64,000 nt of DNA from Candidatus Multivoradales bacterium (GCA_965248055.1 CBDFIJ010000004.1:1792001-1856000), one strand, 5' to 3'. Counted from the first letter of the stretch, positions 1-64,000 are shown. Numbers and translations: made by a program. Notes: generated by a model not told the origin, from the sequence alone.

Positions 1-69
1 AGCTGGAGCGGTGAGACAAATCGAGCAGCTAGCGCCTAACTCGACCCTGAAATCTGAGGAAGAGGAAGA

Positions 70-2268
70 ATGGATCTCGCAACTTGGGCATTGTTGACCG
101 CACTCGCGGCGAGCTCTGGCGCCACAGGAGAAGCCCCAGAGGCTCCCGTCGAGGAATCGATCGGAGAGGTACACGCTGTCTTTGACAACTTGACGGTGGT
201 CGGCAGTGCCGAGACAGCGGGCGGCTCCGCCCATGTCATCGGGCAAGCCCAGTTGGAGGTACACAACTACAACGACGTTCACCGAGTGCTGCGGCAGGTT
301 CCTGGAGTCAACATTCAAGAAGAAGATGGATTTGGTCTTCGACCCAACATTGGTATTCGAGGAACCGGCGTCGAACGGTCGCAAAAAATCACGTTGATGG
401 AGGACGGTGTCCTGATCGCCCCGGCGCCCTATGCAGCACCGGCCGCTTACTACTCTCCGACGGTCGGGCGGATGGAGAGCCTCGAGGTACGCAAAGGCAC
501 CAGCGCCGTGCGGCAGGGTCCACACACAACCGGGGGGGTGATCAATTATCGTTCGACCAGTATCCCGGAGTCGTTTTCTGGAAAAGCGGAGCTAGCACTC
601 GGAACCGATGGTCTGCTCCGAACCCACGCCTATGCGGGCGACAGCAACCAGCGGCTTGGCTGGCTGGTCGAGGGATATCAACTATCCAGCGATGGCTTCA
701 AGCAGCTCGATACCGCCGACAGTACCGGGTTTGACCTGACCGATCTGGTTGCCAAGTTTCGTCTCTCTTCTCGATCCGATGCCAAGATCTATCAAGCGGC
801 TGAACTCAAGCTGGGCTGGAATCAGCAAGACGGAGCCGAGACCTATCTCGGTCTTACCGCCGAAGACTTTGAACGCACTCCGTATCGGCGTTACGCCGGT
901 TCGTCGGCCGATCGCATCGACACGGAACACAATCAGTTTCAGCTATCGTATTTCGCTCAGCTCTCGCCTCGTTTCGACCTAACCGCGGTCGTCTATAACA
1001 ATGAATTTTCGCGCAACTGGCACAAGTTGCAGTCGGTAAATGGACTTGGATTGAATGCCGTCTTGAACGATCCGCAGAACCACTCGGCGGAGATTTCCGT
1101 TCTTCGTGGAGATCTCAACGCGGTCGACAGTCTCTCGGTACGCAACAACCGGCGCGACTACTTCTCGCGCGGCGTGAGCGCATCGCTAGGAGCACACGTT
1201 GACGGACGGATTCGCCACGACCTGGAAGTTGGCGTACGAGTGCATCGCGATGAAGAGGATCGTTTTCAAGAGGAAGACCTCTACAACATGAGCTTTGGAC
1301 AACCCTTGTTGTCTTCACTGGGGGCCCCCGGGAGTCAGTCCAACCGAGTTGCCTCCGCCAACGCAATCGCGGTTTTTTTTGAAGATAGCTTTTCTTTTGG
1401 AAAATGGACCGTAACGCCAGGAGCCCGCTACGAGGTCATCGATCTGGAGCGCCAGGACTATGGACGATCCGATCCCGTTAGAGGAAGTGAGCCAAGGTCG
1501 ACGACCAATCGGGTCCGCCAACTGGTTCCCGGAGTCCGGGTGCAACACGTAGTCAATGAACGCAATTTGTGGTTCGCCGGCCTCTACCAAGGTTTCTCTC
1601 CGCCAACCCCGGGATCGAACGAACGGGTCGAGCCCGAGGAAAGCGACAACATTGAAATCGGCTGGCGCTATTCCGGACGCAAGCTAGCGGCCGAAGTCAC
1701 CGGTTTCTACTCAAACTATGGCAACCTGCTTGGCACCGACACGCTCTCAAGCGGTGGTGATGGCACCGGCAACCAGTTCAACGGCGGCAGTGCCTTGGTG
1801 CAAGGACTGGAAGCCGCCGCGACGTGGGAACTGCGACCTTCCCAGTCGGCGCAAGTGCCTCTTCGCTTGGTCTATACCTACACCGACACGGAGTTTCTCT
1901 CCAGTTTTGAAACCAACTTTGCCGACTGGGCGCCTCAAGTGGAACGTGGAGACGAACTCCCGTATGTGCCCAAGCATCAACTGACCCTGGGGGCTACCTG
2001 GAATAGCCCACGTTGGTCGGTTGGCATCGACGGTAACTTGAACGGGGCGATGCGTACCCTTGCTGGCGCTGGCGCAATCCCGTCTGACAGTGGGATCCCC
2101 AGTCGTTGGACCTGGGATCTGGCGATCGAGCGCGACCTGAGCTCTTACCGTCTGTTTCTCCAGGTGCGCAACCTAACCGATAACACCTATTTGGTGGCGC
2201 GGCGACCCGCCGGACTCCGCCCGGGGATGCCAAGAACCGTGGTGGTCGGAGTAAAGGTCGACTTCTAG
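70..2268 (+). CDS. TonB-dependent receptor, FecA-like
   Basis: Signal peptide, plug motifs (LRQVPGV, NIGIRG, LMEDGV, EVRKG), VRNLTD near the C-terminus, terminal Phe; purine-rich RBS upstream. Confidence 0.92.
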   Translation: MDLATWALLTALAASSGATGEAPEAPVEESIGEVHAVFDNLTVVGSAETAGGSAHVIGQAQLEVHNYNDVHRVLRQVPGVNIQEEDGFGLRPNIGIRGTGVERSQKITLMEDGVLIAPAPYAAPAAYYSPTVGRMESLEVRKGTSAVRQGPHTTGGVINYRSTSIPESFSGKAELALGTDGLLRTHAYAGDSNQRLGWLVEGYQLSSDGFKQLDTADSTGFDLTDLVAKFRLSSRSDAKIYQAAELKLGWNQQDGAETYLGLTAEDFERTPYRRYAGSSADRIDTEHNQFQLSYFAQLSPRFDLTAVVYNNEFSRNWHKLQSVNGLGLNAVLNDPQNHSAEISVLRGDLNAVDSLSVRNNRRDYFSRGVSASLGAHVDGRIRHDLEVGVRVHRDEEDRFQEEDLYNMSFGQPLLSSLGAPGSQSNRVASANAIAVFFEDSFSFGKWTVTPGARYEVIDLERQDYGRSDPVRGSEPRSTTNRVRQLVPGVRVQHVVNERNLWFAGLYQGFSPPTPGSNERVEPEESDNIEIGWRYSGRKLAAEVTGFYSNYGNLLGTDTLSSGGDGTGNQFNGGSALVQGLEAAATWELRPSQSAQVPLRLVYTYTDTEFLSSFETNFADWAPQVERGDELPYVPKHQLTLGATWNSPRWSVGIDGNLNGAMRTLAGAGAIPSDSGIPSRWTWDLAIERDLSSYRLFLQVRNLTDNTYLVARRPAGLRPGMPRTVVVGVKVDF
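2108..2268 (+). repeat. 161-bp direct repeat, copy 1 (3' end of the TBDR gene)
   Basis: Matches 4159..4319 with about 7 substitutions by manual alignment. Confidence 0.95.
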
Positions 2269-2375
2269 CGCCGCTCCCCACTTGTCCTGGGACGCCGGCT
2301 CAAGCTGGTTGTGGCAAGATGCCAATTCTTCAGCAACCGGCTTGAAGAGACTGCCGATTCCTCGGGATCGCGATT

Positions 2376-3986
2376 ATGACGAAGAGTCCATCAAAACCCC
2401 GCAAGAGAGCCCCCTATTGGTTGGCAGTGTTCGGCCTGGCGCCAATCTTATTTGCGCCCGTTCCAGCTTTTTTGCGATACCACGGCTGGTCTGTCCTCAC
2501 CATAGATGGACTTGTCCTGGGTCTCATCTGTTTCGCAACTGCCGCATTTTTGTTTCTTATACCTGGCACTCGACGACGCCTATCGTTGAGCGGTGTTTAC
2601 GCTCTCGCGACTCTCTTTTTTTTCGACTTCCAGTTTCAAGCTCTTACCGGTTGGATCACTCTTGCCGGAGCCTTCGGCCTTGTTTTCACAGTCTGTTTCG
2701 GGCTGTTTGAAAAACTTCCGCAATTGACCACCTTTGTCTTCGGCTTGATGAGTCTTTTGGCTTTGTTCTCAGTTCCTAATAGTGACCATCGCGCTGTCGC
2801 TGGGGACCCAAACCTGCCACCGATCGTTTACTTGATCGTCGATGAGCACCTCGGAGTTGGCGGAATTCCAGCACTGGGTCGAGGTCCGGAAATCCAAGAA
2901 ATGTTGCGCGATGCGTACATCCAACGGGGATTTAGGATCTACGAAAATGCATACTCTCTCCACGATATGACCCAACACTCCATTGCCTCCATCCTCAACG
3001 GCTCGGACCGATCCGACGGGTTGGTTGAACCGGGACAGACCTCGAAGTGGAAGGTGACGAAGTCCCGTTTATTGAAACGTTGGGCCGACCAGGGTTACCG
3101 GATCAATGTCTACCAATCAGACGCGCTCAACCTTTGCGATCTGCGAGAGGTAGAAATCGATTCCTGCTACACCTACAGCGTTTGGAGCCTGACCGGAATC
3201 CTGGAAGGCTTGCCGTGGTATTCCCGGGAGCGGACCACTAGTGTCCTGTTGGCGATGGCGAACAGATCGCAGATCTTCTCCAAAGCGCGTAGTCAATATA
3301 ACAAGTTCGCGGAGCGTTCTCCGTCACTACCCGAGTGGCCCATTCGTGCTCGACCCCCAGGACCTCTGGCGATTCTTTCAGCCACCAAGGCCCTCCGCCA
3401 AGACTTGGCAAGGCAACCTAGGGGCCATGTCTTTCTTGCTCACTTGCTCCATCCACACTTTCCTTATGTCTACAACCAAGACTGCAGTGTTAAGCCAAAA
3501 GACGAATGGACTGCGCCGAAATGGAACAGGAAGGGCCGGATGCGTGACATGCGCAAAATTAGAGAAGATAACTACCCTGCTTACTTCGATCAGTTGGAGT
3601 GCGCCACGGTGATGGTAAACAAGTTGATTGATGAGATCGGAGAGCAGCCGGAGTTCCACGACGCAACGTTGATCGTTCATGGCGACCATGGCTCCCGTAT
3701 TTGGGTCAAAAAACCACTCACCTATAACAGACCAAGCGAACAAGACCTTATCGATAGCTTTTCCACCCACTTGGCGATCCGGGGCCCAGGCGTTACGCCT
3801 GGCGCCAACCTTCAGCCGGTGTCTGTCAACCAGGCAATCGCCAAGCACTGGGGTCTTCCTCTAAGACTTGAAGATAAGCCCGGGCTGTACGCAAGGCCGA
3901 ACCGGAACCAGTTTCCAAGACCCAAGCTTGCTCTACCAGAAATCTGGCGTGACTCAATCACCGATACAATGGATCAGCCAGACTAA
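2376..3986 (+). CDS. Membrane-anchored alkaline-phosphatase-superfamily (sulfatase-like/LtaS-type, NoeB-like) protein, paralog 1
   Basis: About 5 N-terminal TM helices, then PPIVYLIVDEH, YSLHDMTQHS (candidate Thr nucleophile), HLLHPHFPY, HGDHG. Confidence 0.85.
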   Translation: MTKSPSKPRKRAPYWLAVFGLAPILFAPVPAFLRYHGWSVLTIDGLVLGLICFATAAFLFLIPGTRRRLSLSGVYALATLFFFDFQFQALTGWITLAGAFGLVFTVCFGLFEKLPQLTTFVFGLMSLLALFSVPNSDHRAVAGDPNLPPIVYLIVDEHLGVGGIPALGRGPEIQEMLRDAYIQRGFRIYENAYSLHDMTQHSIASILNGSDRSDGLVEPGQTSKWKVTKSRLLKRWADQGYRINVYQSDALNLCDLREVEIDSCYTYSVWSLTGILEGLPWYSRERTTSVLLAMANRSQIFSKARSQYNKFAERSPSLPEWPIRARPPGPLAILSATKALRQDLARQPRGHVFLAHLLHPHFPYVYNQDCSVKPKDEWTAPKWNRKGRMRDMRKIREDNYPAYFDQLECATVMVNKLIDEIGEQPEFHDATLIVHGDHGSRIWVKKPLTYNRPSEQDLIDSFSTHLAIRGPGVTPGANLQPVSVNQAIAKHWGLPLRLEDKPGLYARPNRNQFPRPKLALPEIWRDSITDTMDQPD

Positions 3987-4043
3987 GACGCCGCGTCGGC
4001 TGGACGCTAACGCACTCCAAAGAAACTCCCGACTAAGAGAATC

Positions 4044-4241
4044 ATGATGAGATTCGACACCTCAAGAAACACTGCGTTTGTGATCGCAGCAGTGCTGACC
4101 ATCTGCTTGTTAATTCCGACGCCAAGCTACGCATATCTAGGCCCTGGCACCGGAGGTAGGACCTGGGATCTGGCGATCGAGCGCGACCTGAGCTCTTACC
4201 GTCTATTTCTCCAGGTGCGCAACCTAACCGATAACACCTAG
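4044..4241 (+). pseudogene. Chimera: 5' half of a YLxPGTGG micropeptide gene fused to the duplicated TBDR tail
   Basis: Signal peptide + AYLGPGTGG up to 4158, then the TBDR repeat with a TAT>TAG stop at 4239..4241; 4131..4158 matches 6154..6181 at 27/28 nt. Confidence 0.85.
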
Positions 4242-4319
4242 TTGGTAGCGCGGCGACCCGCCGGACTCTGCCCTGGGATGCCAAGAACCGTGGTGGCCGG
4301 AGCAAAGGTCGACTTCTAG
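4159..4319 (+). repeat. 161-bp direct repeat, copy 2 (degenerate TBDR tail)
   Basis: Near-identical to 2108..2268; contains a nonsense change. Confidence 0.95.
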
Positions 4320-4419
4320 ACGCCTGCAAGCGATTGTCGCGAAGCGATCCGTATCTGTGGCAAAATCGAGCGGTTCGGATATTTTGAATAGGGACGCCCC
4401 CGTCCTTGGGATCGCGATT

Positions 4420-6048
4420 ATGACGAAAATGCCATCAATGGCCATAAGGCAGGCACCCTTTAGGTTGGCAGTCGTTGGCCTAGCGCTGATTCTCTTTGCC
4501 CCGATTCCAGCCTTTCTGAGGCATCAAGAGTGGTCCGCGATCAATATCGACGGGGCCATCCTAGGACTACTTTGTCTCGCGATAGCCACACTGGTATTTC
4601 TTATCCCTGGAAGTCGGGGGCGAATCGGATTGAGCACTATCTATGCTCTAGCCATTCTCTGGTTCGTAGATTTTCAATTCCAAATGTTTTCGAGTTGGAT
4701 AGCCTTCGCTGCAGGGTCTGTCGTTGCTTTCGCAGTCTGCGTTGCCCTGTTTGAAAAGCTATCGGAACTAGCAACATTCGTCTTCGGCTTGATGATTCTT
4801 CTGTCATTGATTCCTGTGCGCAGCCGTGACCGCGAGGTAGGCGTAAGCGATCAACGGCTCCCACCGATTGTCTATTTAATCCTTGACGAACACATTGGGG
4901 TTGCAGGTGTTCCCGCTATCGAGCGTGGCCCCGAGATTCAAGAATTATTGCGTCGCGAGTACCTCCAGCGCGGGTTTCGAATCTACGAGAACGCGTATTC
5001 ACTACACGACTTCACTCACCATTCGCTCGCTTCGGTTCTCAACGCCAGTGACCGCAGCGATGGTTTCCTTCTGCCAGGAAAAAAAACCTGGCAGTGGGGA
5101 GTCCGCAAATCTAGTGTGTTGAGACACTGGGTAGATCAAGGATACCGCCTCCGAATCTATCAATCAGACTGGCTGGATCTATGTAACTTGGAGGGAATCA
5201 AAGTGGAATCTTGCTTCACCTACAGTGCCTGGAGTATTAGCAATCTGGTGGAATATCCGTGGAATTCGGTTGAACGAACTAGTGGGATTCTTGTCGTCAT
5301 AGCGAATCGCTCACAAATTCTTCTTAAGATTCGCGGTTGGTATGACAGCCTTTCCAAGCAGGGTTTTGGAGGCTTGAACCTTCCAATGTGGCCGGTACGA
5401 GCTAGCCGACCGGGTGCCTTGGTCGTCCGTTCCGCGACCAAGGTATTGCAACACGATCTTGAGTCCAATCCGCGGGGAACCGTTTTTCTCGCTCACCTGC
5501 TACATCCTCATTCTCCTTATGTATATGACGCCAACTGTGGGGTAAAGCCCAAAGGTGATTGGGCGGCACCATCGCTAGATCGAAAAGGTAAGGTAAGGGC
5601 TCTGCGGGAGAGCCGGACGACTCACTATCGTGATTACTTCGATCAGCTCGAGTGTCTAACCACCCAGATAGGAGAGCTAATTGATGCGATTGGTGAAAGT
5701 ACCGAGTTGAGAGATGCGACTGTTCTAATCCACGGTGATCATGGGTCTCGTCTTTGGGTCAAACCACCGCGTACCTACAACAAGCCTACTGAAAGAGACT
5801 TGTTGGATACTTTCTCAACTTTTCTTGCTGTTCGCGGCCCAATGATCCAGCCCGAACTCAATATTGAACCTGTACCCGTAAATCAAATTGTCGCCGAACT
5901 CGCGGAGGTTCCGTTTGTTCTTCATGACGGTCCCGCGCCATACTCACGACCGAACTACTATGATCCTCCTCGTCACAAGTTGCCCCTTCCGTCGATCTGG
6001 CGGACATCGAACAACACACCTAAGGTCCGTCCGAAAACCCTCAACTAG
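4420..6048 (+). CDS. Membrane-anchored alkaline-phosphatase-superfamily (NoeB-like) protein, paralog 2
   Basis: Same motifs (YLILDEH, YSLHDFTHHS, HLLHPHSPY, HGDHG); start placed at ATG 4420 because GGGATCGCGATTATGACGAA is shared with the paralog 1 start. Confidence 0.85.
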   Translation: MTKMPSMAIRQAPFRLAVVGLALILFAPIPAFLRHQEWSAINIDGAILGLLCLAIATLVFLIPGSRGRIGLSTIYALAILWFVDFQFQMFSSWIAFAAGSVVAFAVCVALFEKLSELATFVFGLMILLSLIPVRSRDREVGVSDQRLPPIVYLILDEHIGVAGVPAIERGPEIQELLRREYLQRGFRIYENAYSLHDFTHHSLASVLNASDRSDGFLLPGKKTWQWGVRKSSVLRHWVDQGYRLRIYQSDWLDLCNLEGIKVESCFTYSAWSISNLVEYPWNSVERTSGILVVIANRSQILLKIRGWYDSLSKQGFGGLNLPMWPVRASRPGALVVRSATKVLQHDLESNPRGTVFLAHLLHPHSPYVYDANCGVKPKGDWAAPSLDRKGKVRALRESRTTHYRDYFDQLECLTTQIGELIDAIGESTELRDATVLIHGDHGSRLWVKPPRTYNKPTERDLLDTFSTFLAVRGPMIQPELNIEPVPVNQIVAELAEVPFVLHDGPAPYSRPNYYDPPRHKLPLPSIWRTSNNTPKVRPKTLN

Positions 6049-6066
6049 CAATCGCAGGAGAATAAA

Positions 6067-6312
6067 ATGACGTCCTTCAGCTCAAGGAATATGACAGCCC
6101 CAACCTTGGTAGCAGTTGCCCTGTGTCTACTACTATCCCCTACCCCTGGGCATGCATATCTAGACCCTGGCACCGGAGGTATGGCGATTCAGGCGTTGAT
6201 CGCCATCCTCGCCGGAACCTGGCTCGCCATCCGGCTTTTTTGGTCGAGAATCGTTAGATTTTTCAAGCCAAAAGGATCTGATTCGGCATCGCCAGATTCA
6301 GAATCATCGTAG
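6067..6312 (+). CDS. Small membrane protein: signal peptide + YLDPGTGG + TM helix + basic/Ser-rich tail
   Basis: AGGAG RBS; hydrophobic leader ending PGHA; motif conserved in the truncated paralog at 4044. Confidence 0.85.
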   Translation: MTSFSSRNMTAPTLVAVALCLLLSPTPGHAYLDPGTGGMAIQALIAILAGTWLAIRLFWSRIVRFFKPKGSDSASPDSESS

Positions 6313-6355
6313 CGGAAGACTCTGGTTTTCAAGCCTTTCTTGATTCTCTTCCTCA

Positions 6356-7753
6356 ATGTATAACCCTGTGGAAACTGGCCTCCCTGAAGCTGAAGGGGGA
6401 TCGTTTCGCGACCCTCGCGGCCACGTTCATATTGCCAACGGGCGGGTTTTTCGCACCATCTCTCCAGCCGCTTTGGACGACTTCCGTATGGTTGTCGAAT
6501 CCGGAGTGGTCGCCAAGCTCGAAGAGTCTGGCGATCTGGTACCGACCTGGGAGACGGATCAAGCAACCCCGAACACTACCGGTGACGCCAGTGTGGTCGT
6601 TGAGCATCCCTGCTTACCACTCATCAGCTACCCCTACGAATGGCCTTTTCAGCTGCTCAAACGAGCCGCATTGTTTCATCTCGACTTTCATCTCAAGTGC
6701 TTGGAGCACCGGGTGACCCTGACCGATGCGACGGCCTACAACGTCCAGTTTGTCGGGGTACGACCCGTTTTCATCGATCGCTTAGCTCTCAAACCCTATT
6801 TCGAGGGCGAGTACTGGGCTGGGTATCGTCAGTTTTGCGAGCAGTTTCTCAATCCGCTGCTCCTGTCGTCTTTTCACGGAATCCCAATCCATCAGTGGTA
6901 TCGGGGCTCGATTGAGGGAATCTCTGCTCGTGATACCGCCACCCTACTTCCACTGAAACGACGACTATCTCCTCGAGCTTGGATGCACGTGACACTTCAG
7001 GCCCGCCTCAATCGCGAACAGACTGCCCAAGTCTCCGACCGGGTCATCAAGCAACGCCCCTTGCCGCTCCCCGCTCTTCAGAGCATGCTACGGAGCTTCC
7101 ACAAGTGGATCTCCCGATTGCAACCTCCTCAACGACCCACCGTTTGGGCAGACTACGACTCCACCCACGGATATACCGATACCGAGCAAGAGAAGAAAGC
7201 TAAAGCGATCGCGCGGTTTATCGAGGGCCACAAGCCAACAACCGTTTGGGACCTGGGTTGCAATACCGGGTTTTACTCGCAGATCGCATTGCAGCACGGA
7301 ACGTCCTCAGTGATCGGACTGGACCTGGATGAAGGGGCCTTGGGAGGGGCTTTTGATCGCGCTCAATCCGAAAACCTAACCCTGACACCTTTGTTGTTCG
7401 ACGCCGCCAACCCAACCCCGGCACAAGGATGGCGTCTGCGGGAGCGCAGCAGACTCGCTGAACGCTCAACCCCGGATGGCATTCTTGCCTTGGCAGTCCT
7501 GCACCATATGGTCTTAGGCCGCAATATCCCGCTACCGGAGGCGATCAAGTGGCTGGTGGGTCAAGCGAAGTGTGGCGTCATCGAGGCGGTACCCCGCACC
7601 GACCCACAAGTGAAGCGGATGATGGTCTTTCGAGACCATCATCATGAATATGGGGTTGAAGAGATACGCCAGGAGCTGGCAAGGCAAGCCACCGTCACAG
7701 AAACCGTCGTGGTATCGGAGTCAGGTCGAGAGTTGTTGTTTTTCAAGCGCTAG
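6356..7753 (+). CDS. NoeA-like protein: N-terminal kinase-like domain + C-terminal class I SAM methyltransferase
   Basis: GSFRDP, SYPYEW, DATAYN (DxxxxN), FID; then WDLGCNTG, GLDLD, ALAVLHH. Confidence 0.85.
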   Translation: MYNPVETGLPEAEGGSFRDPRGHVHIANGRVFRTISPAALDDFRMVVESGVVAKLEESGDLVPTWETDQATPNTTGDASVVVEHPCLPLISYPYEWPFQLLKRAALFHLDFHLKCLEHRVTLTDATAYNVQFVGVRPVFIDRLALKPYFEGEYWAGYRQFCEQFLNPLLLSSFHGIPIHQWYRGSIEGISARDTATLLPLKRRLSPRAWMHVTLQARLNREQTAQVSDRVIKQRPLPLPALQSMLRSFHKWISRLQPPQRPTVWADYDSTHGYTDTEQEKKAKAIARFIEGHKPTTVWDLGCNTGFYSQIALQHGTSSVIGLDLDEGALGGAFDRAQSENLTLTPLLFDAANPTPAQGWRLRERSRLAERSTPDGILALAVLHHMVLGRNIPLPEAIKWLVGQAKCGVIEAVPRTDPQVKRMMVFRDHHHEYGVEEIRQELARQATVTETVVVSESGRELLFFKR

Positions 7754-8979
7754 AATGCGGAGTCCACGACCACTTTGACAAATCGCCTCTTGCCCACCTT
7801 GACCACATAACCGGAGAGATTGTCTGGCAATTCAACCCGAGGGTCTTGGGCTCTTTCACCGTCGATCGACACCGCGCCCTGCTGAACCAACCGTTGAGCC
7901 TCTTTGTTGGAGGACGCCAGCCCCGCGAAGGTAAGTGCTTTAAACAGTTGCATCGGAACGATCGAGACCTGTGGAATGTCTTCCGGAATGCCTCCGTCGG
8001 AAAACACTTCGCCAAACTCTCGGGCCGCTTGGTCCGCCACCGAATCGCCATGCAGATCTGCAGTTAGCGTCTGCGCCAATTGACGCTTGGCGTCCATCGG
8101 ATGGAGATCGCCCTCGGAGACTCGATCCTTCAAGGCTTCAATCTCCACCTCTTGTAGATCGGTCAATAATAGCCACCAATCCCACATCTGCTGATCGGAG
8201 ATCGACATCGTCTTGCCATAGACCTCCGCCGGCGGGTCGGTCAACCCGATCGCATTGCCGAGACTCTTGGACATTTTGTCGACGCCGTCAGTGCCTACCA
8301 ACAGCGGCACAGTCAAGACCACTTGAGGTTCCATGCCTTCCTCTTTCATCAACTGACGACCTACCAGTAGATTGAAGATCTGGTCGTGACCGCCCAACTC
8401 AACGTCTGCTTTCATGGCAATCGAGTCGTAGCCTTGAACCAAGGGATAGAGCAACTCGTGGATACTGATCGGCTGGTTTGCCGCGAAACGAGTACGAAAG
8501 TCGTCACGCTCCATCATCCGCGCCAAGGTGTAGCGACCAGCGAGCCGAATCAGCCCTTCTGACCCCAACTCGTCGAGCCACCTGGAGTTGTAGTCAATCG
8601 TGGTTTGCTCTCGATCCAGAATGCGCACCACTTGCTCTTCATAGGTGCGGGCGTTGGTTAGCACCTCTTGGGCAGTGAGTTGAGGCCGGGTGGCCTTCTT
8701 GCCCGTCGGGTCGCCTATTCGTGCAGTGAAGTCGCCAACCAGAAAGACCACTGAGTGTCCTAAATCTTGGAAGTGCTTCATCTTGCGCAGCAAGACGGTG
8801 TGCCCGAGATGAAGATCAGCCGTTGAAGGATCAAAGCCAGCCTTGATCGTCAGCGGCTGGCCAGACTTGCGCGACGCCTCCAGCTTGCGCGCAAACTGCT
8901 CGGAATTAATCAGGTCAACCGAACCCCGACTGAGCAGGGCTAGCTGCTGCTCAACTGGAAGAAACTCCGAATTAGACAC
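7750..8979 (-). CDS. tyrS: Tyrosine--tRNA ligase
   Basis: GFDPS...HLGH, KMSKS, C-terminal S4 domain. Confidence 0.97.
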   Translation of the reverse strand: MSNSEFLPVEQQLALLSRGSVDLINSEQFARKLEASRKSGQPLTIKAGFDPSTADLHLGHTVLLRKMKHFQDLGHSVVFLVGDFTARIGDPTGKKATRPQLTAQEVLTNARTYEEQVVRILDREQTTIDYNSRWLDELGSEGLIRLAGRYTLARMMERDDFRTRFAANQPISIHELLYPLVQGYDSIAMKADVELGGHDQIFNLLVGRQLMKEEGMEPQVVLTVPLLVGTDGVDKMSKSLGNAIGLTDPPAEVYGKTMSISDQQMWDWWLLLTDLQEVEIEALKDRVSEGDLHPMDAKRQLAQTLTADLHGDSVADQAAREFGEVFSDGGIPEDIPQVSIVPMQLFKALTFAGLASSNKEAQRLVQQGAVSIDGERAQDPRVELPDNLSGYVVKVGKRRFVKVVVDSAF

Positions 8980-9199
8980 CGCAGGAGCTTAGCATCGGCC
9001 AAGCAAATCACTACCAAGAGGAACAGATACGTCGGCTACAGGTACGTGAACACCATTGGGATGTCGAGCCTAGATCCAGAGCCTGAGGTGCTGGGTCTAC
9101 GACGACTGTCGAGTGTGCTGACGATATTACCAAGCGAAGAGTCGGGACCGTTCGCGGGGACATTGATTAGCAGCGATAGCTCCTGAGGCAGAGGCAACG

Positions 9200-10568
9200 G
9201 AGTTATTGTCAAAAGTTGTGTATTGAGCCATCAGGCGGCGATCTGTTTTTGTTTTTCTCCGTCCACGAACTGGAGACCTTCAACGACTTCGGCAATGCGC
9301 CTGTAGCCCTGTAGCCTCCGCCATCGTTTTTCTGCGCTTTGGCACAGCTTGAAGACCATCGAGAGCATGGTTTCTCGCGACAGACAGCCCCGGGTTTTGG
9401 AGGTTCTCAAGCGTACGGTAGCAAAAGTTGATGCGATTGGGTTGGTGGTCCTCAAATGCACCCAGTGCTCAGCCGGGAAATCGTAGAAAGCGAGTAGCTG
9501 GACGCGATCTTTGACCAAGCACTGGACTGCTTTCGGATATTTAGCTTGGTAGATTGCCTGGAATGCATCAAAAGCCCTCTCGGCATCGTGACGTGTCTGC
9601 GCCATCCAGATTTGGTGGATTGCCTGCTTGGCCTTGGGCTGGATCGCCTTGGGGAGCTTATTCAAGACGTTGGCCGTCTTGTGGACCCAGCAGCGCTGGG
9701 TCTTGGTATTTCCCCACACCTGAGCCAGAGCCTTCCAGAAACCCAGATTGCCGTCACCGATTGCGATCTTAGGCTCGAATGTAAGGCCTCTTGCTTCCAG
9801 GCCTCGCAACAGCTCCAGCCATGACGCCTCACTCTCCCGGTAACCGTCTTCAACAGCGATCAGTTCTTTGTTGCCGTCCGCAGTGGCACCAATTAACACC
9901 AGCAAGCAGAGCTTGGCGTTATCCAGGCGAGCCTTGCAGTAAATGCCGTCAGCCCATACATAGACGTAGCGCTTGGACGAAAGATCGCGCTGCCGCCATT
10001 CGCTGTACTCCTGGCCCCAGACGCGTTTGAGGCGGCTCACCGTCGAAGACGAAAGACCTGGCGCTTCAGGGCCCACCAAAGCTTCCAGAGCTCGTGAGAA
10101 GTCCCCGGTAGAAATCCCCCGTAAGTATAGCCAGGGCAAGAGATCCGCGATGCTCTTGGACCGGCGCAGATACGGTGGCACTAGATTGGAGCGAAAATGA
10201 AGCTCACCCTGGCGATCCCGCACCCGTGGCACTTTGACCGAAATGCCGCCGATTCCGGTCTGGATCTCCCGCTCTGGCATGTAGCCGTTTCTCACCAACC
10301 GCCGGTGACCGACCGCCGTACGTTGATCTTGGTACTCAACCAAAAAACTCTCCACCTCTGCCTCGATTGCTTCGCAAAGAAGCAACCGTGAACCTCGGCG
10401 CAAGACCTCGGTCAGAGCGTCCTCAGGACGCTCTACTTGATCGATTGAAACTACGTTACTCTTGCTCAACGGCGTGTCCTCCTTTTGGGATGATTGAACC
10501 CAGCTTTGAAAACCGGGCTCAGGATACGCCGCCTTCAAACTCTCATACACAACTTTTGGTTATATCTC
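9200..10568 (-). mobile_element. IS256-family insertion sequence (1369 bp)
   Basis: Imperfect terminal inverted repeats GAGTTATTGTCAAAAGTTGTGTAT and GAGATATAACCAAAAGTTGTGTAT (reverse complement); perfect 9-bp TSD GAGGCAACG at 9191..9199 and 10569..10577. Confidence 0.95.
9231..10469 (-). CDS. IS256-family (mutator) transposase, probably catalytically impaired
   Basis: RNGY, VPRVRD, WADG, IGDG, QRCWVH; TNPIAS in place of TNPIES; TTG start after GGAGGA. Confidence 0.93.
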   Translation of the reverse strand: MSKSNVVSIDQVERPEDALTEVLRRGSRLLLCEAIEAEVESFLVEYQDQRTAVGHRRLVRNGYMPEREIQTGIGGISVKVPRVRDRQGELHFRSNLVPPYLRRSKSIADLLPWLYLRGISTGDFSRALEALVGPEAPGLSSSTVSRLKRVWGQEYSEWRQRDLSSKRYVYVWADGIYCKARLDNAKLCLLVLIGATADGNKELIAVEDGYRESEASWLELLRGLEARGLTFEPKIAIGDGNLGFWKALAQVWGNTKTQRCWVHKTANVLNKLPKAIQPKAKQAIHQIWMAQTRHDAERAFDAFQAIYQAKYPKAVQCLVKDRVQLLAFYDFPAEHWVHLRTTNPIASTFATVRLRTSKTRGCLSRETMLSMVFKLCQSAEKRWRRLQGYRRIAEVVEGLQFVDGEKQKQIAA

Positions 10569-10794
10569 GAGGCAACGTGGTTGACCCCACATGCACAACA
10601 TCTCTTAACTATCGTTGCATTCCGCGGCACCACGGTTACATCTCGGTACAATTAATCAAGGATCTGGCAATATGTGTAGTGGACCTGCATGAAAACCAAT
10701 CGCCGGTTCGCCCGTCTTCGTCCGTTGCAGACATTCCAAGTGCGAGCACTAATAAGGTTCTTCGTCTTGATGCCAAGGTCTCCTAGGAGTCCCG

Positions 10795-12366
10795 TTGACT
10801 GACAGCAAACGTAGCTCCACTTCACCGAAGATCTCCTTCTGGACAGCTGTTCTCGCGCTAGCCCTGATTCTTTTCGCTGTCTTCCCACCGTTTTTTCGTC
10901 ACCATGGCTTGTCGTTTCTAAGCCTGGAGCTTGTCGCTTTCGCCTTGATCTGCGGTTTTTTATCTAGCGTACTTCACCTCATCCCCGCGACTAGAACGCG
11001 GTGGTTTTCAAGCACAATCTTGGGTGCTGCCTTGACTCTGCTTATCGACATTCAATTCGGTTCGATCTCAAGCGAGCTTTCTCTGATCGGACATCTCTTC
11101 GTCACAACGGGTGTTTGCGTACTTTTGTTTCCCCATGCTCATCGAGTGCTCACGGCGTTCGCTGGAGTTCTTATCCTGCTTTCTCCAACCGTGGCCACCA
11201 AAAGCACCAGCACTCCCAGTCACCACCAGATCGAACGAGACACTTCGTTGCCGCCGATTGTCTATCTGATTCTCGATGAACACATCGGCATAGGAGGTAT
11301 CTCCAATCAGTTTGTACAAGAGCGCACCAAGATTCTCGGTGAATACATACAACGGGGATTCCTAGTCTACGAAAACGCTTACTCACTGCACGACATGACT
11401 CTTGCATCCATGGGATCTCTTCTTAATGCCCGCCCGACAGTTGAGCATGCGATCGAAGGCAATCGTCAAGAAGGCTTCTCTTTATCGAAATCTGTACTCT
11501 TTCGGTATTGGGCAGATCTAGGATATCGCTTCTCTATCTATCAATCTGAGTATCTTGATTACTGCTCTGCAGCAAAACCGGCGGTCGACCTCTGCATAAC
11601 CTACGATCAATACATTGGGCTCGACGTTCTGAAACCTCTTGAGACCATCGACTACACGGTCACCGCACTATTCTCAAGATCCGAGATTGCTATGAAAGGA
11701 AGGGTCCGTTACAACTTTCTACGTAACAAGGTACCCCAGTCGATACGGCCGCCACGATTGCCTCCGCCGCCAACCGGCTCTTGGGCGGCAAGATCTCGTG
11801 TCGCATTGGATGAGATGCGCAAACAGGCGCTTGTCGACCCAGAAGGAAGAGTATTCTTTGCACACCTACTCCATCCGCACAAACCGCACATCTATGACCA
11901 GGAGTGCCGCCCAAGGAGGTCGACGAGGTCGTCGATCCTTTCGTCTTCGCATTACATGGACCAAGTGTTGTGCATTACAAAGCAGCTCGGCGAAACCCTT
12001 GACGAATTGCTCTCGCTCCCTTCATTCAAAGATGCTGTGGTAGTTGTCCACGGAGATCACGGTCCTAGGCTTATGGGGGATCTTGCGCTCAATGGTGACA
12101 AGGAGATCCCACAGGAATTCATCATTGATAGGTTTTCAACATTCCTTGCGATAAAGACACCTGAAGTTGCTTCTGGTATAACTCGGTTTCCCACTTCGAT
12201 CAACTCAGAAATTCCTGCAATTTGGTCTATACCCAACTCCGTACCCCACAAACCTATGCTTCAATTGACCCAAAACCTTATGACGGTTGAGTCACTGACA
12301 GATCGGAAAGTGCAGGCCATCAACCTTCCGGATTTTTGGGGTTTATCGGTGTCCATGAAGCCTTGA
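10795..12366 (+). CDS. Membrane-anchored alkaline-phosphatase-superfamily (NoeB-like) protein, paralog 3
   Basis: TM N-terminus; PPIVYLILDEH, YSLHDMTLAS, HLLHPHKPH, HGDHG; AGGAG before the TTG start. Confidence 0.85.
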   Translation: MTDSKRSSTSPKISFWTAVLALALILFAVFPPFFRHHGLSFLSLELVAFALICGFLSSVLHLIPATRTRWFSSTILGAALTLLIDIQFGSISSELSLIGHLFVTTGVCVLLFPHAHRVLTAFAGVLILLSPTVATKSTSTPSHHQIERDTSLPPIVYLILDEHIGIGGISNQFVQERTKILGEYIQRGFLVYENAYSLHDMTLASMGSLLNARPTVEHAIEGNRQEGFSLSKSVLFRYWADLGYRFSIYQSEYLDYCSAAKPAVDLCITYDQYIGLDVLKPLETIDYTVTALFSRSEIAMKGRVRYNFLRNKVPQSIRPPRLPPPPTGSWAARSRVALDEMRKQALVDPEGRVFFAHLLHPHKPHIYDQECRPRRSTRSSILSSSHYMDQVLCITKQLGETLDELLSLPSFKDAVVVVHGDHGPRLMGDLALNGDKEIPQEFIIDRFSTFLAIKTPEVASGITRFPTSINSEIPAIWSIPNSVPHKPMLQLTQNLMTVESLTDRKVQAINLPDFWGLSVSMKP

Positions 12367-12409
12367 ATACTCGTGTTGCTGCCCAAAGCCACTTCGTTAC
12401 CTTAGTTCG

Positions 12410-13186
12410 CTAGTTGCAAATCTCACCCTGCGCCAATAACCGAGCATCGCCTCGCAGGTACGCCTGGCCATCGGCAAACTCGGCAATCAGTTCAAAGCCG
12501 GCCGCTGTCACCACAGTGAAGGGCTCGGAACCGCTGGCAAGGCACCAAGCGGTGGCAATGACTCCAGTTCCAGAGGCTAAAGTCTCGTCTTCGACCCCCC
12601 GCTCAAAGCTACGCATGTCCACCACGCTCTTCAACCGCTCCTGGACAAATGCGACGTTGGCTCCTTCAGGCTTCAAGTCTTGATGGCCACGGATTGCCGC
12701 GCCCAAGTGAACTACCGGGACTTCCTGCAGTGGACCCTCCCAGGGCAGTACCGCGTAGGGTACGCCGACATCCACTAGGTGGACGGTGAATTCGCCATCC
12801 TCCACGGCGAGGGGCCTGACCTCAATCTGTGGTGATTGCCATTCCCAGTTGAGGGCCACGGTCTCAGGGTCCAATACCTGGCCGCTCACCGGACCACTGT
12901 CTGTGGCAATCGTCAGAGAATCACCCCAATCTAGCTCTGAGGCCAATCGCACAGCGCAACGGACACCGTTGAGGCACAGCTCAGCCCGCCCTCCATCAGC
13001 GTTGAAATGGACCATCCGCACCTGGATATCTTGACGCCTGAGAACGAACACCCCGTCTGCTCCCAGTGAGACGCCTCTGCGGCATACCTGCTGGACCCAC
13101 CGTGCATCCGGGTCTTCTTTTGGCTCGACCAGGACGATGAAGTCGTTGCCCGCACCAGAAAGCTTGTAAAACGGTGTCCGCGCCAT
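12410..13186 (-). CDS. dapF: Diaminopimelate epimerase
   Basis: GAGNDF, GADG, ELCLNGVRC, ANV, ERGVEDETLASGTG. Confidence 0.93.
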   Translation of the reverse strand: MARTPFYKLSGAGNDFIVLVEPKEDPDARWVQQVCRRGVSLGADGVFVLRRQDIQVRMVHFNADGGRAELCLNGVRCAVRLASELDWGDSLTIATDSGPVSGQVLDPETVALNWEWQSPQIEVRPLAVEDGEFTVHLVDVGVPYAVLPWEGPLQEVPVVHLGAAIRGHQDLKPEGANVAFVQERLKSVVDMRSFERGVEDETLASGTGVIATAWCLASGSEPFTVVTAAGFELIAEFADGQAYLRGDARLLAQGEICN

Positions 13187-13199
13187 CGCGTTCTTTAGA

Positions 13200-14405
13200 T
13201 CACGGCGCCAATACGTCGACCAACTCGCTCGGATCGCTGGCGTTTCCTGATCGATCCACTGCTGTTACTTGGTAGCTGTACTGCTGGCCCGATGACGCCG
13301 TTTGGTCGGTGAACTCGAGGCTAGAAACCAGCGTCTCGTTCAAAGTTTGAGAGAGCCCACCCTGCGATCGAATCACCGCATAGCCGTCGTGGTCACTGGG
13401 TGGTTGATGGCGCCAGAGCAAGCGGATGCCGGTTGAATCTGGAATCGCTACCAAGGCCGTGGGGGCGTCGGGTGGAAAAACGTCACGATAGAAAACCTCC
13501 CGTTGGCTACCCCAGGCGCTCTCAACCCCTCGGGGCCCAACGGCGGTAACCGCGTACACCCAACGCTGACCCATTTCGGCCGTAGTGTCGAGCAACGACG
13601 GTGCTTCGGAAGCGGCGACCGCTTGAAAAGGCGCTCCAAATTGAGGATTCTCGGCCCCTCGGCGGTAGATCTTGTAGCCGGTGACCGACTCGTCAGCCAA
13701 GAGATCCCAAGAAATCCGTATTCCCTCGGCGGTTGCCTCGGCCCGCAAACTGACGATCGACTCTGGCGGGGCAATCGGATGGACAGACGTGATATTGGAA
13801 GTTGCCGAATTTCGGTCGTTGGCTTTGACCACCACAGCATACGAATAGATCCACGGGTCCTGTGGAAGCGCCTCGTCGCGCATGCGAATCACGATCTGGT
13901 CGCCGTCAATCAAACGCCCGACATCACTTTGACCATATTCTTTGATGGTCCCGGCAAAACTCTCAAACATACGCTGGTCGACCCCAGGTAATTCGATCAC
14001 CTCTTCACCATCCAGGTCGTTCTCAGCCGACTCCAAGGTCGCAGCGGCATCATCTTCAGCAGGTTCGATTTCAGACGCTGATTCCTCTTCGCCGGCCGCC
14101 TCTAGGGTTTCCTCAGTGAGTTCCCCAGAATCTAGCGCAGCCGACTCCAACAGCTCGGGGGCTTCCTGGTCAAAGCGCAAAATGTTGATTCCTTGCACCT
14201 CGGTGATCGGCAAACCGCTTTCGGTGACCGACGGATAGCTGAACCGCAGCACGATCTCTGGGCCCTGTTGACTCGCCTGAAGATCGTGAACCGCTGCCGG
14301 AGCCAGCGATGGCGGTGGGACCGGATTGCCTTTGCGACCACAACTCGCTGCCATCAACAGTAAGGCGGAAGCCCAAAGTACTGATTTTGAATACTTAAAG
14401 AACAT
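13200..14405 (-). CDS. Lipoprotein with LptM/YifL-like N-terminus and fibronectin type III domains
   Basis: Lipobox MAAS-C then GRKGNPVPP; FN3 signatures ([25 protein letters not shown]). Confidence 0.75.
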
Positions 14406-15786
14406 AACGGCTCAAATCTTGGTCGTGAACGATATCGCTGAGCGCCTTGCGCACCGCGGCACCGTCGAGGTTGAGTTCTACTCCGTCCATATCGGGAGCC
14501 TCGAAGGACACTTCTTCCAGTAGCTTTTCCATCAATGTTGCCAGTCTGCGGGCGCCAATATTTTCTGTCGAGTCATTGACCGCAACCGCCAGTTGCGCCA
14601 ACTCACGAACCGCATCGTCGCCAAAGGTAACGGTCAATCCTTCGGTCGCCAGCAGCGCCTGATATTGCCGGGTGAGCGCGTTCTCGGGTTCGGTGAGGAT
14701 GCGGAAAAACTCCTCCTCACCCAGCGCCGACAACTCGACTCGGATCGGAAAGCGACCTTGCATTTCGGGAATCAGGTCCGATGGCCGCGCGACGTGGAAC
14801 GCCCCTGCAGCGATAAACAAAATGTGATCGGTGCGTACTGGTCCATACTTGGTGGAAACCGTCGAGCCCTCCACGATCGGTAGCAGGTCGCGCTGCACCC
14901 CTTCTCTGGAAACATCCGGGCCGCGGCCGTCTTCTCGGGTCGCAATCTTGTCGATCTCATCCAGGAAAACGATCCCGGTTTGTTCCACCCGGTGTCGAGC
15001 TTCGCGCTGAATCTGGTTGCGGTCGATGATGGCGTCCGATTCCTGCTGCAAGAGGACTTCTCTGGCTTGCGAAACCGGCATCGAGGTCTTGCGTCGTCGG
15101 GAGAACAAGTTCGGCATCATGTCCTTGAGACCGGAGCCGATATCTTCGCCACCCCCGGGACCGAAAATCTGAAATGCAGAGCCGGTATCTTCTTCAACTT
15201 CAATATCGACCTGGGTGTCGTCCAGGCGACCGTCGCGCAAACGCTTACGGTACTTTTCCCGGGTCGAAGAAAGGTCTTGTGGAGCCGCGCCCGGTGGCGG
15301 GTGGGTTGGCGGGGGCGGGCCGGGCACCAAGATCTCCAACAATCGCTCCTCCGCTCGACGTTCGGCTTCTTCCGCCACTTCAGAGCGCATCTCTTCTTTG
15401 ACCATCGCCACCGCGATCTCCACCAAGTCGCGAACAATCGACTCGACGTCACGGCCAACATAACCAACCTCGGTAAATTTGCTCGCCTCTACCTTCAAGA
15501 ATGGCGCTCTGGCCAGACGCGACAGTCGGCGCGCGATCTCCGTCTTGCCCACTCCGGTGGGGCCAATCATCAAGATATTCTTGGGAACGATCTCGTCGGC
15601 CAAAGACCCTTCGACTCGCTGTCGACGCCAGCGGTTGCGCAAGGCGATCGCCACAGCCCGCTTAGCAGCCGCTTGGCCAATAACATACTTATCCAACTCC
15701 TCGACCGTCTGGCGTGGCGTCAGATCTTCGATCTTCAGAGGTCGCTGGTCGCGACTGGTCAGAGTGTCGACCGGTGCGTCAGTCAT
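14395..15786 (-). CDS. hslU: ATP-dependent protease ATPase subunit HslU
   Basis: [12 protein letters not shown] pore loop, [16 protein letters not shown]-terminal DLSRYVL. Confidence 0.97.
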
Positions 15787-16399
15787 CTGCTGAGAGCACC
15801 TCAATGGTGAGCTGGTCGTTGGTGTAGACACAAATCGAAGCGGCAATCGTCAGAGCTTCGACCGCGATCTCTTGGGCCGATAAATCGGTGTGTTTGATCA
15901 ATGCGCGGGCGGCCCCCAGTGCAATGTTGGAGCCGGAACCGATCGACAGCAGGCCATCTTCATCCGGCGCCATCAGGTCGCCGTTTCCCGAAACCAAGAA
16001 ACTCTGACCGGCGTCGGTGACGATCATTTGCGCCTGCAGTTGGCGCAGAGCGCGATCGGTCCGCCAATCTTTGGCCAATTCTACCGATGCTCTCTCCAGG
16101 TTTCCTTGATACTCCTGGAGCTTGCCTTCAAACCGGGAAAACAAGGCCAATCCGTCCGCCGCTCCACCAGCAAACCCCACCAAAGCCTCGTCATTTTGGG
16201 TTCGTAACACCTTGCGTGCACCCGACTTAACAACCGTGTCATTCATCGTCACCTGGCCGTCTCCCGCCAGGCACACCTCACCCTTACGGCGAACCAGCAA
16301 GATGGTGGTCGATCTCAAGCGTGGGGGATCTGGATTTCCGAAGTGGGCGTTTCCCGAGTCAGCGTTGCCAAAGTTAGGGTTTCCAAGAGTACTGTTCAT
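15779..16399 (-). CDS. hslV: ATP-dependent protease peptidase subunit HslV
   Basis: [27 protein letters not shown]; start codon uncertain. Confidence 0.95.
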
Positions 16400-16544
16400 A
16401 GACTGAAGTTCATTTGATTGGGCATTTCTCTCACCGCTCGGGATACCAGCGTCAAGCGCGAACTGCGATTGATCACTGTAACCGGTACGGGCGCCGGATT
16501 GTAACAACCCTTGGCTTCCCGTGGCCGCTCAAAGCTCCCGGAGA

Positions 16545-17081
16545 TTACGCGACCGGTGCATGGTGCGCTTGTACCAAATCTACCAATCCCTGCGCATCAT
16601 CGGGCGTAACTACTACTCCTTCTTCTTGCCAGCCCAGCAACACCGGTCGATCCAAATTGCTGGTGTAGAGCTCAATTTCCCCCAACAGCCGTGAGTCATA
16701 GCCCCCGGTGGCCACTTGAAATCCAGACCATCGAGTCAACCTGCGCAGATGCTCTGCTTCTTCGTCGGTCAGGTGCCGTGCGAAGTCAGGAAACGGTCGA
16801 CGCAGTCGACGGTGGCGCAACTGCAGTGTCACCTCTTCGCCCTCTTTGCCTTTGGACTCCAGCTCGATCCACATCAGATCCAGATCCCGAGACATGCGAG
16901 CGGCATACGCAGTGAGTAAACCAACCAGAGTCATGATCACCGCTGAACCGTACACTCCTTTAATTAACAGCAGAATCGCCACAGCAAGAACCACGATCGA
17001 CAGTAGGGTCAAACCTCGACCGAGTCGCCGACGATTGGTCTCTACTGAACCTCTGGGACTGCAGACAAACTTCTTGGCCAT
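16545..17081 (-). CDS. Membrane protein with bacterial PH-like domain
   Basis: Two TM helices then GG(Y)DSRLLGEIELY...VVVTPDD, a pattern resembling bPH_5. Confidence 0.6.
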   Translation of the reverse strand: MAKKFVCSPRGSVETNRRRLGRGLTLLSIVVLAVAILLLIKGVYGSAVIMTLVGLLTAYAARMSRDLDLMWIELESKGKEGEEVTLQLRHRRLRRPFPDFARHLTDEEAEHLRRLTRWSGFQVATGGYDSRLLGEIELYTSNLDRPVLLGWQEEGVVVTPDDAQGLVDLVQAHHAPVA

Positions 17082-18056
17082 CTAACTTTCCTTCACCGTC
17101 ATGGTTTCCGCTATCGAATTCACGGTGGGTTCCGGTTCAATCTTGGCGCGCGGATGACTCTTGCGATACACGTGTAGCAGCCGGTCGATATCGACATGGG
17201 TGTAGCGTTGCGTGGTGCTCAAGGAGGCGTGGCCCAACAACTCTTGAATGGTGCGCAAATCCGCGCCTGCTTCCAGCAAGTGAGTGGCAAAACTATGGCG
17301 CATGGTGTGAGGGTGGACTCCCCCAGCTAGCGACGAGGACTCCACATACTGATCGAGAATGCGCCGTACCGAGCGCGCTGTCAACCGCCCACCACGTTGA
17401 TTGACGAAGACGCATTGATCATCGTCCCAAGGTCGGCCGGCTAGCACCTGCCATGCTTCCTGCCATTGGCGCAGAGTTTGCGCAGCCGGTTTGCCATAGG
17501 GGACCATGCGTTCCTTGCCACCTTTCCCCACCACCCGCAACGTCCTGCCTCCGGGCTCAAGATCTTTCCAGTTGAGGGAAACCAATTCGCCAACGCGTAG
17601 ACCGGTGGCATAGAGCAACTCCAACATAGCTCGATCGCGCCGCGAAACAGGCAGATCCCCCTCGGGAGCCTCGAGCAGCACATTCATCTCAGCGGGTCGC
17701 AAATGGCGTGGCAACTTGCGTTCGCTACGTGGCGTCTTGATGGCTTCGGCTGGACTGGCCTCAAGCACCCCTTCGCGACAGGCAAAGCGAAACACCCCCT
17801 TGAGCGCTGACAAGGTCCGGCCCTGGCTGCTGCGAGCGTTTCCGGAAAGGGCCAAATGAGCCAGAAATGCCCGCAGCGCCATCGCGTCGACTTCCACCAC
17901 CTTGATCTCGGTCAGCTTCTTCTCAAAGTAGTCCCGAGATAGAAATTTCGACAATCGGCGCAGATCACCTTCGTAGGCACGAATGGTGTTTTCTGCCAGG
18001 CGGCGTTCTCCTGCCAAATAATCCAAATAGCGAAATACCAACCGGGGAAGATTCAT
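17082..18056 (-). CDS. xerC: Tyrosine recombinase XerC
   Basis: RDRAMLELLYATGLR, HTMRHSFATH, LLGH...Y; located between trmFO and hslV. Confidence 0.92.
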   Translation of the reverse strand: MNLPRLVFRYLDYLAGERRLAENTIRAYEGDLRRLSKFLSRDYFEKKLTEIKVVEVDAMALRAFLAHLALSGNARSSQGRTLSALKGVFRFACREGVLEASPAEAIKTPRSERKLPRHLRPAEMNVLLEAPEGDLPVSRRDRAMLELLYATGLRVGELVSLNWKDLEPGGRTLRVVGKGGKERMVPYGKPAAQTLRQWQEAWQVLAGRPWDDDQCVFVNQRGGRLTARSVRRILDQYVESSSLAGGVHPHTMRHSFATHLLEAGADLRTIQELLGHASLSTTQRYTHVDIDRLLHVYRKSHPRAKIEPEPTVNSIAETMTVKES

Positions 18057-19435
18057 GTTTGGACCGCTCGCACAGGTTGCTCGACAGCACTGTCCGTCTC
18101 CACCGCAAAATGGTAGGGCAGGCCGTTGGTCGCAGCCCACTGCGCCAGGTGCTGTCGGGCGCGGGCGGCATATGCCGGCCTTCGATCTCGCTTGCGCAAT
18201 CGCTGATTGAGCGCGGGAAACAGACCGAAGTTGATATTGGACGGCTGGTATCTCTGCGGTGAAGAAAGGGTCAGATGCCGCGCTAGAGCCCCGAGTGCGG
18301 TCTCATCAGGAATCAAAGGCAACCGCGTCCCGGCAAGCTCGGCTGCCAGATACAGGCCGACCGCCAGCCCGGTGGCGGACGATTCCAGATAGCCCTCGAC
18401 ACCGGTGATCTGTCCGGCAAAGCGGATCTGTGGTTGCGCCTGCAGAGCATACCTGGGGCCAAGATGACGCGGTGCGTTGATGTAGGTGTTGCGATGCACC
18501 TGCCCCATGCGCACAAACTCCGCCGACTCCAGCCCAGGGATCATCCGTAGCACGCGTTTCTGATCCCCCCACTTGATGCGGGTCTGAAACCCCACTAGGT
18601 TGAACTGGGTTCGGGCGACATCCTCGCGCCGCAACTGAACCACCGCGTAGGGCTTGGACTCACTATCCCAAACATCGTCCGGTGGCTCCAGTCCCACCGG
18701 TTTCATCGGGCCAAAACACAGCGTCTGCACTCCCCGGCGAGCGATCTCTTCCAGCGGCAAGCAACCCTCAAAAAAGAGCTTGGCCTCAAAGTTATGAAGT
18801 TCCGCAGTTTCAGCTCGTAATACAGCGTCAACAAACCGCTGGTAAAGATCCTGGTCCATCGGGCTATTCAGGTAGTCATCACCGTTGCCTTTACCGTAGC
18901 GCGAGCCCCAAAACATCTTCGACAGATCTAAAGACTCGGCGCTGACGATCGGCGCGATCGCGTCATAGAAATAGAGCGACTGCTCGCCCAGAAGCTCCCG
19001 CAATTGGCTGCTCAACGCTTCGCTGGTCAGTGGTCCGGTGGCGATCACCACCGGCCCGTCAGGAATCTCGGTCAGCTCTTCACGCCGCAGCGTGATCCGA
19101 GGATGATTATCGATCGCTGCAGTGACCTTCGCGGAAAATTGGTAGCGGTCCACCGCCAACGCCCCACCAGCTGCCACCGCTGATTGACGCGCCGTCGGAA
19201 TCACCAGCGACCCCAACGCCTCCATCTCTCGCTTCAACAGCCCAGCAGGGTGGTTGGGATCATCTGAGCGCAGTGAATTCGAACACACCAACTCCGCCAA
19301 ATCCCCGGTCTTGTGTGCTGGCGTCGACCGCTCGGGTCGCATCTCCCACAGATCCACCTCAAACCCGCGCTCAGCAACCTGAAACGCGCACTCCGTCCCG
19401 GCCAACCCGCCGCCGATAATAGTGAGATCAGGCAT
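18053..19435 (-). CDS. trmFO: Folate/FAD-dependent tRNA m5U54 methyltransferase
   Basis: IGGGLAG, ELVCSNS, FYDAIAP, FEGCLP, GQITGVEGY. Confidence 0.96.
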   Translation of the reverse strand: MPDLTIIGGGLAGTECAFQVAERGFEVDLWEMRPERSTPAHKTGDLAELVCSNSLRSDDPNHPAGLLKREMEALGSLVIPTARQSAVAAGGALAVDRYQFSAKVTAAIDNHPRITLRREELTEIPDGPVVIATGPLTSEALSSQLRELLGEQSLYFYDAIAPIVSAESLDLSKMFWGSRYGKGNGDDYLNSPMDQDLYQRFVDAVLRAETAELHNFEAKLFFEGCLPLEEIARRGVQTLCFGPMKPVGLEPPDDVWDSESKPYAVVQLRREDVARTQFNLVGFQTRIKWGDQKRVLRMIPGLESAEFVRMGQVHRNTYINAPRHLGPRYALQAQPQIRFAGQITGVEGYLESSATGLAVGLYLAAELAGTRLPLIPDETALGALARHLTLSSPQRYQPSNINFGLFPALNQRLRKRDRRPAYAARARQHLAQWAATNGLPYHFAVETDSAVEQPVRAVQT

Positions 19436-19492
19436 ATCGGGATTATGCCACCCGAGTGACTTACCCCTTGACACCAGAGACTGTAGGTATTG

Positions 19493-22072
19493 CTACCGCT
19501 TGCGCGCTTTGCGCTTCGGGGCCTTACCGCGTTCGGCGAGAATCGCCACCGCTTGTTCTTTGGTCATGGTCTCAGCGTCATCGCCTTTGCGCAGCGATGC
19601 GTTGACCTCACCGTTGGTTAGGTAGGGGCCGAAACGACCGTCGAGCAGGCGCACGGAAAGCTTGTCGTGCTCACCGAAGTCGTTGAGCACTTTGGCTGTT
19701 GCCCGGCCGCGGGTCTTGGGTTGAGCCAGGATGACCAGAGCACGGTCGAGTTCGACAGTGTAGATGTCGTCTTCGACAGACAACGAGCGAGTTTCTTTGC
19801 CAGCTTTGAGATAGGGACCGTAGCGGCCTGAGGCCGCCACCACTTCTTCTTCTGTTTCCGGGTGGACTCCCAGGGTCCGGGGTAGCGAAAGCCACAGCAA
19901 CGCATCGTCTAGGGTCACGCTGTCTTCGGTGCGGCCCTTGGGTAGGGATGCGCGCTTGGGCTTGGGTTCCTTAGTTCCTTTTTCTGGTGTTTCGCCCAAT
20001 TGCACGTAGGGCCCGAAACGACCGGTCGCCAGGTAAATCGGTTCTCCGTCCTGGTGCCCTAAGATCTGCGGCCCATCGCTCTGGGTTTCCAGAATCTCGC
20101 GCGCCATCTCGAGTGTCAGATCCGCCGGAGCAAGGCCATCGGGCAACGAAGCGCTTTGCTTGCCGTCACCTTCCCCACGCTGCAAGAACGGTCCGTATCG
20201 ACCAATTCTGACTACCACCGCTCGACCTTCTTCGTCTTCGCCCAGCTCCATGGCTGGGTAGTTGATGAGGTCGGTTTCTTTCTCCAGTCGAGCCTTCAAG
20301 CCCGGGTCGTTGGCGCCACCGAAGTAGAACCCATGTAAGTGATCCAGCCACGGGATCTGACCACTGGCAACATCGTCCAGGGACTGCTCCATAGTGGCGG
20401 TAAAACCCGTGTCAACGTAGTCTCGGAAATGCTTTTCCAACAACAAGGTTACGGCGTGAGCAGTGAAGGTCGGGACCAGGGCGTTGCCTTGTTTTTCGAC
20501 ATAACCGCGCCGTTGGATGGTCTCGATAATCGGTGCATAGGTGGACGGTCGGCCGATCCCGAGTTCTTCCAGCAGTTTGACCAAGGTCGCCTCGGTGTAG
20601 CGGGCCGGCGGTTTGGTTTGCTTACCCACCGCGTCGACCAATTGCGGATCGATCGAGCCACCAATGGTCAACGAGGGCAGCAGGGATTCGTCATCTTCTG
20701 TGGAGCGTCCATAGGCGGCCATCCAGCCTGGAAAGTCAATCACCTGACCAGTGGCTTGAAAGACCGCTTCTTTGCCACCGGATTGAACCATTGGGTGCAA
20801 GGTCACTGCGGTCCGCGAGAGCTTGGCGTCGCTCATCTGGCTCGCCATCGTCCGGCGCCAAATCAAGTCGTAGAGTTTGAGTTCGTCATCCTGTAGGTGG
20901 GCTTTGAGGCTGTCTGGAGTGCGCTCCAAACTAGTGGGTCGAATCGCTTCATGGGCCTCTTGAGCGCCTTTGGATTTGGTCTTGTAGCGCCGCTCGCCAG
21001 TAGCGTAGTCCTTGCCGAAGTGACTACCGATGACCTTCTGTGCCTCAGCCAGGGCGCGCTCGGATAGAGTCATGGAGTCGGTTCGCATATAGGTAATGAG
21101 ACCTTCATGTCCGCTGCCTAAATCGATCCCTTCATACAGCCTCTGAGCCGCCCGCATGGTGCGCGAAGCACCAAACCCCAGACGCCCGTTGGCTGCCTGC
21201 TGCAGGGAAGAGGTGGTAAACGGAGGCGATGGACGGCGGGTTACCGGCTTGGTTTCGACGTTGGCGACGGTCCAGGGCGTCGACCAGCCGAGCAACAACT
21301 CGAGAGCTTCTCCCTCTTGCTTGAGCCACAAACGTTTCTCAGGGTTCTTGAGCTCGCCGGACTCGGGATCAAAATCACGACCGGTTGCTAGCGGCTCACC
21401 AGCCACCGACTTCATCTGCGCCTGAAACGAAATTCCGTCCTTTTCGAGGGTGGCCTCCAAGGACCAGTATCCGGCAGTCATAAATCGGTGGCGATCACGC
21501 TCGCGTAAAACGCAAAGCCGTACCGCCACACTTTGTACCCGACCCGCCGACAATCCGCGCTGTACTTTCTTCCACAAGACCGGCGAGAGCTCGTAGCCAT
21601 ACAACCGATCAATGATGCGCCGATTCTCTTGCGCCCGGATCAGTTGGTAGTCGAGTTCTCGCGGGTTCTCCAGCGCCTCACGCACCGCGTCTTCGGTGAT
21701 CTCGTGAAAAGCAATGCGCTTGACCGGAACTTTGGGCTTGAGCACTTCGACAATATGCCAGCCAATCGATTCGCCTTCGCGATCTTCATCAGTCGCCAGA
21801 ATCAATTCGTCGGCGCCAACTAATGCCTTCTTGAGCGTTTGGATGTGTTTCTTGCGATCCGCAGAGATGACATAGATCGGATCAAACTTGTGGTCGACGT
21901 TGACCCCGAGTCGAGCCCATGGCTCGCCTTTGTGGCGTGCAGGAATCTGGCTGGCACTACCCGGAAGGTCCCGAATATGGCCATAGCTGGCTTCGACCCG
22001 GTATTCGGATCCCAGAAACCGGGCGAGAGTCTTGGCTTTGGCTGGTGATTCAACAACAACAAGTGACGGCAT
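19493..22072 (-). CDS. topA: DNA topoisomerase I with C-terminal GRxGP repeats
   Basis: VVESPAKA, DEDREGE, AGRVQS, ITYMRTD, EAHEAIRP; four GR(Y/F)GP(Y/F) repeats, no Zn ribbons. Confidence 0.97.
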   Translation of the reverse strand: MPSLVVVESPAKAKTLARFLGSEYRVEASYGHIRDLPGSASQIPARHKGEPWARLGVNVDHKFDPIYVISADRKKHIQTLKKALVGADELILATDEDREGESIGWHIVEVLKPKVPVKRIAFHEITEDAVREALENPRELDYQLIRAQENRRIIDRLYGYELSPVLWKKVQRGLSAGRVQSVAVRLCVLRERDRHRFMTAGYWSLEATLEKDGISFQAQMKSVAGEPLATGRDFDPESGELKNPEKRLWLKQEGEALELLLGWSTPWTVANVETKPVTRRPSPPFTTSSLQQAANGRLGFGASRTMRAAQRLYEGIDLGSGHEGLITYMRTDSMTLSERALAEAQKVIGSHFGKDYATGERRYKTKSKGAQEAHEAIRPTSLERTPDSLKAHLQDDELKLYDLIWRRTMASQMSDAKLSRTAVTLHPMVQSGGKEAVFQATGQVIDFPGWMAAYGRSTEDDESLLPSLTIGGSIDPQLVDAVGKQTKPPARYTEATLVKLLEELGIGRPSTYAPIIETIQRRGYVEKQGNALVPTFTAHAVTLLLEKHFRDYVDTGFTATMEQSLDDVASGQIPWLDHLHGFYFGGANDPGLKARLEKETDLINYPAMELGEDEEGRAVVVRIGRYGPFLQRGEGDGKQSASLPDGLAPADLTLEMAREILETQSDGPQILGHQDGEPIYLATGRFGPYVQLGETPEKGTKEPKPKRASLPKGRTEDSVTLDDALLWLSLPRTLGVHPETEEEVVAASGRYGPYLKAGKETRSLSVEDDIYTVELDRALVILAQPKTRGRATAKVLNDFGEHDKLSVRLLDGRFGPYLTNGEVNASLRKGDDAETMTKEQAVAILAERGKAPKRKARKR

Positions 22073-22192
22073 AAGTCGAGTAGCTCCACGGAGAGTAGAT
22101 TGGCAAAGCAGTGGTGATGGGCGAATAACAACGCATCGGCGCGGAACTCTCGGGGAAATCATCGCGTTCGTCAACCCATGGCACTCTCCGCG

Positions 22193-23311
22193 CTATCGCA
22201 CCAAGCGCCCAAAACGATCTCCTGGTTGCCGACTGATCAAGCCCAATAGCTCCAACTTAGACAACTCCACCAGGAGTTCTTCTATGCGCCGCTCTAGGGC
22301 CTTAGAGAGTTGCTCCACAGATATCGATTCACCCAATGGCGGCAACGCTTCCCACAGTTTTCGGTCGACCTCTTTGGGGATCGCTGAGGAGGCGTCTTCG
22401 GGGAGCTGCAAGCCAGGGATAAAGTCGATCAGGTCCCGGGGTCGATGGGCCACGCCAGCTCCGTCTGAGATCAAGGCATGACAACCCTGAGATCTAACAT
22501 CAAATATCGACCCGGGGACAGCAAAGACGTCTCGACCGAGATCGAGTGCGAGCCGGGCCGTGATCAGAGATCCAGAGCGAAAGGTCGCTCGCACGACCAG
22601 CACGCTTCGAGCTAGAGCAGAGATCAGATGGTTACGAATCGGGAAGTTGCGAGCCAGGGGTGGTGTTGCGATCGGAAACTGGCTGATCACCGCTCCTTGA
22701 CCGGCAATCTGATCGGCCAAGGATCGATGGTGGCGCGGATAAGCGACATCGATACCGCACCCCAAGACCGCGACCGTCTTGCCAGAGGTTTCGAGGGCTC
22801 CTCGGTGCGCCGCACCATCAACTCCGGTCGCCATGCCCGACACCACGGTGGCTCCCGCAGAAGCGAGGCGACGTCCAAATCGCTTTGCTGCTTGGCGTCC
22901 ATAGTCGCCGCACCGGCGTGAGCCGACGATCGCGATCGCTAACGTTGGATTCTGCAGACAGGTCGGTGGAAGGCTTCCTCTGACGTACAGCACCGGCGGA
23001 GGAAGCTCAAGGTCAAAAAAAATTGGAGGATAGCCACGGTCATTCCAGGTCAAGATCACGGCCTTGGCGCGATCCGCACCCACTCGTTGTTGTTTGGCGA
23101 GCGAGGCGGCTTTGTCTAAAGCCTGCTCTACTTGCGACCTGCCTTTGAATTGGTTCCAGGCATCGGAACGGAGAAGTTCCGGATCGGCGGCGATTTGGTA
23201 GATGCGATCCAGCGAGATCGACCTCAGGGTGTTGATCGCGATCAATTGATCATCGGACAGCGAGGCATTGGCCAGTAGGTCATCGGACTGCGGTTTATCG
23301 GAATAATGCAT
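22193..23311 (-). CDS. dprA: DNA-processing protein DprA
   Basis: AIVGSR, VSGMATGVD, FPIRN, SGSLITA, VFAVPG. Confidence 0.95.
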   Translation of the reverse strand: MHYSDKPQSDDLLANASLSDDQLIAINTLRSISLDRIYQIAADPELLRSDAWNQFKGRSQVEQALDKAASLAKQQRVGADRAKAVILTWNDRGYPPIFFDLELPPPVLYVRGSLPPTCLQNPTLAIAIVGSRRCGDYGRQAAKRFGRRLASAGATVVSGMATGVDGAAHRGALETSGKTVAVLGCGIDVAYPRHHRSLADQIAGQGAVISQFPIATPPLARNFPIRNHLISALARSVLVVRATFRSGSLITARLALDLGRDVFAVPGSIFDVRSQGCHALISDGAGVAHRPRDLIDFIPGLQLPEDASSAIPKEVDRKLWEALPPLGESISVEQLSKALERRIEELLVELSKLELLGLISRQPGDRFGRLVR

Positions 23312-23654
23312 CTTTCAAGGTTGGTCAGCGAGGGAGTCGTCCACACTAGGAGACGACCGCCTCTTAAGATGAGACGAAAAGCTCTACCGTGACCTTGCCG
23401 GCGGCGCAATATCAATAACCACAAGCGAAAACTTGAGGCACTGGGTGGCGTATTCAAGGTACGGCACCGCCCTTGCAGCCCCTCGGCCTGCCGACCGAGC
23501 GCTGGGGTTCCGGTTGGCTCAAACTAGATCTACGACAGTGATTGAAACAAGCCCATTGTCAAATTCGGCAGATTCACTGAACCATTTTCGTGTGATGCGC
23601 CCGTATATACTGCCGATGGGTAGTCTTTCGTCACGCACCTGGAGATTTTTTTCC

Positions 23655-24176
23655 ATGGGTAATTACCAATCTTGGCTCTTGGTCCGCAGGCTGGGAGCGC
23701 TTTTCGTTGTTGCGTTCTTAGCACTGCCGATCGGGATCCAAGCAAAACCGGTCGGTCAACTTGGGTTCGGCGCACAGATGGCGTCGCGCGGGCTGTGGAG
23801 CGAAGCCTTGTTTCGTTTTCGTCAGGCGGAAAAAAGCGACCCGGACAACCCGCGCATCCTCAACAACATCGCAGTCTCGCTTGAAGCTCTCGGCCTCTAC
23901 GATGAAGCCCTGGAGCAATATCGCAAAGCGGTCGAGGTAGCGCCCAATTTGGATCACGCCAAGAAAAACTACGCTCGTTTCGTCGACTTCTATCAAGCCT
24001 TCAAAGGCGGTGAGGTCGAGTTATCCGACGACGAAAACGCCGGTGCGCTAGCGGAAGCTGATCCGGAGGCGGCCCAAACAGCCGCGAGTGCTCAGGAAAG
24101 CGGCGAACCTACAGATGGCCAACAGGACGCTGAAGGCAAGCCGGGCAATCTATCGTTGGATGGGGACTTATCATGA
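23655..24176 (+). CDS. Secreted TPR protein
   Basis: Signal-like N-terminus, TPR pattern (ILNNIAVSLEALGLYDEALEQYRKA), acidic tail; GGAG upstream. Confidence 0.8.
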   Translation: MGNYQSWLLVRRLGALFVVAFLALPIGIQAKPVGQLGFGAQMASRGLWSEALFRFRQAEKSDPDNPRILNNIAVSLEALGLYDEALEQYRKAVEVAPNLDHAKKNYARFVDFYQAFKGGEVELSDDENAGALAEADPEAAQTAASAQESGEPTDGQQDAEGKPGNLSLDGDLS

Positions 24177-24886
24177 CCATTCGCAGACCAGGTCGGAACC
24201 GCTCGCTGTTGTTGGGGACGCTTGCGCTCATTGTAGGAAGTATGGATTTTCCACTGGCAGCCTCGGAAGTTGAAGTCCATATCGTGCTACCCGTGCGGGC
24301 GCGCATTGCCCTGGAGAACCGAGGCACGGTGACCCTTGCACCCTGTTTGATCTTTGATGAAGAAGGCGAAGAGAACGCCTACGATATTGATCTGGTCAAA
24401 GAGTTCGAACGCTACTTCAGTCGCTTGCTCGGACGTAAGACCGACCTCAAGTTCATCGAATCGGGACCAATCGACTACCCATCTTTTGATTTGGGACAAC
24501 TGGGCAATGACTCTGATTTTTGGGCCTTCGTGGGTTCACAGACACAAGCTGACTTGGTGCTCGCTTGTAGCTTGGATTTTGATGTTCAAGAGCGAAGCGG
24601 ATACCGTTCTCAACCTTACGTCTCTCCTTACGACGGACGAACCTACGAGCGTCAAGTCTTGATTGAAAACACCGGATTTGAATTCGATATTGTGCTCCAG
24701 GTTTATGAAGGCGCCACTGGCGAACAGCTCTATACCGAGAACTTCAAAGATTTTCGAGAGTTTCCCACTGACAGCGCCGACCCCATCACCGGAATGTTCG
24801 CCAATTTGCAGGCGTTAGAAGATCGCATCGCTGGAATTTTTGTCCAGCGAGAGGTTCCCGCCAGCCGCACCCTCTACACTGAATGA
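24173..24886 (+). CDS. Secreted hypothetical protein (possible CsgG/TolB_N-like fold)
   Basis: ATGA overlap with the TPR gene; signal peptide; ADLVLACSLDF element. Confidence 0.7.
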   Translation: MTIRRPGRNRSLLLGTLALIVGSMDFPLAASEVEVHIVLPVRARIALENRGTVTLAPCLIFDEEGEENAYDIDLVKEFERYFSRLLGRKTDLKFIESGPIDYPSFDLGQLGNDSDFWAFVGSQTQADLVLACSLDFDVQERSGYRSQPYVSPYDGRTYERQVLIENTGFEFDIVLQVYEGATGEQLYTENFKDFREFPTDSADPITGMFANLQALEDRIAGIFVQREVPASRTLYTE

Positions 24887-24918
24887 CAGCTCCCCTCTCG
24901 ATCGAAAAAGGAGTCACC

Positions 24919-27855
24919 GTGACTAAGAACCTTCGCTTGATGAACCTTCGTTTGCCTCTGGCCTGCGCGCTCTTGGCGCTGATGGCGGTTTCTCCAGTTA
25001 CTGCCCAATTCGGCAAGAACTCGAAGATCCAATATCGAGATTTCAACTGGAAGATCTACCATGCCACCCATTTCGATGTTTATTACTACGAGGACGAGAA
25101 ACACCTTCTCGACCGGGTGGTGTCGTTCGCAGAATCAGCCTACGACCATCTGTCGCGCGAGTTCGACTACCAGATCCCAAAACCGACGCCGCTGATCTTT
25201 TACCGCACCCACAATGAATTCCAACAGAACAACATCATCCTCAACTACATTCCGGAAGGACTGGGTGCATTCGCCAGTTCGGTGCGTAATCGCATGGTGC
25301 TACCGGTGGACATGCCGGATGACCAGCTGCTCAACCTCATCCTTCACGAACTGACCCACATTTTTCAGTACCACATCCTCTATGGAGGTAGCGCCGGGAA
25401 AGGCATTACCTCTTCCGCGCCCCAGTACATCAACGAAGGCATGGCGAGCTACTACGCCGCCGACGAAGACGCCCGCGACAAGATGTATCTGCGCGATGCA
25501 GTGGTCAACGACAACATTCCCGAGATCGGTGGTGATTCTCAGCCGCAAGGGTTCTTCGCCTATCGCTACGGCCACGCCTTTTTTGACTACGTAGAAGAAA
25601 CCTACGGCAAAGAAGGTGTACTCGCTTTCTTACTAGAACTACGCACCACGCTCGGCTCGCGCGTTGGGCCCGCCATTGAACGTGCTTTTACCGAGAAGCC
25701 TGAGGATTTTTCCGCCGACTTTCGTCGCTGGTTGCGGCGTAAGTACTTGCCAGAGTTAGTGGTCACCGGTGAGCCCGGCGACTTTGGTCGCCGTTTTCGT
25801 CAAGAAAAGGGCAAGGCTCCGGTCAACGCGGCTTCACCGATCGCCTCTCCTTCCGGAGACCTGATCGCGACCTTTGTCCGGGATCGTGGCGAAGTCGACA
25901 TCGTGCTCTACGACACTAAGACCCGCGAGAAGGTCAAGAACCTCACCAAGGGGTTTACCACCGACGTTCAGTACTTCATCGCCCAAGAGATCGGCGAAGT
26001 GCCGCGTAAGATGGGTCGAGACTTGGCTTTTTCGCCGGACGGCAATCAGTTGGCAGCCTTTGTGCGCAAGGAAGACTCGCGCAAACTAGCCTTCGTCGAC
26101 GTACTGCGCGGTGGCGTGCGCCGGCTTATCGACGTAGGCGTTGACCAAGCGTTGAATCCTGCTTGGTCTCCAGACGGAACCAAGATCGCTTTCGCCGGTC
26201 ATCGCGATGGTCAGTTCGACATCTTCGAGTACGACTTGAATGCCGACGTAGTCACCAATTTGACCAACGACAAGGTCTACGACGGCGCGCCATCTTACAG
26301 CCCCGACGGTTCGTCGTTGGTGTTTTCCTCCGCAGCAGGCGACACCATTCGCATCTACCGCATTGATCGCAGCGACCCATCGGTGCGTTATCCGCTCACC
26401 GACGGAGAGGACAATGCCACCGATCCAATTTACTCGCCCGACGGCAGCCGACTGTATTTCACCTCCGACTACACCGGCGCCAACAACATCTTTTCCAAAG
26501 ACTTGGCGACCGGAGAGACGGTACAGCACACCAACTCGGTCACCGGCAGCTATATGCCGGTTCCGTTGTCCAATCCAGCCGGGGATGACCGTCTGGTGTT
26601 CACCGCTTTCTGGCGTGGTCGGCATGATCTTTACCTGCTGGATGAGGCGAAGCCTATCTCTGACCCCATCATCATCGTCGAACCGGATCAGCAAGCTCCC
26701 GAGGGAGCTGGTCTCCGGCTCACCGAGCTACCGGAATTTGAACCGACCATTGAGGCCGCGCTAGACGACGCCAATATTGGTCCCTACAAGCGCAAGTTCT
26801 TTATCGAAGGCTTCTCAGGAACGTCGATCGCGGTAACCGACGACCAACGCTATATCGGTACCGTCGCCGTCTCGCTGTCCGACTTTCTTGGCGACCATCG
26901 CATTTTGGCCCAATTTCAAACCGTGGATTCGTTCCGGAATTTCAACATCGTCTACGCGGACCTCAAGAAGAGACTGCAAAAGCAAGTGAACCTGTTTGAC
27001 AACCGGACTTTTCGAGTCGTTGGTCGCGATCAGTTTGGCGGTCGCGCGATCCAACAAGAAGTTCGCTACGAAACCTTGGGGCTGTTTGGCTCGTTGGTCT
27101 ATCCGTTGGACTTCAACCATCGAATCGAGGGCGGAGTTGGATATATCCAACGGAAATTCGAACTGGCGCTGTCGGAATTTGAAAGAAATCCGTTCGGCTT
27201 ACCAGGGGAGACGCTGGATACCCTCACACTCTTCGAGGATGATTTCCCTTTCGTTCAAACCAAGTTTGTCGGGGATAGCTCGGTTTGGAGCGGTTTTGGT
27301 CCGATCAGTGGTCGTCGTTACTCGCTACAAGCAACTTACGCTTCCGACACTGGAGGCAGCGGTGACTTGTTCACCACCTTCGAAGCTGATTTCCGCCAGT
27401 ACGTCCCCCTGGGACGTCGGGGGTCCTTTGCTATTCGTGGCTACGGCTTCACAAGTGATGGCAACCAACCCGGCATCACCTACTTTGGGGGTCTGGATAC
27501 CGTGCGTGGGTTCAACTTTCGCAGTATCTCGGGCGACAACGGTTTTTATACCAACTTCGAGCTGCGCTTTCCGTTTATCGATTACTTGATTACTCCCTCT
27601 AGGGCTTTGTCTTTCCAGGGAATCCAAGGAGTCGTCTTTCTAGATATGGGCGGTGCTTGGTTTGATGGCGTTCAGGATTTCAACTTCTACGACTCCGAGA
27701 ACAGTCGACTTGACGACGGAGTTGCCTCTTATGGGTTTGGACTTTCGACCCGAGTCTTCGGCTATCCCGTCAACTGGAATTTCGCCAAGCAATGGAATTT
27801 CGACACTTCCGCCGATGGCTACGAAACTTCCTTCTGGATCGGTTTCCGCTTTTAG
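24919..27855 (+). CDS. Omp85/BamA-family outer membrane protein with N-terminal gluzincin-like peptidase and PD40 beta-propeller
   Basis: HELTH...NEGMA, repeated SPDG, TVRGF, ELRFP, FLDMG, C-terminal FWIGFRF; GTG start after AAGGAG. Confidence 0.88.
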   Translation: MTKNLRLMNLRLPLACALLALMAVSPVTAQFGKNSKIQYRDFNWKIYHATHFDVYYYEDEKHLLDRVVSFAESAYDHLSREFDYQIPKPTPLIFYRTHNEFQQNNIILNYIPEGLGAFASSVRNRMVLPVDMPDDQLLNLILHELTHIFQYHILYGGSAGKGITSSAPQYINEGMASYYAADEDARDKMYLRDAVVNDNIPEIGGDSQPQGFFAYRYGHAFFDYVEETYGKEGVLAFLLELRTTLGSRVGPAIERAFTEKPEDFSADFRRWLRRKYLPELVVTGEPGDFGRRFRQEKGKAPVNAASPIASPSGDLIATFVRDRGEVDIVLYDTKTREKVKNLTKGFTTDVQYFIAQEIGEVPRKMGRDLAFSPDGNQLAAFVRKEDSRKLAFVDVLRGGVRRLIDVGVDQALNPAWSPDGTKIAFAGHRDGQFDIFEYDLNADVVTNLTNDKVYDGAPSYSPDGSSLVFSSAAGDTIRIYRIDRSDPSVRYPLTDGEDNATDPIYSPDGSRLYFTSDYTGANNIFSKDLATGETVQHTNSVTGSYMPVPLSNPAGDDRLVFTAFWRGRHDLYLLDEAKPISDPIIIVEPDQQAPEGAGLRLTELPEFEPTIEAALDDANIGPYKRKFFIEGFSGTSIAVTDDQRYIGTVAVSLSDFLGDHRILAQFQTVDSFRNFNIVYADLKKRLQKQVNLFDNRTFRVVGRDQFGGRAIQQEVRYETLGLFGSLVYPLDFNHRIEGGVGYIQRKFELALSEFERNPFGLPGETLDTLTLFEDDFPFVQTKFVGDSSVWSGFGPISGRRYSLQATYASDTGGSGDLFTTFEADFRQYVPLGRRGSFAIRGYGFTSDGNQPGITYFGGLDTVRGFNFRSISGDNGFYTNFELRFPFIDYLITPSRALSFQGIQGVVFLDMGGAWFDGVQDFNFYDSENSRLDDGVASYGFGLSTRVFGYPVNWNFAKQWNFDTSADGYETSFWIGFRF

Positions 27856-27866
27856 CTGGAGCGTCA

Positions 27867-28610
27867 TTGAAGATTGAGGTTTTAGGCGCCTATGGAGGAG
27901 TCGGCCCAGGTATGCGACCGACTTCTTTGTTGATTGAAGACAGAGTCGTGTTGGACGCTGGGTCGATTGCCAGAAGTATCGATTTCGATCGCCAACAGAG
28001 AATCGAAGCGGTAGTTCTCACCCATGCTCACGCCGATCACATCTGCGAACTACCTTTTTTCCTAGAGAACATTGCCTCCGCTCTACGTCCTCCGGTACGC
28101 ATCTACGGCTCGGTCGCAACCTTGTATGCCGTCCGCCGTCATTTGATCAACAATCACATCTGGCCCGATCTAGACGCCTCAACCATCCGACCCAGGATGA
28201 TGGAGTTTGTTGAAATAGAAACCGAGCAGCCCTTCGTCGCTGGCGGCGTGCAATGGACGCCTTTCGCGGTCGATCACACGGTACCCACTTTCGGTTACGT
28301 CCTGGAAGACAGCACCTCATCGATTCTGTGGTCAAGTGACACTGGTCCGACCCATCGGTTGTGGGAAATTATCAACTCCAAACCTGAACTGAATACCGCC
28401 ATGGTTGAGGTTAGCTTTGATAATGCCCGCCAAGAACTCGCCGATCGCACCGGTCACCTGACGCCCAGCAGTCTCAAAAAAGAACTCGGCAAATGCACCA
28501 GAGAGTTGCGTGTGTTGGTTCACCACTTGAAGCCGGTATTCGTTGAGCGACTGGGTCATGAACTCGCCGACTTCGAGATCTTGGAACAGGGTCGGGTCTA
28601 CGAATTTTGA
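27867..28610 (+). CDS. MBL-fold hydrolase, class II cyclic-nucleotide phosphodiesterase-like
   Basis: VLGAYGG, LDAG, THAHADH, DHTVP, SSDTGPT, GHLTP, HLKP. Confidence 0.82.
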   Translation: MKIEVLGAYGGVGPGMRPTSLLIEDRVVLDAGSIARSIDFDRQQRIEAVVLTHAHADHICELPFFLENIASALRPPVRIYGSVATLYAVRRHLINNHIWPDLDASTIRPRMMEFVEIETEQPFVAGGVQWTPFAVDHTVPTFGYVLEDSTSSILWSSDTGPTHRLWEIINSKPELNTAMVEVSFDNARQELADRTGHLTPSSLKKELGKCTRELRVLVHHLKPVFVERLGHELADFEILEQGRVYEF

Positions 28611-28872
28611 CCCCGGCCCCCCTAGTGCCTGCTCCGGGGCAATATCACTGTCCCCTTAATACCCTTCCGGGGCAAAAGGATGACAAGAACAAGGAGACTC
28701 TCCTGGCCCCACGTCTGCGCACCTAATTCACTCTTCATCCCGCAAGGCCACCCCAACCGTCATTCCCGCAGGTGCCAAGGAGGGGGGAGGGAATCTCTCA
28801 AGGCGCTAAAGAGCGCTCCCTCCCACAGCGATCTAATCCGTTCTAGAAATCGGACCGTGATACCTTGCGCCG

Positions 28873-29700
28873 GTGCAACTGGCCCTTGATTTTCCCGGTG
28901 ATGGATTTCGCTTTTGCGTACTCGGATCTGGCAGTGCTGGTAACGCGATTTTGGTGCAGCACGGCAGTGACCGAATCCTCATCGACTGCGGCTTTTCTGC
29001 TCGCGAGATCGTCCGGCGGCTGGAGGTGGTCGGCGTGTCGCCGGAAACCATCGGTGCGATCTACTTAACTCACGAACATTCTGATCATTGTCGCGGTGTA
29101 CGGCAGTTTCGCAAGCGTTTTGAGACTCCGGTGTTTGCCACCGAGGGTACTCTGCAGGCAATGCGCGCTGGAGCCTGGGGAGAACGCTTGGTCGCCGACC
29201 GCCCAGTGCACAGAATGGACATGGAGATCACGCCGTTTGCGGTCTCTCATGATGCCCAACAGCCGGTTGGGTTCGTCATCGAGGGAACTCGGGGTGGGCG
29301 CCTCGCCGTGGTGGCGGACTTGGGCCATGCTGACAGTGATCTGTGGAGCAAAGTTGGTACCCTGGACGCACTGATCCTGGAATCCAACCACGATGAACAG
29401 ATGCTCAACCAAGGTCCATATCCTTGGTCACTCAAGCGTCGAATCCTCGGCGAACGAGGACACCTGTCCAACCGCGCAGCAGCGGCCGCGCTGAAACAAC
29501 TCGCCGACGATCGGTTGCATACCGTGGTCCTCTACCACCTGTCTCGCACCAATAACCGGCCTCAGCTGGCTGCCGATACCGTCAGCGATACGGTGAACCG
29601 CTTGCGCTCTCCGGCAGAGGTAGTGGTCAGCAGTCAATTTGAACCAACTCCATGGTTCGACCTGACGATTCAAGCTGGGCGGAGGTCGGTCGGACAGTAG
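28873..29700 (+). CDS. MBL-fold metallo-hydrolase, YycJ/WalJ-like
   Basis: LGSGSAGN, IDCG, THEHSDH, SHDA, ESNHD, GHLSN, HLS. Confidence 0.9.
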   Translation: MQLALDFPGDGFRFCVLGSGSAGNAILVQHGSDRILIDCGFSAREIVRRLEVVGVSPETIGAIYLTHEHSDHCRGVRQFRKRFETPVFATEGTLQAMRAGAWGERLVADRPVHRMDMEITPFAVSHDAQQPVGFVIEGTRGGRLAVVADLGHADSDLWSKVGTLDALILESNHDEQMLNQGPYPWSLKRRILGERGHLSNRAAAAALKQLADDRLHTVVLYHLSRTNNRPQLAADTVSDTVNRLRSPAEVVVSSQFEPTPWFDLTIQAGRRSVGQ

Positions 29701-29830
29701 CGAGTCAACTTGATGCCAGCCCTTGGCGCATGTCGTTGACTACATCCTACTGACGACAACCTTGTCGTATGTTTTGCCGTACCAGCATAGGGCAGCGAGC
29801 GTGCCCGACACCAAAGTCAAGGAGGATGCC

Positions 29831-32800
29831 GTGAAGTCCAGAATCGTAGCCCTGATACTGCTTGTTTTCTCGTTTGCGACGTTCGCCGACGACTCGATCG
29901 ATCGGTCCGGTAATTGGGATGTCAACGGACCTCTCGGTTCACCGACATCAACCCTTGAATTCTCCACCGACCAGGGAACCTGGATGAACCTCGACGTCCA
30001 TCCCGACGGCGACCAGATCATCTTTGACCTTCTGGGAGATCTTTACTTGATTCCAATAGAAGGTGGCAACGCAATACGCCTGACCGAAGGAGCAGCCTAC
30101 GACTTCCAGCCGCGTTTCAGCCCAGACGGAACGCAAGTCCTATTCACCTCTGATCGAGGCAGCGTCAACTCTATTTGGGTCGCCGACTTCGACGGTAGCT
30201 TCTTGTCTGAATTCAAATCAGTCATCGATGGCAATGCCAATCCCTACGGTGGCGCCAACTGGACCCCTGATGGAGACTGGATCCTGGCGCGCAAGCGAGT
30301 CACCGATACCAGTTCGATCGGCATCTCGGAACTCTGGATGTTCCACAAAGAGGGTGGCTCAGGCATCAAACTCGTCGCTGATCGAGCCGAAGTGGACTCG
30401 TTTTCCGCCAGCTCTGATGGCCGCTACGTTTACTACGGTGCCGCGCCACCGTTTCAGTACAGTCGCAGCCCGTACCGAGCCATTTGGTCGGTCAACCGCT
30501 ACGACCGAAAAACCGGGGAGCAAAGACCGGTAAGTGCTGGCAACGGCAGCTCAGCAAGTCCGGTTCTGAATCCAGATGGAACCAAGATCGCGTTTGTCCG
30601 CAGAGTGGGCGGCAACTCAACGCTTTGGATCCACGACCTCAAGTACGGCTCCGAACGACAGTTGTGGGACGGACTAGACCGAGACCAACTGGAAACCTTT
30701 GGTACCCACCATATCTACCCCAACTACGACTGGACCCCCGATGGGTCAAGTCTGGTGGTGTGGGCTGGGGGCAAGATCGTTCGACTTGCCGTCGACAGCG
30801 ACCAAGTCTCAAATATCCCTTTCCACGCCGACCTCGCGATCCAATATCACCAACCACTGCGCTCCAAACGCGACCCCGCACCGAACACCCTTAAGGCGAA
30901 GCTCATTCGCTGGCCGGTGATCAGTCCGAGTGGTGAATCGATGGTGTTTGTTGCCTTTGGTCATCTCTACACGATGGCATTGCCAGATGGCACTCCAGAG
31001 CGAATCACCGATCTGGAATCGTTGGAGTTTTCTCCGGCCTTCTCCCCGGACGGTTCGACTTTGCTCTTCACCTCTTGGAACGACGAACAAGGAGCCGCAC
31101 TGCATTCAGTAAATCTGCGCCACGGACAAGCTAATTCTTCAGAAGTAATCTACCGGTCGCCCACTCAGCTTGCCAATCCGGCATTCTCGGCTGATGGCAT
31201 ACAAATCCTGGTGGTTGCCGGAAGTGGAGCTAATTTGAGAGGTCAGGAACTGAACGCAGAACAGCGCCACAACATTCTGCTTCTCGACGCCAAGGATCGA
31301 ACGCAGTCCCAAGTTGTGGTCTCGACCAAGAGCAGGGGTCCACAACGAAGAATCACCCGTCCAACCTTCTCCGCGGATGGACAGAGAATTTGGTATTTCG
31401 ACGACGAGGGAGGAGGAGGAGAGCGAGGTGAACGAACTCCGCCCAAGACCGCTTTGGTTTCCATCAAGCTTGACGGTACGGATCGCAAGATCCACATGCA
31501 GTTCAATTCCGCCCAAGAAGCGATGGTCAGCCCTGATGAATTGTGGGTAGCATTCACCGAACAGCACAATGCATATGTGACCGTGCTGCCCAAGGTCGGT
31601 TCGCCGGTCGATTTTGACCCCAATGCCGCAACCAACGGGTTTCAGCAACTCAGTCAAGACGGTGGGGAATGGGTCACCTGGAGCGGCGATGGGAAGTATT
31701 TGACTTGGGGATTTGCCGACACCGTCAGCCGTATTGCGACTGATCACATCGAGCTTGCTCCAAAGGCGACACCTCGAGATTCTGGGGATCATGGCGTCTT
31801 GGTCTTATCGGTCGCAATTGATAGTGAGGGCCAATACTCGACCACCAAGGATGCGACCGAGGAAATGACCGGCGACCTAGAACAGTTGAAATCTGTCCTG
31901 GAGTCAGCATGGCAGAACGCTGCCCAAGTGCGCGTCGATGTGGACGTCGCTGAAGACGCTCCATGGAAAGCCTGGAGCGAGCTGCAAGAACTCGCAGACG
32001 AGGCCAAGTTCGCGATCAAGCGTCTCGAAGAAGACGACACCGAAGAAAGCTCTGAGGAGAAAGACGGCGATCAGGAAAGTGAGGACGATCCGAGTGTCGA
32101 ACCCGAGGAGTACCAGATCGCCCTCGAACTCCCCCGGGCCAAACCACGGGGTACTGTTGCCTTCACCGGAGCTCGCATCATTACCATGAACGGAGATCAG
32201 GTGATTGAGAACGGTACGATCATGGTGCAAGATAATCGAATCGCTGCCCTCGGGCCGGCTGCTGAAGTGGACGTCCCGGCGGACGCTCGGACCTTCGATG
32301 TCACTGGCAAGACCATTATTCCTGGACTGATCGACGTCCACGCCCATATGGGCTACGCAGTGCTCGACATCAATCCACAGAAAGACTGGCAGTACTTCGC
32401 CAATCTCGCCTACGGAGTCACCACCACCCACGACCCTTCCGCCAGCACTCATACCGTCTTCAGTCAGGCAGAGATGATCGAGGCAGGGGTGATGGTGGGG
32501 CCGCGGATCTTTTCTACTGGGTTCATTCTCTATGGAGCCAACCTCTACGACAGAGCCATCATCAACAGCTACGCCGATGCTTTGTCGCACATCCGCAGAC
32601 TCAAACAACTGGGAGCCTTCAGCGTCAAGAGCTACGAGCAACCGCGTCGTGAGCAACGCCAGTGGTTGATTCGGGCGGCAGCGGAAGAAAACATGCTGGT
32701 GATGCCCGAGGGTGGTGGCGATTTTCCCAAAAACATGGGGATGATCATCGACGGCCACAGCGGCATTGAACACGCGCTTTCAGTCGGCCAGATTTACGAT

Positions 32801-33379
32801 GACGTGGTGCGCCTGTTCGCAGAGTCGCGCGCTGGCTACACCGCTACCTTGCTGGTGTCTTACGGTGGGCAAGAGGGAGAAAAGTGGTTCTACCAGCACA
32901 ACGATGTTTGGAAGAACGAGAAACTGCAGTCCTTCTTTCCGCCCCGGACCATCGACGCTCGATCTCGTCGTCGTGAAATGTCGGCTGACGACGACTACAA
33001 CCATATGTTGGTTGCCGAAGGCGTGAAGCAAATATCCGAAGCTGGCGGTTTGATCACCTTGGGAGCTCATGGCCAGCTGCAAGGACTCGGGGTCCACTGG
33101 GAACTTCAGGCAATGACCCATGGTGGCATGGAGCCTCACGATGCATTGCGCGCCGCGACTCTCAACGGTGCGGAGTACTTGGGCATGAAACAACACCTCG
33201 GTTCTCTGGAACCCGGAAAGCTCGCCGACCTGATCGTGCTGGACGCCAATCCGCTCGAAAAGGTCGAGAACGCCGAAAACGTCAGCATGACCGTGATCAA
33301 TGGCGTGGTTTATGACGCCGACAGCATGGATCAGGTGTGGCCAGAGGTGAAGCCCCGAGGCAAGTTCTATTTTCAATAG
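29831..33379 (+). CDS. Secreted TolB-like propeller + amidohydrolase fusion
   Basis: Signal peptide after GGAGGA; many SPDG repeats; PGLIDVHAH, GVTTTHDP, EH, GAHG, GKLADL. Confidence 0.9.
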   Translation: MKSRIVALILLVFSFATFADDSIDRSGNWDVNGPLGSPTSTLEFSTDQGTWMNLDVHPDGDQIIFDLLGDLYLIPIEGGNAIRLTEGAAYDFQPRFSPDGTQVLFTSDRGSVNSIWVADFDGSFLSEFKSVIDGNANPYGGANWTPDGDWILARKRVTDTSSIGISELWMFHKEGGSGIKLVADRAEVDSFSASSDGRYVYYGAAPPFQYSRSPYRAIWSVNRYDRKTGEQRPVSAGNGSSASPVLNPDGTKIAFVRRVGGNSTLWIHDLKYGSERQLWDGLDRDQLETFGTHHIYPNYDWTPDGSSLVVWAGGKIVRLAVDSDQVSNIPFHADLAIQYHQPLRSKRDPAPNTLKAKLIRWPVISPSGESMVFVAFGHLYTMALPDGTPERITDLESLEFSPAFSPDGSTLLFTSWNDEQGAALHSVNLRHGQANSSEVIYRSPTQLANPAFSADGIQILVVAGSGANLRGQELNAEQRHNILLLDAKDRTQSQVVVSTKSRGPQRRITRPTFSADGQRIWYFDDEGGGGERGERTPPKTALVSIKLDGTDRKIHMQFNSAQEAMVSPDELWVAFTEQHNAYVTVLPKVGSPVDFDPNAATNGFQQLSQDGGEWVTWSGDGKYLTWGFADTVSRIATDHIELAPKATPRDSGDHGVLVLSVAIDSEGQYSTTKDATEEMTGDLEQLKSVLESAWQNAAQVRVDVDVAEDAPWKAWSELQELADEAKFAIKRLEEDDTEESSEEKDGDQESEDDPSVEPEEYQIALELPRAKPRGTVAFTGARIITMNGDQVIENGTIMVQDNRIAALGPAAEVDVPADARTFDVTGKTIIPGLIDVHAHMGYAVLDINPQKDWQYFANLAYGVTTTHDPSASTHTVFSQAEMIEAGVMVGPRIFSTGFILYGANLYDRAIINSYADALSHIRRLKQLGAFSVKSYEQPRREQRQWLIRAAAEENMLVMPEGGGDFPKNMGMIIDGHSGIEHALSVGQIYDDVVRLFAESRAGYTATLLVSYGGQEGEKWFYQHNDVWKNEKLQSFFPPRTIDARSRRREMSADDDYNHMLVAEGVKQISEAGGLITLGAHGQLQGLGVHWELQAMTHGGMEPHDALRAATLNGAEYLGMKQHLGSLEPGKLADLIVLDANPLEKVENAENVSMTVINGVVYDADSMDQVWPEVKPRGKFYFQ

Positions 33380-33484
33380 GGAAGGGGCTTGCCCCTCTGG
33401 CTATTCCTCCAACCCCGAACCTGCGGGGCGCCCCTACGCGAGAGAGGTCACCGTCGGCTCCACGGCACGACATAGAATCAGCCT

Positions 33485-34021
33485 ATGAAGCATCGATTTG
33501 TCGCTTTCCTGCGTGGCATGAACCTGGGCCGCCGGCGCATTCGCAACGACGAGCTTTGTCGGTTGTTCACCGATATCGGCTTTGACGGTCCGAGTGCCTT
33601 TCTCGCCAGCGGCAACGTCATATTCGACTCTCCGGGAGGTCCTCCCGATGCGACCGAGATTGCTGCCGAGTTGGAACGGCAACTCAATTATCCGGTCGAT
33701 ACCTTCATCCGCTCGGCTGCGGAAGTGCAGGAGATCGCTAAGTACCAGCCCTTTCCGCCACCACAGACGAAAGGATTTACCGGCAAGTGCCAGGTGGCGA
33801 TGCTGGTCGGAGCTCCGGCACCGGATGTCGCCAAGGCTGTCTTAGAGCTACAGACCAGTGACGACCTGTTGGCTGTGCATAACAAAGAGCTCTACTGGAT
33901 GCCACGCGGCGGCCTGCTCGAGTCGGTTATGGACATGAAGTCCATTGGACGACTCTTGGGAACCATGACCAACCGCACCCAGCGAACTTTGGAGCGCATC
34001 GCTGCGCGATTCTTAGTGTAG
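33485..34021 (+). CDS. DUF1697-family protein
   Basis: VAFLRGMNLG, LASGNVIF, C-terminal TNRT. Confidence 0.88.
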   Translation: MKHRFVAFLRGMNLGRRRIRNDELCRLFTDIGFDGPSAFLASGNVIFDSPGGPPDATEIAAELERQLNYPVDTFIRSAAEVQEIAKYQPFPPPQTKGFTGKCQVAMLVGAPAPDVAKAVLELQTSDDLLAVHNKELYWMPRGGLLESVMDMKSIGRLLGTMTNRTQRTLERIAARFLV

Positions 34022-34140
34022 AGCCCTGACGGCGAGGCTCCCCGACATCACCGCCAACCTAATCTGCAGGGGAGGAGTTTCTTTCTGTGTCACGCCGGTC
34101 GGAACGCGCCTGCGCTACAGCAGCTCAGCCCCATAGCCTG

Positions 34141-34998
34141 TCATTGCCGCGCGGCGACGAAATCGACACCGTTGCGGAAGATGGCAATGCCTTGCCCCTC
34201 GCCATAACCAATTTCCTTGGGGCGGTGCGACCACAGTGGGTGTTGAAACGCATACAGAAAGGCGTCGGGATGGGGCATGATGCCAAATAACCTTCCCGAC
34301 GGATCACACACTCCAGCGATACCGCCGGGTGACCCATTCGGGTTAGCCGGCCATTCTTCGGTGGGCTGGCCGCTAGGATCCACATAACGCGCGGCGACCT
34401 GCCCCGCAGCTTCAATCCTGTCCAGTAGCTCTGGACTCTCAAGCAAGAACTTGCCCTCACCATGTCGGCTGGGAAGCTCCATGCTGTCGAGTCCACGGGT
34501 CCAAACACACGGCGAGTTCTGGTTGATGCTCAGCCGCACCCAAGCGTTGCGGTAGCCCAGATGGTCGTTGGGAGCGAGTGTCGCTCGCGGGGTCCGGTAG
34601 TCGCCGTCTAGACCAGGGAGCATCCCCAGGCGGGTCATCATCTGGAAACCGTTGCAGATGCCGATCGCCAGCCCTCCTCCCTCGATCAACGCCACCAGGC
34701 GATCGTACATACGATGGCGAATGCGGTTGGCAAAGACAAAGCCCGCACCCAAGTGATCGCCAAAAGCGAAACCACCGGGAAAAGAGACAATGTGGAAATC
34801 CGAAAGATGACGTGAACCGTCTAGAAGATCCGTCAGGTGAACTCTCTCAACGCTGGCTCCGGCCATTCTGAACGCGTGCTCAGTCTCGACTTCGCAGTTG
34901 AGTCCAAACCCGGACAACACTACCACCTGGACCGCGGCACGACGCACTACCAGTGCCTCGTCCGGTAACGCCCTCAACGCAACCACTCCGTCAGACAT
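34141..34998 (-). CDS. purQ: FGAM synthase glutaminase subunit
   Basis: GLNCE, PGGFAFGD, GICNGFQ, HGEGK, MPHPD. Confidence 0.93.
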   Translation of the reverse strand: MSDGVVALRALPDEALVVRRAAVQVVVLSGFGLNCEVETEHAFRMAGASVERVHLTDLLDGSRHLSDFHIVSFPGGFAFGDHLGAGFVFANRIRHRMYDRLVALIEGGGLAIGICNGFQMMTRLGMLPGLDGDYRTPRATLAPNDHLGYRNAWVRLSINQNSPCVWTRGLDSMELPSRHGEGKFLLESPELLDRIEAAGQVAARYVDPSGQPTEEWPANPNGSPGGIAGVCDPSGRLFGIMPHPDAFLYAFQHPLWSHRPKEIGYGEGQGIAIFRNGVDFVAARQ

Positions 34999-37900
34999 CG
35001 CTCCTCCTGGAGTGGAAGCTATGTCGCAGTTGATCGATGTCGAGGCCCACGTTCGCCCCTCTATCGCTTTGTATAGCCAGTGCCAGCTCTTCGGCTACCA
35101 CCCCGACTCGGGCACAAGGAAGATCTGCCAGCACCGCCTCAAATTCCTGTCGGTTTCGATCGGCAACCGTCACCACAAACCGACCGTTCGATTCTGAAAA
35201 CAAAGCCACGTCCGCATCCATCTTCGTGGCGCCTGGAAGCGCGCCGAGGTCTATCGAAACTCCCAGGCCTCCGGCCATCACGCACTTGGCGAGCGCCACG
35301 CCCAGTCCCCCCTTGGTGGGTGTCGCTGCGGAGCGGATCAAGCCTTGTTCCAACGCTCGGCTCAATGCCTGATACACCGGAAGGAATGCTGCGGTATCTA
35401 CCGTGGGCACCTTGGTGCCAACGTAAGCGGCAGGCACCGACAGGTTGTCGGTTTTCACCGCTTGATCCAGCACCCCTAAGTAACGAAAGTACTCACTACC
35501 GCCAGTGTGCTCCCCAGTCATCCCGAGCACATAGATCGCATCCCCAGCCTGTTTGAAATCCAAGGTGACAGCCATTTCCACGTCATCGATCTGGCCGATC
35601 GCCGACAGCAGCAAGGTCGGTGGCACCGAGATCTTGACCCCACCCATCACCGCGTCGTTCTTCATCGAATCCTTACCCGAGATCAGCGGTATGCCATAGG
35701 CAACGCAGGTGTCATAGAGGCCCCGGCAAGCGCGCACCAATTGTGCCAGTTTGTAATCACCGTCCGGGGCGCTGGCAGACAGCACCGGGTCTGGCCAGCA
35801 GAAATTATCCAGCGCGGCAATCCGATCCAAGCGCCCACCGGCGCATAACTGCTTGCGTAGCGCCTCATCCACCACCGTGGCGGCCATCTCCTGAGCGTCA
35901 AGATCGGAGAGATAAGGATTGACCCCCTCGGAGAGTACAAACCCACGTTTCGATTCGCCGCCGTCCAACTCGTGCCGCGCCAGGAACACGGTTGCCTCAG
36001 CCGGAATATCCTGCTCCACCCCGACCCACGGCTTGACCACCGACAGTGCCTTGACCTCGTGGTCGTAGTGGCGGGCGAAGTCTTCGTTGGAAGCGAGGTT
36101 CAAACCGGAAAGAAGTCCGAGCAAACTGGTTGCTAAGTCGGCGGGTCGGTTAGCAGGCTCATCGAAAACAGGGGGTTGCCAACGCGCAGGCAACACCATC
36201 TCCGGATCGCCCTCATGCAGGAAGTGCATATCCAGCAGGGCCACCGTTTGTTCGCCGTAAAACACGCGCAAGGTCGGATCAGCCGTGAACTCACCCAGGT
36301 CTGTAGCCTCCACCTCACGCCGCGCCGCCAGCGCCAGCAGCGTCTCTAGCTTCTCCGGAGGTACCGCCAGGGTCATCCGCTCCTGGGCTTCCGAGAGAAA
36401 AATCTCCCAGGGAGCCAACCCAGCGTACTTGAGCGGTGCCTTAGCCAAGTCCAAGATCGCTCCACCCGGGGTCTCTGCCATCTCGCCCACCGACGATGAC
36501 AAACCCCCGGCTCCGTTATCGGTGATCGCCGAGTAGAGCCCCAGGTCCCGGGCTTCGAGCAAGAAATCAAACATCATGCGCTGGGTGATCGGATCACCGA
36601 TTTGCACCGCTTGATTGGGCGATTCTTCATCCAGAGCGGCGGAAGAAAAAGTTGCACCATGAACCCCATCGGCGCCGATGCGACCACCAACCATGACGAT
36701 CCGGTCACCTGGGTTGGCCGCTTTCTCCTCGCCTGGCGTGCCGTCAATGGTCACCGGGAGTGAGCCCACGGTGCCGCAGAACACCAACGGCTTGCCCAAG
36801 TAACGGTGATCGAACACCTCCCAGCCGCGGCCATAGGGGACGCCGCTTTGGTTACCGCCGTCGATCACCCCGTGGTGTACCCCCTCGCGGATCCGTCGTG
36901 GGTGCAGCAATCCGGGAGGTAGCTCCTGATCCCATTCGGGAGGACCAAAACAATAACCCCAGACGTTGACCAGCAAGTCCGCTCCTCGGCCAGTGCCAAA
37001 AGGATCACGATTGACGCCGACAATGCCGGTGATCGCCCCACCGTAAGGATCCAGCGCAGACGGAGAGTTGTGTGTCTCGACCTTGTAGACCAGATGGACC
37101 TGATCGTCGAAGGTCACCACCCCAGCGTTGTCGTGAAACACCGACACCAACCAAGATTCCCCATCCCGGTCGATCTGCTGCTGGCGTACCGCGTCGGTGG
37201 TGCCTCGGATGTAGGTGCCAAACAGAGAATCAACCGTCTCGCTCGCTCCGTGCTCATCCTGATACTCAATCGTGGCGTTGAAGATCTTGTGCTTACAGTG
37301 CTCGCTCCAAGTCTGAGCCAAGCACTCCAGCTCGACATCCGTCGGTGACCCTTCAAGCCCCGCGGCTCGGCGATCAGAGTCGTCATCTAGACTGCGGAAG
37401 TGATCGCGGATGGTCTCCATTTCCACCAAGGACAGGGCCAAGAGCCCTTTGCGACTGATCTGCTCCAACTCTCGATCACTACCGGAAAGGTCGATGGCCT
37501 TGACCGCTGGCGGAGGTCCACCCGCCACCTTGGGGACCGTCAAGTCGGGGTCGGAGTTAATCCACTGGTTCCAGCTCGCAACCGTGATGGTTTGAATCAC
37601 CGGATTGGCCAGCAGCTCCACCGCCACCCGTTCGGCTTGCTCGGCGTCGAAGTCGCGAAACAGAACCAACGTCGAGGTGTAGACCGCAGCGCCCTCGCCC
37701 AGTTTCCGGCCAACAATGTCCTCGACCGCCACCAACGCACTCTTGCCCACCGGATCGGCAACTCCCGGCTTAAACGCCACTCGCACCGCGACATCAAACG
37801 GTTCCAAATCCACTCGGCCCAAAGCCGCTACCTGGCGCACCGGGTCGGCGAACTCTTTAGCTACTTGAGCCGCTTCAGACGCCGAAACCGCACCCTCCAG

Positions 37901-38044
37901 GTGAACCACATCCACCGTCTCCACCTGACCCACATCTAAGTGCAAAAACTCTAGTACTTGCCTAGCGACATGCTCCCCCCGCGGGTCGCGATGACCTGGT
38001 TTGAGAGCGATTTCGATGCGGTGGATGGGAGTAGCTCGGGGCAT
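34991..38044 (-). CDS. purL: FGAM synthase synthetase subunit with PurS-like N-terminal extension
   Basis: QTWSEHCKH, KVETHN, DNGAGG, SEAQERM, SGKDS, FSES. Confidence 0.95.
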   Translation of the reverse strand: MPRATPIHRIEIALKPGHRDPRGEHVARQVLEFLHLDVGQVETVDVVHLEGAVSASEAAQVAKEFADPVRQVAALGRVDLEPFDVAVRVAFKPGVADPVGKSALVAVEDIVGRKLGEGAAVYTSTLVLFRDFDAEQAERVAVELLANPVIQTITVASWNQWINSDPDLTVPKVAGGPPPAVKAIDLSGSDRELEQISRKGLLALSLVEMETIRDHFRSLDDDSDRRAAGLEGSPTDVELECLAQTWSEHCKHKIFNATIEYQDEHGASETVDSLFGTYIRGTTDAVRQQQIDRDGESWLVSVFHDNAGVVTFDDQVHLVYKVETHNSPSALDPYGGAITGIVGVNRDPFGTGRGADLLVNVWGYCFGPPEWDQELPPGLLHPRRIREGVHHGVIDGGNQSGVPYGRGWEVFDHRYLGKPLVFCGTVGSLPVTIDGTPGEEKAANPGDRIVMVGGRIGADGVHGATFSSAALDEESPNQAVQIGDPITQRMMFDFLLEARDLGLYSAITDNGAGGLSSSVGEMAETPGGAILDLAKAPLKYAGLAPWEIFLSEAQERMTLAVPPEKLETLLALAARREVEATDLGEFTADPTLRVFYGEQTVALLDMHFLHEGDPEMVLPARWQPPVFDEPANRPADLATSLLGLLSGLNLASNEDFARHYDHEVKALSVVKPWVGVEQDIPAEATVFLARHELDGGESKRGFVLSEGVNPYLSDLDAQEMAATVVDEALRKQLCAGGRLDRIAALDNFCWPDPVLSASAPDGDYKLAQLVRACRGLYDTCVAYGIPLISGKDSMKNDAVMGGVKISVPPTLLLSAIGQIDDVEMAVTLDFKQAGDAIYVLGMTGEHTGGSEYFRYLGVLDQAVKTDNLSVPAAYVGTKVPTVDTAAFLPVYQALSRALEQGLIRSAATPTKGGLGVALAKCVMAGGLGVSIDLGALPGATKMDADVALFSESNGRFVVTVADRNRQEFEAVLADLPCARVGVVAEELALAIQSDRGANVGLDIDQLRHSFHSRRSDV

Positions 38045-38252
38045 GATGAAGTACCGGTACGATTGTATCCGCGGTGGCGATTGGTTTTAACCACCCTCTC
38101 TGAGCCTTTTTCTCCTCCCTGGGCTTCGCTTGGGGTTCTGGCCGCTCGTCCAACGGCGGCGTGGTGCAACTTTTGCAGCCGAATTGGTTGCGAGCTACAA
38201 GATAGCCAACCACGTGCCGGATTGGCGCTTGTTATTGTTGGGCTTCCTGACG

Positions 38253-39437
38253 ATGAACGTGACACAACACCTTCGTGTATTGGCTTTGTCTGCTATTGGG
38301 CTGTGCAACTCGCTCTTTGCGCAACAGCTGACGGTGACGCATGGCAACTTCTCCACCACCTTCTTGATGACCGGCGAGCTGGTGGCCGAAGAGGCGGTTC
38401 GACTGACCATTCCCTTCGCCAACATCTGGCCAGTTACCATTCGCTGGATTGCAGAAGACGGCGTCAAAGTTGACCCAGGAGAGGTCGTTGCCGAGTTCGA
38501 CAACTCAAGTCTCACAAGTGAGTTAATTGAAAAAGAACGTACCGTAGAACAACAAGAGCTTGAGCTTCAAGCGCTCAAGGCTCGTACCCGAAGCGAGGAA
38601 CTCCGCGCATCTCTTGACCTTGAGAGAAAACAGTCGGCATGGGAGAAGGCCAAACTTGATGCGACCGTTCCAGCCAGTCTTTTGGCCTCCCAGGACTATG
38701 AGCGACGACAACTCGATATGCGACGCGCACAGCTGGCCTTCAACCAGGCCCAACAGACCCTGGGTCAACAACAGAAAAAGACGCTAGCTGAGATCCAAAA
38801 ACAATCAATCACCTTGGAGAAAGCCCGGCGCAGTGTTGCTCAAGCAAAAAATGGAATCGACCGGCTGGCACTAACGGCTCCCAAATCAGGAGTCCTGCTG
38901 ATTCATGAACATCCGCAAGAGGGAAGGACGTTTCAAGCGGGTGACTCTTCTTGGCCTGGTGTTTTGGTTGCCAGTTTGCCTGACCTTTCGACGTTGATGG
39001 TCAACGCATGGCTCTTCGACGTTGATGCCGGAAGAGTCGAAAGCGGCATGAGGGTAACCGCATCCATCGACGCTTTCCCTGAGCTTGAACTTGAAGGAGA
39101 AATCGTAGAGGTTCAGAGTTTTGCCGAGGCGCCCAAGCCTGGATCGAGCCAACGTCGGTTTCAAGTGCGCGCTCGGCTAAAGGATCTCGATCCTAGCCGT
39201 ATGCGCCCTGGGATGTCGGTCAAACTCATGGTGCATACGCTACAAGAAAAAGTCTTAGTGATTCCTAGGTCGACCCTCTTCTTTGATGCTTCTCAGCCCG
39301 GAAAGGTGGTTATGGCACACCTCGTCAACGGAAAGGACACTCCAGTAGAGCTTGGCTCTTGCAATCGAAGTCATTGCGTCCTCCTTGCGGGGCTGGATAT
39401 CGGCGCGAAGCTGATGAACACAGACCTAGGCCAGTGA
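38253..39437 (+). CDS. Efflux periplasmic adaptor (MFP) 1
   Basis: Lipoyl halves (EDG..V..GE; LTAPKSG), coiled coil, RPGMS. Confidence 0.85.
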   Translation: MNVTQHLRVLALSAIGLCNSLFAQQLTVTHGNFSTTFLMTGELVAEEAVRLTIPFANIWPVTIRWIAEDGVKVDPGEVVAEFDNSSLTSELIEKERTVEQQELELQALKARTRSEELRASLDLERKQSAWEKAKLDATVPASLLASQDYERRQLDMRRAQLAFNQAQQTLGQQQKKTLAEIQKQSITLEKARRSVAQAKNGIDRLALTAPKSGVLLIHEHPQEGRTFQAGDSSWPGVLVASLPDLSTLMVNAWLFDVDAGRVESGMRVTASIDAFPELELEGEIVEVQSFAEAPKPGSSQRRFQVRARLKDLDPSRMRPGMSVKLMVHTLQEKVLVIPRSTLFFDASQPGKVVMAHLVNGKDTPVELGSCNRSHCVLLAGLDIGAKLMNTDLGQ

Positions 39438-40675
39438 AGACGCACCAAGTGGGATCCGAACCGTTGCTTAAACGCACTATTCTGGTCACTTTGGCAGTAG
39501 CAATAGCTGCGCTGGTGGCTCTTGCTCTTTCGACCGCAAGCGGCCCTGGAAGTGGTTCGTCTCTGAAAGTCGAGAGGCGTGACCTAACGTTTGGTGTTGA
39601 GACCGAAGGTGAACTGCGCGCCACCAAAACCGTCTTGCTCGGGCCACCTCAAATCCAAAGCACGTGGAACTTCAAGATTTCGATGCTGGCAACCGATGGT
39701 CAGTCGGTTGAAGAAGGAACTCCGGTCCTTGCGTTCGACGCAACTGAGCTAGAGAGGAAGCTTCAAGAACGGCAGGCACGTGCTGAATCCACCCAGAAAG
39801 AACTGAGCAAAGTAACTACCGACCTAGAAATCGCCGGTCACACTCTGGAGCTAGAGCTGGCAGAGGCTGAAGGTCGGCTACGGCAGGCCCAGCTCAGAGC
39901 CGGAGTCACCGCTGAAACGACCGCTTCGCGTGAACTCGAGAAAGCACGCATCGACCTCCAATTGGCCGGTAAGGAGATTGAGGCGATCAACGCCCTTCTT
40001 GTCGAGCACAAAGAGAGAGAGCGGTCAGAAACCGCTGCGTTCCGTAAAAAGGTCGCGACTGCCCGGCAAACCGTTGAGCAGTTGCGCCAGGATGTCGCCG
40101 CCATGACTATTGTCGCCCCTAGATCAGGAACGGTCGTCCTCAGAGAGGACTGGCGCGGCAACAAGATGGACGTAGGCGACGATGTTTGGCGGGCTCAAAA
40201 GATCCTTGAGATTCCGGACCTCACCAAGATGGAAGGCGCAGCGCTGGTCAACGAGCAGGCAGCTGGACTTCTGCGAGAAGACCTCGTCGCGACCCTAGCC
40301 TTGGAATCTCAACCTGACCACGAGTACCAAGCCAGGATCTTGTCAATTCGCCGCTCGATTGGCCGCAAATCGCCGCAAAGCCCCGAAAAAGTCGTCCGGG
40401 TGGTCCTGGCGTTGGACGAAACCGATACCGAGAGAATGCGCCCCGGCATGCGTTTTCGAGGCACCATTGTCACCGATACTGCGGTCAATGTCCTCGCGCT
40501 TCCCCTGAACGCAATCAACTCCAATCCCGATGGGCGTCCCTATGTCGACACAATAGGTACTTTCGGCAAACGAAAAGTGTTTCCAGTGTTGGGGCGCAGA
40601 AATACAGACTATGTTGAGGTTCTTTCCGGGATAAGCGAGGGTACGCGAGTTGTTTCATCGGGGGCCGACAAGTGA
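39434..40675 (+). CDS. Efflux periplasmic adaptor (MFP) 2
   Basis: TM anchor, IVAPRSG, RPGMR, LSGISEG; GTGA overlap. Confidence 0.88.
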   Translation: MKTHQVGSEPLLKRTILVTLAVAIAALVALALSTASGPGSGSSLKVERRDLTFGVETEGELRATKTVLLGPPQIQSTWNFKISMLATDGQSVEEGTPVLAFDATELERKLQERQARAESTQKELSKVTTDLEIAGHTLELELAEAEGRLRQAQLRAGVTAETTASRELEKARIDLQLAGKEIEAINALLVEHKERERSETAAFRKKVATARQTVEQLRQDVAAMTIVAPRSGTVVLREDWRGNKMDVGDDVWRAQKILEIPDLTKMEGAALVNEQAAGLLREDLVATLALESQPDHEYQARILSIRRSIGRKSPQSPEKVVRVVLALDETDTERMRPGMRFRGTIVTDTAVNVLALPLNAINSNPDGRPYVDTIGTFGKRKVFPVLGRRNTDYVEVLSGISEGTRVVSSGADK

Positions 40676-41964
40676 AGACACTCCGAACCTGCCAGATCGG
40701 TTTGCTGGCCGTAGCTTTGGTCGCGTTTCTAGCGTGCGAGTCGCGGTTGCAAATTCCGGTAATGGAAGTGCGTAGCGCGTCTTTTCAGCTCAGCGTCGAT
40801 GCCGAAGGCATATTGGAAGCCAAAGAGGTCACCAAGATCTCCGTTCCTCTTTCCCTTCGGCGACCGGTACGTGTGGCGTGGCTGGCACCCGATGGAGCCC
40901 TTCTCGGTGAAGGCGACCTGATCGCTCAGCTCGATGGTAGCGATCTGGGGCTCGATCTCGCCAATGCTCTTGCTGAGCTACATTCCTCCAATCAAGATGC
41001 CGACGGGAAACAAGCCGAGAGCGACATCCAGATCAGTGAGCAAGAACGTGTCTACAGAACAGCCGAGCTTGAGCTCGATTTCGCACAACGTTTCCGGATT
41101 ACCGATGGGTTTGTCTTCTCGCGCCACGAAATCTTGGAAGACCTAATCGATGAAGAGCTCGCCATCGTTAGACGAGATAACGCCGAGACGATGACCGAGA
41201 TCTATCAAGGGCTGAGCAAGACCGAGATGGAGATCATCGCGCTCAACCAGGGCATCTGGACAACACGCGCCGAGGAGGCGCAAACCGGACTCGAAAGCCT
41301 TGAAGTTAAGTCGCCCGGAACTGGGGTTCTAAGAATCGCAAAAAACTGGCGCGGTGAACTTGTCTCGGTTGGAGATCAATTGTGGGCGGGGCGACCGATC
41401 GCAGAGCTTCCGAACCTTGATTCATTGCAAGCTGAGGTCTTCGTACTGGAGTCGGATGCTGGGAGCATTAAGGAGGGGCAATTGGCGACTGTCTCCGTCG
41501 ACTCTGCTCCAGGCACCGTCTACACAGCTCAAGTGATTCGCCTCGACGCAGCTGCAAAGCCACGCATCCCAGGCTCTCCAGTCCAGTACTTTGGTGTAAC
41601 CCTGGAGTTCGATGGGGCAGTGGAAGGAAACTTGAAACCGGGACAGCGGGTCGCTTCTACGATCATCATCGAACAGTTTGACAAAACTATCGTTATTCCT
41701 CGCCAAGCTGTGTTTCGCAAGGGTCAATACTCGTGGGTTTACCGAAAGAGCGGAAACACATTTGAAGCCTTACCGGTTTCACTCGGACTGGGTTCGGCAG
41801 CCTTGTCGACTATTCAGTCCGGCCTCGAAGACGGCGACATAATCGCCTTGAGGGAACCACCTGGCATGCCGGTGCTAGAGGATCTACCCAGTACTGAGCA
41901 GCACAAACCCGAGGCGGCGAAGGACAGCCCCGAGCAGGACTCCGAACAAACTCCCAGTCAATGA
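40672..41964 (+). CDS. Efflux periplasmic adaptor (MFP) 3, possible lipoprotein
   Basis: FLA-C lipobox, VKSPGTG, KPGQ, SGLEDGD. Confidence 0.88.
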   Translation: MKTLRTCQIGLLAVALVAFLACESRLQIPVMEVRSASFQLSVDAEGILEAKEVTKISVPLSLRRPVRVAWLAPDGALLGEGDLIAQLDGSDLGLDLANALAELHSSNQDADGKQAESDIQISEQERVYRTAELELDFAQRFRITDGFVFSRHEILEDLIDEELAIVRRDNAETMTEIYQGLSKTEMEIIALNQGIWTTRAEEAQTGLESLEVKSPGTGVLRIAKNWRGELVSVGDQLWAGRPIAELPNLDSLQAEVFVLESDAGSIKEGQLATVSVDSAPGTVYTAQVIRLDAAAKPRIPGSPVQYFGVTLEFDGAVEGNLKPGQRVASTIIIEQFDKTIVIPRQAVFRKGQYSWVYRKSGNTFEALPVSLGLGSAALSTIQSGLEDGDIIALREPPGMPVLEDLPSTEQHKPEAAKDSPEQDSEQTPSQ

Positions 41965-43199
41965 ACCTAGAAGACTCCCTTTACGCAGCACTCGCCAGCC
42001 TGTCCCGGCACAAGCTCCGCGCAGCACTAACCATGCTCGGCATCGTCTTTGGCGTGGGGGCAGTGATCGCAATGCTTTCCATTGGCGCTGGAGCTGAGAA
42101 ACAAGCATTGGAGTCGATCGCCCGGCTCGGCCTCAACAACATCTTGGTGCGCTCCGAGGAACCTAGCGAGGAGGAGGTCAGTGAGGTGCGGGCGAAATCT
42201 TCGGGCGTGTCGTTTCGCGACGCAAAATCGATTGGTGATGCGGTTCCCGGAGTCGCTGGGACCTCGCCCAAGGTCCAGGTCACAACCCACACCATCTTGA
42301 GCGGAACAAATCGCGTTGAAGCGAATGTATTTGGTGTTCTTGACTCCCATGCTCGACTGGTCAACCTTGCTTTGGCATCCGGAAGATTTCTAGACCCCTT
42401 AGACGTGCGTCGTCACGAGCAGGTTGCTGTGATCGGCGATCAAGTACGCACTGAGTTGTTTGGCTTTAAACCAGCGGTGGGCCATCATCTCAAAATCAAC
42501 GAAATATGGTTCGAGGTGATCGGCATCTTGGCCACCGGAAACAGCACCGGAGGCGAGACCTTTCAAGGAGTACAGGTCGGCTCCTCGGATAGCGCCATTT
42601 ATATTCCTGCCACGACCGCATTGCGGAAGTTTGATCGGCGACCGACAGACTCGCAGTTGACCGAAATTATCGTCGAGTTGGAGTCGTCCGAAACCGCGAC
42701 CACAACGGCCAACCTGATCGAAGGTCTACTCAATCAACTGCACGCCGGGCAGAGCGACTACCAGCTGGTAGTGCCGGAAGCCCTGCTCGAGGAGAGCCGT
42801 CGTACCCAACGTATCTTCAATATCGTCATGGGCTGTATCGCTGGCATCTCTCTCTTAGTAGGCGGCATCGGCATCATGAATATCATGCTCGCTAGCGTTC
42901 TCGAAAGGACCAAAGAAATTGGCATTCGACGGGCGGTCGGCGCTAAGAAACACGACATCATGGTTCAGTTTCTGGTTGAGTCGTTCGCGCTCGCGGCGCT
43001 TGGTGGTATCGCTGGAGTGTTGATGGGGATTTCCATCGCCAAAATAGTGGCAATTTCTGCGGGGTGGCCGACGATCGTGCAAGTCTGGGCCGTTGTACTG
43101 GCCACCGGGGTAGCTTTGACCGTCGGTTTGGCATCAGGCGTCTACCCTGCCGTGCGCGCGGCGAACCTTGACCCGATTGATGCCTTGCGTTGGGACTGA
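41961..43199 (+). CDS. MacB/FtsX-type ABC transporter permease
   Basis: LTMLGIVFGV, GGIGIMNIML, ERTKEIGIRRAVGA, LDPIDALR. Confidence 0.93.
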   Translation: MNLEDSLYAALASLSRHKLRAALTMLGIVFGVGAVIAMLSIGAGAEKQALESIARLGLNNILVRSEEPSEEEVSEVRAKSSGVSFRDAKSIGDAVPGVAGTSPKVQVTTHTILSGTNRVEANVFGVLDSHARLVNLALASGRFLDPLDVRRHEQVAVIGDQVRTELFGFKPAVGHHLKINEIWFEVIGILATGNSTGGETFQGVQVGSSDSAIYIPATTALRKFDRRPTDSQLTEIIVELESSETATTTANLIEGLLNQLHAGQSDYQLVVPEALLEESRRTQRIFNIVMGCIAGISLLVGGIGIMNIMLASVLERTKEIGIRRAVGAKKHDIMVQFLVESFALAALGGIAGVLMGISIAKIVAISAGWPTIVQVWAVVLATGVALTVGLASGVYPAVRAANLDPIDALRWD

Positions 43200-43446
43200 C
43201 TCCATCTCCCTTTTCTGACCATTTGATCGTCAAGTAAAGCGTCCTCTTGTCTGGTAGCTACCGCATCCTCGACTTCGAAGACGGCGCCCCCTACCTCGGG
43301 GATGCGCAGGAAGCGTTAACTGCACATCACTGGAGATTGGCTGGACGTTCTAGACCTCCCGAGAAGTCAACACCTAGACGGGCCTGCCAGGGTGGCAGGA
43401 CCGTTCTGCTACTCAGGGATTATTCTCATCGCGAACCCTTGTAAAG

Positions 43447-43465
43447 ATGTCAAAATGCTTGACAT
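43447..43465. promoter_or_regulatory. Palindrome ATGTCAA-N5-TTGACAT, candidate operator overlapping a -35 element
   Basis: Perfect 7-bp inverted repeat containing TTGACA in an intergenic region. Confidence 0.4.
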
Positions 43466-43643
43466 TCTTTGGGGGAAGGGGAACCCACCAGCTTAGGAAT
43501 CAGCCGAGGCGTTTTCTGGCTCAATAGTGACTACTCAATTTTCATAATTACTCAACTGATGTGCGGATAAGCACAAAAGGGCAGGCACCTTTTCGGGTTC
43601 TGTACGGCTGCCGTATGATTCAGGTGCTTCCTGAGGATTTGGG

Positions 43644-44438
43644 ATGAACGTCGTACATTGCACCCGACTAGGCATCATGGGGCTGCTCGTTGTGGCTGAA
43701 CTAGCAGATTCAGGTGGAAGTTCGCGAGCATCGGATCTGGCCCGGCAGCTCGAATCTGCTTACCAATCGCAGTCGAAAGAAGCACTGCGGGCATTCTTCG
43801 AGCAATGGCGCCAAGATGTACCCATTGACGAAGCAGGTGATGGCAGCCGAGCTTTCCAGCATGCTCTCGATATAGTCAAAGATCTCTACCAGCCTCTGAA
43901 TCTCAAGCGCATAGGCGACCCTGAATGGGGCTACGACCAGTACGCCAATGCGGAATACGCCCTCGTGCCAGCCGAAATTCGCTATGAAGTTGTCCGCAAC
44001 AAGTCTTTCCCAGCTCCCGAGATCGACACAATGAAGCAACTCCGTAGACGAACCAAACTGGTCCGTTTTTGTCCATCTCTAGCAAATGTGGTAATCCGCC
44101 CGGTCTGCTTGACGGATAGGTACAAGAAGGCCCTCTACTCGTTCCTAGGGGATGAGCACTACAAAACCGGGGAACTCTCGATCATGACTCCCGCCACCGC
44201 CAAAGGGGAGTCAACCAAGAAACTGGACTTTCTCAACTCTGTGGTTCAGATCTACCACGGGCATTGGGGAAGTTGGCGCCTGGCGACGGATCCGACGATT
44301 GACAGAATTCAGTTCAACAGCGACTTCACCAAAGCCGTCGCCTACTTCACATTGATCTATGAAGGAGGAGAGGCGCACTACAAACGAACTCAGGATGGCT
44401 GGGTGCTGGAGTCCTCGGCTCTCACTTGGATTACGTAA
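43644..44438 (+). CDS. Hypothetical protein, probably secreted
   Basis: 264-aa ORF with GAGG RBS and a hydrophobic N-terminus; no family recognised. Confidence 0.7.
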   Translation: MNVVHCTRLGIMGLLVVAELADSGGSSRASDLARQLESAYQSQSKEALRAFFEQWRQDVPIDEAGDGSRAFQHALDIVKDLYQPLNLKRIGDPEWGYDQYANAEYALVPAEIRYEVVRNKSFPAPEIDTMKQLRRRTKLVRFCPSLANVVIRPVCLTDRYKKALYSFLGDEHYKTGELSIMTPATAKGESTKKLDFLNSVVQIYHGHWGSWRLATDPTIDRIQFNSDFTKAVAYFTLIYEGGEAHYKRTQDGWVLESSALTWIT

Positions 44439-44836
44439 TGAGTGTTGGTATCTAAACCGTCGCCACTGCAGGGTTTGCGTTTCTGGCCTTGTCGTGCGCG
44501 ACCTCTGGGTCGGGGGCAGCAAGTGACCTTCCGCACGCATTCGACGTAGGCTGGAAAGGAGAGACAACCTGCGAAGCCCTCCATGAGGACGACAACGTTC
44601 GCGTGGGAGTCTGCGAGTTCCCACCTGGAATCGGGCACGAACGTCACTTCCACAACCCCCACTTCGGCTACACGCTAGTTGGGGGAACCATGCAGATTGA
44701 AGATGAGGAAGGAGTTGAAGTCCTTGAGATTCCGACTGGGGTGACCTCGTCGAGTGAGGCGGTCACGGTACATGAAGCGTTGAATGTCGGTGAGACGACG
44801 ACCAAGTTTCTAGTTGTTGAGCCTCTCGGAAACTAG
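44438..44836 (+). pseudogene. Cupin-domain lipoprotein with a nonsense codon in its signal peptide
   Basis: ATG 44438 reads MSVGI*TVATAGFAFLALSC, in frame with the cupin domain (HFH...GG...HEALNVG); TAA at 44453..44455. Confidence 0.7.
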
Positions 44837-44896
44837 CGTAAGCTCGGTTGATTAATTGCATAGATACCGGGTATTCATGTATCCTCGATCCAGCCG

Positions 44897-45187
44897 ATGA
44901 TTGTTTCTTTCGGGGATTCTGCAACCGAGGCTTTGTTTCATGGTGGTCCTCATCGAGCGACGCGGAGATTGCCTACCAGTATTCAACGTGCAGCATTTCG
45001 CAAACTGGATATGTTGAATGTAGCTGTGAATTTGAACGATCTTCGCGTTCTTCCAGGAAACCGACTGGAAGCTCTGAAAGGTGACCTAAAAGGGCTTCAC
45101 AGTGTCCGCATTAATAATCAGTGGCGCCTCACTTTCCGCTGGGAAGCAGGAGAAGCGCACGAAGTAATGATCATCGACTACCACTGA
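44897..45187 (+). CDS. higB: HigB toxin (RelE/ParE family)
   Basis: MIVSF, RKLDML, PGNRLEALKG, SVRINNQWR, DYH. Confidence 0.95.
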   Translation: MIVSFGDSATEALFHGGPHRATRRLPTSIQRAAFRKLDMLNVAVNLNDLRVLPGNRLEALKGDLKGLHSVRINNQWRLTFRWEAGEAHEVMIIDYH

Positions 45188-45201
45188 GGAGAGCTAGCTC
45201 A

Positions 45202-45489
45202 ATGTTGCCCAAGAATCGAGTTCCTATCCACCCAGGGGAAATTTTGGAGGAAGAGTTCCTCAGGCCCATGGGACTGACTCAGGTGGCGCTAGCGCGCCAT
45301 CTCGATATTTCCACGCAGCGAGTCAACGAGTTGGTGCGCGGAAAAAGAGGCATATCCCCGGAAACCGCCTGGCTTCTGTCTGGGGCCCTCGGAACAACGC
45401 CAGAGTTCTGGATCAACCTACAGGCGAATCACGACCTTGCTAGCGCTAAACCAGATCGGCAGGTACCAAGACTTGCTACTGCCTCTTGA
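45202..45489 (+). CDS. higA: HigA antitoxin
   Basis: IHPGEILEEEFL, HTH, GKRGIS, FWINLQ. Confidence 0.95.
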   Translation: MLPKNRVPIHPGEILEEEFLRPMGLTQVALARHLDISTQRVNELVRGKRGISPETAWLLSGALGTTPEFWINLQANHDLASAKPDRQVPRLATAS

Positions 45490-45583
45490 TTCTGCATGTG
45501 GCGACATCGCTTACCTGTCGTTGGGGGCTGCTGACCGGCTTTTCCACCGTGGCAACCACCAGCCCCCTCGAGAGCATCCGCAC

Positions 45584-45831
45584 CCCCACGCCTTCGACGC
45601 CGGTTGGAAAGGAGACGCAACCTGCGAAGTCCTCCATGAGGACGATACAGTTCTCGTCGGTGTCTGCGAGTGCCCACCCGGGATAGTTGGGGGAACCATG
45701 CAGATTGAGGATGAGGACGGAGTTGAAGTCCGCGAGATTCCGACTGGGGCAACCTGGTCGAGTGATGCGGTCACCGTGCATGAGGCGTTGAACGTTGGTG
45801 AGACGACGACTAGGTTCTAATTGTGGAACCA
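45584..45831 (+). pseudogene. Second, degenerate cupin copy
   Basis: Homologous to 44531..44824; 45-bp deletion removing GHERHFHNPHFGYTL and a 1-nt frameshift before LIVEP. Confidence 0.85.
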
Positions 45832-45860
45832 AGTGGAAAACACAGCGGTAGTATCCATCC

Positions 45861-46658
45861 ATGACCGGTTTTCTTGATCTTCTTGCTACGTACCCCGCCT
45901 GGGCACGAATTGCGTTTGTGGTTCTTGTGTTCGCGATAGTGCTGGTCCTTGTTTTCGCAAGAAGGGACCCACCATCGACGCTTCCAGGCCCTGTAGATCC
46001 CAAGGTGGGTAAGAGCGCAAGAGACGGGAAGGAAATCGAGAATCCACCTGGAGCTAAGGATAGTGATGCTGCTCAAGAAGCGTCCAAGAATCTACAAACG
46101 ATACCCGGTACGGCAGCAGAAGTAGTCGACTCCCCTGGCACAACAGTCTTCCAAGCTGGCGGAGACATTACTGTTTCAAAGGAGCCAACAAAGGAAATCG
46201 ATCGAATCAAGACGATACTCGTTGAGGCCCGGCTCACATGTACCCTAGAAGAGGGGGCTGAGCTACCACCAAGTGAAGTGCCATTTTTGCCTGTAGGTGA
46301 CGCTCATTCGTATCTCGAAGGTGCTGCGGGGAAAGCTAAATTGAGCTTTGTATCCCCAGTTCGTTTCAGGATGATTGATGGTGGCAAGGTGGTCGTGATT
46401 AATCGTTTCTCTCTTGACCCAGGTTCGATTGATGGCAGACCCGTTGAAGCAATATTTAACTACGAGTCTCTTTTAGTTCCTATCGTGACTGTTGTCTACG
46501 GGAAGTCTCTTTCGAGGATCACCTTGCTCGAAGTAACAGTTGAAATGAATGGTGAGTCGATTGGCTACGGGAGTTGGAAATACGATGTTCCATTCCAAAA
46601 AAGTCCGAGTTTCTCAGTACCAATTGACAGTCTGTCCCTTCGGCTGGACGGCCTTTAA
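45861..46658 (+). CDS. Hypothetical membrane-anchored protein
   Basis: N-terminal TM helix, low-complexity linker, beta-rich C-terminal domain. Confidence 0.7.
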   Translation: MTGFLDLLATYPAWARIAFVVLVFAIVLVLVFARRDPPSTLPGPVDPKVGKSARDGKEIENPPGAKDSDAAQEASKNLQTIPGTAAEVVDSPGTTVFQAGGDITVSKEPTKEIDRIKTILVEARLTCTLEEGAELPPSEVPFLPVGDAHSYLEGAAGKAKLSFVSPVRFRMIDGGKVVVINRFSLDPGSIDGRPVEAIFNYESLLVPIVTVVYGKSLSRITLLEVTVEMNGESIGYGSWKYDVPFQKSPSFSVPIDSLSLRLDGL

Positions 46659-46705
46659 CCTAGTTCTCGCGCCTGCGGAATGAACCGTGACAGCTAAAAC
46701 CGAGA

Positions 46706-46733
46706 GGGGACACAATCAAACCATTGTGTCCCC
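46706..46733. terminator. Hairpin between convergent genes
   Basis: GGGGACACAAT-caaacc-ATTGTGTCCCC, perfect 11-bp stem. Confidence 0.6.
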
Positions 46734-46760
46734 GGCTAAGCTGACTGTCGCGGCAGCCAG

Positions 46761-47032
46761 CTAGATCTTATTGCCGAACCAGATATCCGGCATCCCCACC
46801 ACGCCCGCCGCACCCATCGCTTCGCGCAGGCTGTCGCTGGAGGCAAAGGCCTTGGCGGCGTCCATGCTGTCGAAGTGGTGATAGGCGGTGACGTTGTTGG
46901 AGTTGTCGTCCGCTTGGTAGGCCCCGTGTCCGGTGACGCCCATCGCGGTGCGTTCGCCGTCAAAAGCATCGTAAGCCGTTTTCCAAGTGTCGAAATCAGC
47001 GACCTGATGCCGAACAAATAATGTTCGGCCAT
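46761..47032 (-). pseudogene. Frameshifted small dimeric alpha+beta barrel (ABM/cyclase-like) protein
   Basis: AGGAGA + ATG 47032 gives MA, then a frameshift into TLFVRHQVADFDTWK...REAMGAAGVVGMP; the downstream frame has no start codon upstream of the conserved N-terminal segment. Confidence 0.8.
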
Positions 47033-47142
47033 GCTGTTTCTCCTATAACGCTGCTGGCATTAGGGTAACGCATCGGCGAGCGGGTAGGCCAAACCGTATG
47101 GATCGATCGCAGCTAGCCGCCGGAACCAATGGAGAGATCACA

Positions 47143-47496
47143 ATGAGCCAAGCAGAGCACGATCGCAGGGTTGATTACGTCGAGTTTCCCAGCACCGATC
47201 TGGAACAGACCAAGAGGTTCTACTCCGAAGTCTTCGGTTGGCAGTTCACCGATTGGGGCCCAGAATACGTCAGCTTCAACGACGGGCGGTCCAACGGTGG
47301 ATTCACCACTCTTTCGGAAATGAAGCCCGGTGGGGCTTTGGTGGTCCTCTACGCCCTCGACCTGGTCGAGATCCAGGAAGCGATCAAGAAGGCTGGGGGC
47401 AAAATCGTGAAGGAACTATTCCCCTTCCCTGGCGGGAGGCGATTCCATTTCTCTGACCCTAGCGGCAACGAGTTGGCGGTCTGGTCGGATCAGTGA
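47143..47496 (+). CDS. VOC/glyoxalase family protein
   Basis: DYVEF, FYSEVFGW, FPGGRRFHFSDPSGNEL. Confidence 0.92.
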   Translation: MSQAEHDRRVDYVEFPSTDLEQTKRFYSEVFGWQFTDWGPEYVSFNDGRSNGGFTTLSEMKPGGALVVLYALDLVEIQEAIKKAGGKIVKELFPFPGGRRFHFSDPSGNELAVWSDQ

Positions 47497-47954
47497 ATAC
47501 CGTTCGGCGGCTGCACCTGATTGTCGGAGCGCTGGCACTACTGACCTTTCTGGCCACCGGCCAGGTGATGGACAAGCAATACAATCATTTGGAAGGCATG
47601 GCAGATGCTCCACGCATGCTGCACCGCTCAGCACACATCTACATTCTGTTGTCCGGTGGAACCAGTTTGATGCTCGGCCTCTATCTGAAGCCAAGAGCAA
47701 AGTCAGTAGGGCGTGTGCTGCAAACAATCGGATCAATGCTTCTACTGACAACACCGGTTCTGTTTACCCTGGCTTTCTTCTACGAACCCTGGTTGAGTGA
47801 CCTAGTACGACCCTACGCTCGTCCAGCTATGTACTCGTTTCTGGCTGGTGTTCTAATGCATGCGGTTGCCCATTTGGCCCCATCGGAGCAATTGGCCGCG
47901 AAGCTCAGCAACTCGTCCAGATCGAATCTCTCTGCTCCAACCTTGAAGGACTGA
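47493..47954 (+). CDS. Four-TM membrane protein
   Basis: Hydrophobic helices with His residues; GTGA overlap with the VOC gene. Confidence 0.75.
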   Translation: MNTVRRLHLIVGALALLTFLATGQVMDKQYNHLEGMADAPRMLHRSAHIYILLSGGTSLMLGLYLKPRAKSVGRVLQTIGSMLLLTTPVLFTLAFFYEPWLSDLVRPYARPAMYSFLAGVLMHAVAHLAPSEQLAAKLSNSSRSNLSAPTLKD

Positions 47955-47958
47955 GGTT

Positions 47959-49299
47959 ATGACTGGAAAGTGCCATATATTGATTGTTTCTCTCGCCCTG
48001 TTCGCTTGGTCGCTGCCAGGTACCTGTCAAGAGATGGACCTCTCGCAAGGCCATTGGGTAGACCTGACCCATTCGTTCAACGCACAATCGGTCTATTGGC
48101 CAACTGCCAGTGAGTTTGAAAAGACCACGGTCTATGAAGGGCACACCGAGGGAGGCTGGTATTACACCGCCTACGACTTCTCTGCTGCCGAACACGGTGG
48201 CACCCACATCGATTCGCCGATTCACTTTGCCGAGGGCAAGCACACCACTGACCAGATTCCTCTCGAGCAACTTATCGGCCGAGCGGTGGTTATCGATGTC
48301 AGCGCCCAGGTTGCAGAGAACCGCGACTATCAGATCAGTCCAAAGGACATCGTGAACTGGGAAGAACAGCACGGCTTCATTCCCAGTAAATCGATTGTGT
48401 TGTTCAATACTGGCTCCGCGCAGTTTTACTCCGATCGTGTCGCCTACATGGGCACCGATGGAAGAGGCGCCGAGGCAGTGGCCAAGCTGCACTTTTCCGG
48501 TATTCACCCCGACACAGCGATTTTCTTGACCAGCAAGCGCTCGATCAAGGCGGTCGGCCTGGATACCCCGAGTATCGACTTTGGTCAGTCGAAAGACTTT
48601 GGCAGTCACGTCATCCTCTATCGACAGAACATCCCCGGCTTTGAGAACATTGCCAACTTGGACCAATTACCACCCACCGGTGCGACCGTCTTTGCTCTGC
48701 CAATGAAAATCGAAGGCGGCAGCGGCGGACCGCTGCGCATCGTGGCGTGGGTGCCACAATCGGAGCCGGATTTCGCCTATCTGCAGTTTGACGACGCTGG
48801 CCTGACCTCCGTTCACGGGCTACCTGTCATCGTGAAGTCGCCGGATGGCTTTCGCGCGGTCGGCCCGGTTAACCGAGTCGCAGAGTTCAACGATCGGCCT
48901 TTCAACATTTCGCTCGCCGCGTACCTTGGGGATGAAAGCTTTGTGATGGTGCATGCGGAGCGGCTGGCCGACGAGTCGGGGGTATTGGACTACAGTGATC
49001 TGGAGCCTGCGGAACTCTCGGGGCGCGCCTTCACCAGCCGTGAGATGTGCGCAGAGTTAAGCACCGAGGAGGTCGCCGAAGAACACGACATCGCCTTTCT
49101 GAACAGCAACGGATTCGACCCCACGCCAGCGGTCTACCTGCGCCAGTTCTTTACCACCTCTGAGGACGGCAACGCCGAAGTGGTTGTCAGCTTCGGGCTG
49201 CGTCTATATAACTGTAACGCCGACAGCCTGACCCCTGCCTTTATGGAAACCTTTGGTAGCAAGTTGCAAAGCGCAACCCAACTGGTCGGCAGCGAATAG
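47959..49299 (+). CDS. Secreted cyclase/kynurenine-formamidase-family protein with an extra C-terminal domain
   Basis: VDLTH, EHGGTHIDSPIH, GLDTPSID, FEN, GSGGPLR, followed by about 180 additional aa. Confidence 0.88.
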   Translation: MTGKCHILIVSLALFAWSLPGTCQEMDLSQGHWVDLTHSFNAQSVYWPTASEFEKTTVYEGHTEGGWYYTAYDFSAAEHGGTHIDSPIHFAEGKHTTDQIPLEQLIGRAVVIDVSAQVAENRDYQISPKDIVNWEEQHGFIPSKSIVLFNTGSAQFYSDRVAYMGTDGRGAEAVAKLHFSGIHPDTAIFLTSKRSIKAVGLDTPSIDFGQSKDFGSHVILYRQNIPGFENIANLDQLPPTGATVFALPMKIEGGSGGPLRIVAWVPQSEPDFAYLQFDDAGLTSVHGLPVIVKSPDGFRAVGPVNRVAEFNDRPFNISLAAYLGDESFVMVHAERLADESGVLDYSDLEPAELSGRAFTSREMCAELSTEEVAEEHDIAFLNSNGFDPTPAVYLRQFFTTSEDGNAEVVVSFGLRLYNCNADSLTPAFMETFGSKLQSATQLVGSE

Positions 49300-49411
49300 G
49301 GATCGATCCAAGAATAGACTGCGAATTGTGAACTCTCTCGGACCAGCTGCTCGTATTGTCTGAGCAGTGGGCAGTCAAAGACCGCCACTGGAGCTACCTA
49401 AGGAGCCAACG

Positions 49412-50569
49412 ATGAAGATAATCACCAAGAGATCTCTGAGCATGGTGATGCTTGCAATCATGATCGCGTGCGGTTCGTCTACCGCAGAAGAAACCGAAGT
49501 CAGCATCCAGGAGGACGTCATGGAGTCAGAGTCTCAAAGCTACGCAATCTTTGCCGGTGGCTGCTTCTGGTGCATGGAAGGCCCGTTTGAGCAGCTCGAC
49601 GGGGTCTACCAGGCTGTTGCTGGTTACACCGCCGGGCGAGTCGACAACCCCACCTACCAACAAGTTTCGGCGGGTACCACCGGGCACACCGAAGCAGTCC
49701 GCATCGCCTACGACCCAGAGAAAGTCAGCTATGAAAACTTGTTGGAGACTTTCTGGCGCAACATCGACCCCACCGACGGTGGGGGTCAGTTTGCCGATCG
49801 TGGTTCGCAGTACCGCACTGGCATCTACTACCAGACCGAGGAAGAACGAGCCCTAGCTGAGGCCTCAAAGGCTGCGCTCGAGGCGAGAGGCAAGTTCTCG
49901 GATCCAATCGTCACCGAAATCGAACCGGCGAGCACGTTTTATGTTGCCGAGGAAGTCCACCAGGACTACTACAAGACCAACGCCGATCACTACAACCGCT
50001 ACAAGGTGGGGTCTGGGCGCGATGGCTACCTCAAAGAGACCTGGAAGGATGAACCCCAGCCCCAGCCAGAGCCAGAGCCAGAGCCAGAGCCAGAGAAGAT
50101 AGCGCCCAAACAATCTGCCTACAGCCGGCCCAACAACGAGGAAATTCGCGCCATGTTGACCCCGCTGCAATACCAGGTGACCCAGCAAGAGGGCACCGAG
50201 CGGGCCTTTGACAACGAATATTGGGACAACAAACGGGACGGAATCTACGTCGACGTGGTCAGCGGCGAGCCTCTGTTTAGCTCCCAGCACAAGTACAAGA
50301 GCGGGACTGGATGGCCGAGCTTTTGGCAGCCTCTGGTACCTGAGAACATCGCTCAACACCAAGACAACAAGTTCTTCATGAAGCGTACCGAAGTGCAGAG
50401 CAAACACGGCCAGAGCCACCTGGGGCACGTGTTTCCGGACGGTCCGAAACCCACCGGGATGCGCTATTGCCTAAATAGTGCCTCTCTTCGCTTCGTGCCC
50501 AAAGAAGAGTTGGACGCCGAGGGTTACGGCGAGTTTGCCAGCTTGTTTGAGTCCGCTTCCGCGGAATAG
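49412..50569 (+). CDS. msrAB: Lipoprotein MsrA-MsrB fusion
   Basis: MIA-C lipobox, GGCFWC, HQDYY; [20 protein letters not shown]. Confidence 0.95.
50054..50095 (+). repeat. Hexamer tandem repeat (CCCCAG)2(CCAGAG)5 encoding the PQ/PE linker
   Basis: Read directly; lies between the MsrA and MsrB domains. Confidence 0.9.
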
Positions 50570-50679
50570 GCGGACATCTCGCTCTTTGTTCGCCCTTTCA
50601 AATTGGCCGCCCGTTCGGCTATGTGGCATTGCCAGTTCATGGCGCTAATACTCGTGGTGACCGGTCTCAAATCCGGTGT

Positions 50680-50955
50680 GCCGGGAGTTCAACCGTAGCC
50701 ATCTACTCGAAGAGTGTCTCTGCAATTCGGGCCACTATGGCCGACACCATCGACCTAGGCAAACGAGGCCTAGCCATCGCTGAGTCAGGCTACGGCAACC
50801 AACCCCAGTTTCTATCCTCTGGACTCAACGAACTCAAGCCCGAGATGGTTGAAGAAGCGACCAAGAAGGCCCGGCTGATCGCGGAAAGAAATTCGCCCAA
50901 GACTCCGACAGCCGGCTAGGCAAAATCAAGTCTGCGCGCCAAGGATAGTTTGCGT
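50680..50955 (+). pseudogene. SIMPL (DUF541) domain remnant
   Basis: LNELKPEMVEEATKKAR, then after a frameshift FAQDSDSRLGKIKSARQG*F; 5' part missing, boundaries approximate. Confidence 0.75.
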
Positions 50956-50964
50956 AAGTAGGGT

Positions 50965-52608
50965 CTAAGACTCGATCTTTATCGCCTCGGCAACCGATTG
51001 AATCCACACACCCTCATTAGCCTCGTAGGTGCCCTCTTTCTGGTTGAGCCGCGCCATCTCCGTGCCGCCAGCATGGTGGAGACCGATGAGCTTCCACTGC
51101 GAGTTGAAGACCGGGCTTCCCGAGCTTCCGCCCTCGGTCGGCGCGCGGTAGTGCAGAAGTGGCGCTTGGTGGTCGAGAAGCACATTGTCTTGAATTGAGA
51201 AAGAAAGGGAGCCCCCCTTAGGATGGCCGATGACGTAGACACGTTGTTCACCATCCGCGAGTGGTAGCCGCGGTGCCAGCGGATAAGGCTCAAGTCCCGC
51301 AGGGTTTTCTTCAAGCCGCAATAGGCTCGCATCCAGTTCCCAGGGAGGCGAGCTCCAAACAATCTGAGCCACCGAGTACTCATCGTCGTCCCTGGTCTCT
51401 TCTTTGAGCAACTGAAAAGTGACGATGGCGTCGTCGGGACGAAGAGCGCCCCGCACCGCCGGATCTTCACTGACAACATGGGCGTTGGTGAGCAGCATCA
51501 GTTCATCGCCAAACGGCTCATGCAAGTCACCTCCTCGAATGATGAAGCCGGTACCGAAGCCCTGACCCGGTTGATATTCAATGCGCGCGACCGCGCGAGC
51601 TCGATCGATGCCCTTCAGCATGAACTTGTAGTTGACGTAGCGGACCTTGCCAAAGGTTTTTTCGAAATTTTCCGCGTGTGAACCCTTGAGTGCGTTGGAG
51701 TTCAGATGCTGTGGTTGAATGTCCAGGGAGCCACCTTGACGGTTCAGCAGCTCTGCCTTGAGTAATGGCAACAAGCTTGATCCTGGGTCGCTGTCAAGGT
51801 CTAAACGCCAGACCTCCTCGAGTTGCCGCAATGTGCTCGCCAGATGAAACGCCTCAAGATGCGGCTCACTGACGTAACGACTGAGCCAGCCACTGGCTTC
51901 AGTTGTCTTACTTAGGGCGATGCAGGCCTCCATCGCGGTTCCAGAGTCCCAGGTGGTCGCCTGGCCGTTGCTCCATTTCGCGGTCAACAAGTCAAGAATT
52001 TCCTGGGCGATTGTCATCGATCGCGCGGCTGTGTCAATAGTGGCCTGCACCGGTACTCCATCGACCGCTGCCCTTCGCAGCGTGGCAACGGCATTGATCC
52101 CATGCCAACTGTGCTCTGTAGGATCGCTGACGTACGCGGAGTGATACCAGTTAATCGATTGGTTTAAAGCTCGCCGAGCCTCGGCACTTTCAGGGTTGTC
52201 GAAATCGACGTAAATCTGCTTGTAGGCTCGTCCCAGAAGTCCGCGTGCTTCGGAGTGTTCAACTGCGTGTTCCTGTCGATCAGCTGTCTGCTGGACAAGG
52301 TTGTCCAGAAAAGAAATGGCTGCGCACAGGGCTCCTTGATCCAGTAGTGCTTGCGCGTAGTGCTGGCGAATCCGTGGCGCCTGTACTCCGGTCTGTAAAA
52401 AGACGTCTGCTACGCGCTGAAGAAGATTGAAATAGCGTTGGCGTTGGAGGTGTCCGAGAACCTTGCCAGCAGCACCGGACTCGTAGAGTTCGGTGTTTGT
52501 TCTCAGACGTTCGATCAGACGCTCACACAAACGCTCGGTTCTAGCTCGGTCGAACGCGTTGACCGCCGTGTTGAGTTCCCCTTCGAAGTGATCCGGATCC
52601 CAAGTCAC
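50965..52608 (-). CDS. TPR-like (DUF4071/TRAF-binding-like) domain + trypsin-like serine protease
   Basis: GLLGRAYKQ, WHGIN, W..GT.ME; triad TNAHV / LDAS / GGSSGSP; no signal peptide. Confidence 0.88.
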   Translation of the reverse strand: MTWDPDHFEGELNTAVNAFDRARTERLCERLIERLRTNTELYESGAAGKVLGHLQRQRYFNLLQRVADVFLQTGVQAPRIRQHYAQALLDQGALCAAISFLDNLVQQTADRQEHAVEHSEARGLLGRAYKQIYVDFDNPESAEARRALNQSINWYHSAYVSDPTEHSWHGINAVATLRRAAVDGVPVQATIDTAARSMTIAQEILDLLTAKWSNGQATTWDSGTAMEACIALSKTTEASGWLSRYVSEPHLEAFHLASTLRQLEEVWRLDLDSDPGSSLLPLLKAELLNRQGGSLDIQPQHLNSNALKGSHAENFEKTFGKVRYVNYKFMLKGIDRARAVARIEYQPGQGFGTGFIIRGGDLHEPFGDELMLLTNAHVVSEDPAVRGALRPDDAIVTFQLLKEETRDDDEYSVAQIVWSSPPWELDASLLRLEENPAGLEPYPLAPRLPLADGEQRVYVIGHPKGGSLSFSIQDNVLLDHQAPLLHYRAPTEGGSSGSPVFNSQWKLIGLHHAGGTEMARLNQKEGTYEANEGVWIQSVAEAIKIES

Positions 52609-52621
52609 AGATCGCTTCCCA

Positions 52622-53563
52622 TCATAGGTTCAGTTGGCGCACCAGCGTAGAGCGCAATCGATTACCGCCCAGGTACTTCGAGATGTTATGCCGCCAGCGG
52701 CCATAGTTTTGTTCATTAATGTCTAGAACAATCGCCTCAGATTCTCGGCGGTAGTCGTTGGCAACCTTTGGGTCGAGCCCGGCGACTGGATCCAGTTTGT
52801 CGTAAATATTGGCCCATCTCTCGTTAACAACGGTCTCTGGGAACCCATTGTCCCGACTCCACTCTGGTTGCAACTTGTCCTGGATTTCGTCCAAGCCGAG
52901 CGGGCTTCCAATGGTCATCAAAGCGTCGATCTGCGGACATTCGGTGACGCGTTTGAGGCAGTCATACGCGATCACCGTCCCCATGCTGTGACTCACCACT
53001 ATGTGAGGGCCAGCCTTTCGCGAGCCTTCCCGGATCGCTTGGACGAATCGATTGCGTACTTCATCTTGAACTCGATAGGTTTCGCCTTCTCGTGGTGTGC
53101 TCTCGCTGTTGAATAGATAGTGGTGGACGTCACGAAGGAAGGCCTTCATGAACCGACGTTTCAACCACCAAGGCAAAGGGATCCGTTCGAAGTCGACCGA
53201 CTCCATTTGATCCACGGAGGGCTGAAAATTATCATCGCCTTCTGGAGCCGCGGCCAGAAGCCCAAGTTTCTTCGTCAGGCTATCAATCCAGATCTTCTCC
53301 TCTTCTTCCTTGAGGCCGTCCCGCCAAGCCATTTCAGCGTCTTCATCTGTCTTCACAATGACACTGTCGTTACTTTCGTGCTCGGCCATTTCTTTTTGAG
53401 GGTTCTTGTACATCACATCGGCCCAATAGACCATGCTGGAAGTAACCCCTTCAGCGCCTAGATCGAGCCCTTCATCGCGGGCTAGTGACTCGCGCCAGAT
53501 CCGGAGCAAAACATCCCGAGATGGTTTGTTTGCGATTCCATGAACGAAAGTTACGTGTGGCAT
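52622..53563 (-). CDS. Alpha/beta hydrolase with acidic insertion
   Basis: FVHG, SHSMG nucleophile elbow, TIGSPLG, DPV, C-terminal His. Confidence 0.88.
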   Translation of the reverse strand: MPHVTFVHGIANKPSRDVLLRIWRESLARDEGLDLGAEGVTSSMVYWADVMYKNPQKEMAEHESNDSVIVKTDEDAEMAWRDGLKEEEEKIWIDSLTKKLGLLAAAPEGDDNFQPSVDQMESVDFERIPLPWWLKRRFMKAFLRDVHHYLFNSESTPREGETYRVQDEVRNRFVQAIREGSRKAGPHIVVSHSMGTVIAYDCLKRVTECPQIDALMTIGSPLGLDEIQDKLQPEWSRDNGFPETVVNERWANIYDKLDPVAGLDPKVANDYRRESEAIVLDINEQNYGRWRHNISKYLGGNRLRSTLVRQLNL

Positions 53564-54058
53564 AGTAGCTTTCCACTCACTCTTCAAAAATCGACTGACC
53601 CTGCTTGGCAACTACCCTACCATTGAGCCGCTCCGGCTCATCAACGAAACCATCTTCCGGCATCAAAGTCGCTCGCACTTTGTCTCCCCAGGACTCGCGA
53701 ACTTCGGACTGCCCAAGTAATTCGATAATCTCGAATCATGAACACACCTACCTGGCACGGATGAACGACAAGGGAAAACGCTGAGTCTTACGAGCGTTTA
53801 CTGGAGATAGAAATCTTTCCGGGAAGCGCGGCCAAACAATTGGCTGGATACCGTCATGTTGAACTATTCTGCGGTTGGGTTGACTGGCGCCAAGGTGAGT
53901 TGTGACCGTCATGTGGTTTGACGACCTGGTTTCTGTACGCCAGTTCGCAGGAGATGCCTATTTGGGCAGATGAAGCGAGGAGAATTCTTGCTCGATTAGA
54001 TGAATAGTCTATGCATTTTGAAGTACGCCAGAGTGTGTCGGCATCCAAGGAGGTGTAG

Positions 54059-54985
54059 GTGAAGATCGTAGTGTTTGGTGCTGGCGGGGTCGGCGGTTAC
54101 TTCGGGAGTCGTTGGAGCGAGGCTGGACTCGATGTCACCTTGGTCGCCCGAGGAGATCATCTAGAAGCCGCTCAACGATCTGGGATGAAAATCGTGAGCC
54201 CGTTGGGAGACTCCCTCGTCCCGGTGCCGGTCACAGACGATCCTTCCGCGATCGGTGAAGTTGATGTGGTCATTGTCGCAACCAAAACTTGGCAACTCTC
54301 TCAGGCAGTGCGAGTAATCAAACCTTTAGTGGGCGAAGAAACCATGGTCGTCGGGCTGCAGAATGGCGTCGAGACCGCTGGCCAGATCACAGAGGCTTTG
54401 GGCGCTGACCGTGCTCTGGGTGGGAGTTGCCGGATCATTAGTTACATAGAACAACCCGGAGTCATCCGCCACGTGGGGGCGGACCCCACCATCATCCTGG
54501 GTGAACTTGGCGGTGGAAATTCGGACCGTGCGCGACGCGTGGTGGACACCTTGAACCCAGCGCCCGGTCTCGAGGTTCACCTCAGCGACCAGATCGAGTC
54601 GGTGATTTGGCACAAATTCCACTTCTTTGCCCCGGTTGCCGGTGTCAGCTCGGTGACCCATGCCGCGATCGGGACAATGCGGTCCACGCCTCAAGTACGC
54701 TCGATGCTGCGAGCCGCGATGGATGAAGTGGTCGCAGTGGCGCAAGCCAATGGCATCACAATGGATGACAACACCACCGACCGTTCGCTGGCCTTTGTCG
54801 ACAAGCTCCCAGAGAACGGCACCAGTTCGATGCAGCGCGATTTTGCCGCTGGGCGGCGCACCGAACTGGAATCTCTGAATGGTGCCGTGGTGCGCATGGG
54901 ACAACAACTGAACGTCGCGGTACCGGTGAACGCACTTCTGTACGCTGCCTTGCTCCCTCGAGAACTCCATGCCCGTACCAGATGA
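54059..54985 (+). CDS. panE: 2-dehydropantoate 2-reductase
   Basis: GAGGVG, ATK, LQNG, WHK, SSMQRD, TELE..NG. Confidence 0.93.
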   Translation: MKIVVFGAGGVGGYFGSRWSEAGLDVTLVARGDHLEAAQRSGMKIVSPLGDSLVPVPVTDDPSAIGEVDVVIVATKTWQLSQAVRVIKPLVGEETMVVGLQNGVETAGQITEALGADRALGGSCRIISYIEQPGVIRHVGADPTIILGELGGGNSDRARRVVDTLNPAPGLEVHLSDQIESVIWHKFHFFAPVAGVSSVTHAAIGTMRSTPQVRSMLRAAMDEVVAVAQANGITMDDNTTDRSLAFVDKLPENGTSSMQRDFAAGRRTELESLNGAVVRMGQQLNVAVPVNALLYAALLPRELHARTR

Positions 54986-56028
54986 GCATGAGGTTGATCA
55001 GAGGGCGTTTCCAAGGCCTGGGACATCTTCGTCATTTAGGGGTATCTTGGGTCATGACCCAAGATATCGCTGAGAAACGTATCCGAGCATTGAGATTCTG
55101 GCAGGAGCATGGGATCGATGCAGCGATCGATGCATTTTCGGTGAGCCGGAGGACTCTGTACCGCTGGAAGTCTCGTCTTGGTAGGTGCAAAGGAAAGCTA
55201 ACCTCTCTAAACCCTCAATCAACAGCTCCGAAGAAAAGAAGACGGCGCAAGTGGCCAGCTGAGGTGGTCTCTGAGATCGGTCGATTGCGGGTCAAAGAGC
55301 CCAATCTTGGCAAGGACAAGATCTATCCGCTGTTGAAACCCTGGTGTGAAGTAAGGGGAATTCCCTGCCCCTCGGTGAGCACCATCGGCCGCATCATTGG
55401 CGATGCTCCCGACAAGATGCGCTTGGTGCCTCAAAGGATTGATCGCCTGGGTCGAGTGAAAGCAAAACGAAAGCGTAAGCCTCGCAAACCTAAAGGAACC
55501 AAGGCATGCTCGCCTGGCCAGTGGGTGGCAGTAGATACCATCGAGCGATTCTGTGATGGCCAACGCCGGTACTTGATCACTCTGACCGATGCCGCCAGCA
55601 GCATGAGTCTGGCAATAGCCACCAACTCCCACACCTCGAGCACGGCAGCGCGCTTTCTGGACCTGAGCCTTGATGTCTTGCCATTTGCTGTTACTACCGT
55701 GCTCTCAGACAACGGTAGTGAGTTTCAAGGAGCCTTCGACAAGAAAGCTGCTGAGGCTGGAATCAAACGCTGGTACACCTACCCCAGGTGCCCGAAGATG
55801 AACGCCCAAGCCGAGAGATTCAATCGAACCATCCAGGAGAAATTCGTTGACTACAACGAAGACTTGCTCTTCACTGACCTCCAAGCTTTCAACCAAAAAC
55901 TCTTCGACTGGATGCTCTGGTTTAACGCCGAAAGGCCCCACTGGAGCCACGGACAAAGACCACCGCTACAATACGTAGCGGAACATACCGATCAGTGCCA
56001 AATGTCATGGACGCATACAAACTCTTGA
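54982..56028 (+). mobile_element. IS481-like transposase (HTH + integrase core)
   Basis: SRRTLYRW HTH; AVD / SDNGSEF / AERFN DDE triad; probable right end ...GGACGCATACA at 56019. Confidence 0.85.
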
Positions 56029-56181
56029 CGGCCGAGAAGGCAGTCGCTACCCTTTTGGAGTTGAAAACTCATTTGGTGGCGAACGTAGTTGGTTCGGTTT
56101 GGGCTAAACAAGCTGAAGACAAACGACCGGCCGTTCGTCATCTGTAGGCAGTGCAACTTGGCTGTCAAAAAGGAGATGATG

Positions 56182-57774
56182 ATGAGCTTGGATCACAACC
56201 CCGCAACCTTGGCCGCTCCTGAGCCTTTCTTTGTCGGGGAAGAGCAAACAGATAGGAACCTAGTCTTCCTTCTCGACCCTCTCGTGGGGCAGGGAATGCG
56301 CAGTGATGTCGAGATCTCGATCCCGGGGCGCACCACCTACACCGGCAGTCCGGTGGGATTCAAAGACCCCATTGCGATTCAATACATCGCCGCCCACTTG
56401 GAATCGAAGGGGTTTGAAACGTTGGTGATGATGAAGGCGCTAATGGAAGACCGGGAAATTCTTGGCAGACTTAGCGACGTCGAAGATCGACTACTTGCGA
56501 TCTGCATCGCTCTGCACTCGACTTACATGGTCCCGGGAGCCTTGGAGTTTGCGCGTAATCTCAAAACTTCCTTCCCAGATATTCCACTGATTGTCGGTGG
56601 CTATCACCCCACCGGAGATCCCGAAATCGCCCTCGACCCATCCATCGACTTTGCCATCCTGGGAGAAGGAGAAGCCGCTTGCGAAGAGTTACTTCGCGGG
56701 CTGCAAAACGGTGCAACCAGTGATGACTTCGCCAACATGCCCGGCCTCGCCTTTCGTGGTTCTAACGGCGAAATGATGGTGACCCCCCGGGGGCCACGGG
56801 TAGAGTTTTCAGAGCTGCCGTGGCCCAAACGTGAGCAGGAGATCTTGGATCTGTGTCACCCTGGGCCGCTCTCCTATCCGCCGGTAGGTAACGTCGCCCA
56901 AATCGCCTACTCGCGTGGCTGCCCCTACGGTTGCAACTTCTGTGCTTCGGTGGGAATGTGGAAACGGATCGTCAACTACCGTGAGCCTGCCGACGTGGCG
57001 GCAGAAATGAAACACCTGATCACGCACCACGGGGTCAACAATTTTTTCTTTTGTGACCTTTCTTTCAACGGCGTCAAAAAGAAGCTCTTGGAACTTTGTG
57101 ATCACACCGAGCAGCTTGCCGTCGAAGTCGATGTCGAATTTGGCTGTCACGTGATGTGTACCAGCACCATCATCGACGAGGAGGTTCTGGCGCGGATGAA
57201 AGCAGGTCGATTCTGGAAAATCGATTACGGACTCGAAGACGTGCTGGAGGGAACCATCAGCCGGATCAAGACCTTCCAAAAGATCAGTCGCATCCGCACC
57301 ACTTTGGACCAAACTAATCGCTACGGCATCTTGATGCGCGGTTTGATGATGATCGGCTATCCCTGGGAGACCGAAGAGACCATGAATATGCGTGAGGAGC
57401 TTATTGATCAGTTCTTGGTCGACCAACTGCGGCTGTGTTTCTACACCCCATACAAAGGCACACCGCTTTACGACGAGGTCAAAGATCGCATTATCGTCGA
57501 GGCCGATGGCATGACCACTGACCGGCCGGCGATTCGCTGCGGCGGTATTTCCTCTGAAAAGTTAATGGCCAGCGTGCCGCGCCTGTTGCGGCGGCTGTAC
57601 AACTCGGATAATTACGCAGCACACATCGCCCAGAAGTGTGGTGATTTCCCTGAACTGGCGCCCTCGTACGACCACTTCTTTCAGTATCTTCACAAGAAGG
57701 AACTAACGACGGCTGCTACCTCTGAACGCTTGAGGCTGACTACCGAGCGAAGCCTTCTGGCGATCGGAGCGTAA
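56182..57774 (+). CDS. Cobalamin-binding radical SAM enzyme
   Basis: VGGYHPT, GEGE, SRGCPYGCNFC, MIGYPWET, TPYKGT; AAGGAG RBS. Confidence 0.92.
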   Translation: MSLDHNPATLAAPEPFFVGEEQTDRNLVFLLDPLVGQGMRSDVEISIPGRTTYTGSPVGFKDPIAIQYIAAHLESKGFETLVMMKALMEDREILGRLSDVEDRLLAICIALHSTYMVPGALEFARNLKTSFPDIPLIVGGYHPTGDPEIALDPSIDFAILGEGEAACEELLRGLQNGATSDDFANMPGLAFRGSNGEMMVTPRGPRVEFSELPWPKREQEILDLCHPGPLSYPPVGNVAQIAYSRGCPYGCNFCASVGMWKRIVNYREPADVAAEMKHLITHHGVNNFFFCDLSFNGVKKKLLELCDHTEQLAVEVDVEFGCHVMCTSTIIDEEVLARMKAGRFWKIDYGLEDVLEGTISRIKTFQKISRIRTTLDQTNRYGILMRGLMMIGYPWETEETMNMREELIDQFLVDQLRLCFYTPYKGTPLYDEVKDRIIVEADGMTTDRPAIRCGGISSEKLMASVPRLLRRLYNSDNYAAHIAQKCGDFPELAPSYDHFFQYLHKKELTTAATSERLRLTTERSLLAIGA

Positions 57775-57868
57775 AGCTAGAAAATTCACCGGATACCGGT
57801 CAAGCAAGCAGCGTGCTCGGAGAAACGATAGATTTGCCGGACGGACGGGACTCTACGTCAAGGTAACG

Positions 57869-58819
57869 ATGGCCGATCTACACCAACTGCTACTCAAAAC
57901 TAGCCGGACCTTTGGGCTGTCGATTCCTTTGCTTCCGAATCCAACTCGAAGCGAGATGACCCTCGCTTATCTGCTCTTCCGCATCGCAGACACCTTCGAG
58001 GACGCCGTCGGTTGGTCTACTTCGCGCCAGGTCGAGGCTCTCAAAGACTTTGCCGAACTACTCATCTCACGCGATCGGGTCGAGGCTCAACACTTGGCTT
58101 CACAGTGGTTGGATCAACCGCCGACGATGCACCAGGGCTACCTAGAACTCTTGGAAGCGACGCCCGCGGTGATTGAGGCGCTAGACGAACTCGACCCCGC
58201 AGCAGCTGAAATTCTGGTCCGCCACACCCGCCGTACCGCCTCTGGGATGACCGAGTTCGTCAACTCAAGCTCTTCAACCGGTGAGCTTAGGCTGGAGAAT
58301 ATGGCAGCACTGCGTCGCTACTGCTATGTGGTCGCCGGGATCGTCGGCGAGATGCTCAGCGACCTATTCGTTCTCCGTTGTGCTGCGCTCGCTGACTATC
58401 ATGCCGAGTTGATGCGGGGGTCAGAGCTTTTTGGCGAAGGACTCCAGTTGGTCAATATCCTGAAGGATTCAAACACCGACGCCAGCGAAGGCCGAGTCTT
58501 TATTCCCCCCGCGGTCAACCGTGGAGCAATTCTTGAAGTTGCCCATCGTGGCCTGGAGGGCGGAGCTCGCTACATCCTGTTGTTGGATCGCTGTCTGGCG
58601 CCGCGCGGGTTCGCCACGTTCCTCACGCTGCCGCTTTTGCTCGCTTGGGGAACGCTGGATGGATATGTCCGCGAAGGTGCCGGTTTCAAACTGTCGCGAC
58701 CTCGGGTTGCCTCACTCTCAGCCGCCGTGGAGCAATTGATGAGCGGCCCCCCCGGTAGTCTGTCCTACAGTCAATTTCGTGCGGCCTATGCTGACAGCAG
58801 CCAACCAGAGACGACCTAA
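57869..58819 (+). CDS. Squalene/phytoene synthase family protein (squalene synthase-like)
   Basis: SRTF, RIADTFED, YCYVVAGIVG, GLQLVNILKD...EGR. Confidence 0.9.
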   Translation: MADLHQLLLKTSRTFGLSIPLLPNPTRSEMTLAYLLFRIADTFEDAVGWSTSRQVEALKDFAELLISRDRVEAQHLASQWLDQPPTMHQGYLELLEATPAVIEALDELDPAAAEILVRHTRRTASGMTEFVNSSSSTGELRLENMAALRRYCYVVAGIVGEMLSDLFVLRCAALADYHAELMRGSELFGEGLQLVNILKDSNTDASEGRVFIPPAVNRGAILEVAHRGLEGGARYILLLDRCLAPRGFATFLTLPLLLAWGTLDGYVREGAGFKLSRPRVASLSAAVEQLMSGPPGSLSYSQFRAAYADSSQPETT

Positions 58820-58878
58820 ATAGACCCGGCAGCGGGAACTTCCAGCAGATAACGTGCGTAGGAATGGGGTGGGTGAAG

Positions 58879-59220
58879 ATGAGTGAGACCATCAGTTGGG
58901 CTGAATTTGAGGCCGTCGAGATCCGCGTCGGCACCATCGTCAAAGCCGAACCGTTTCCCGAGGCGCGCAAGCCAGCCTACAAACTTGAGGTCGATCTCGG
59001 CCCTGAACTGGGGATAAAGAAATCCAGCGCCCAAATCACCGACCTCTACTCGATTGAAGAGCTGGTCGGTCGTCAGGTGGTAACGGTGACCAACTTCCCG
59101 GCCAAGCAAATCGGCCCGGTTCGATCCGAGATCTTGGTCACCGGGTTTTGCCGACCAGACGGCGCGGTGGTCTTGGTTGTCCCCGACAAACAGGTGCCCA
59201 ATGGAACTCGCTTGGCGTAA
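58879..59220 (+). CDS. csaA: tRNA-binding/export chaperone CsaA
   Basis: EIRVGTI, ARKPAYKL, SSAQIT, NFPAKQIG. Confidence 0.93.
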   Translation: MSETISWAEFEAVEIRVGTIVKAEPFPEARKPAYKLEVDLGPELGIKKSSAQITDLYSIEELVGRQVVTVTNFPAKQIGPVRSEILVTGFCRPDGAVVLVVPDKQVPNGTRLA

Positions 59221-60049
59221 GTACAGACCCAACGACAAGATAGCTGCCTTCTTCTTGATGGTGGCGTTGGCTCATACACCTTTTCTCTTGGCGAAGCCAT
59301 CGTCTGCGGTGAGACCCCCGACCCTACTCCTGTCCCTGTCCCTGTCCCAGCCCCAGCCCCAGCCCCAGCCCCAGCCCCAGCCCGAACTCAATATCCTGTT
59401 CATCGGCAACAGTCTGACCTACGCTAACGATCTGCCAGATACTCTCGAGAAACTGCTCGACAGTGTTGGGGTTAGGGTGGGCTCGATTGAGGCGGTCGCC
59501 TACCCCAACTTTGGGCTGCAGGATCACTGGCGTGACCGTCGCACCCGCCGACAACTGCGCTCCAAACCTTGGAGTGTGGTGGTCCTGCAACAAGGACCCT
59601 CTGCCACCGAGGGGCGCCCTTCGTTGCTCGAGTACTCGGCTATCTTCGCCGCGGAGATGCGCAAGAGCGGGGCACAACCGGGGCTTTACATGGTCTGGCC
59701 TTCGAGACAACGAGCTTTCGATTTCGATCGCGTCTCCGAGTCCTACCGGATGGCGGCCGAGCAAGTGGATGGATGGCTGTTTCCAGTCGGAGAAGCTTGG
59801 CGCGCAGCGTGGTCCCGCACTTCCGACCTGCCGCTCTACGGCCGCGACGGCTTTCATCCGAGCAGGCTCGGCAGCCTGTTGGCGGCGTTGGTGCTGAGCA
59901 AGCAGCTAGCCAACGTCGACCTTCAAGATTTCGCGGTAACTCAATCCTTAATCGAGCTTGGAGTACCTGCGCTGGTGGTTCCCCTGCTCACCCAGGCGGC
60001 AGAAGAGGCGATCCAAACCCATGGTCGTCAACCAGTAGGCACTCTGTAA
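59201..60049 (+). CDS. Secreted SGNH/GDSL hydrolase
   Basis: LFIGNSLT, VVLQ, PVGEAW, DGFHPS; start codon uncertain. Confidence 0.85.
   Translation: MELAWRKYRPNDKIAAFFLMVALAHTPFLLAKPSSAVRPPTLLLSLSLSQPQPQPQPQPQPELNILFIGNSLTYANDLPDTLEKLLDSVGVRVGSIEAVAYPNFGLQDHWRDRRTRRQLRSKPWSVVVLQQGPSATEGRPSLLEYSAIFAAEMRKSGAQPGLYMVWPSRQRAFDFDRVSESYRMAAEQVDGWLFPVGEAWRAAWSRTSDLPLYGRDGFHPSRLGSLLAALVLSKQLANVDLQDFAVTQSLIELGVPALVVPLLTQAAEEAIQTHGRQPVGTL
59330..59383 (+). repeat. Hexamer tandem repeat (CTGTCC)3(CAGCCC)6
   Basis: Read directly; encodes LSLSLS(QP)6. Confidence 0.9.
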
Positions 60050-60072
60050 GAAAGCCTCGTGGCAGACGATCG

Positions 60073-60846
60073 CTAGCTTTTGCTGCTGCGGGCAAAAACC
60101 AGATGGTCGTCAGTGGATAGGCCAGCGTTGAAGCGATAACCATCCTCAGCGAAAGCCTTGAGACCTTGGGGATCCTCAATGCGATTCTGGATCTGAAATC
60201 GAGCCATCATGCCGCGCGCTTTCTTGGCGTAGAAAGCGATGGTCTTCGGCTTGCCGTCGCGGACTTCTTGGAACGAAGCCGCCACTAGGCGAGGCTGCAG
60301 AGAACTCACCGGCACCGCTTTGAAATATTCAGTCGAAGCCAAATTCAGAACCGCGGATACCGGCTTCTTTGCATGCTCGGCATTGAGGCGATCGACCAAG
60401 CGTTGACCCCAAAATCGATACAGGTTGTCCCCTCGGTCGGTGCCCAGCTTAGTACCCATCTCCAAGCGGTAGGGTTGCATCAAGTCGAGCGGGCGCAGCA
60501 TGCCGTAGAACCCGGACAAGATGCGCAGGTGGTCCTGCGCGTAGACCAGGTCTTGTTGGGTCAAGCTAGCTGCGTCAAAACCTTTGTAAACATCTCCTTG
60601 AAACATCTGGATGCAGGCTTTGGCGTTACCAGCGGTCGAAGGAAACTTCATCTGCTGAAAACGGTTGTAATTGAGCTCGGCGAGCGATTCACTGATTCCC
60701 ATCAGCTCGCGTAGGTCGTTAGCACTCAACTTGCGGCACCGGTCTAACAGCAGTTCGGTGTCGTCCTGAAACCAAGGCTGGGTCGTGGGCAGGCCGCTGC
60801 TGGGGGTTTCATCCAGAGTCTTTGCGGGTGAGATCAAGGTCAACAA
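60073..60846 (-). CDS. yaaA: Peroxide stress protein YaaA
   Basis: ISPAKTL, GDVY, YRLEMGT, NLAS.EY, KKARG. Confidence 0.95.
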   Translation of the reverse strand: MLTLISPAKTLDETPSSGLPTTQPWFQDDTELLLDRCRKLSANDLRELMGISESLAELNYNRFQQMKFPSTAGNAKACIQMFQGDVYKGFDAASLTQQDLVYAQDHLRILSGFYGMLRPLDLMQPYRLEMGTKLGTDRGDNLYRFWGQRLVDRLNAEHAKKPVSAVLNLASTEYFKAVPVSSLQPRLVAASFQEVRDGKPKTIAFYAKKARGMMARFQIQNRIEDPQGLKAFAEDGYRFNAGLSTDDHLVFARSSKS

Positions 60847-60875
60847 AAGTCAGTTCTCCATCAAGGTTCAGCCGG

Positions 60876-61811
60876 TCAGCTACCTAGCGCAGTCGATTGT
60901 AGATCCTTAGCCATCCAACTGTCGCACGCCGAGTGCCCGGTGCATCCCATCGGGCCTTCCAAGGGTTCGAACCCATGCTTTGCGTACAACTTGCGCGCGT
61001 GATGCATCGAATCCAGGGTTTCGAGATAGCAGCGCTGATAGCCAATACTACGGGCGGCGTCCAACGATGCGTTCAGCACCCGAGTACCCATCCCGGTGCC
61101 GCGTAGTTCCGACAAAAAGTACATCTTTTTCAGTTCGCAAGTGTCGTCGTCCCCGCCTACCAAGGGTGCGATTCCACCGCATCCCAAAAGGCGCTCCTTT
61201 TTCGCCACAACAAAAAATGCCGCGCGGTCTCCTGCATAGGCCTGGTACATGTCGTCCACTTCCGGGTCTTCAATCGAATACCCCGGCCCCACCGCGCCAA
61301 ACTCCGTCATCACCTTGCGAATGACTCCCGCCACCACCGGGTTGTCCTTTGGCTCGATCGCTCGCAATGTAAAGCCACGGCTCAACCGCGCATAACGCAG
61401 TGCGCGCGCGTAGCGCGCCAGTCCGCGCACCACGATGACGCGCTCGGGTTCAGCAACGAACTGCAGCGCTTCATTGACCTGTTGATCGGCAACCAGGCTG
61501 ATGGTCTCCAGTTCTTTGATGCCATCCTGAGTGACCTGCAGTGGCTTTCGGCGGCGATCGCCGGAACGAGTTTGGCAAGTCACTAGGTGCTTCTTTTCCA
61601 GCGCCGAACAAACCCGGCTCACCGTCGATTTATCCAACACCAAACGCTCCGCAATCTCCACAATCGTTCCTTCACCTAGATTATTGAGCACAAATAGAAA
61701 GTGGGCTTCCGACAAGGACAACGGACCGCCACAGGCGATGCCCTCCAGCAAGTTGAGTTCACGAACTAATTGCCTGGACGCCTGTCGCACCGCTTGGGTC
61801 TCTGTCGTCAC
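60876..61811 (-). CDS. MarR-family HTH + GNAT acetyltransferase fusion
   Basis: DKSTVSR, DRR; ELKKMY, RGTGMG, YLET; GTG start inferred. Confidence 0.9.
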   Translation of the reverse strand: MTTETQAVRQASRQLVRELNLLEGIACGGPLSLSEAHFLFVLNNLGEGTIVEIAERLVLDKSTVSRVCSALEKKHLVTCQTRSGDRRRKPLQVTQDGIKELETISLVADQQVNEALQFVAEPERVIVVRGLARYARALRYARLSRGFTLRAIEPKDNPVVAGVIRKVMTEFGAVGPGYSIEDPEVDDMYQAYAGDRAAFFVVAKKERLLGCGGIAPLVGGDDDTCELKKMYFLSELRGTGMGTRVLNASLDAARSIGYQRCYLETLDSMHHARKLYAKHGFEPLEGPMGCTGHSACDSWMAKDLQSTALGS

Positions 61812-61817
61812 GAGGGC

Positions 61818-61858
61818 AGTATATTTGCATTTGGTTGTCTCCTGCAACCACTTGGTTG
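61818..61858 (-). promoter_or_regulatory. Candidate promoter (TTGCAG-N18-TATACT) overlapped by TGGTTG/CAACCA inverted repeats
   Basis: TGGTTG 61832..61837, CAACCA 61845..61850, TGGTTG 61853..61858; the -10 lies 6 nt before the GTG at 61811. Confidence 0.5.
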
Positions 61859-61953
61859 TAACCTGTTTAAGTTAGTTCAGATTTACGCCCTGACTCTAGT
61901 AGTGACATGCTTATTGAGGTACCGATGCGGTGTTCAAATCAAGAGGCGATGCG

Positions 61954-63561
61954 ATGAAACGTGGCACTGATGTCCTAAACAACCCCTGGCAAAACAAAGG
62001 AACTGCCTTCACCCAAGAAGAGCGAGAGCGACTTCGGCTTCACGGACTGTTGCCGACGTCGGTCAGCACTCCAGCGCAACAAGTTGCGCGCACTCTTGAA
62101 AACTTACGGCGTAAAGAATCGGACCTGGAACGTTACGTCCTGCTGTCTTCTCTCCAGGGCCGCAATGAGCGCCTCTACTACCAAACCGTGATCTCCCACA
62201 TCGAGGAGATGATGCCGATCATCTACACCCCAACAGTCGGTCAGGCGTGCAAGGAATTCGCCCATATCTATCGCCAACCCAAGGGTTTTTATGTCACCCC
62301 TCAGGATCGCGGTGGAGTCCGAAAATTGCTCGACAACTGGCCAGAGACGGACATTCGGGTGATCGTGGTGACCGATGGCGAACGCATCTTGGGGCTCGGT
62401 GATCTCGGGGCCAATGGTATGGGAATTCCGATCGGCAAGCTGGCTCTCTACACCGCCTGTGGCGGCATTCATCCGCACCAATGTCTGCCGGTAATGTTGG
62501 ATATCGGTACCAATAATCAAGAACTGCTCGAGGATCCTCTCTATCTCGGTGTACGCCAACCACGACTGACCGGTGCCGCCTATGACGATCTGGTTGAAGA
62601 GTTCGTCTTGGCAGTGCAAGACGCCTACCCCAAAGCTTTGATTCAGTTCGAAGATTTTCTGACTCCCAATGCCTACGGGTTGCTGCAACGCTATCGAGAT
62701 CGGGCGTTGTGTTTCAACGACGATATTCAAGGAACCGCCGCGGTGGCTCTGGCCGGTGTCTTGGCCTCAACTCAAGGCACCCGGATTCCGTGGACTGAGA
62801 CCCGGGTGATGTTTGTGGGTGCCGGATCCGCCGCCACCGGCATTGGCGACCTGATGGTCCATTCTTGGACCGAAGACGGCCTGACCTCAGCGGAGGCCTA
62901 TGAGCGATTGAGTTTCGTTGATTCGCAAGGCTTGGTTACCTCGGGTCGCGACCATATCGCCGAGCACAAAAGACCCTATGCGCGAGACCAAGCTCCAGCC
63001 AGCTTGATCGAGGCGGTTGATCAACTCAAACCCCACGTCTTGATCGGCGCCACCGGTACCCCGGGCACCTTCACCGAGCAGGTCGTGAGTCGCATGGCCG
63101 AGCTCAACCCAACGCCGGTGATCATGGCTCTCTCCAACCCCACTTCCCGCGCCGAATGCACTCCTGAAGAAGCCTATCGATGGAGCCATGGTCAGGCGTT
63201 GTTCGCCTCGGGAAGTCCGTTTGATCCGGTGATCGTCGACGGCCAAGAAAGACGCCCCGCCCAAGGGAACAACGCCTATATCTTTCCCGGGGTCGGGTTG
63301 GGGGTGATTGCCGCACAGGCAACCCACGTCACCGACGCCATGTTCATGGCCGCCGCACGCAGCCTTGCGGAACATGTGACTCCCGCTTTGATCCAAACCG
63401 GATCGCTCTACCCACCCCTGACCGAGATTCGAGCTGTGTCTCGAGCCATTGCCATAGTCGTTGCAGAAATCGCCTTTGCCGAAGGTAGCGCACAACGGTC
63501 AAGGCCGGACCACCTGGAAGCTGAGGTCGAGGCATTGATGTGGTCACCGTCCTACGACTAA
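61954..63561 (+). CDS. maeA: NAD(P)-dependent malic enzyme
   Basis: NKGTAFT, YTPTVG, TDGERILGLGD, FNDDIQGT, GAGSA, LSNPT. Confidence 0.95.
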   Translation: MKRGTDVLNNPWQNKGTAFTQEERERLRLHGLLPTSVSTPAQQVARTLENLRRKESDLERYVLLSSLQGRNERLYYQTVISHIEEMMPIIYTPTVGQACKEFAHIYRQPKGFYVTPQDRGGVRKLLDNWPETDIRVIVVTDGERILGLGDLGANGMGIPIGKLALYTACGGIHPHQCLPVMLDIGTNNQELLEDPLYLGVRQPRLTGAAYDDLVEEFVLAVQDAYPKALIQFEDFLTPNAYGLLQRYRDRALCFNDDIQGTAAVALAGVLASTQGTRIPWTETRVMFVGAGSAATGIGDLMVHSWTEDGLTSAEAYERLSFVDSQGLVTSGRDHIAEHKRPYARDQAPASLIEAVDQLKPHVLIGATGTPGTFTEQVVSRMAELNPTPVIMALSNPTSRAECTPEEAYRWSHGQALFASGSPFDPVIVDGQERRPAQGNNAYIFPGVGLGVIAAQATHVTDAMFMAAARSLAEHVTPALIQTGSLYPPLTEIRAVSRAIAIVVAEIAFAEGSAQRSRPDHLEAEVEALMWSPSYD

Positions 63562-63571
63562 AGTCGCAACC

Positions 63572-64000
63572 ATGAATCAGAACCCAGCCGCTACAGACCT
63601 TCGATACCCCATTGGTCAGTTCAAACCAGTAGACGACCCCCTAGCGGCACAAGTTTCCCAGTGGCTCGACCGGATCGAGGTGCTTCCAAGGGAGCTGCGC
63701 TCGGTGGTGGCAACGCTCTCTGAGGAGCAACTGGATACTCGGTACCGTCCCGAGGGATGGACGCTACGCCAGGTGGTACACCACTTGGTAGATTCCCACT
63801 TGAACGCCTATGTACGCTGCAAGTGGGCCTTGACCGAAGATTCGCCTGAGATCAAAACCTACCAAGAGGCTCTGTGGGCGGAGTTAGTGGACTATCGGGA
63901 CACACCGATCGAGGCCAGTCTTCAATTTCTGCAAGCGCTCCACGCGCGCTGGATCATTTTGTTGCGTGGCCTGTCCGAGGACCAACTGAGACGGAAGTTT
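63572..64000 (+). CDS. YfiT/BstA-family DinB thiol transferase (partial, runs off the window)
   Basis: Manual translation, absent from the ORF track: DLRYPIG, YRPEGWT, VHHLVDSH, KWALTED, LHARW. Confidence 0.92.
   Translation, partial: MNQNPAATDLRYPIGQFKPVDDPLAAQVSQWLDRIEVLPRELRSVVATLSEEQLDTRYRPEGWTLRQVVHHLVDSHLNAYVRCKWALTEDSPEIKTYQEALWAELVDYRDTPIEASLQFLQALHARWIILLRGLSEDQLRRKF

What the first reader, a model, noticed from the sequence alone, without database searches (positions are those of the whole stretch)
2376..12366. Candidate surface-modification system: kinase-methyltransferase + three LtaS-like transferases + YLDPGTGG micropeptide
Seen: a cytoplasmic protein with a kinase-like catalytic loop (DATAYN, FID) fused to a SAM methyltransferase (WDLGCNTG...AVLHH). 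It sits with three paralogous 5-TM proteins whose soluble domains keep DEH / Thr / HPH / GDH and conserved Cys pairs, and with a tiny membrane peptide. Known: a Thr nucleophile with this motif set is typical of phospho-transferases such as LtaS and EptA, not of formylglycine sulfatases (no CxPxR here). E. coli WbdD uses a kinase plus a similar MTase to make a methyl-phosphate cap. Rhizobial NoeA/NoeB are, to my knowledge, biochemically unresolved. Inference: the kinase-MTase makes a methyl-phosphate (or similar) donor on a lipid or carrier, and the paralogs transfer it to different surface glycans or proteins, giving a diversifying envelope decoration.
Basis: partly seen in the sequence, partly recalled or inferred. 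Interest (0 to 1): 0.78.

Follow-up and report, generated by a model that had tools for sequence, protein, structure and literature searches.

The report
NoeA/NoeB envelope cassette with micropeptide
This is a local copy of a very widespread but never biochemically solved three-gene bacterial cassette (a tiny membrane peptide, the kinase-like/methyltransferase NoeA and the EptA/LtaS-like membrane enzyme NoeB), here with the NoeB gene multiplied to three copies; it probably decorates the cell envelope, but what it adds is still unknown.

Summary
6356-7753 encodes a soluble protein whose N-domain folds as a protein kinase and whose C-domain is a class I SAM methyltransferase. 2376-3986, 4420-6048 and 10795-12366 are membrane paralogs of Pfam Sulfatase PF00884. 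Their Thr199 aligns with the EptA nucleophile. 6067-6312 encodes a small single-helix membrane peptide.

The system is not new. The enzyme is 41% identical to Sinorhizobium meliloti NoeA, and paralog 1 matches NoeB (E 1e-44). The S. meliloti operon holds the same peptide between nodL and noeA. The triad was described bioinformatically in 2022 (Legionella Lani_1193/1194/1195), and papers still call noeA/noeB function unknown.

In 80 related loci the peptide accompanies NoeA in 77 and a NoeB-like gene in 59. Natural peptide-NoeA fusions exist. Peptide fusions to NoeB-like and TagF-like enzymes exist too.

My reading: the peptide anchors NoeA at the inner face of the membrane, and the NoeB copies act as Thr-nucleophile phosphotransferases outside. 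The methyl-phosphate donor idea is untested and gets no specific support from WbdD.

Local additions are a tandem duplication that killed one peptide copy and a recent IS256 insertion. Verdict: new member of a known, uncharacterised kind, of moderate interest.

The parts
70..2268 (+). TonB-dependent receptor. It is context only, but its last 164 nt are the left end of the duplicated unit.
   Evidence: Pfam TonB_dep_Rec_b-barrel 1.2e-38 and Plug 4.2e-13. Repeat D1: 2105-2268 matches 4156-4319 at 95%.
2376..3986 (+). NoeB-like paralog 1. It has a polytopic N-terminal membrane domain and an alkaline-phosphatase-superfamily domain with E157, T199, H361 and D437-H438.
   Evidence: PF00884 at 37.5 bits. 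28% identity, E 1e-44 to S. meliloti NoeB. hhalign to E. coli EptA/B/C, OpgE, BcsG and OpgB at 93.9%. Hydropathy.
4044..4241 (+). Dead chimeric micropeptide gene. It has the signal-like N-terminus and YLGPGTGG, then continues in frame with a copy of the TonB-receptor C-terminus. It has no membrane helix after the motif.
   Evidence: Translation. The junction lies at 4156-4158. The micropeptide profile matches weakly, E 1.8e-6.
4156..4319 (+). Remnant copy of the TonB-receptor 3' end. It marks the start of duplication unit 2 (units about 2105-4155 and 4156-6181).
   Evidence: 95% identical over 164 nt. Windows of 93-97% identity, against 50-70% for the paralog genes.
4420..6048 (+). NoeB-like paralog 2. 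The ORF is open from GTG 4357; the start homologous to paralog 1 is ATG 4420.
   Evidence: PF00884 at 30.1 bits. 56% identity to paralog 1. The 542-aa form is in the database as P0124.
6067..6312 (+). Intact micropeptide (81 aa). It has a signal-peptide-like N-terminus ending GHA, the motif YLDPGTGG, one membrane helix, and a basic then acidic tail.
   Evidence: Profile E 4.9e-25. The family holds 15,387 representative clusters at E<=0.001.
6356..7753 (+). NoeA homolog. Residues about 12-255 form a kinase-like domain with invariant R33, D124, N129 and D141. From about residue 262 it is a class I SAM methyltransferase with GCNTG and HH383-384.
9191..10577 (-). IS256-family insertion between tyrS and paralog 3. 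It is not part of the system. Inverted repeats lie at 9200-9223 and 10545-10568, with a 9-bp target duplication GAGGCAACG.
   Evidence: NCBIfam transpos_IS256 1.7e-94. Inverted repeat I1. Flanking sequence.
10795..12366 (+). NoeB-like paralog 3, the most diverged. It keeps all catalytic residues and four Cys, and lacks about 19 residues in the C370-C409 loop.
   Evidence: PF00884 at 36.9 bits. 37% identity to paralog 1. Residue positions.

Best explanation
The region holds a copy of the widespread micropeptide-NoeA-NoeB cassette.

Shown:
- The 465-aa protein is a soluble two-domain enzyme: an atypical protein-kinase-like domain plus a class I SAM methyltransferase. It is homologous over its full length to rhizobial NoeA.
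- The three membrane paralogs are NoeB homologs of the alkaline-phosphatase superfamily. Their metal ligands and Thr199 align with the catalytic Glu, Thr, His and Asp-His of EptA.
- The 81-aa product belongs to a very large family of one-helix peptides. The gene almost always sits directly upstream of noeA.

Inferred:
- The peptide inserts with its short YLDPxxGS N-terminus outside and its basic tail inside, and tethers NoeA to the inner face of the membrane. E. coli BcsF does this for BcsE next to the phosphoethanolamine transferase BcsG.
- NoeA uses ATP and SAM on a membrane-embedded lipid or lipid-linked glycan.
- On the outer face, each NoeB copy takes a phospho-headgroup from a membrane lipid onto Thr199 and passes it to its own envelope acceptor, as EptA/B/C, OpgE and BcsG do.

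The chemical group and the acceptors are unknown.

Locally, a tandem duplication made a second noeB and destroyed one peptide gene. A third noeB lies beyond tyrS and a recent IS256 insertion.
For: **Identity**
- 6,889 of the 8,000 candidates scored matched at E<=0.001. One is named 'Nodulation protein NoeA' by UniRef.
- tblastn against plasmids found 65 records, 57 of them Sinorhizobium, at 40.9% identity over 98% of the query. The hits are annotated noeA.
- The pSymA locus reads nodL, a 71-aa hypothetical (..AHA-YLDPGTGS..), noeA, noeB.
- Paralog 1 matches NoeB with E 1e-44.

**Folds**
- Full model: pLDDT 83.9, pTM 0.87. N-domain model: pLDDT 86.0.
- 44 of the 46 listed Foldseek rows are named kinases or pseudokinases; best E 7.8e-5, TM 0.29-0.46.
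- R33, D124, N129 and D141 are invariant in 26 and in 27 sequences.

**NoeB**
- hhalign at 93.9%, E 1.6e-7, over 230 columns. It pairs E157 with EptA E244, T199 with T282, H361 with H385, and D437-H438 with D455-H456.
- E. coli T282 aligns with the Neisseria nucleophile Thr280 (passages of PMC6111236).

**Co-occurrence in 80 loci**
- The peptide is present in 77, and adjacent in 75.
- A NoeB-like gene is present in 59.
- Of the 59 loci with at least 2.5 kb on both sides, 56 have the peptide, 43 have NoeB and 40 have both; 7 hold two or more NoeB copies.
- The profiles were built from 34 of these peptides and 9 of these NoeB genes, so those rows match by construction.
- An earlier plain regex gave 56 hits among 13,977 ORFs, of which 3 were unrelated.

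**Anchor role**
- −1 Ala occurs in 65 of 77 and −3 Ala in 57 of 77 copies before the motif.
- A basic stretch follows the helix.
- Natural fusions exist: peptide-NoeA (P0146, P0150, full NoeA profile coverage), peptide-NoeB-like (P0153), and peptide-TagF-like PF04464 (P0151, P0157, P0158, P0159; the last has 24 members on 7 contigs).
- Complex prediction of NoeA with peptide residues 31-81 gave weak support: score 0.40, best of 3 controls 0.00. The mark was reached by 116 of 157 solved complexes and 2 of 215 mismatched pairs. At 0.60 or under it was reached by only 18 of those 157 and by both mismatches that passed. The runs agree in at least 73% of contacts, and the partner pLDDT is at least 64.

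**Analogy:** BcsF recruits BcsE; BcsG is the transferase (passages of PMC11470070; gene order).
Against: - No activity, substrate or product is known for any member. [quoted passage not shown]
- The most conserved part of the peptide is the outside motif: Y 77/77, D 77/77, P 73/77, S 70/77 and Q 75/77. A mere anchor does not need this, and cytoplasmic NoeA cannot reach it.
- The window's peptide has Gly where 70 of 77 copies have Ser.
- 21 of 80 loci show no NoeB-like gene within the DNA held. These include the closest NoeA relatives, L003-L008.
- The two clean peptide-NoeA fusions are single sequences on single metagenome contigs. They could be frameshift or assembly artefacts. P0147, P0148 and P0162 look garbled.
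- The complex score is weak by the tool's own calibration.
- The kinase matches are distant (TM below 0.5).
- Flanking genes in the 80 loci are heterogeneous and point to no acceptor.
Confidence: 0.55

Rival explanations
1. NoeA phosphorylates and then O-methylates a lipid or carrier, making a methyl-phosphate donor. The three NoeB paralogs transfer that group to different surface glycans or proteins.
For: - A kinase-like domain and a methyltransferase sit in one chain. WbdD phosphorylates and then methylates the phosphate (abstract of PMC3482155).
- The NoeB catalytic residues are conserved.
- The peptide module also occurs on TagF-like phospho-transfer enzymes that act at the membrane.
Against: - The domain order is opposite to WbdD.
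- WbdD matches only as one of at least 500 generic methyltransferase hits. It is absent from the 46 listed kinase-domain rows.
- By established knowledge of the family, EptA/LtaS-type enzymes use ordinary phospholipids as donors (PMC6111236 passages).
- No flippase or glycan-assembly genes lie in the window.
- No methyl-phosphate product is reported for any NoeA carrier in the papers I saw.
Confidence: 0.2
2. The micropeptide is itself the substrate. NoeB modifies its exposed Tyr, Thr or Ser on the outside, as pilin and flagellar rod proteins are modified by related transferases. NoeA may also phosphorylate or methylate its acidic, Ser/Thr-rich cytoplasmic tail.
For: - The outside motif is invariant: Y and D in 77/77, S in 70/77.
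- A NoeB-like gene is present in 59 of 80 loci.
- In L045 a peptide gene precedes a NoeB gene as well as NoeA.
- A peptide-NoeB-like fusion exists (P0153).
- That related transferases modify proteins is recalled knowledge, not checked here.
Against: - The peptide goes with NoeA more often than with NoeB (77 against 59 of 80).
- The window's copy has Gly at the Ser position, and Thr is replaced by Ala in 4 of 77.
- Several tails have no Ser or Thr at all, for example L061 and L068.
- Fusion to cytoplasmic enzymes fits an anchor better.
Confidence: 0.12
3. NoeA and NoeB do not share a pathway. NoeB copies are ordinary phosphoethanolamine or phosphoglycerol transferases that use bulk phospholipids. 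NoeA with its peptide modifies an unrelated membrane-proximal target. They are neighbours because they are co-regulated.
For: - 21 of 80 loci have NoeA and the peptide without a NoeB-like gene nearby.
- Paralog 3 here is a separate transcription unit, beyond tyrS on the other strand.
- In the E. coli BcsEFG complex, BcsE and BcsF make no direct contact with BcsG (passage of PMC11470070).
Against: - A NoeB-like gene abuts NoeA on the same strand, often overlapping its stop, in most of the 59 positive loci.
- The arrangement holds across many phyla.
- The published survey found 38% co-occurrence in 816 neighbourhoods (PMC9758233, section 8).
Confidence: 0.13

Closest known systems
Sinorhizobium meliloti pSymA operon nodL-(71-aa ORF)-noeA-noeB
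   Same: - Same three proteins, with the peptide directly before noeA.
- NoeA is 40.9% identical over 98% of its length.
- NoeB matches at 28% identity, E 1e-44.
- The peptide carries AHA-YLDPGTGS plus one helix.
   Different: - Here noeB lies upstream of the peptide and noeA, and is present three times.
- There is no nodL or nod box, and the window holds no nodulation genes.
- The rhizobial genes affect host range genetically. That comes from Ardourel 1995, which I did not read; it is only cited by PMC9758233 and PMC4053727.
Legionella anisa Lani_1193 / Lani_1194 / Lani_1195 (Sci Rep 2022, PMC9758233)
   Same: - The paper defines the family: a kinase-like domain plus a methyltransferase, with R in place of the catalytic Lys and conserved D, N and D.
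- A small hypothetical neighbour is found in 65% of 816 neighbourhoods, and an alkaline-phosphatase-fold neighbour in 38%. The latter matches EptA 5FGN in HHpred at 3.2e-27 (section 8 and supplementary file 6).
   Different: - The paper gives no motif or topology for the small protein and reports no fusions.
- It suggests secreted effectors. Nothing in this window suggests secretion into a host.
EptA / MCR-1 / LtaS-type membrane phosphotransferases (Pfam PF00884)
   Same: - An N-terminal polytopic membrane domain followed by an outside alkaline-phosphatase-fold domain.
- The Glu, Thr, His and Asp-His catalytic set aligns.
- Conserved Cys pairs fit an oxidising compartment.
   Different: - Sequence similarity is very low. 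HMMER finds only the GDHGS region, and a single EptA sequence gives no hhalign match.
- Donor and acceptor are unknown.
- The genes are linked to NoeA and the peptide, which EptA and LtaS are not.
E. coli WbdD (kinase + methyltransferase that caps O9a antigen with methyl phosphate)
   Same: A protein-kinase-like domain and a class I methyltransferase in one membrane-associated cytoplasmic enzyme (PMC3482155 abstract). The methyltransferase folds match (4azs, E 8.5e-7).
   Different: - Opposite domain order and no coiled coil.
- The kinase domain is not among the listed matches.
- No O-antigen assembly or ABC-transporter genes lie nearby.
- This is an analogy of architecture, not membership.
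E. coli bcsE-bcsF-bcsG
   Same: A cytoplasmic protein, a one-helix peptide that recruits it through its cytoplasmic tail, and a PF00884-type phosphoethanolamine transferase, all encoded side by side (PMC11470070 passages).
   Different: - There is no sequence relationship between BcsF and this peptide, or between BcsE and NoeA.
- BcsF has no conserved outside motif that I know of (recalled).
- The Bcs proteins belong to a cellulose synthase complex, which is absent here.

Membership tests
NoeA / Lani_1194 family | Full-length homology to proteins named NoeA | tested here: met
   40.9% identity over 98% of the query to S. meliloti pSymA noeA, E 1e-90. 6,889 matches at E<=0.001 among the 8,000 scored.
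NoeA / Lani_1194 family | N-terminal protein-kinase-like fold with conserved Asp..Asn catalytic loop and a DFG-like Asp | tested here: met
   N-domain model pLDDT 86.0. 170 Foldseek matches at E<=0.001, and 44 of the 46 listed rows are named kinases. D124, N129, D141 and R33 are invariant. Kinase activity itself is not testable here.
NoeA / Lani_1194 family | C-terminal class I SAM methyltransferase | tested here: met
   The whole-protein Foldseek list is all methyltransferases, with prob 1.00. Pfam methyltransferase models match residues 287-385, but all fall below their cut-offs; the best is FtsJ at 23.5 against 24.1 bits.
NoeA / Lani_1194 family | Conserved neighbours: a small hypothetical protein and an alkaline-phosphatase-fold membrane protein | tested here: met
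   Both are present in the window. In 80 loci the peptide is in 77 and a NoeB-like gene in 59.
NoeB / PF00884 membrane phosphotransferases (EptA, LtaS type) | Pfam PF00884 above the gathering score | tested here: met
   37.5, 30.1 and 36.9 bits against a 25-bit cut-off. S. meliloti NoeB scores 41.7 bits.
NoeB / PF00884 membrane phosphotransferases (EptA, LtaS type) | Thr nucleophile and metal ligands in the EptA positions | tested here: met
   hhalign at 93.9%, E 1.6e-7. T199 pairs with E. coli EptA T282, which aligns with Neisseria Thr280. This rests on alignment only; no structure model of the paralogs was made.
NoeB / PF00884 membrane phosphotransferases (EptA, LtaS type) | Five membrane helices placing the catalytic domain outside | tested here: inconclusive
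   Four strong hydrophobic segments and one weak one, after a basic N-terminus. Four invariant Cys in the soluble domain fit an outside location.
NoeB / PF00884 membrane phosphotransferases (EptA, LtaS type) | Transfer of a phospho-headgroup from a phospholipid to an envelope acceptor | not testable with these tools
   Needs enzymology or mutant lipid and glycan analysis.
Formylglycine sulfatases | C/S-x-P-x-R motif at the nucleophile position | tested here: not met
   The aligned position reads HDMT(199)QHSIAS in all three paralogs.
WbdD-type O-antigen terminators | Methyltransferase-kinase-coiled-coil order and a specific relationship of both domains | tested here: not met
   The order is reversed (PMC3482155 abstract). 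There is only a generic methyltransferase match. WbdD is absent from the 46 listed kinase-domain matches.
WbdD-type O-antigen terminators | Phosphorylation followed by methylation of that phosphate | not testable with these tools
YxDPxxGS micropeptide family (Lani_1193-like; no Pfam or NCBIfam model) | Signal-like N-terminus, the Y-[LIV]-D-P-x-x-G-S motif, Q four residues on, one helix and a basic flank; the gene lies directly upstream of noeA | tested here: met
   Window copy 6067-6312 matches the profile at E 4.9e-25. It deviates only by Gly at the Ser position, which is seen in 3 of 77 other copies. The copy at 4044-4241 fails: it has D to G, no helix, and a chimeric C-terminus.

The most novel reading that the evidence does not exclude
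The cassette is a two-sided, membrane-spanning modification machine of a kind not yet described. The micropeptide is more than an anchor. Its invariant outside end (Tyr, Asp, Pro, Ser, Gln) would work with the NoeB active site as acceptor, carrier or co-factor. Its tail would hold NoeA inside. Cytoplasmic phosphorylation and methylation would then be coupled to an outside transfer that installs an unrecognised envelope substituent such as methyl phosphate. With 15,387 peptide clusters, this would be one of the commonest unassigned envelope modifications in bacteria, and it would explain the 30-year-old noeA/noeB host-range phenotype.
Probability: 0.15. Interest if true: 0.8.

Novelty: new member of a known kind. 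Interest (0 to 1): 0.45.

Why it matters
- noeA and noeB have been known as host-range genes since 1995. That comes from Ardourel 1995, which I did not read. They are still called functionally unknown.
- Their family is large. More than 6,800 NoeA matches were scored, and there are 15,387 representative clusters of the peptide, across many phyla.
- If the cassette adds a phospho-substituent to the envelope, it bears on surface charge, resistance to antimicrobial peptides, and recognition by hosts.
- This window does not make the question easier than S. meliloti already does.
- The comparisons made here give testable handles: the peptide's motif and topology, its presence in the classic nodL-noeA-noeB operon, its natural fusions to NoeA, NoeB-like and TagF-like enzymes, and Thr199 as the residue to mutate.

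Tried and rejected
- **Sequence searches of the PDB.** The NoeA homolog gave only weak methyltransferase motif hits, best E 0.0048. The paralog profiles matched only the GDHGS region of sulfatases and LtaS. A weak LtaS 'domain 1' alignment (E 1100) does not cover the nucleophile, so I discarded it.
- **hhalign of the paralog profile against a single E. coli EptA sequence.** Probability was 1.3%. It worked only against a six-protein E. coli profile.
- **Foldseek on the whole NoeA model.** It returned only methyltransferases and hid the kinase domain, so I folded the N-domain separately.
- **ESM Atlas.** The peptide's nearest clusters are unnamed hypothetical proteins (0.91). The NoeA N-domain scored only 0.76. 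Neither was informative.
- **Promoter and terminator scan of 1900-12500.** It found 2 promoter-like sites against 5.8 expected, and 10 terminator-like sites against 10.3 expected. There is no signal.
- **Pfam scan of 102 genes flanking the cassette.** These were taken from the 136 flanking ORFs listed; I dropped 34 by hand, mainly ORFs under about 130 aa and ones overlapping the peptide gene. There is no recurrent partner pathway, only scattered glycosyltransferases, Wzy_C, RmlD-type enzymes, a DAG-kinase-like protein, PAP2, patatin and TonB receptors.
- **A recent simple tandem duplication as the origin of paralogs 1 and 2.** I rejected this as a full account, because the receptor remnant is 93-97% identical while the paralog genes are 50-70% identical.
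- **A nodulation or host-effector role here.** I did not adopt it. No nod or secretion genes are in the window.
- **Literature search for the motif strings.** YLDPGTGS, YIDPGTGS, YLDPGSGS and DPGTGS found only one unrelated paper. A search for Lani_1194 found only the 2022 paper.

Full report
**1. Observation**

Gene 6356-7753 encodes 465 aa with LTDATAYNVQF...PVFIDRL in its first third, and VWDLGCNTG and LALAVLHHMV in its last third. It has no strongly hydrophobic segment.

The three membrane paralogs are 2376-3986, 4357/4420-6048 and 10795-12366.
- Paralogs 2 and 3 are 56% and 37% identical to paralog 1.
- All three keep DEH, Thr199, HPH, GDH and four Cys.
- All three pass Pfam PF00884 above its cut-off.
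- They have four strong hydrophobic segments and one weak one after a basic N-terminus. Five helices is plausible but not proven.

Gene 6067-6312 encodes an 81-aa peptide. It has a signal-peptide-like start ending GHA, then YLDPGTGG, one helix and a basic flank.

**2.

ORF 4044-4241 starts like the peptide (…SYA-YLGPGTGG). After that it continues in frame with a copy of the last residues of the TonB-dependent receptor encoded at 70-2268. Repeat analysis shows that 2105-2268 matches 4156-4319 at 95%, with a period of 2051 nt. So the segment from the receptor 3' end through noeB to the peptide 5' end is tandemly duplicated, and the junction killed the first peptide copy.

The receptor remnant is 93-97% identical to its source, while the two noeB copies are only 50-70% identical in DNA. 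I cannot explain this. Gene conversion of the remnant is one possibility.

Paralog 3 is not contiguous with the rest. tyrS lies on the opposite strand and overlaps the end of the kinase-methyltransferase gene by 4 nt. After it comes an IS256-family element with 24-nt inverted repeats and a 9-bp target duplication, GAGGCAACG. The whole 64-kb window holds one noeA, three noeB and two peptide genes, one of them dead. The rest of the window is ordinary chromosomal content.

**3. The kinase-methyltransferase is a NoeA homolog**

A protein search scored 6,889 matches at E<=0.001 among 8,000 candidates.
- All matches are about 460-480 aa.
- The best outside match is 50% identical.
- One is named 'Nodulation protein NoeA' by UniRef. 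Others are named class I SAM-dependent methyltransferase or, by JGI, PrmA.

tblastn against plasmids found 65 records, 57 of them Sinorhizobium. The S. meliloti hits, annotated noeA, are 40.9% identical over 98% of the query.

AlphaFold2 with 26 homologs gave pLDDT 83.9 and pTM 0.87. Foldseek on the whole model returned only methyltransferases, among them PmtA-type 8ys9, WbdD 4azs and NodS 3ofk.

I folded residues 1-255 alone, which gave pLDDT 86.0. Foldseek then gave 170 matches at E<=0.001. Of the 46 rows listed, 44 are named protein kinases or pseudokinases, including EGFR, Fyn, CK2, Tyk2, RioK1 and bacterial PknS. The other two are complexes: a pre-40S particle and IRGa6-ROP5C. The best E is 7.8e-5 and TM scores are 0.29-0.46. 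The fold is therefore kinase-like but distant.

R33, D124, N129 and D141 are invariant in 26 full-length and in 27 N-domain sequences. The 2022 paper assigns these same positions to PKA K72, D166, N171 and D184.

**4. The paralogs are NoeB homologs with an EptA-type active site**

Paralog 1 aligns with the annotated S. meliloti NoeB over 484 columns at 28% identity, E 1e-44.

HMMER against PDB sequences reached only the GDHGS region. A profile of 30 NoeB-like proteins against a profile of E. coli EptA, EptB, EptC, OpgE, BcsG and OpgB gave 93.9% probability, E 1.6e-7, over 230 columns. The column pairs are:
- E157 with EptA E244;
- T199 with T282, the second Thr of GTAT;
- H361 with H385;
- D437-H438 with D455-H456 (residue numbers).

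E. coli EptA aligns with Neisseria EptA (5fgn) at E 5.9e-146. There T282 falls on the Thr of GTSTA, and the Glu-to-Thr spacing becomes 40. That matches Thr280, which PMC6111236 calls the catalytic nucleophile that carries the phosphoethanolamine intermediate (passages). The partner residue number E240 is recalled, not checked.

There is no formylglycine motif. I made no structure model of the paralogs.

**5. The micropeptide**

An alignment of 35 copies shows invariant Y, D, P, G, G and Q. Over 77 copies in related loci the counts are:
- Y 77, D 77, P 73;
- Ser at motif position 8 in 70, and Gly, as in this window, in 3;
- Gln four residues after the motif in 75;
- Ala at −1 in 65 and at −3 in 57.

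The Ala pattern looks like a signal-peptidase I site. Some copies have only a few residues before the motif (L073 starts MYIDPGAGS). After the helix comes a basic stretch (consensus YW.K.K..F) and then an acidic tail. This predicts N-terminus out and C-terminus in.

The family has no Pfam or NCBIfam model. An exhaustive profile search found 15,387 representative clusters at E<=0.001 and 7,173 at 1e-10. All of the best 150 are 60-161 aa. No paper in the library holds the motif strings.

**6. Co-occurrence**

A scan of one genome per species found at least 595 noeA loci, of which 80 were kept. They come from Acidobacteriota, Alphaproteobacteria, Gammaproteobacteria, Nitrospira, Chloroflexota, Gemmatimonadota, Actinomycetota and others. 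The best identity to the window's protein is 49% (L054, a partial match); over near-full-length matches it is 48%.

With profiles of the peptide and of NoeB:
- The peptide is in 77 of 80 loci. In 75 it lies directly upstream of noeA, mostly on the same strand.
- A NoeB-like gene is in 59 of 80.
- Among the 59 loci with at least 2.5 kb on both sides, 56 have the peptide, 43 have NoeB and 40 have both; 7 hold two or more NoeB copies. L071 has three in tandem, and L045 has peptide-B-peptide-A-B.
- The profiles were trained on 34 of these peptides and 9 of these NoeB genes, so those rows match by construction.

An earlier regex pass gave 56 hits in 13,977 ORFs, of which 3 were unrelated.

The nearest NoeA relatives (L003-L008) show no NoeB within 10 kb. 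Flanking genes vary and name no acceptor pathway.

**7. Fusions**

I searched longer proteins with the peptide profile. It found 17 at E<=0.001. They include:
- Two clean peptide-NoeA fusions, P0146 and P0150. Each covers the full NoeA profile, and each is a single sequence on one contig.
- A peptide-NoeB-like fusion, P0153.
- Four peptide-TagF-like proteins (PF04464), P0151 and P0157-P0159. One of these clusters has 24 members on 7 contigs.

Others (P0147, P0148, P0162, P0154) look frameshifted or truncated. In every clean case the enzyme follows the helix. That fits a peptide C-terminus in the cytoplasm and an anchoring role.

A complex prediction of NoeA with the mature peptide gave weak support.
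- The score was 0.40, against 0.00 for the best of 3 controls.
- The mark was reached by 116 of 157 solved complexes and 2 of 215 mismatches.
- At 0.60 or under it was reached by only 18 of those 157, and by both mismatches that passed.
- The runs agree in at least 73% of contacts, and the partner pLDDT is at least 64.

**8. What is in print**

- PMC9758233 (section 8 read; supplementary tables searched) defines the Lani_1194 family as kinase-like plus methyltransferase and equates it with NoeA. It reports Lani_1193 (small, no domain) in 65% and Lani_1195 (NoeB, alkaline-phosphatase fold, HHpred EptA) in 38% of 816 neighbourhoods. It compares the architecture with WbdD, and it leaves the function open.
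- PMC4053727 links a truncated noeA to poor nodulation (passage).
- I did not see Ardourel 1995.
- The S. meliloti pSymA record annotates a 71-aa hypothetical gene between nodL and noeA. It is a member of the peptide family.

**9. Mechanism**

My preferred reading has three parts.
- The peptide holds NoeA at the inner face of the membrane.
- NoeA uses ATP and SAM on a membrane-embedded substrate.
- The NoeB copies act outside as Thr-nucleophile phosphotransferases with different acceptors.

The E. coli bcsE-bcsF-bcsG arrangement is a worked precedent for a cytoplasmic protein, a recruiting peptide and a PF00884 transferase.

What the data show: the folds, the conserved residues, the gene linkage and the fusions. 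What is inferred: the peptide's topology, its binding to NoeA, the substrates, and any coupling between NoeA and NoeB.

The strongest point against a pure anchor is that the outside motif is the most conserved part of the peptide.

**10. Verdict**

The system is a further member of a known, widespread cassette that has never been characterised experimentally. Its local peculiarities are threefold noeB, a dead chimeric peptide gene and an IS256 insertion. Interest is moderate. The open question is old and broad, but this window adds handles rather than answers.

Noticed in passing
window 2105-2268 vs 4156-4319, against 2376-3986 vs 4420-6048: The duplicated remnant of the TonB-receptor 3' end is 93-97% identical to its source. 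The noeB genes in the same duplicated units are only 50-70% identical in DNA. The remnant carries a stop (TAG at 4239-4241) where the receptor reads on. Gene conversion or a composite origin are possible; neither is resolved.
   Followed up: partly
window 9191-10577: An intact IS256-family element: a 439-aa transposase, 24-nt inverted repeats and a 9-bp direct target duplication, GAGGCAACG. It sits in the divergent region between tyrS and noeB paralog 3 and may affect that gene's promoter.
   Followed up: partly
window 7750-7753: The noeA homolog (+) and tyrS (-) converge and overlap by 4 nt at their 3' ends.
   Followed up: no
proteins P0151, P0157, P0158, P0159: The YLDPxxGS-helix module also forms the N-terminus of TagF-like CDP-glycerol glycerophosphotransferase-family proteins (PF04464). 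One cluster has 24 members on 7 contigs. So the module is a more general membrane anchor for cytoplasmic phospho-transfer enzymes.
   Followed up: partly
L086:3763-3978 (S. meliloti pSymA, CP140958.1): The classic nodL-noeA-noeB operon contains a fourth gene, annotated only as hypothetical (71 aa). It is a member of the micropeptide family.
   Followed up: yes
L045 (about 7527-13185) and L071 (about 4068-10391): Other genomes also carry several NoeB copies. L045 has peptide-NoeB-peptide-NoeA-NoeB, and L071 has three NoeB genes in tandem after NoeA. Paralog arrays are therefore a recurrent trait.
   Followed up: partly
window 38130-43199: Three consecutive HlyD-family membrane-fusion genes are followed by a MacB/FtsX-type permease gene.
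   Followed up: no
window 44897-45489: A HigB-like toxin gene overlaps an HTH_3 antitoxin-like gene: a type II toxin-antitoxin pair.
   Followed up: no
window 54982-56028: An rve-type integrase/transposase gene next to panE and a B12-binding radical SAM gene. This is a second mobile-element trace in the window.
   Followed up: no
window 13200-14405 (-): A 401-aa protein with a lipoprotein-like N-terminus, an acidic low-complexity region and fibronectin type III domains. Its N-terminus matches the LptM signal model below the cut-off.
   Followed up: no
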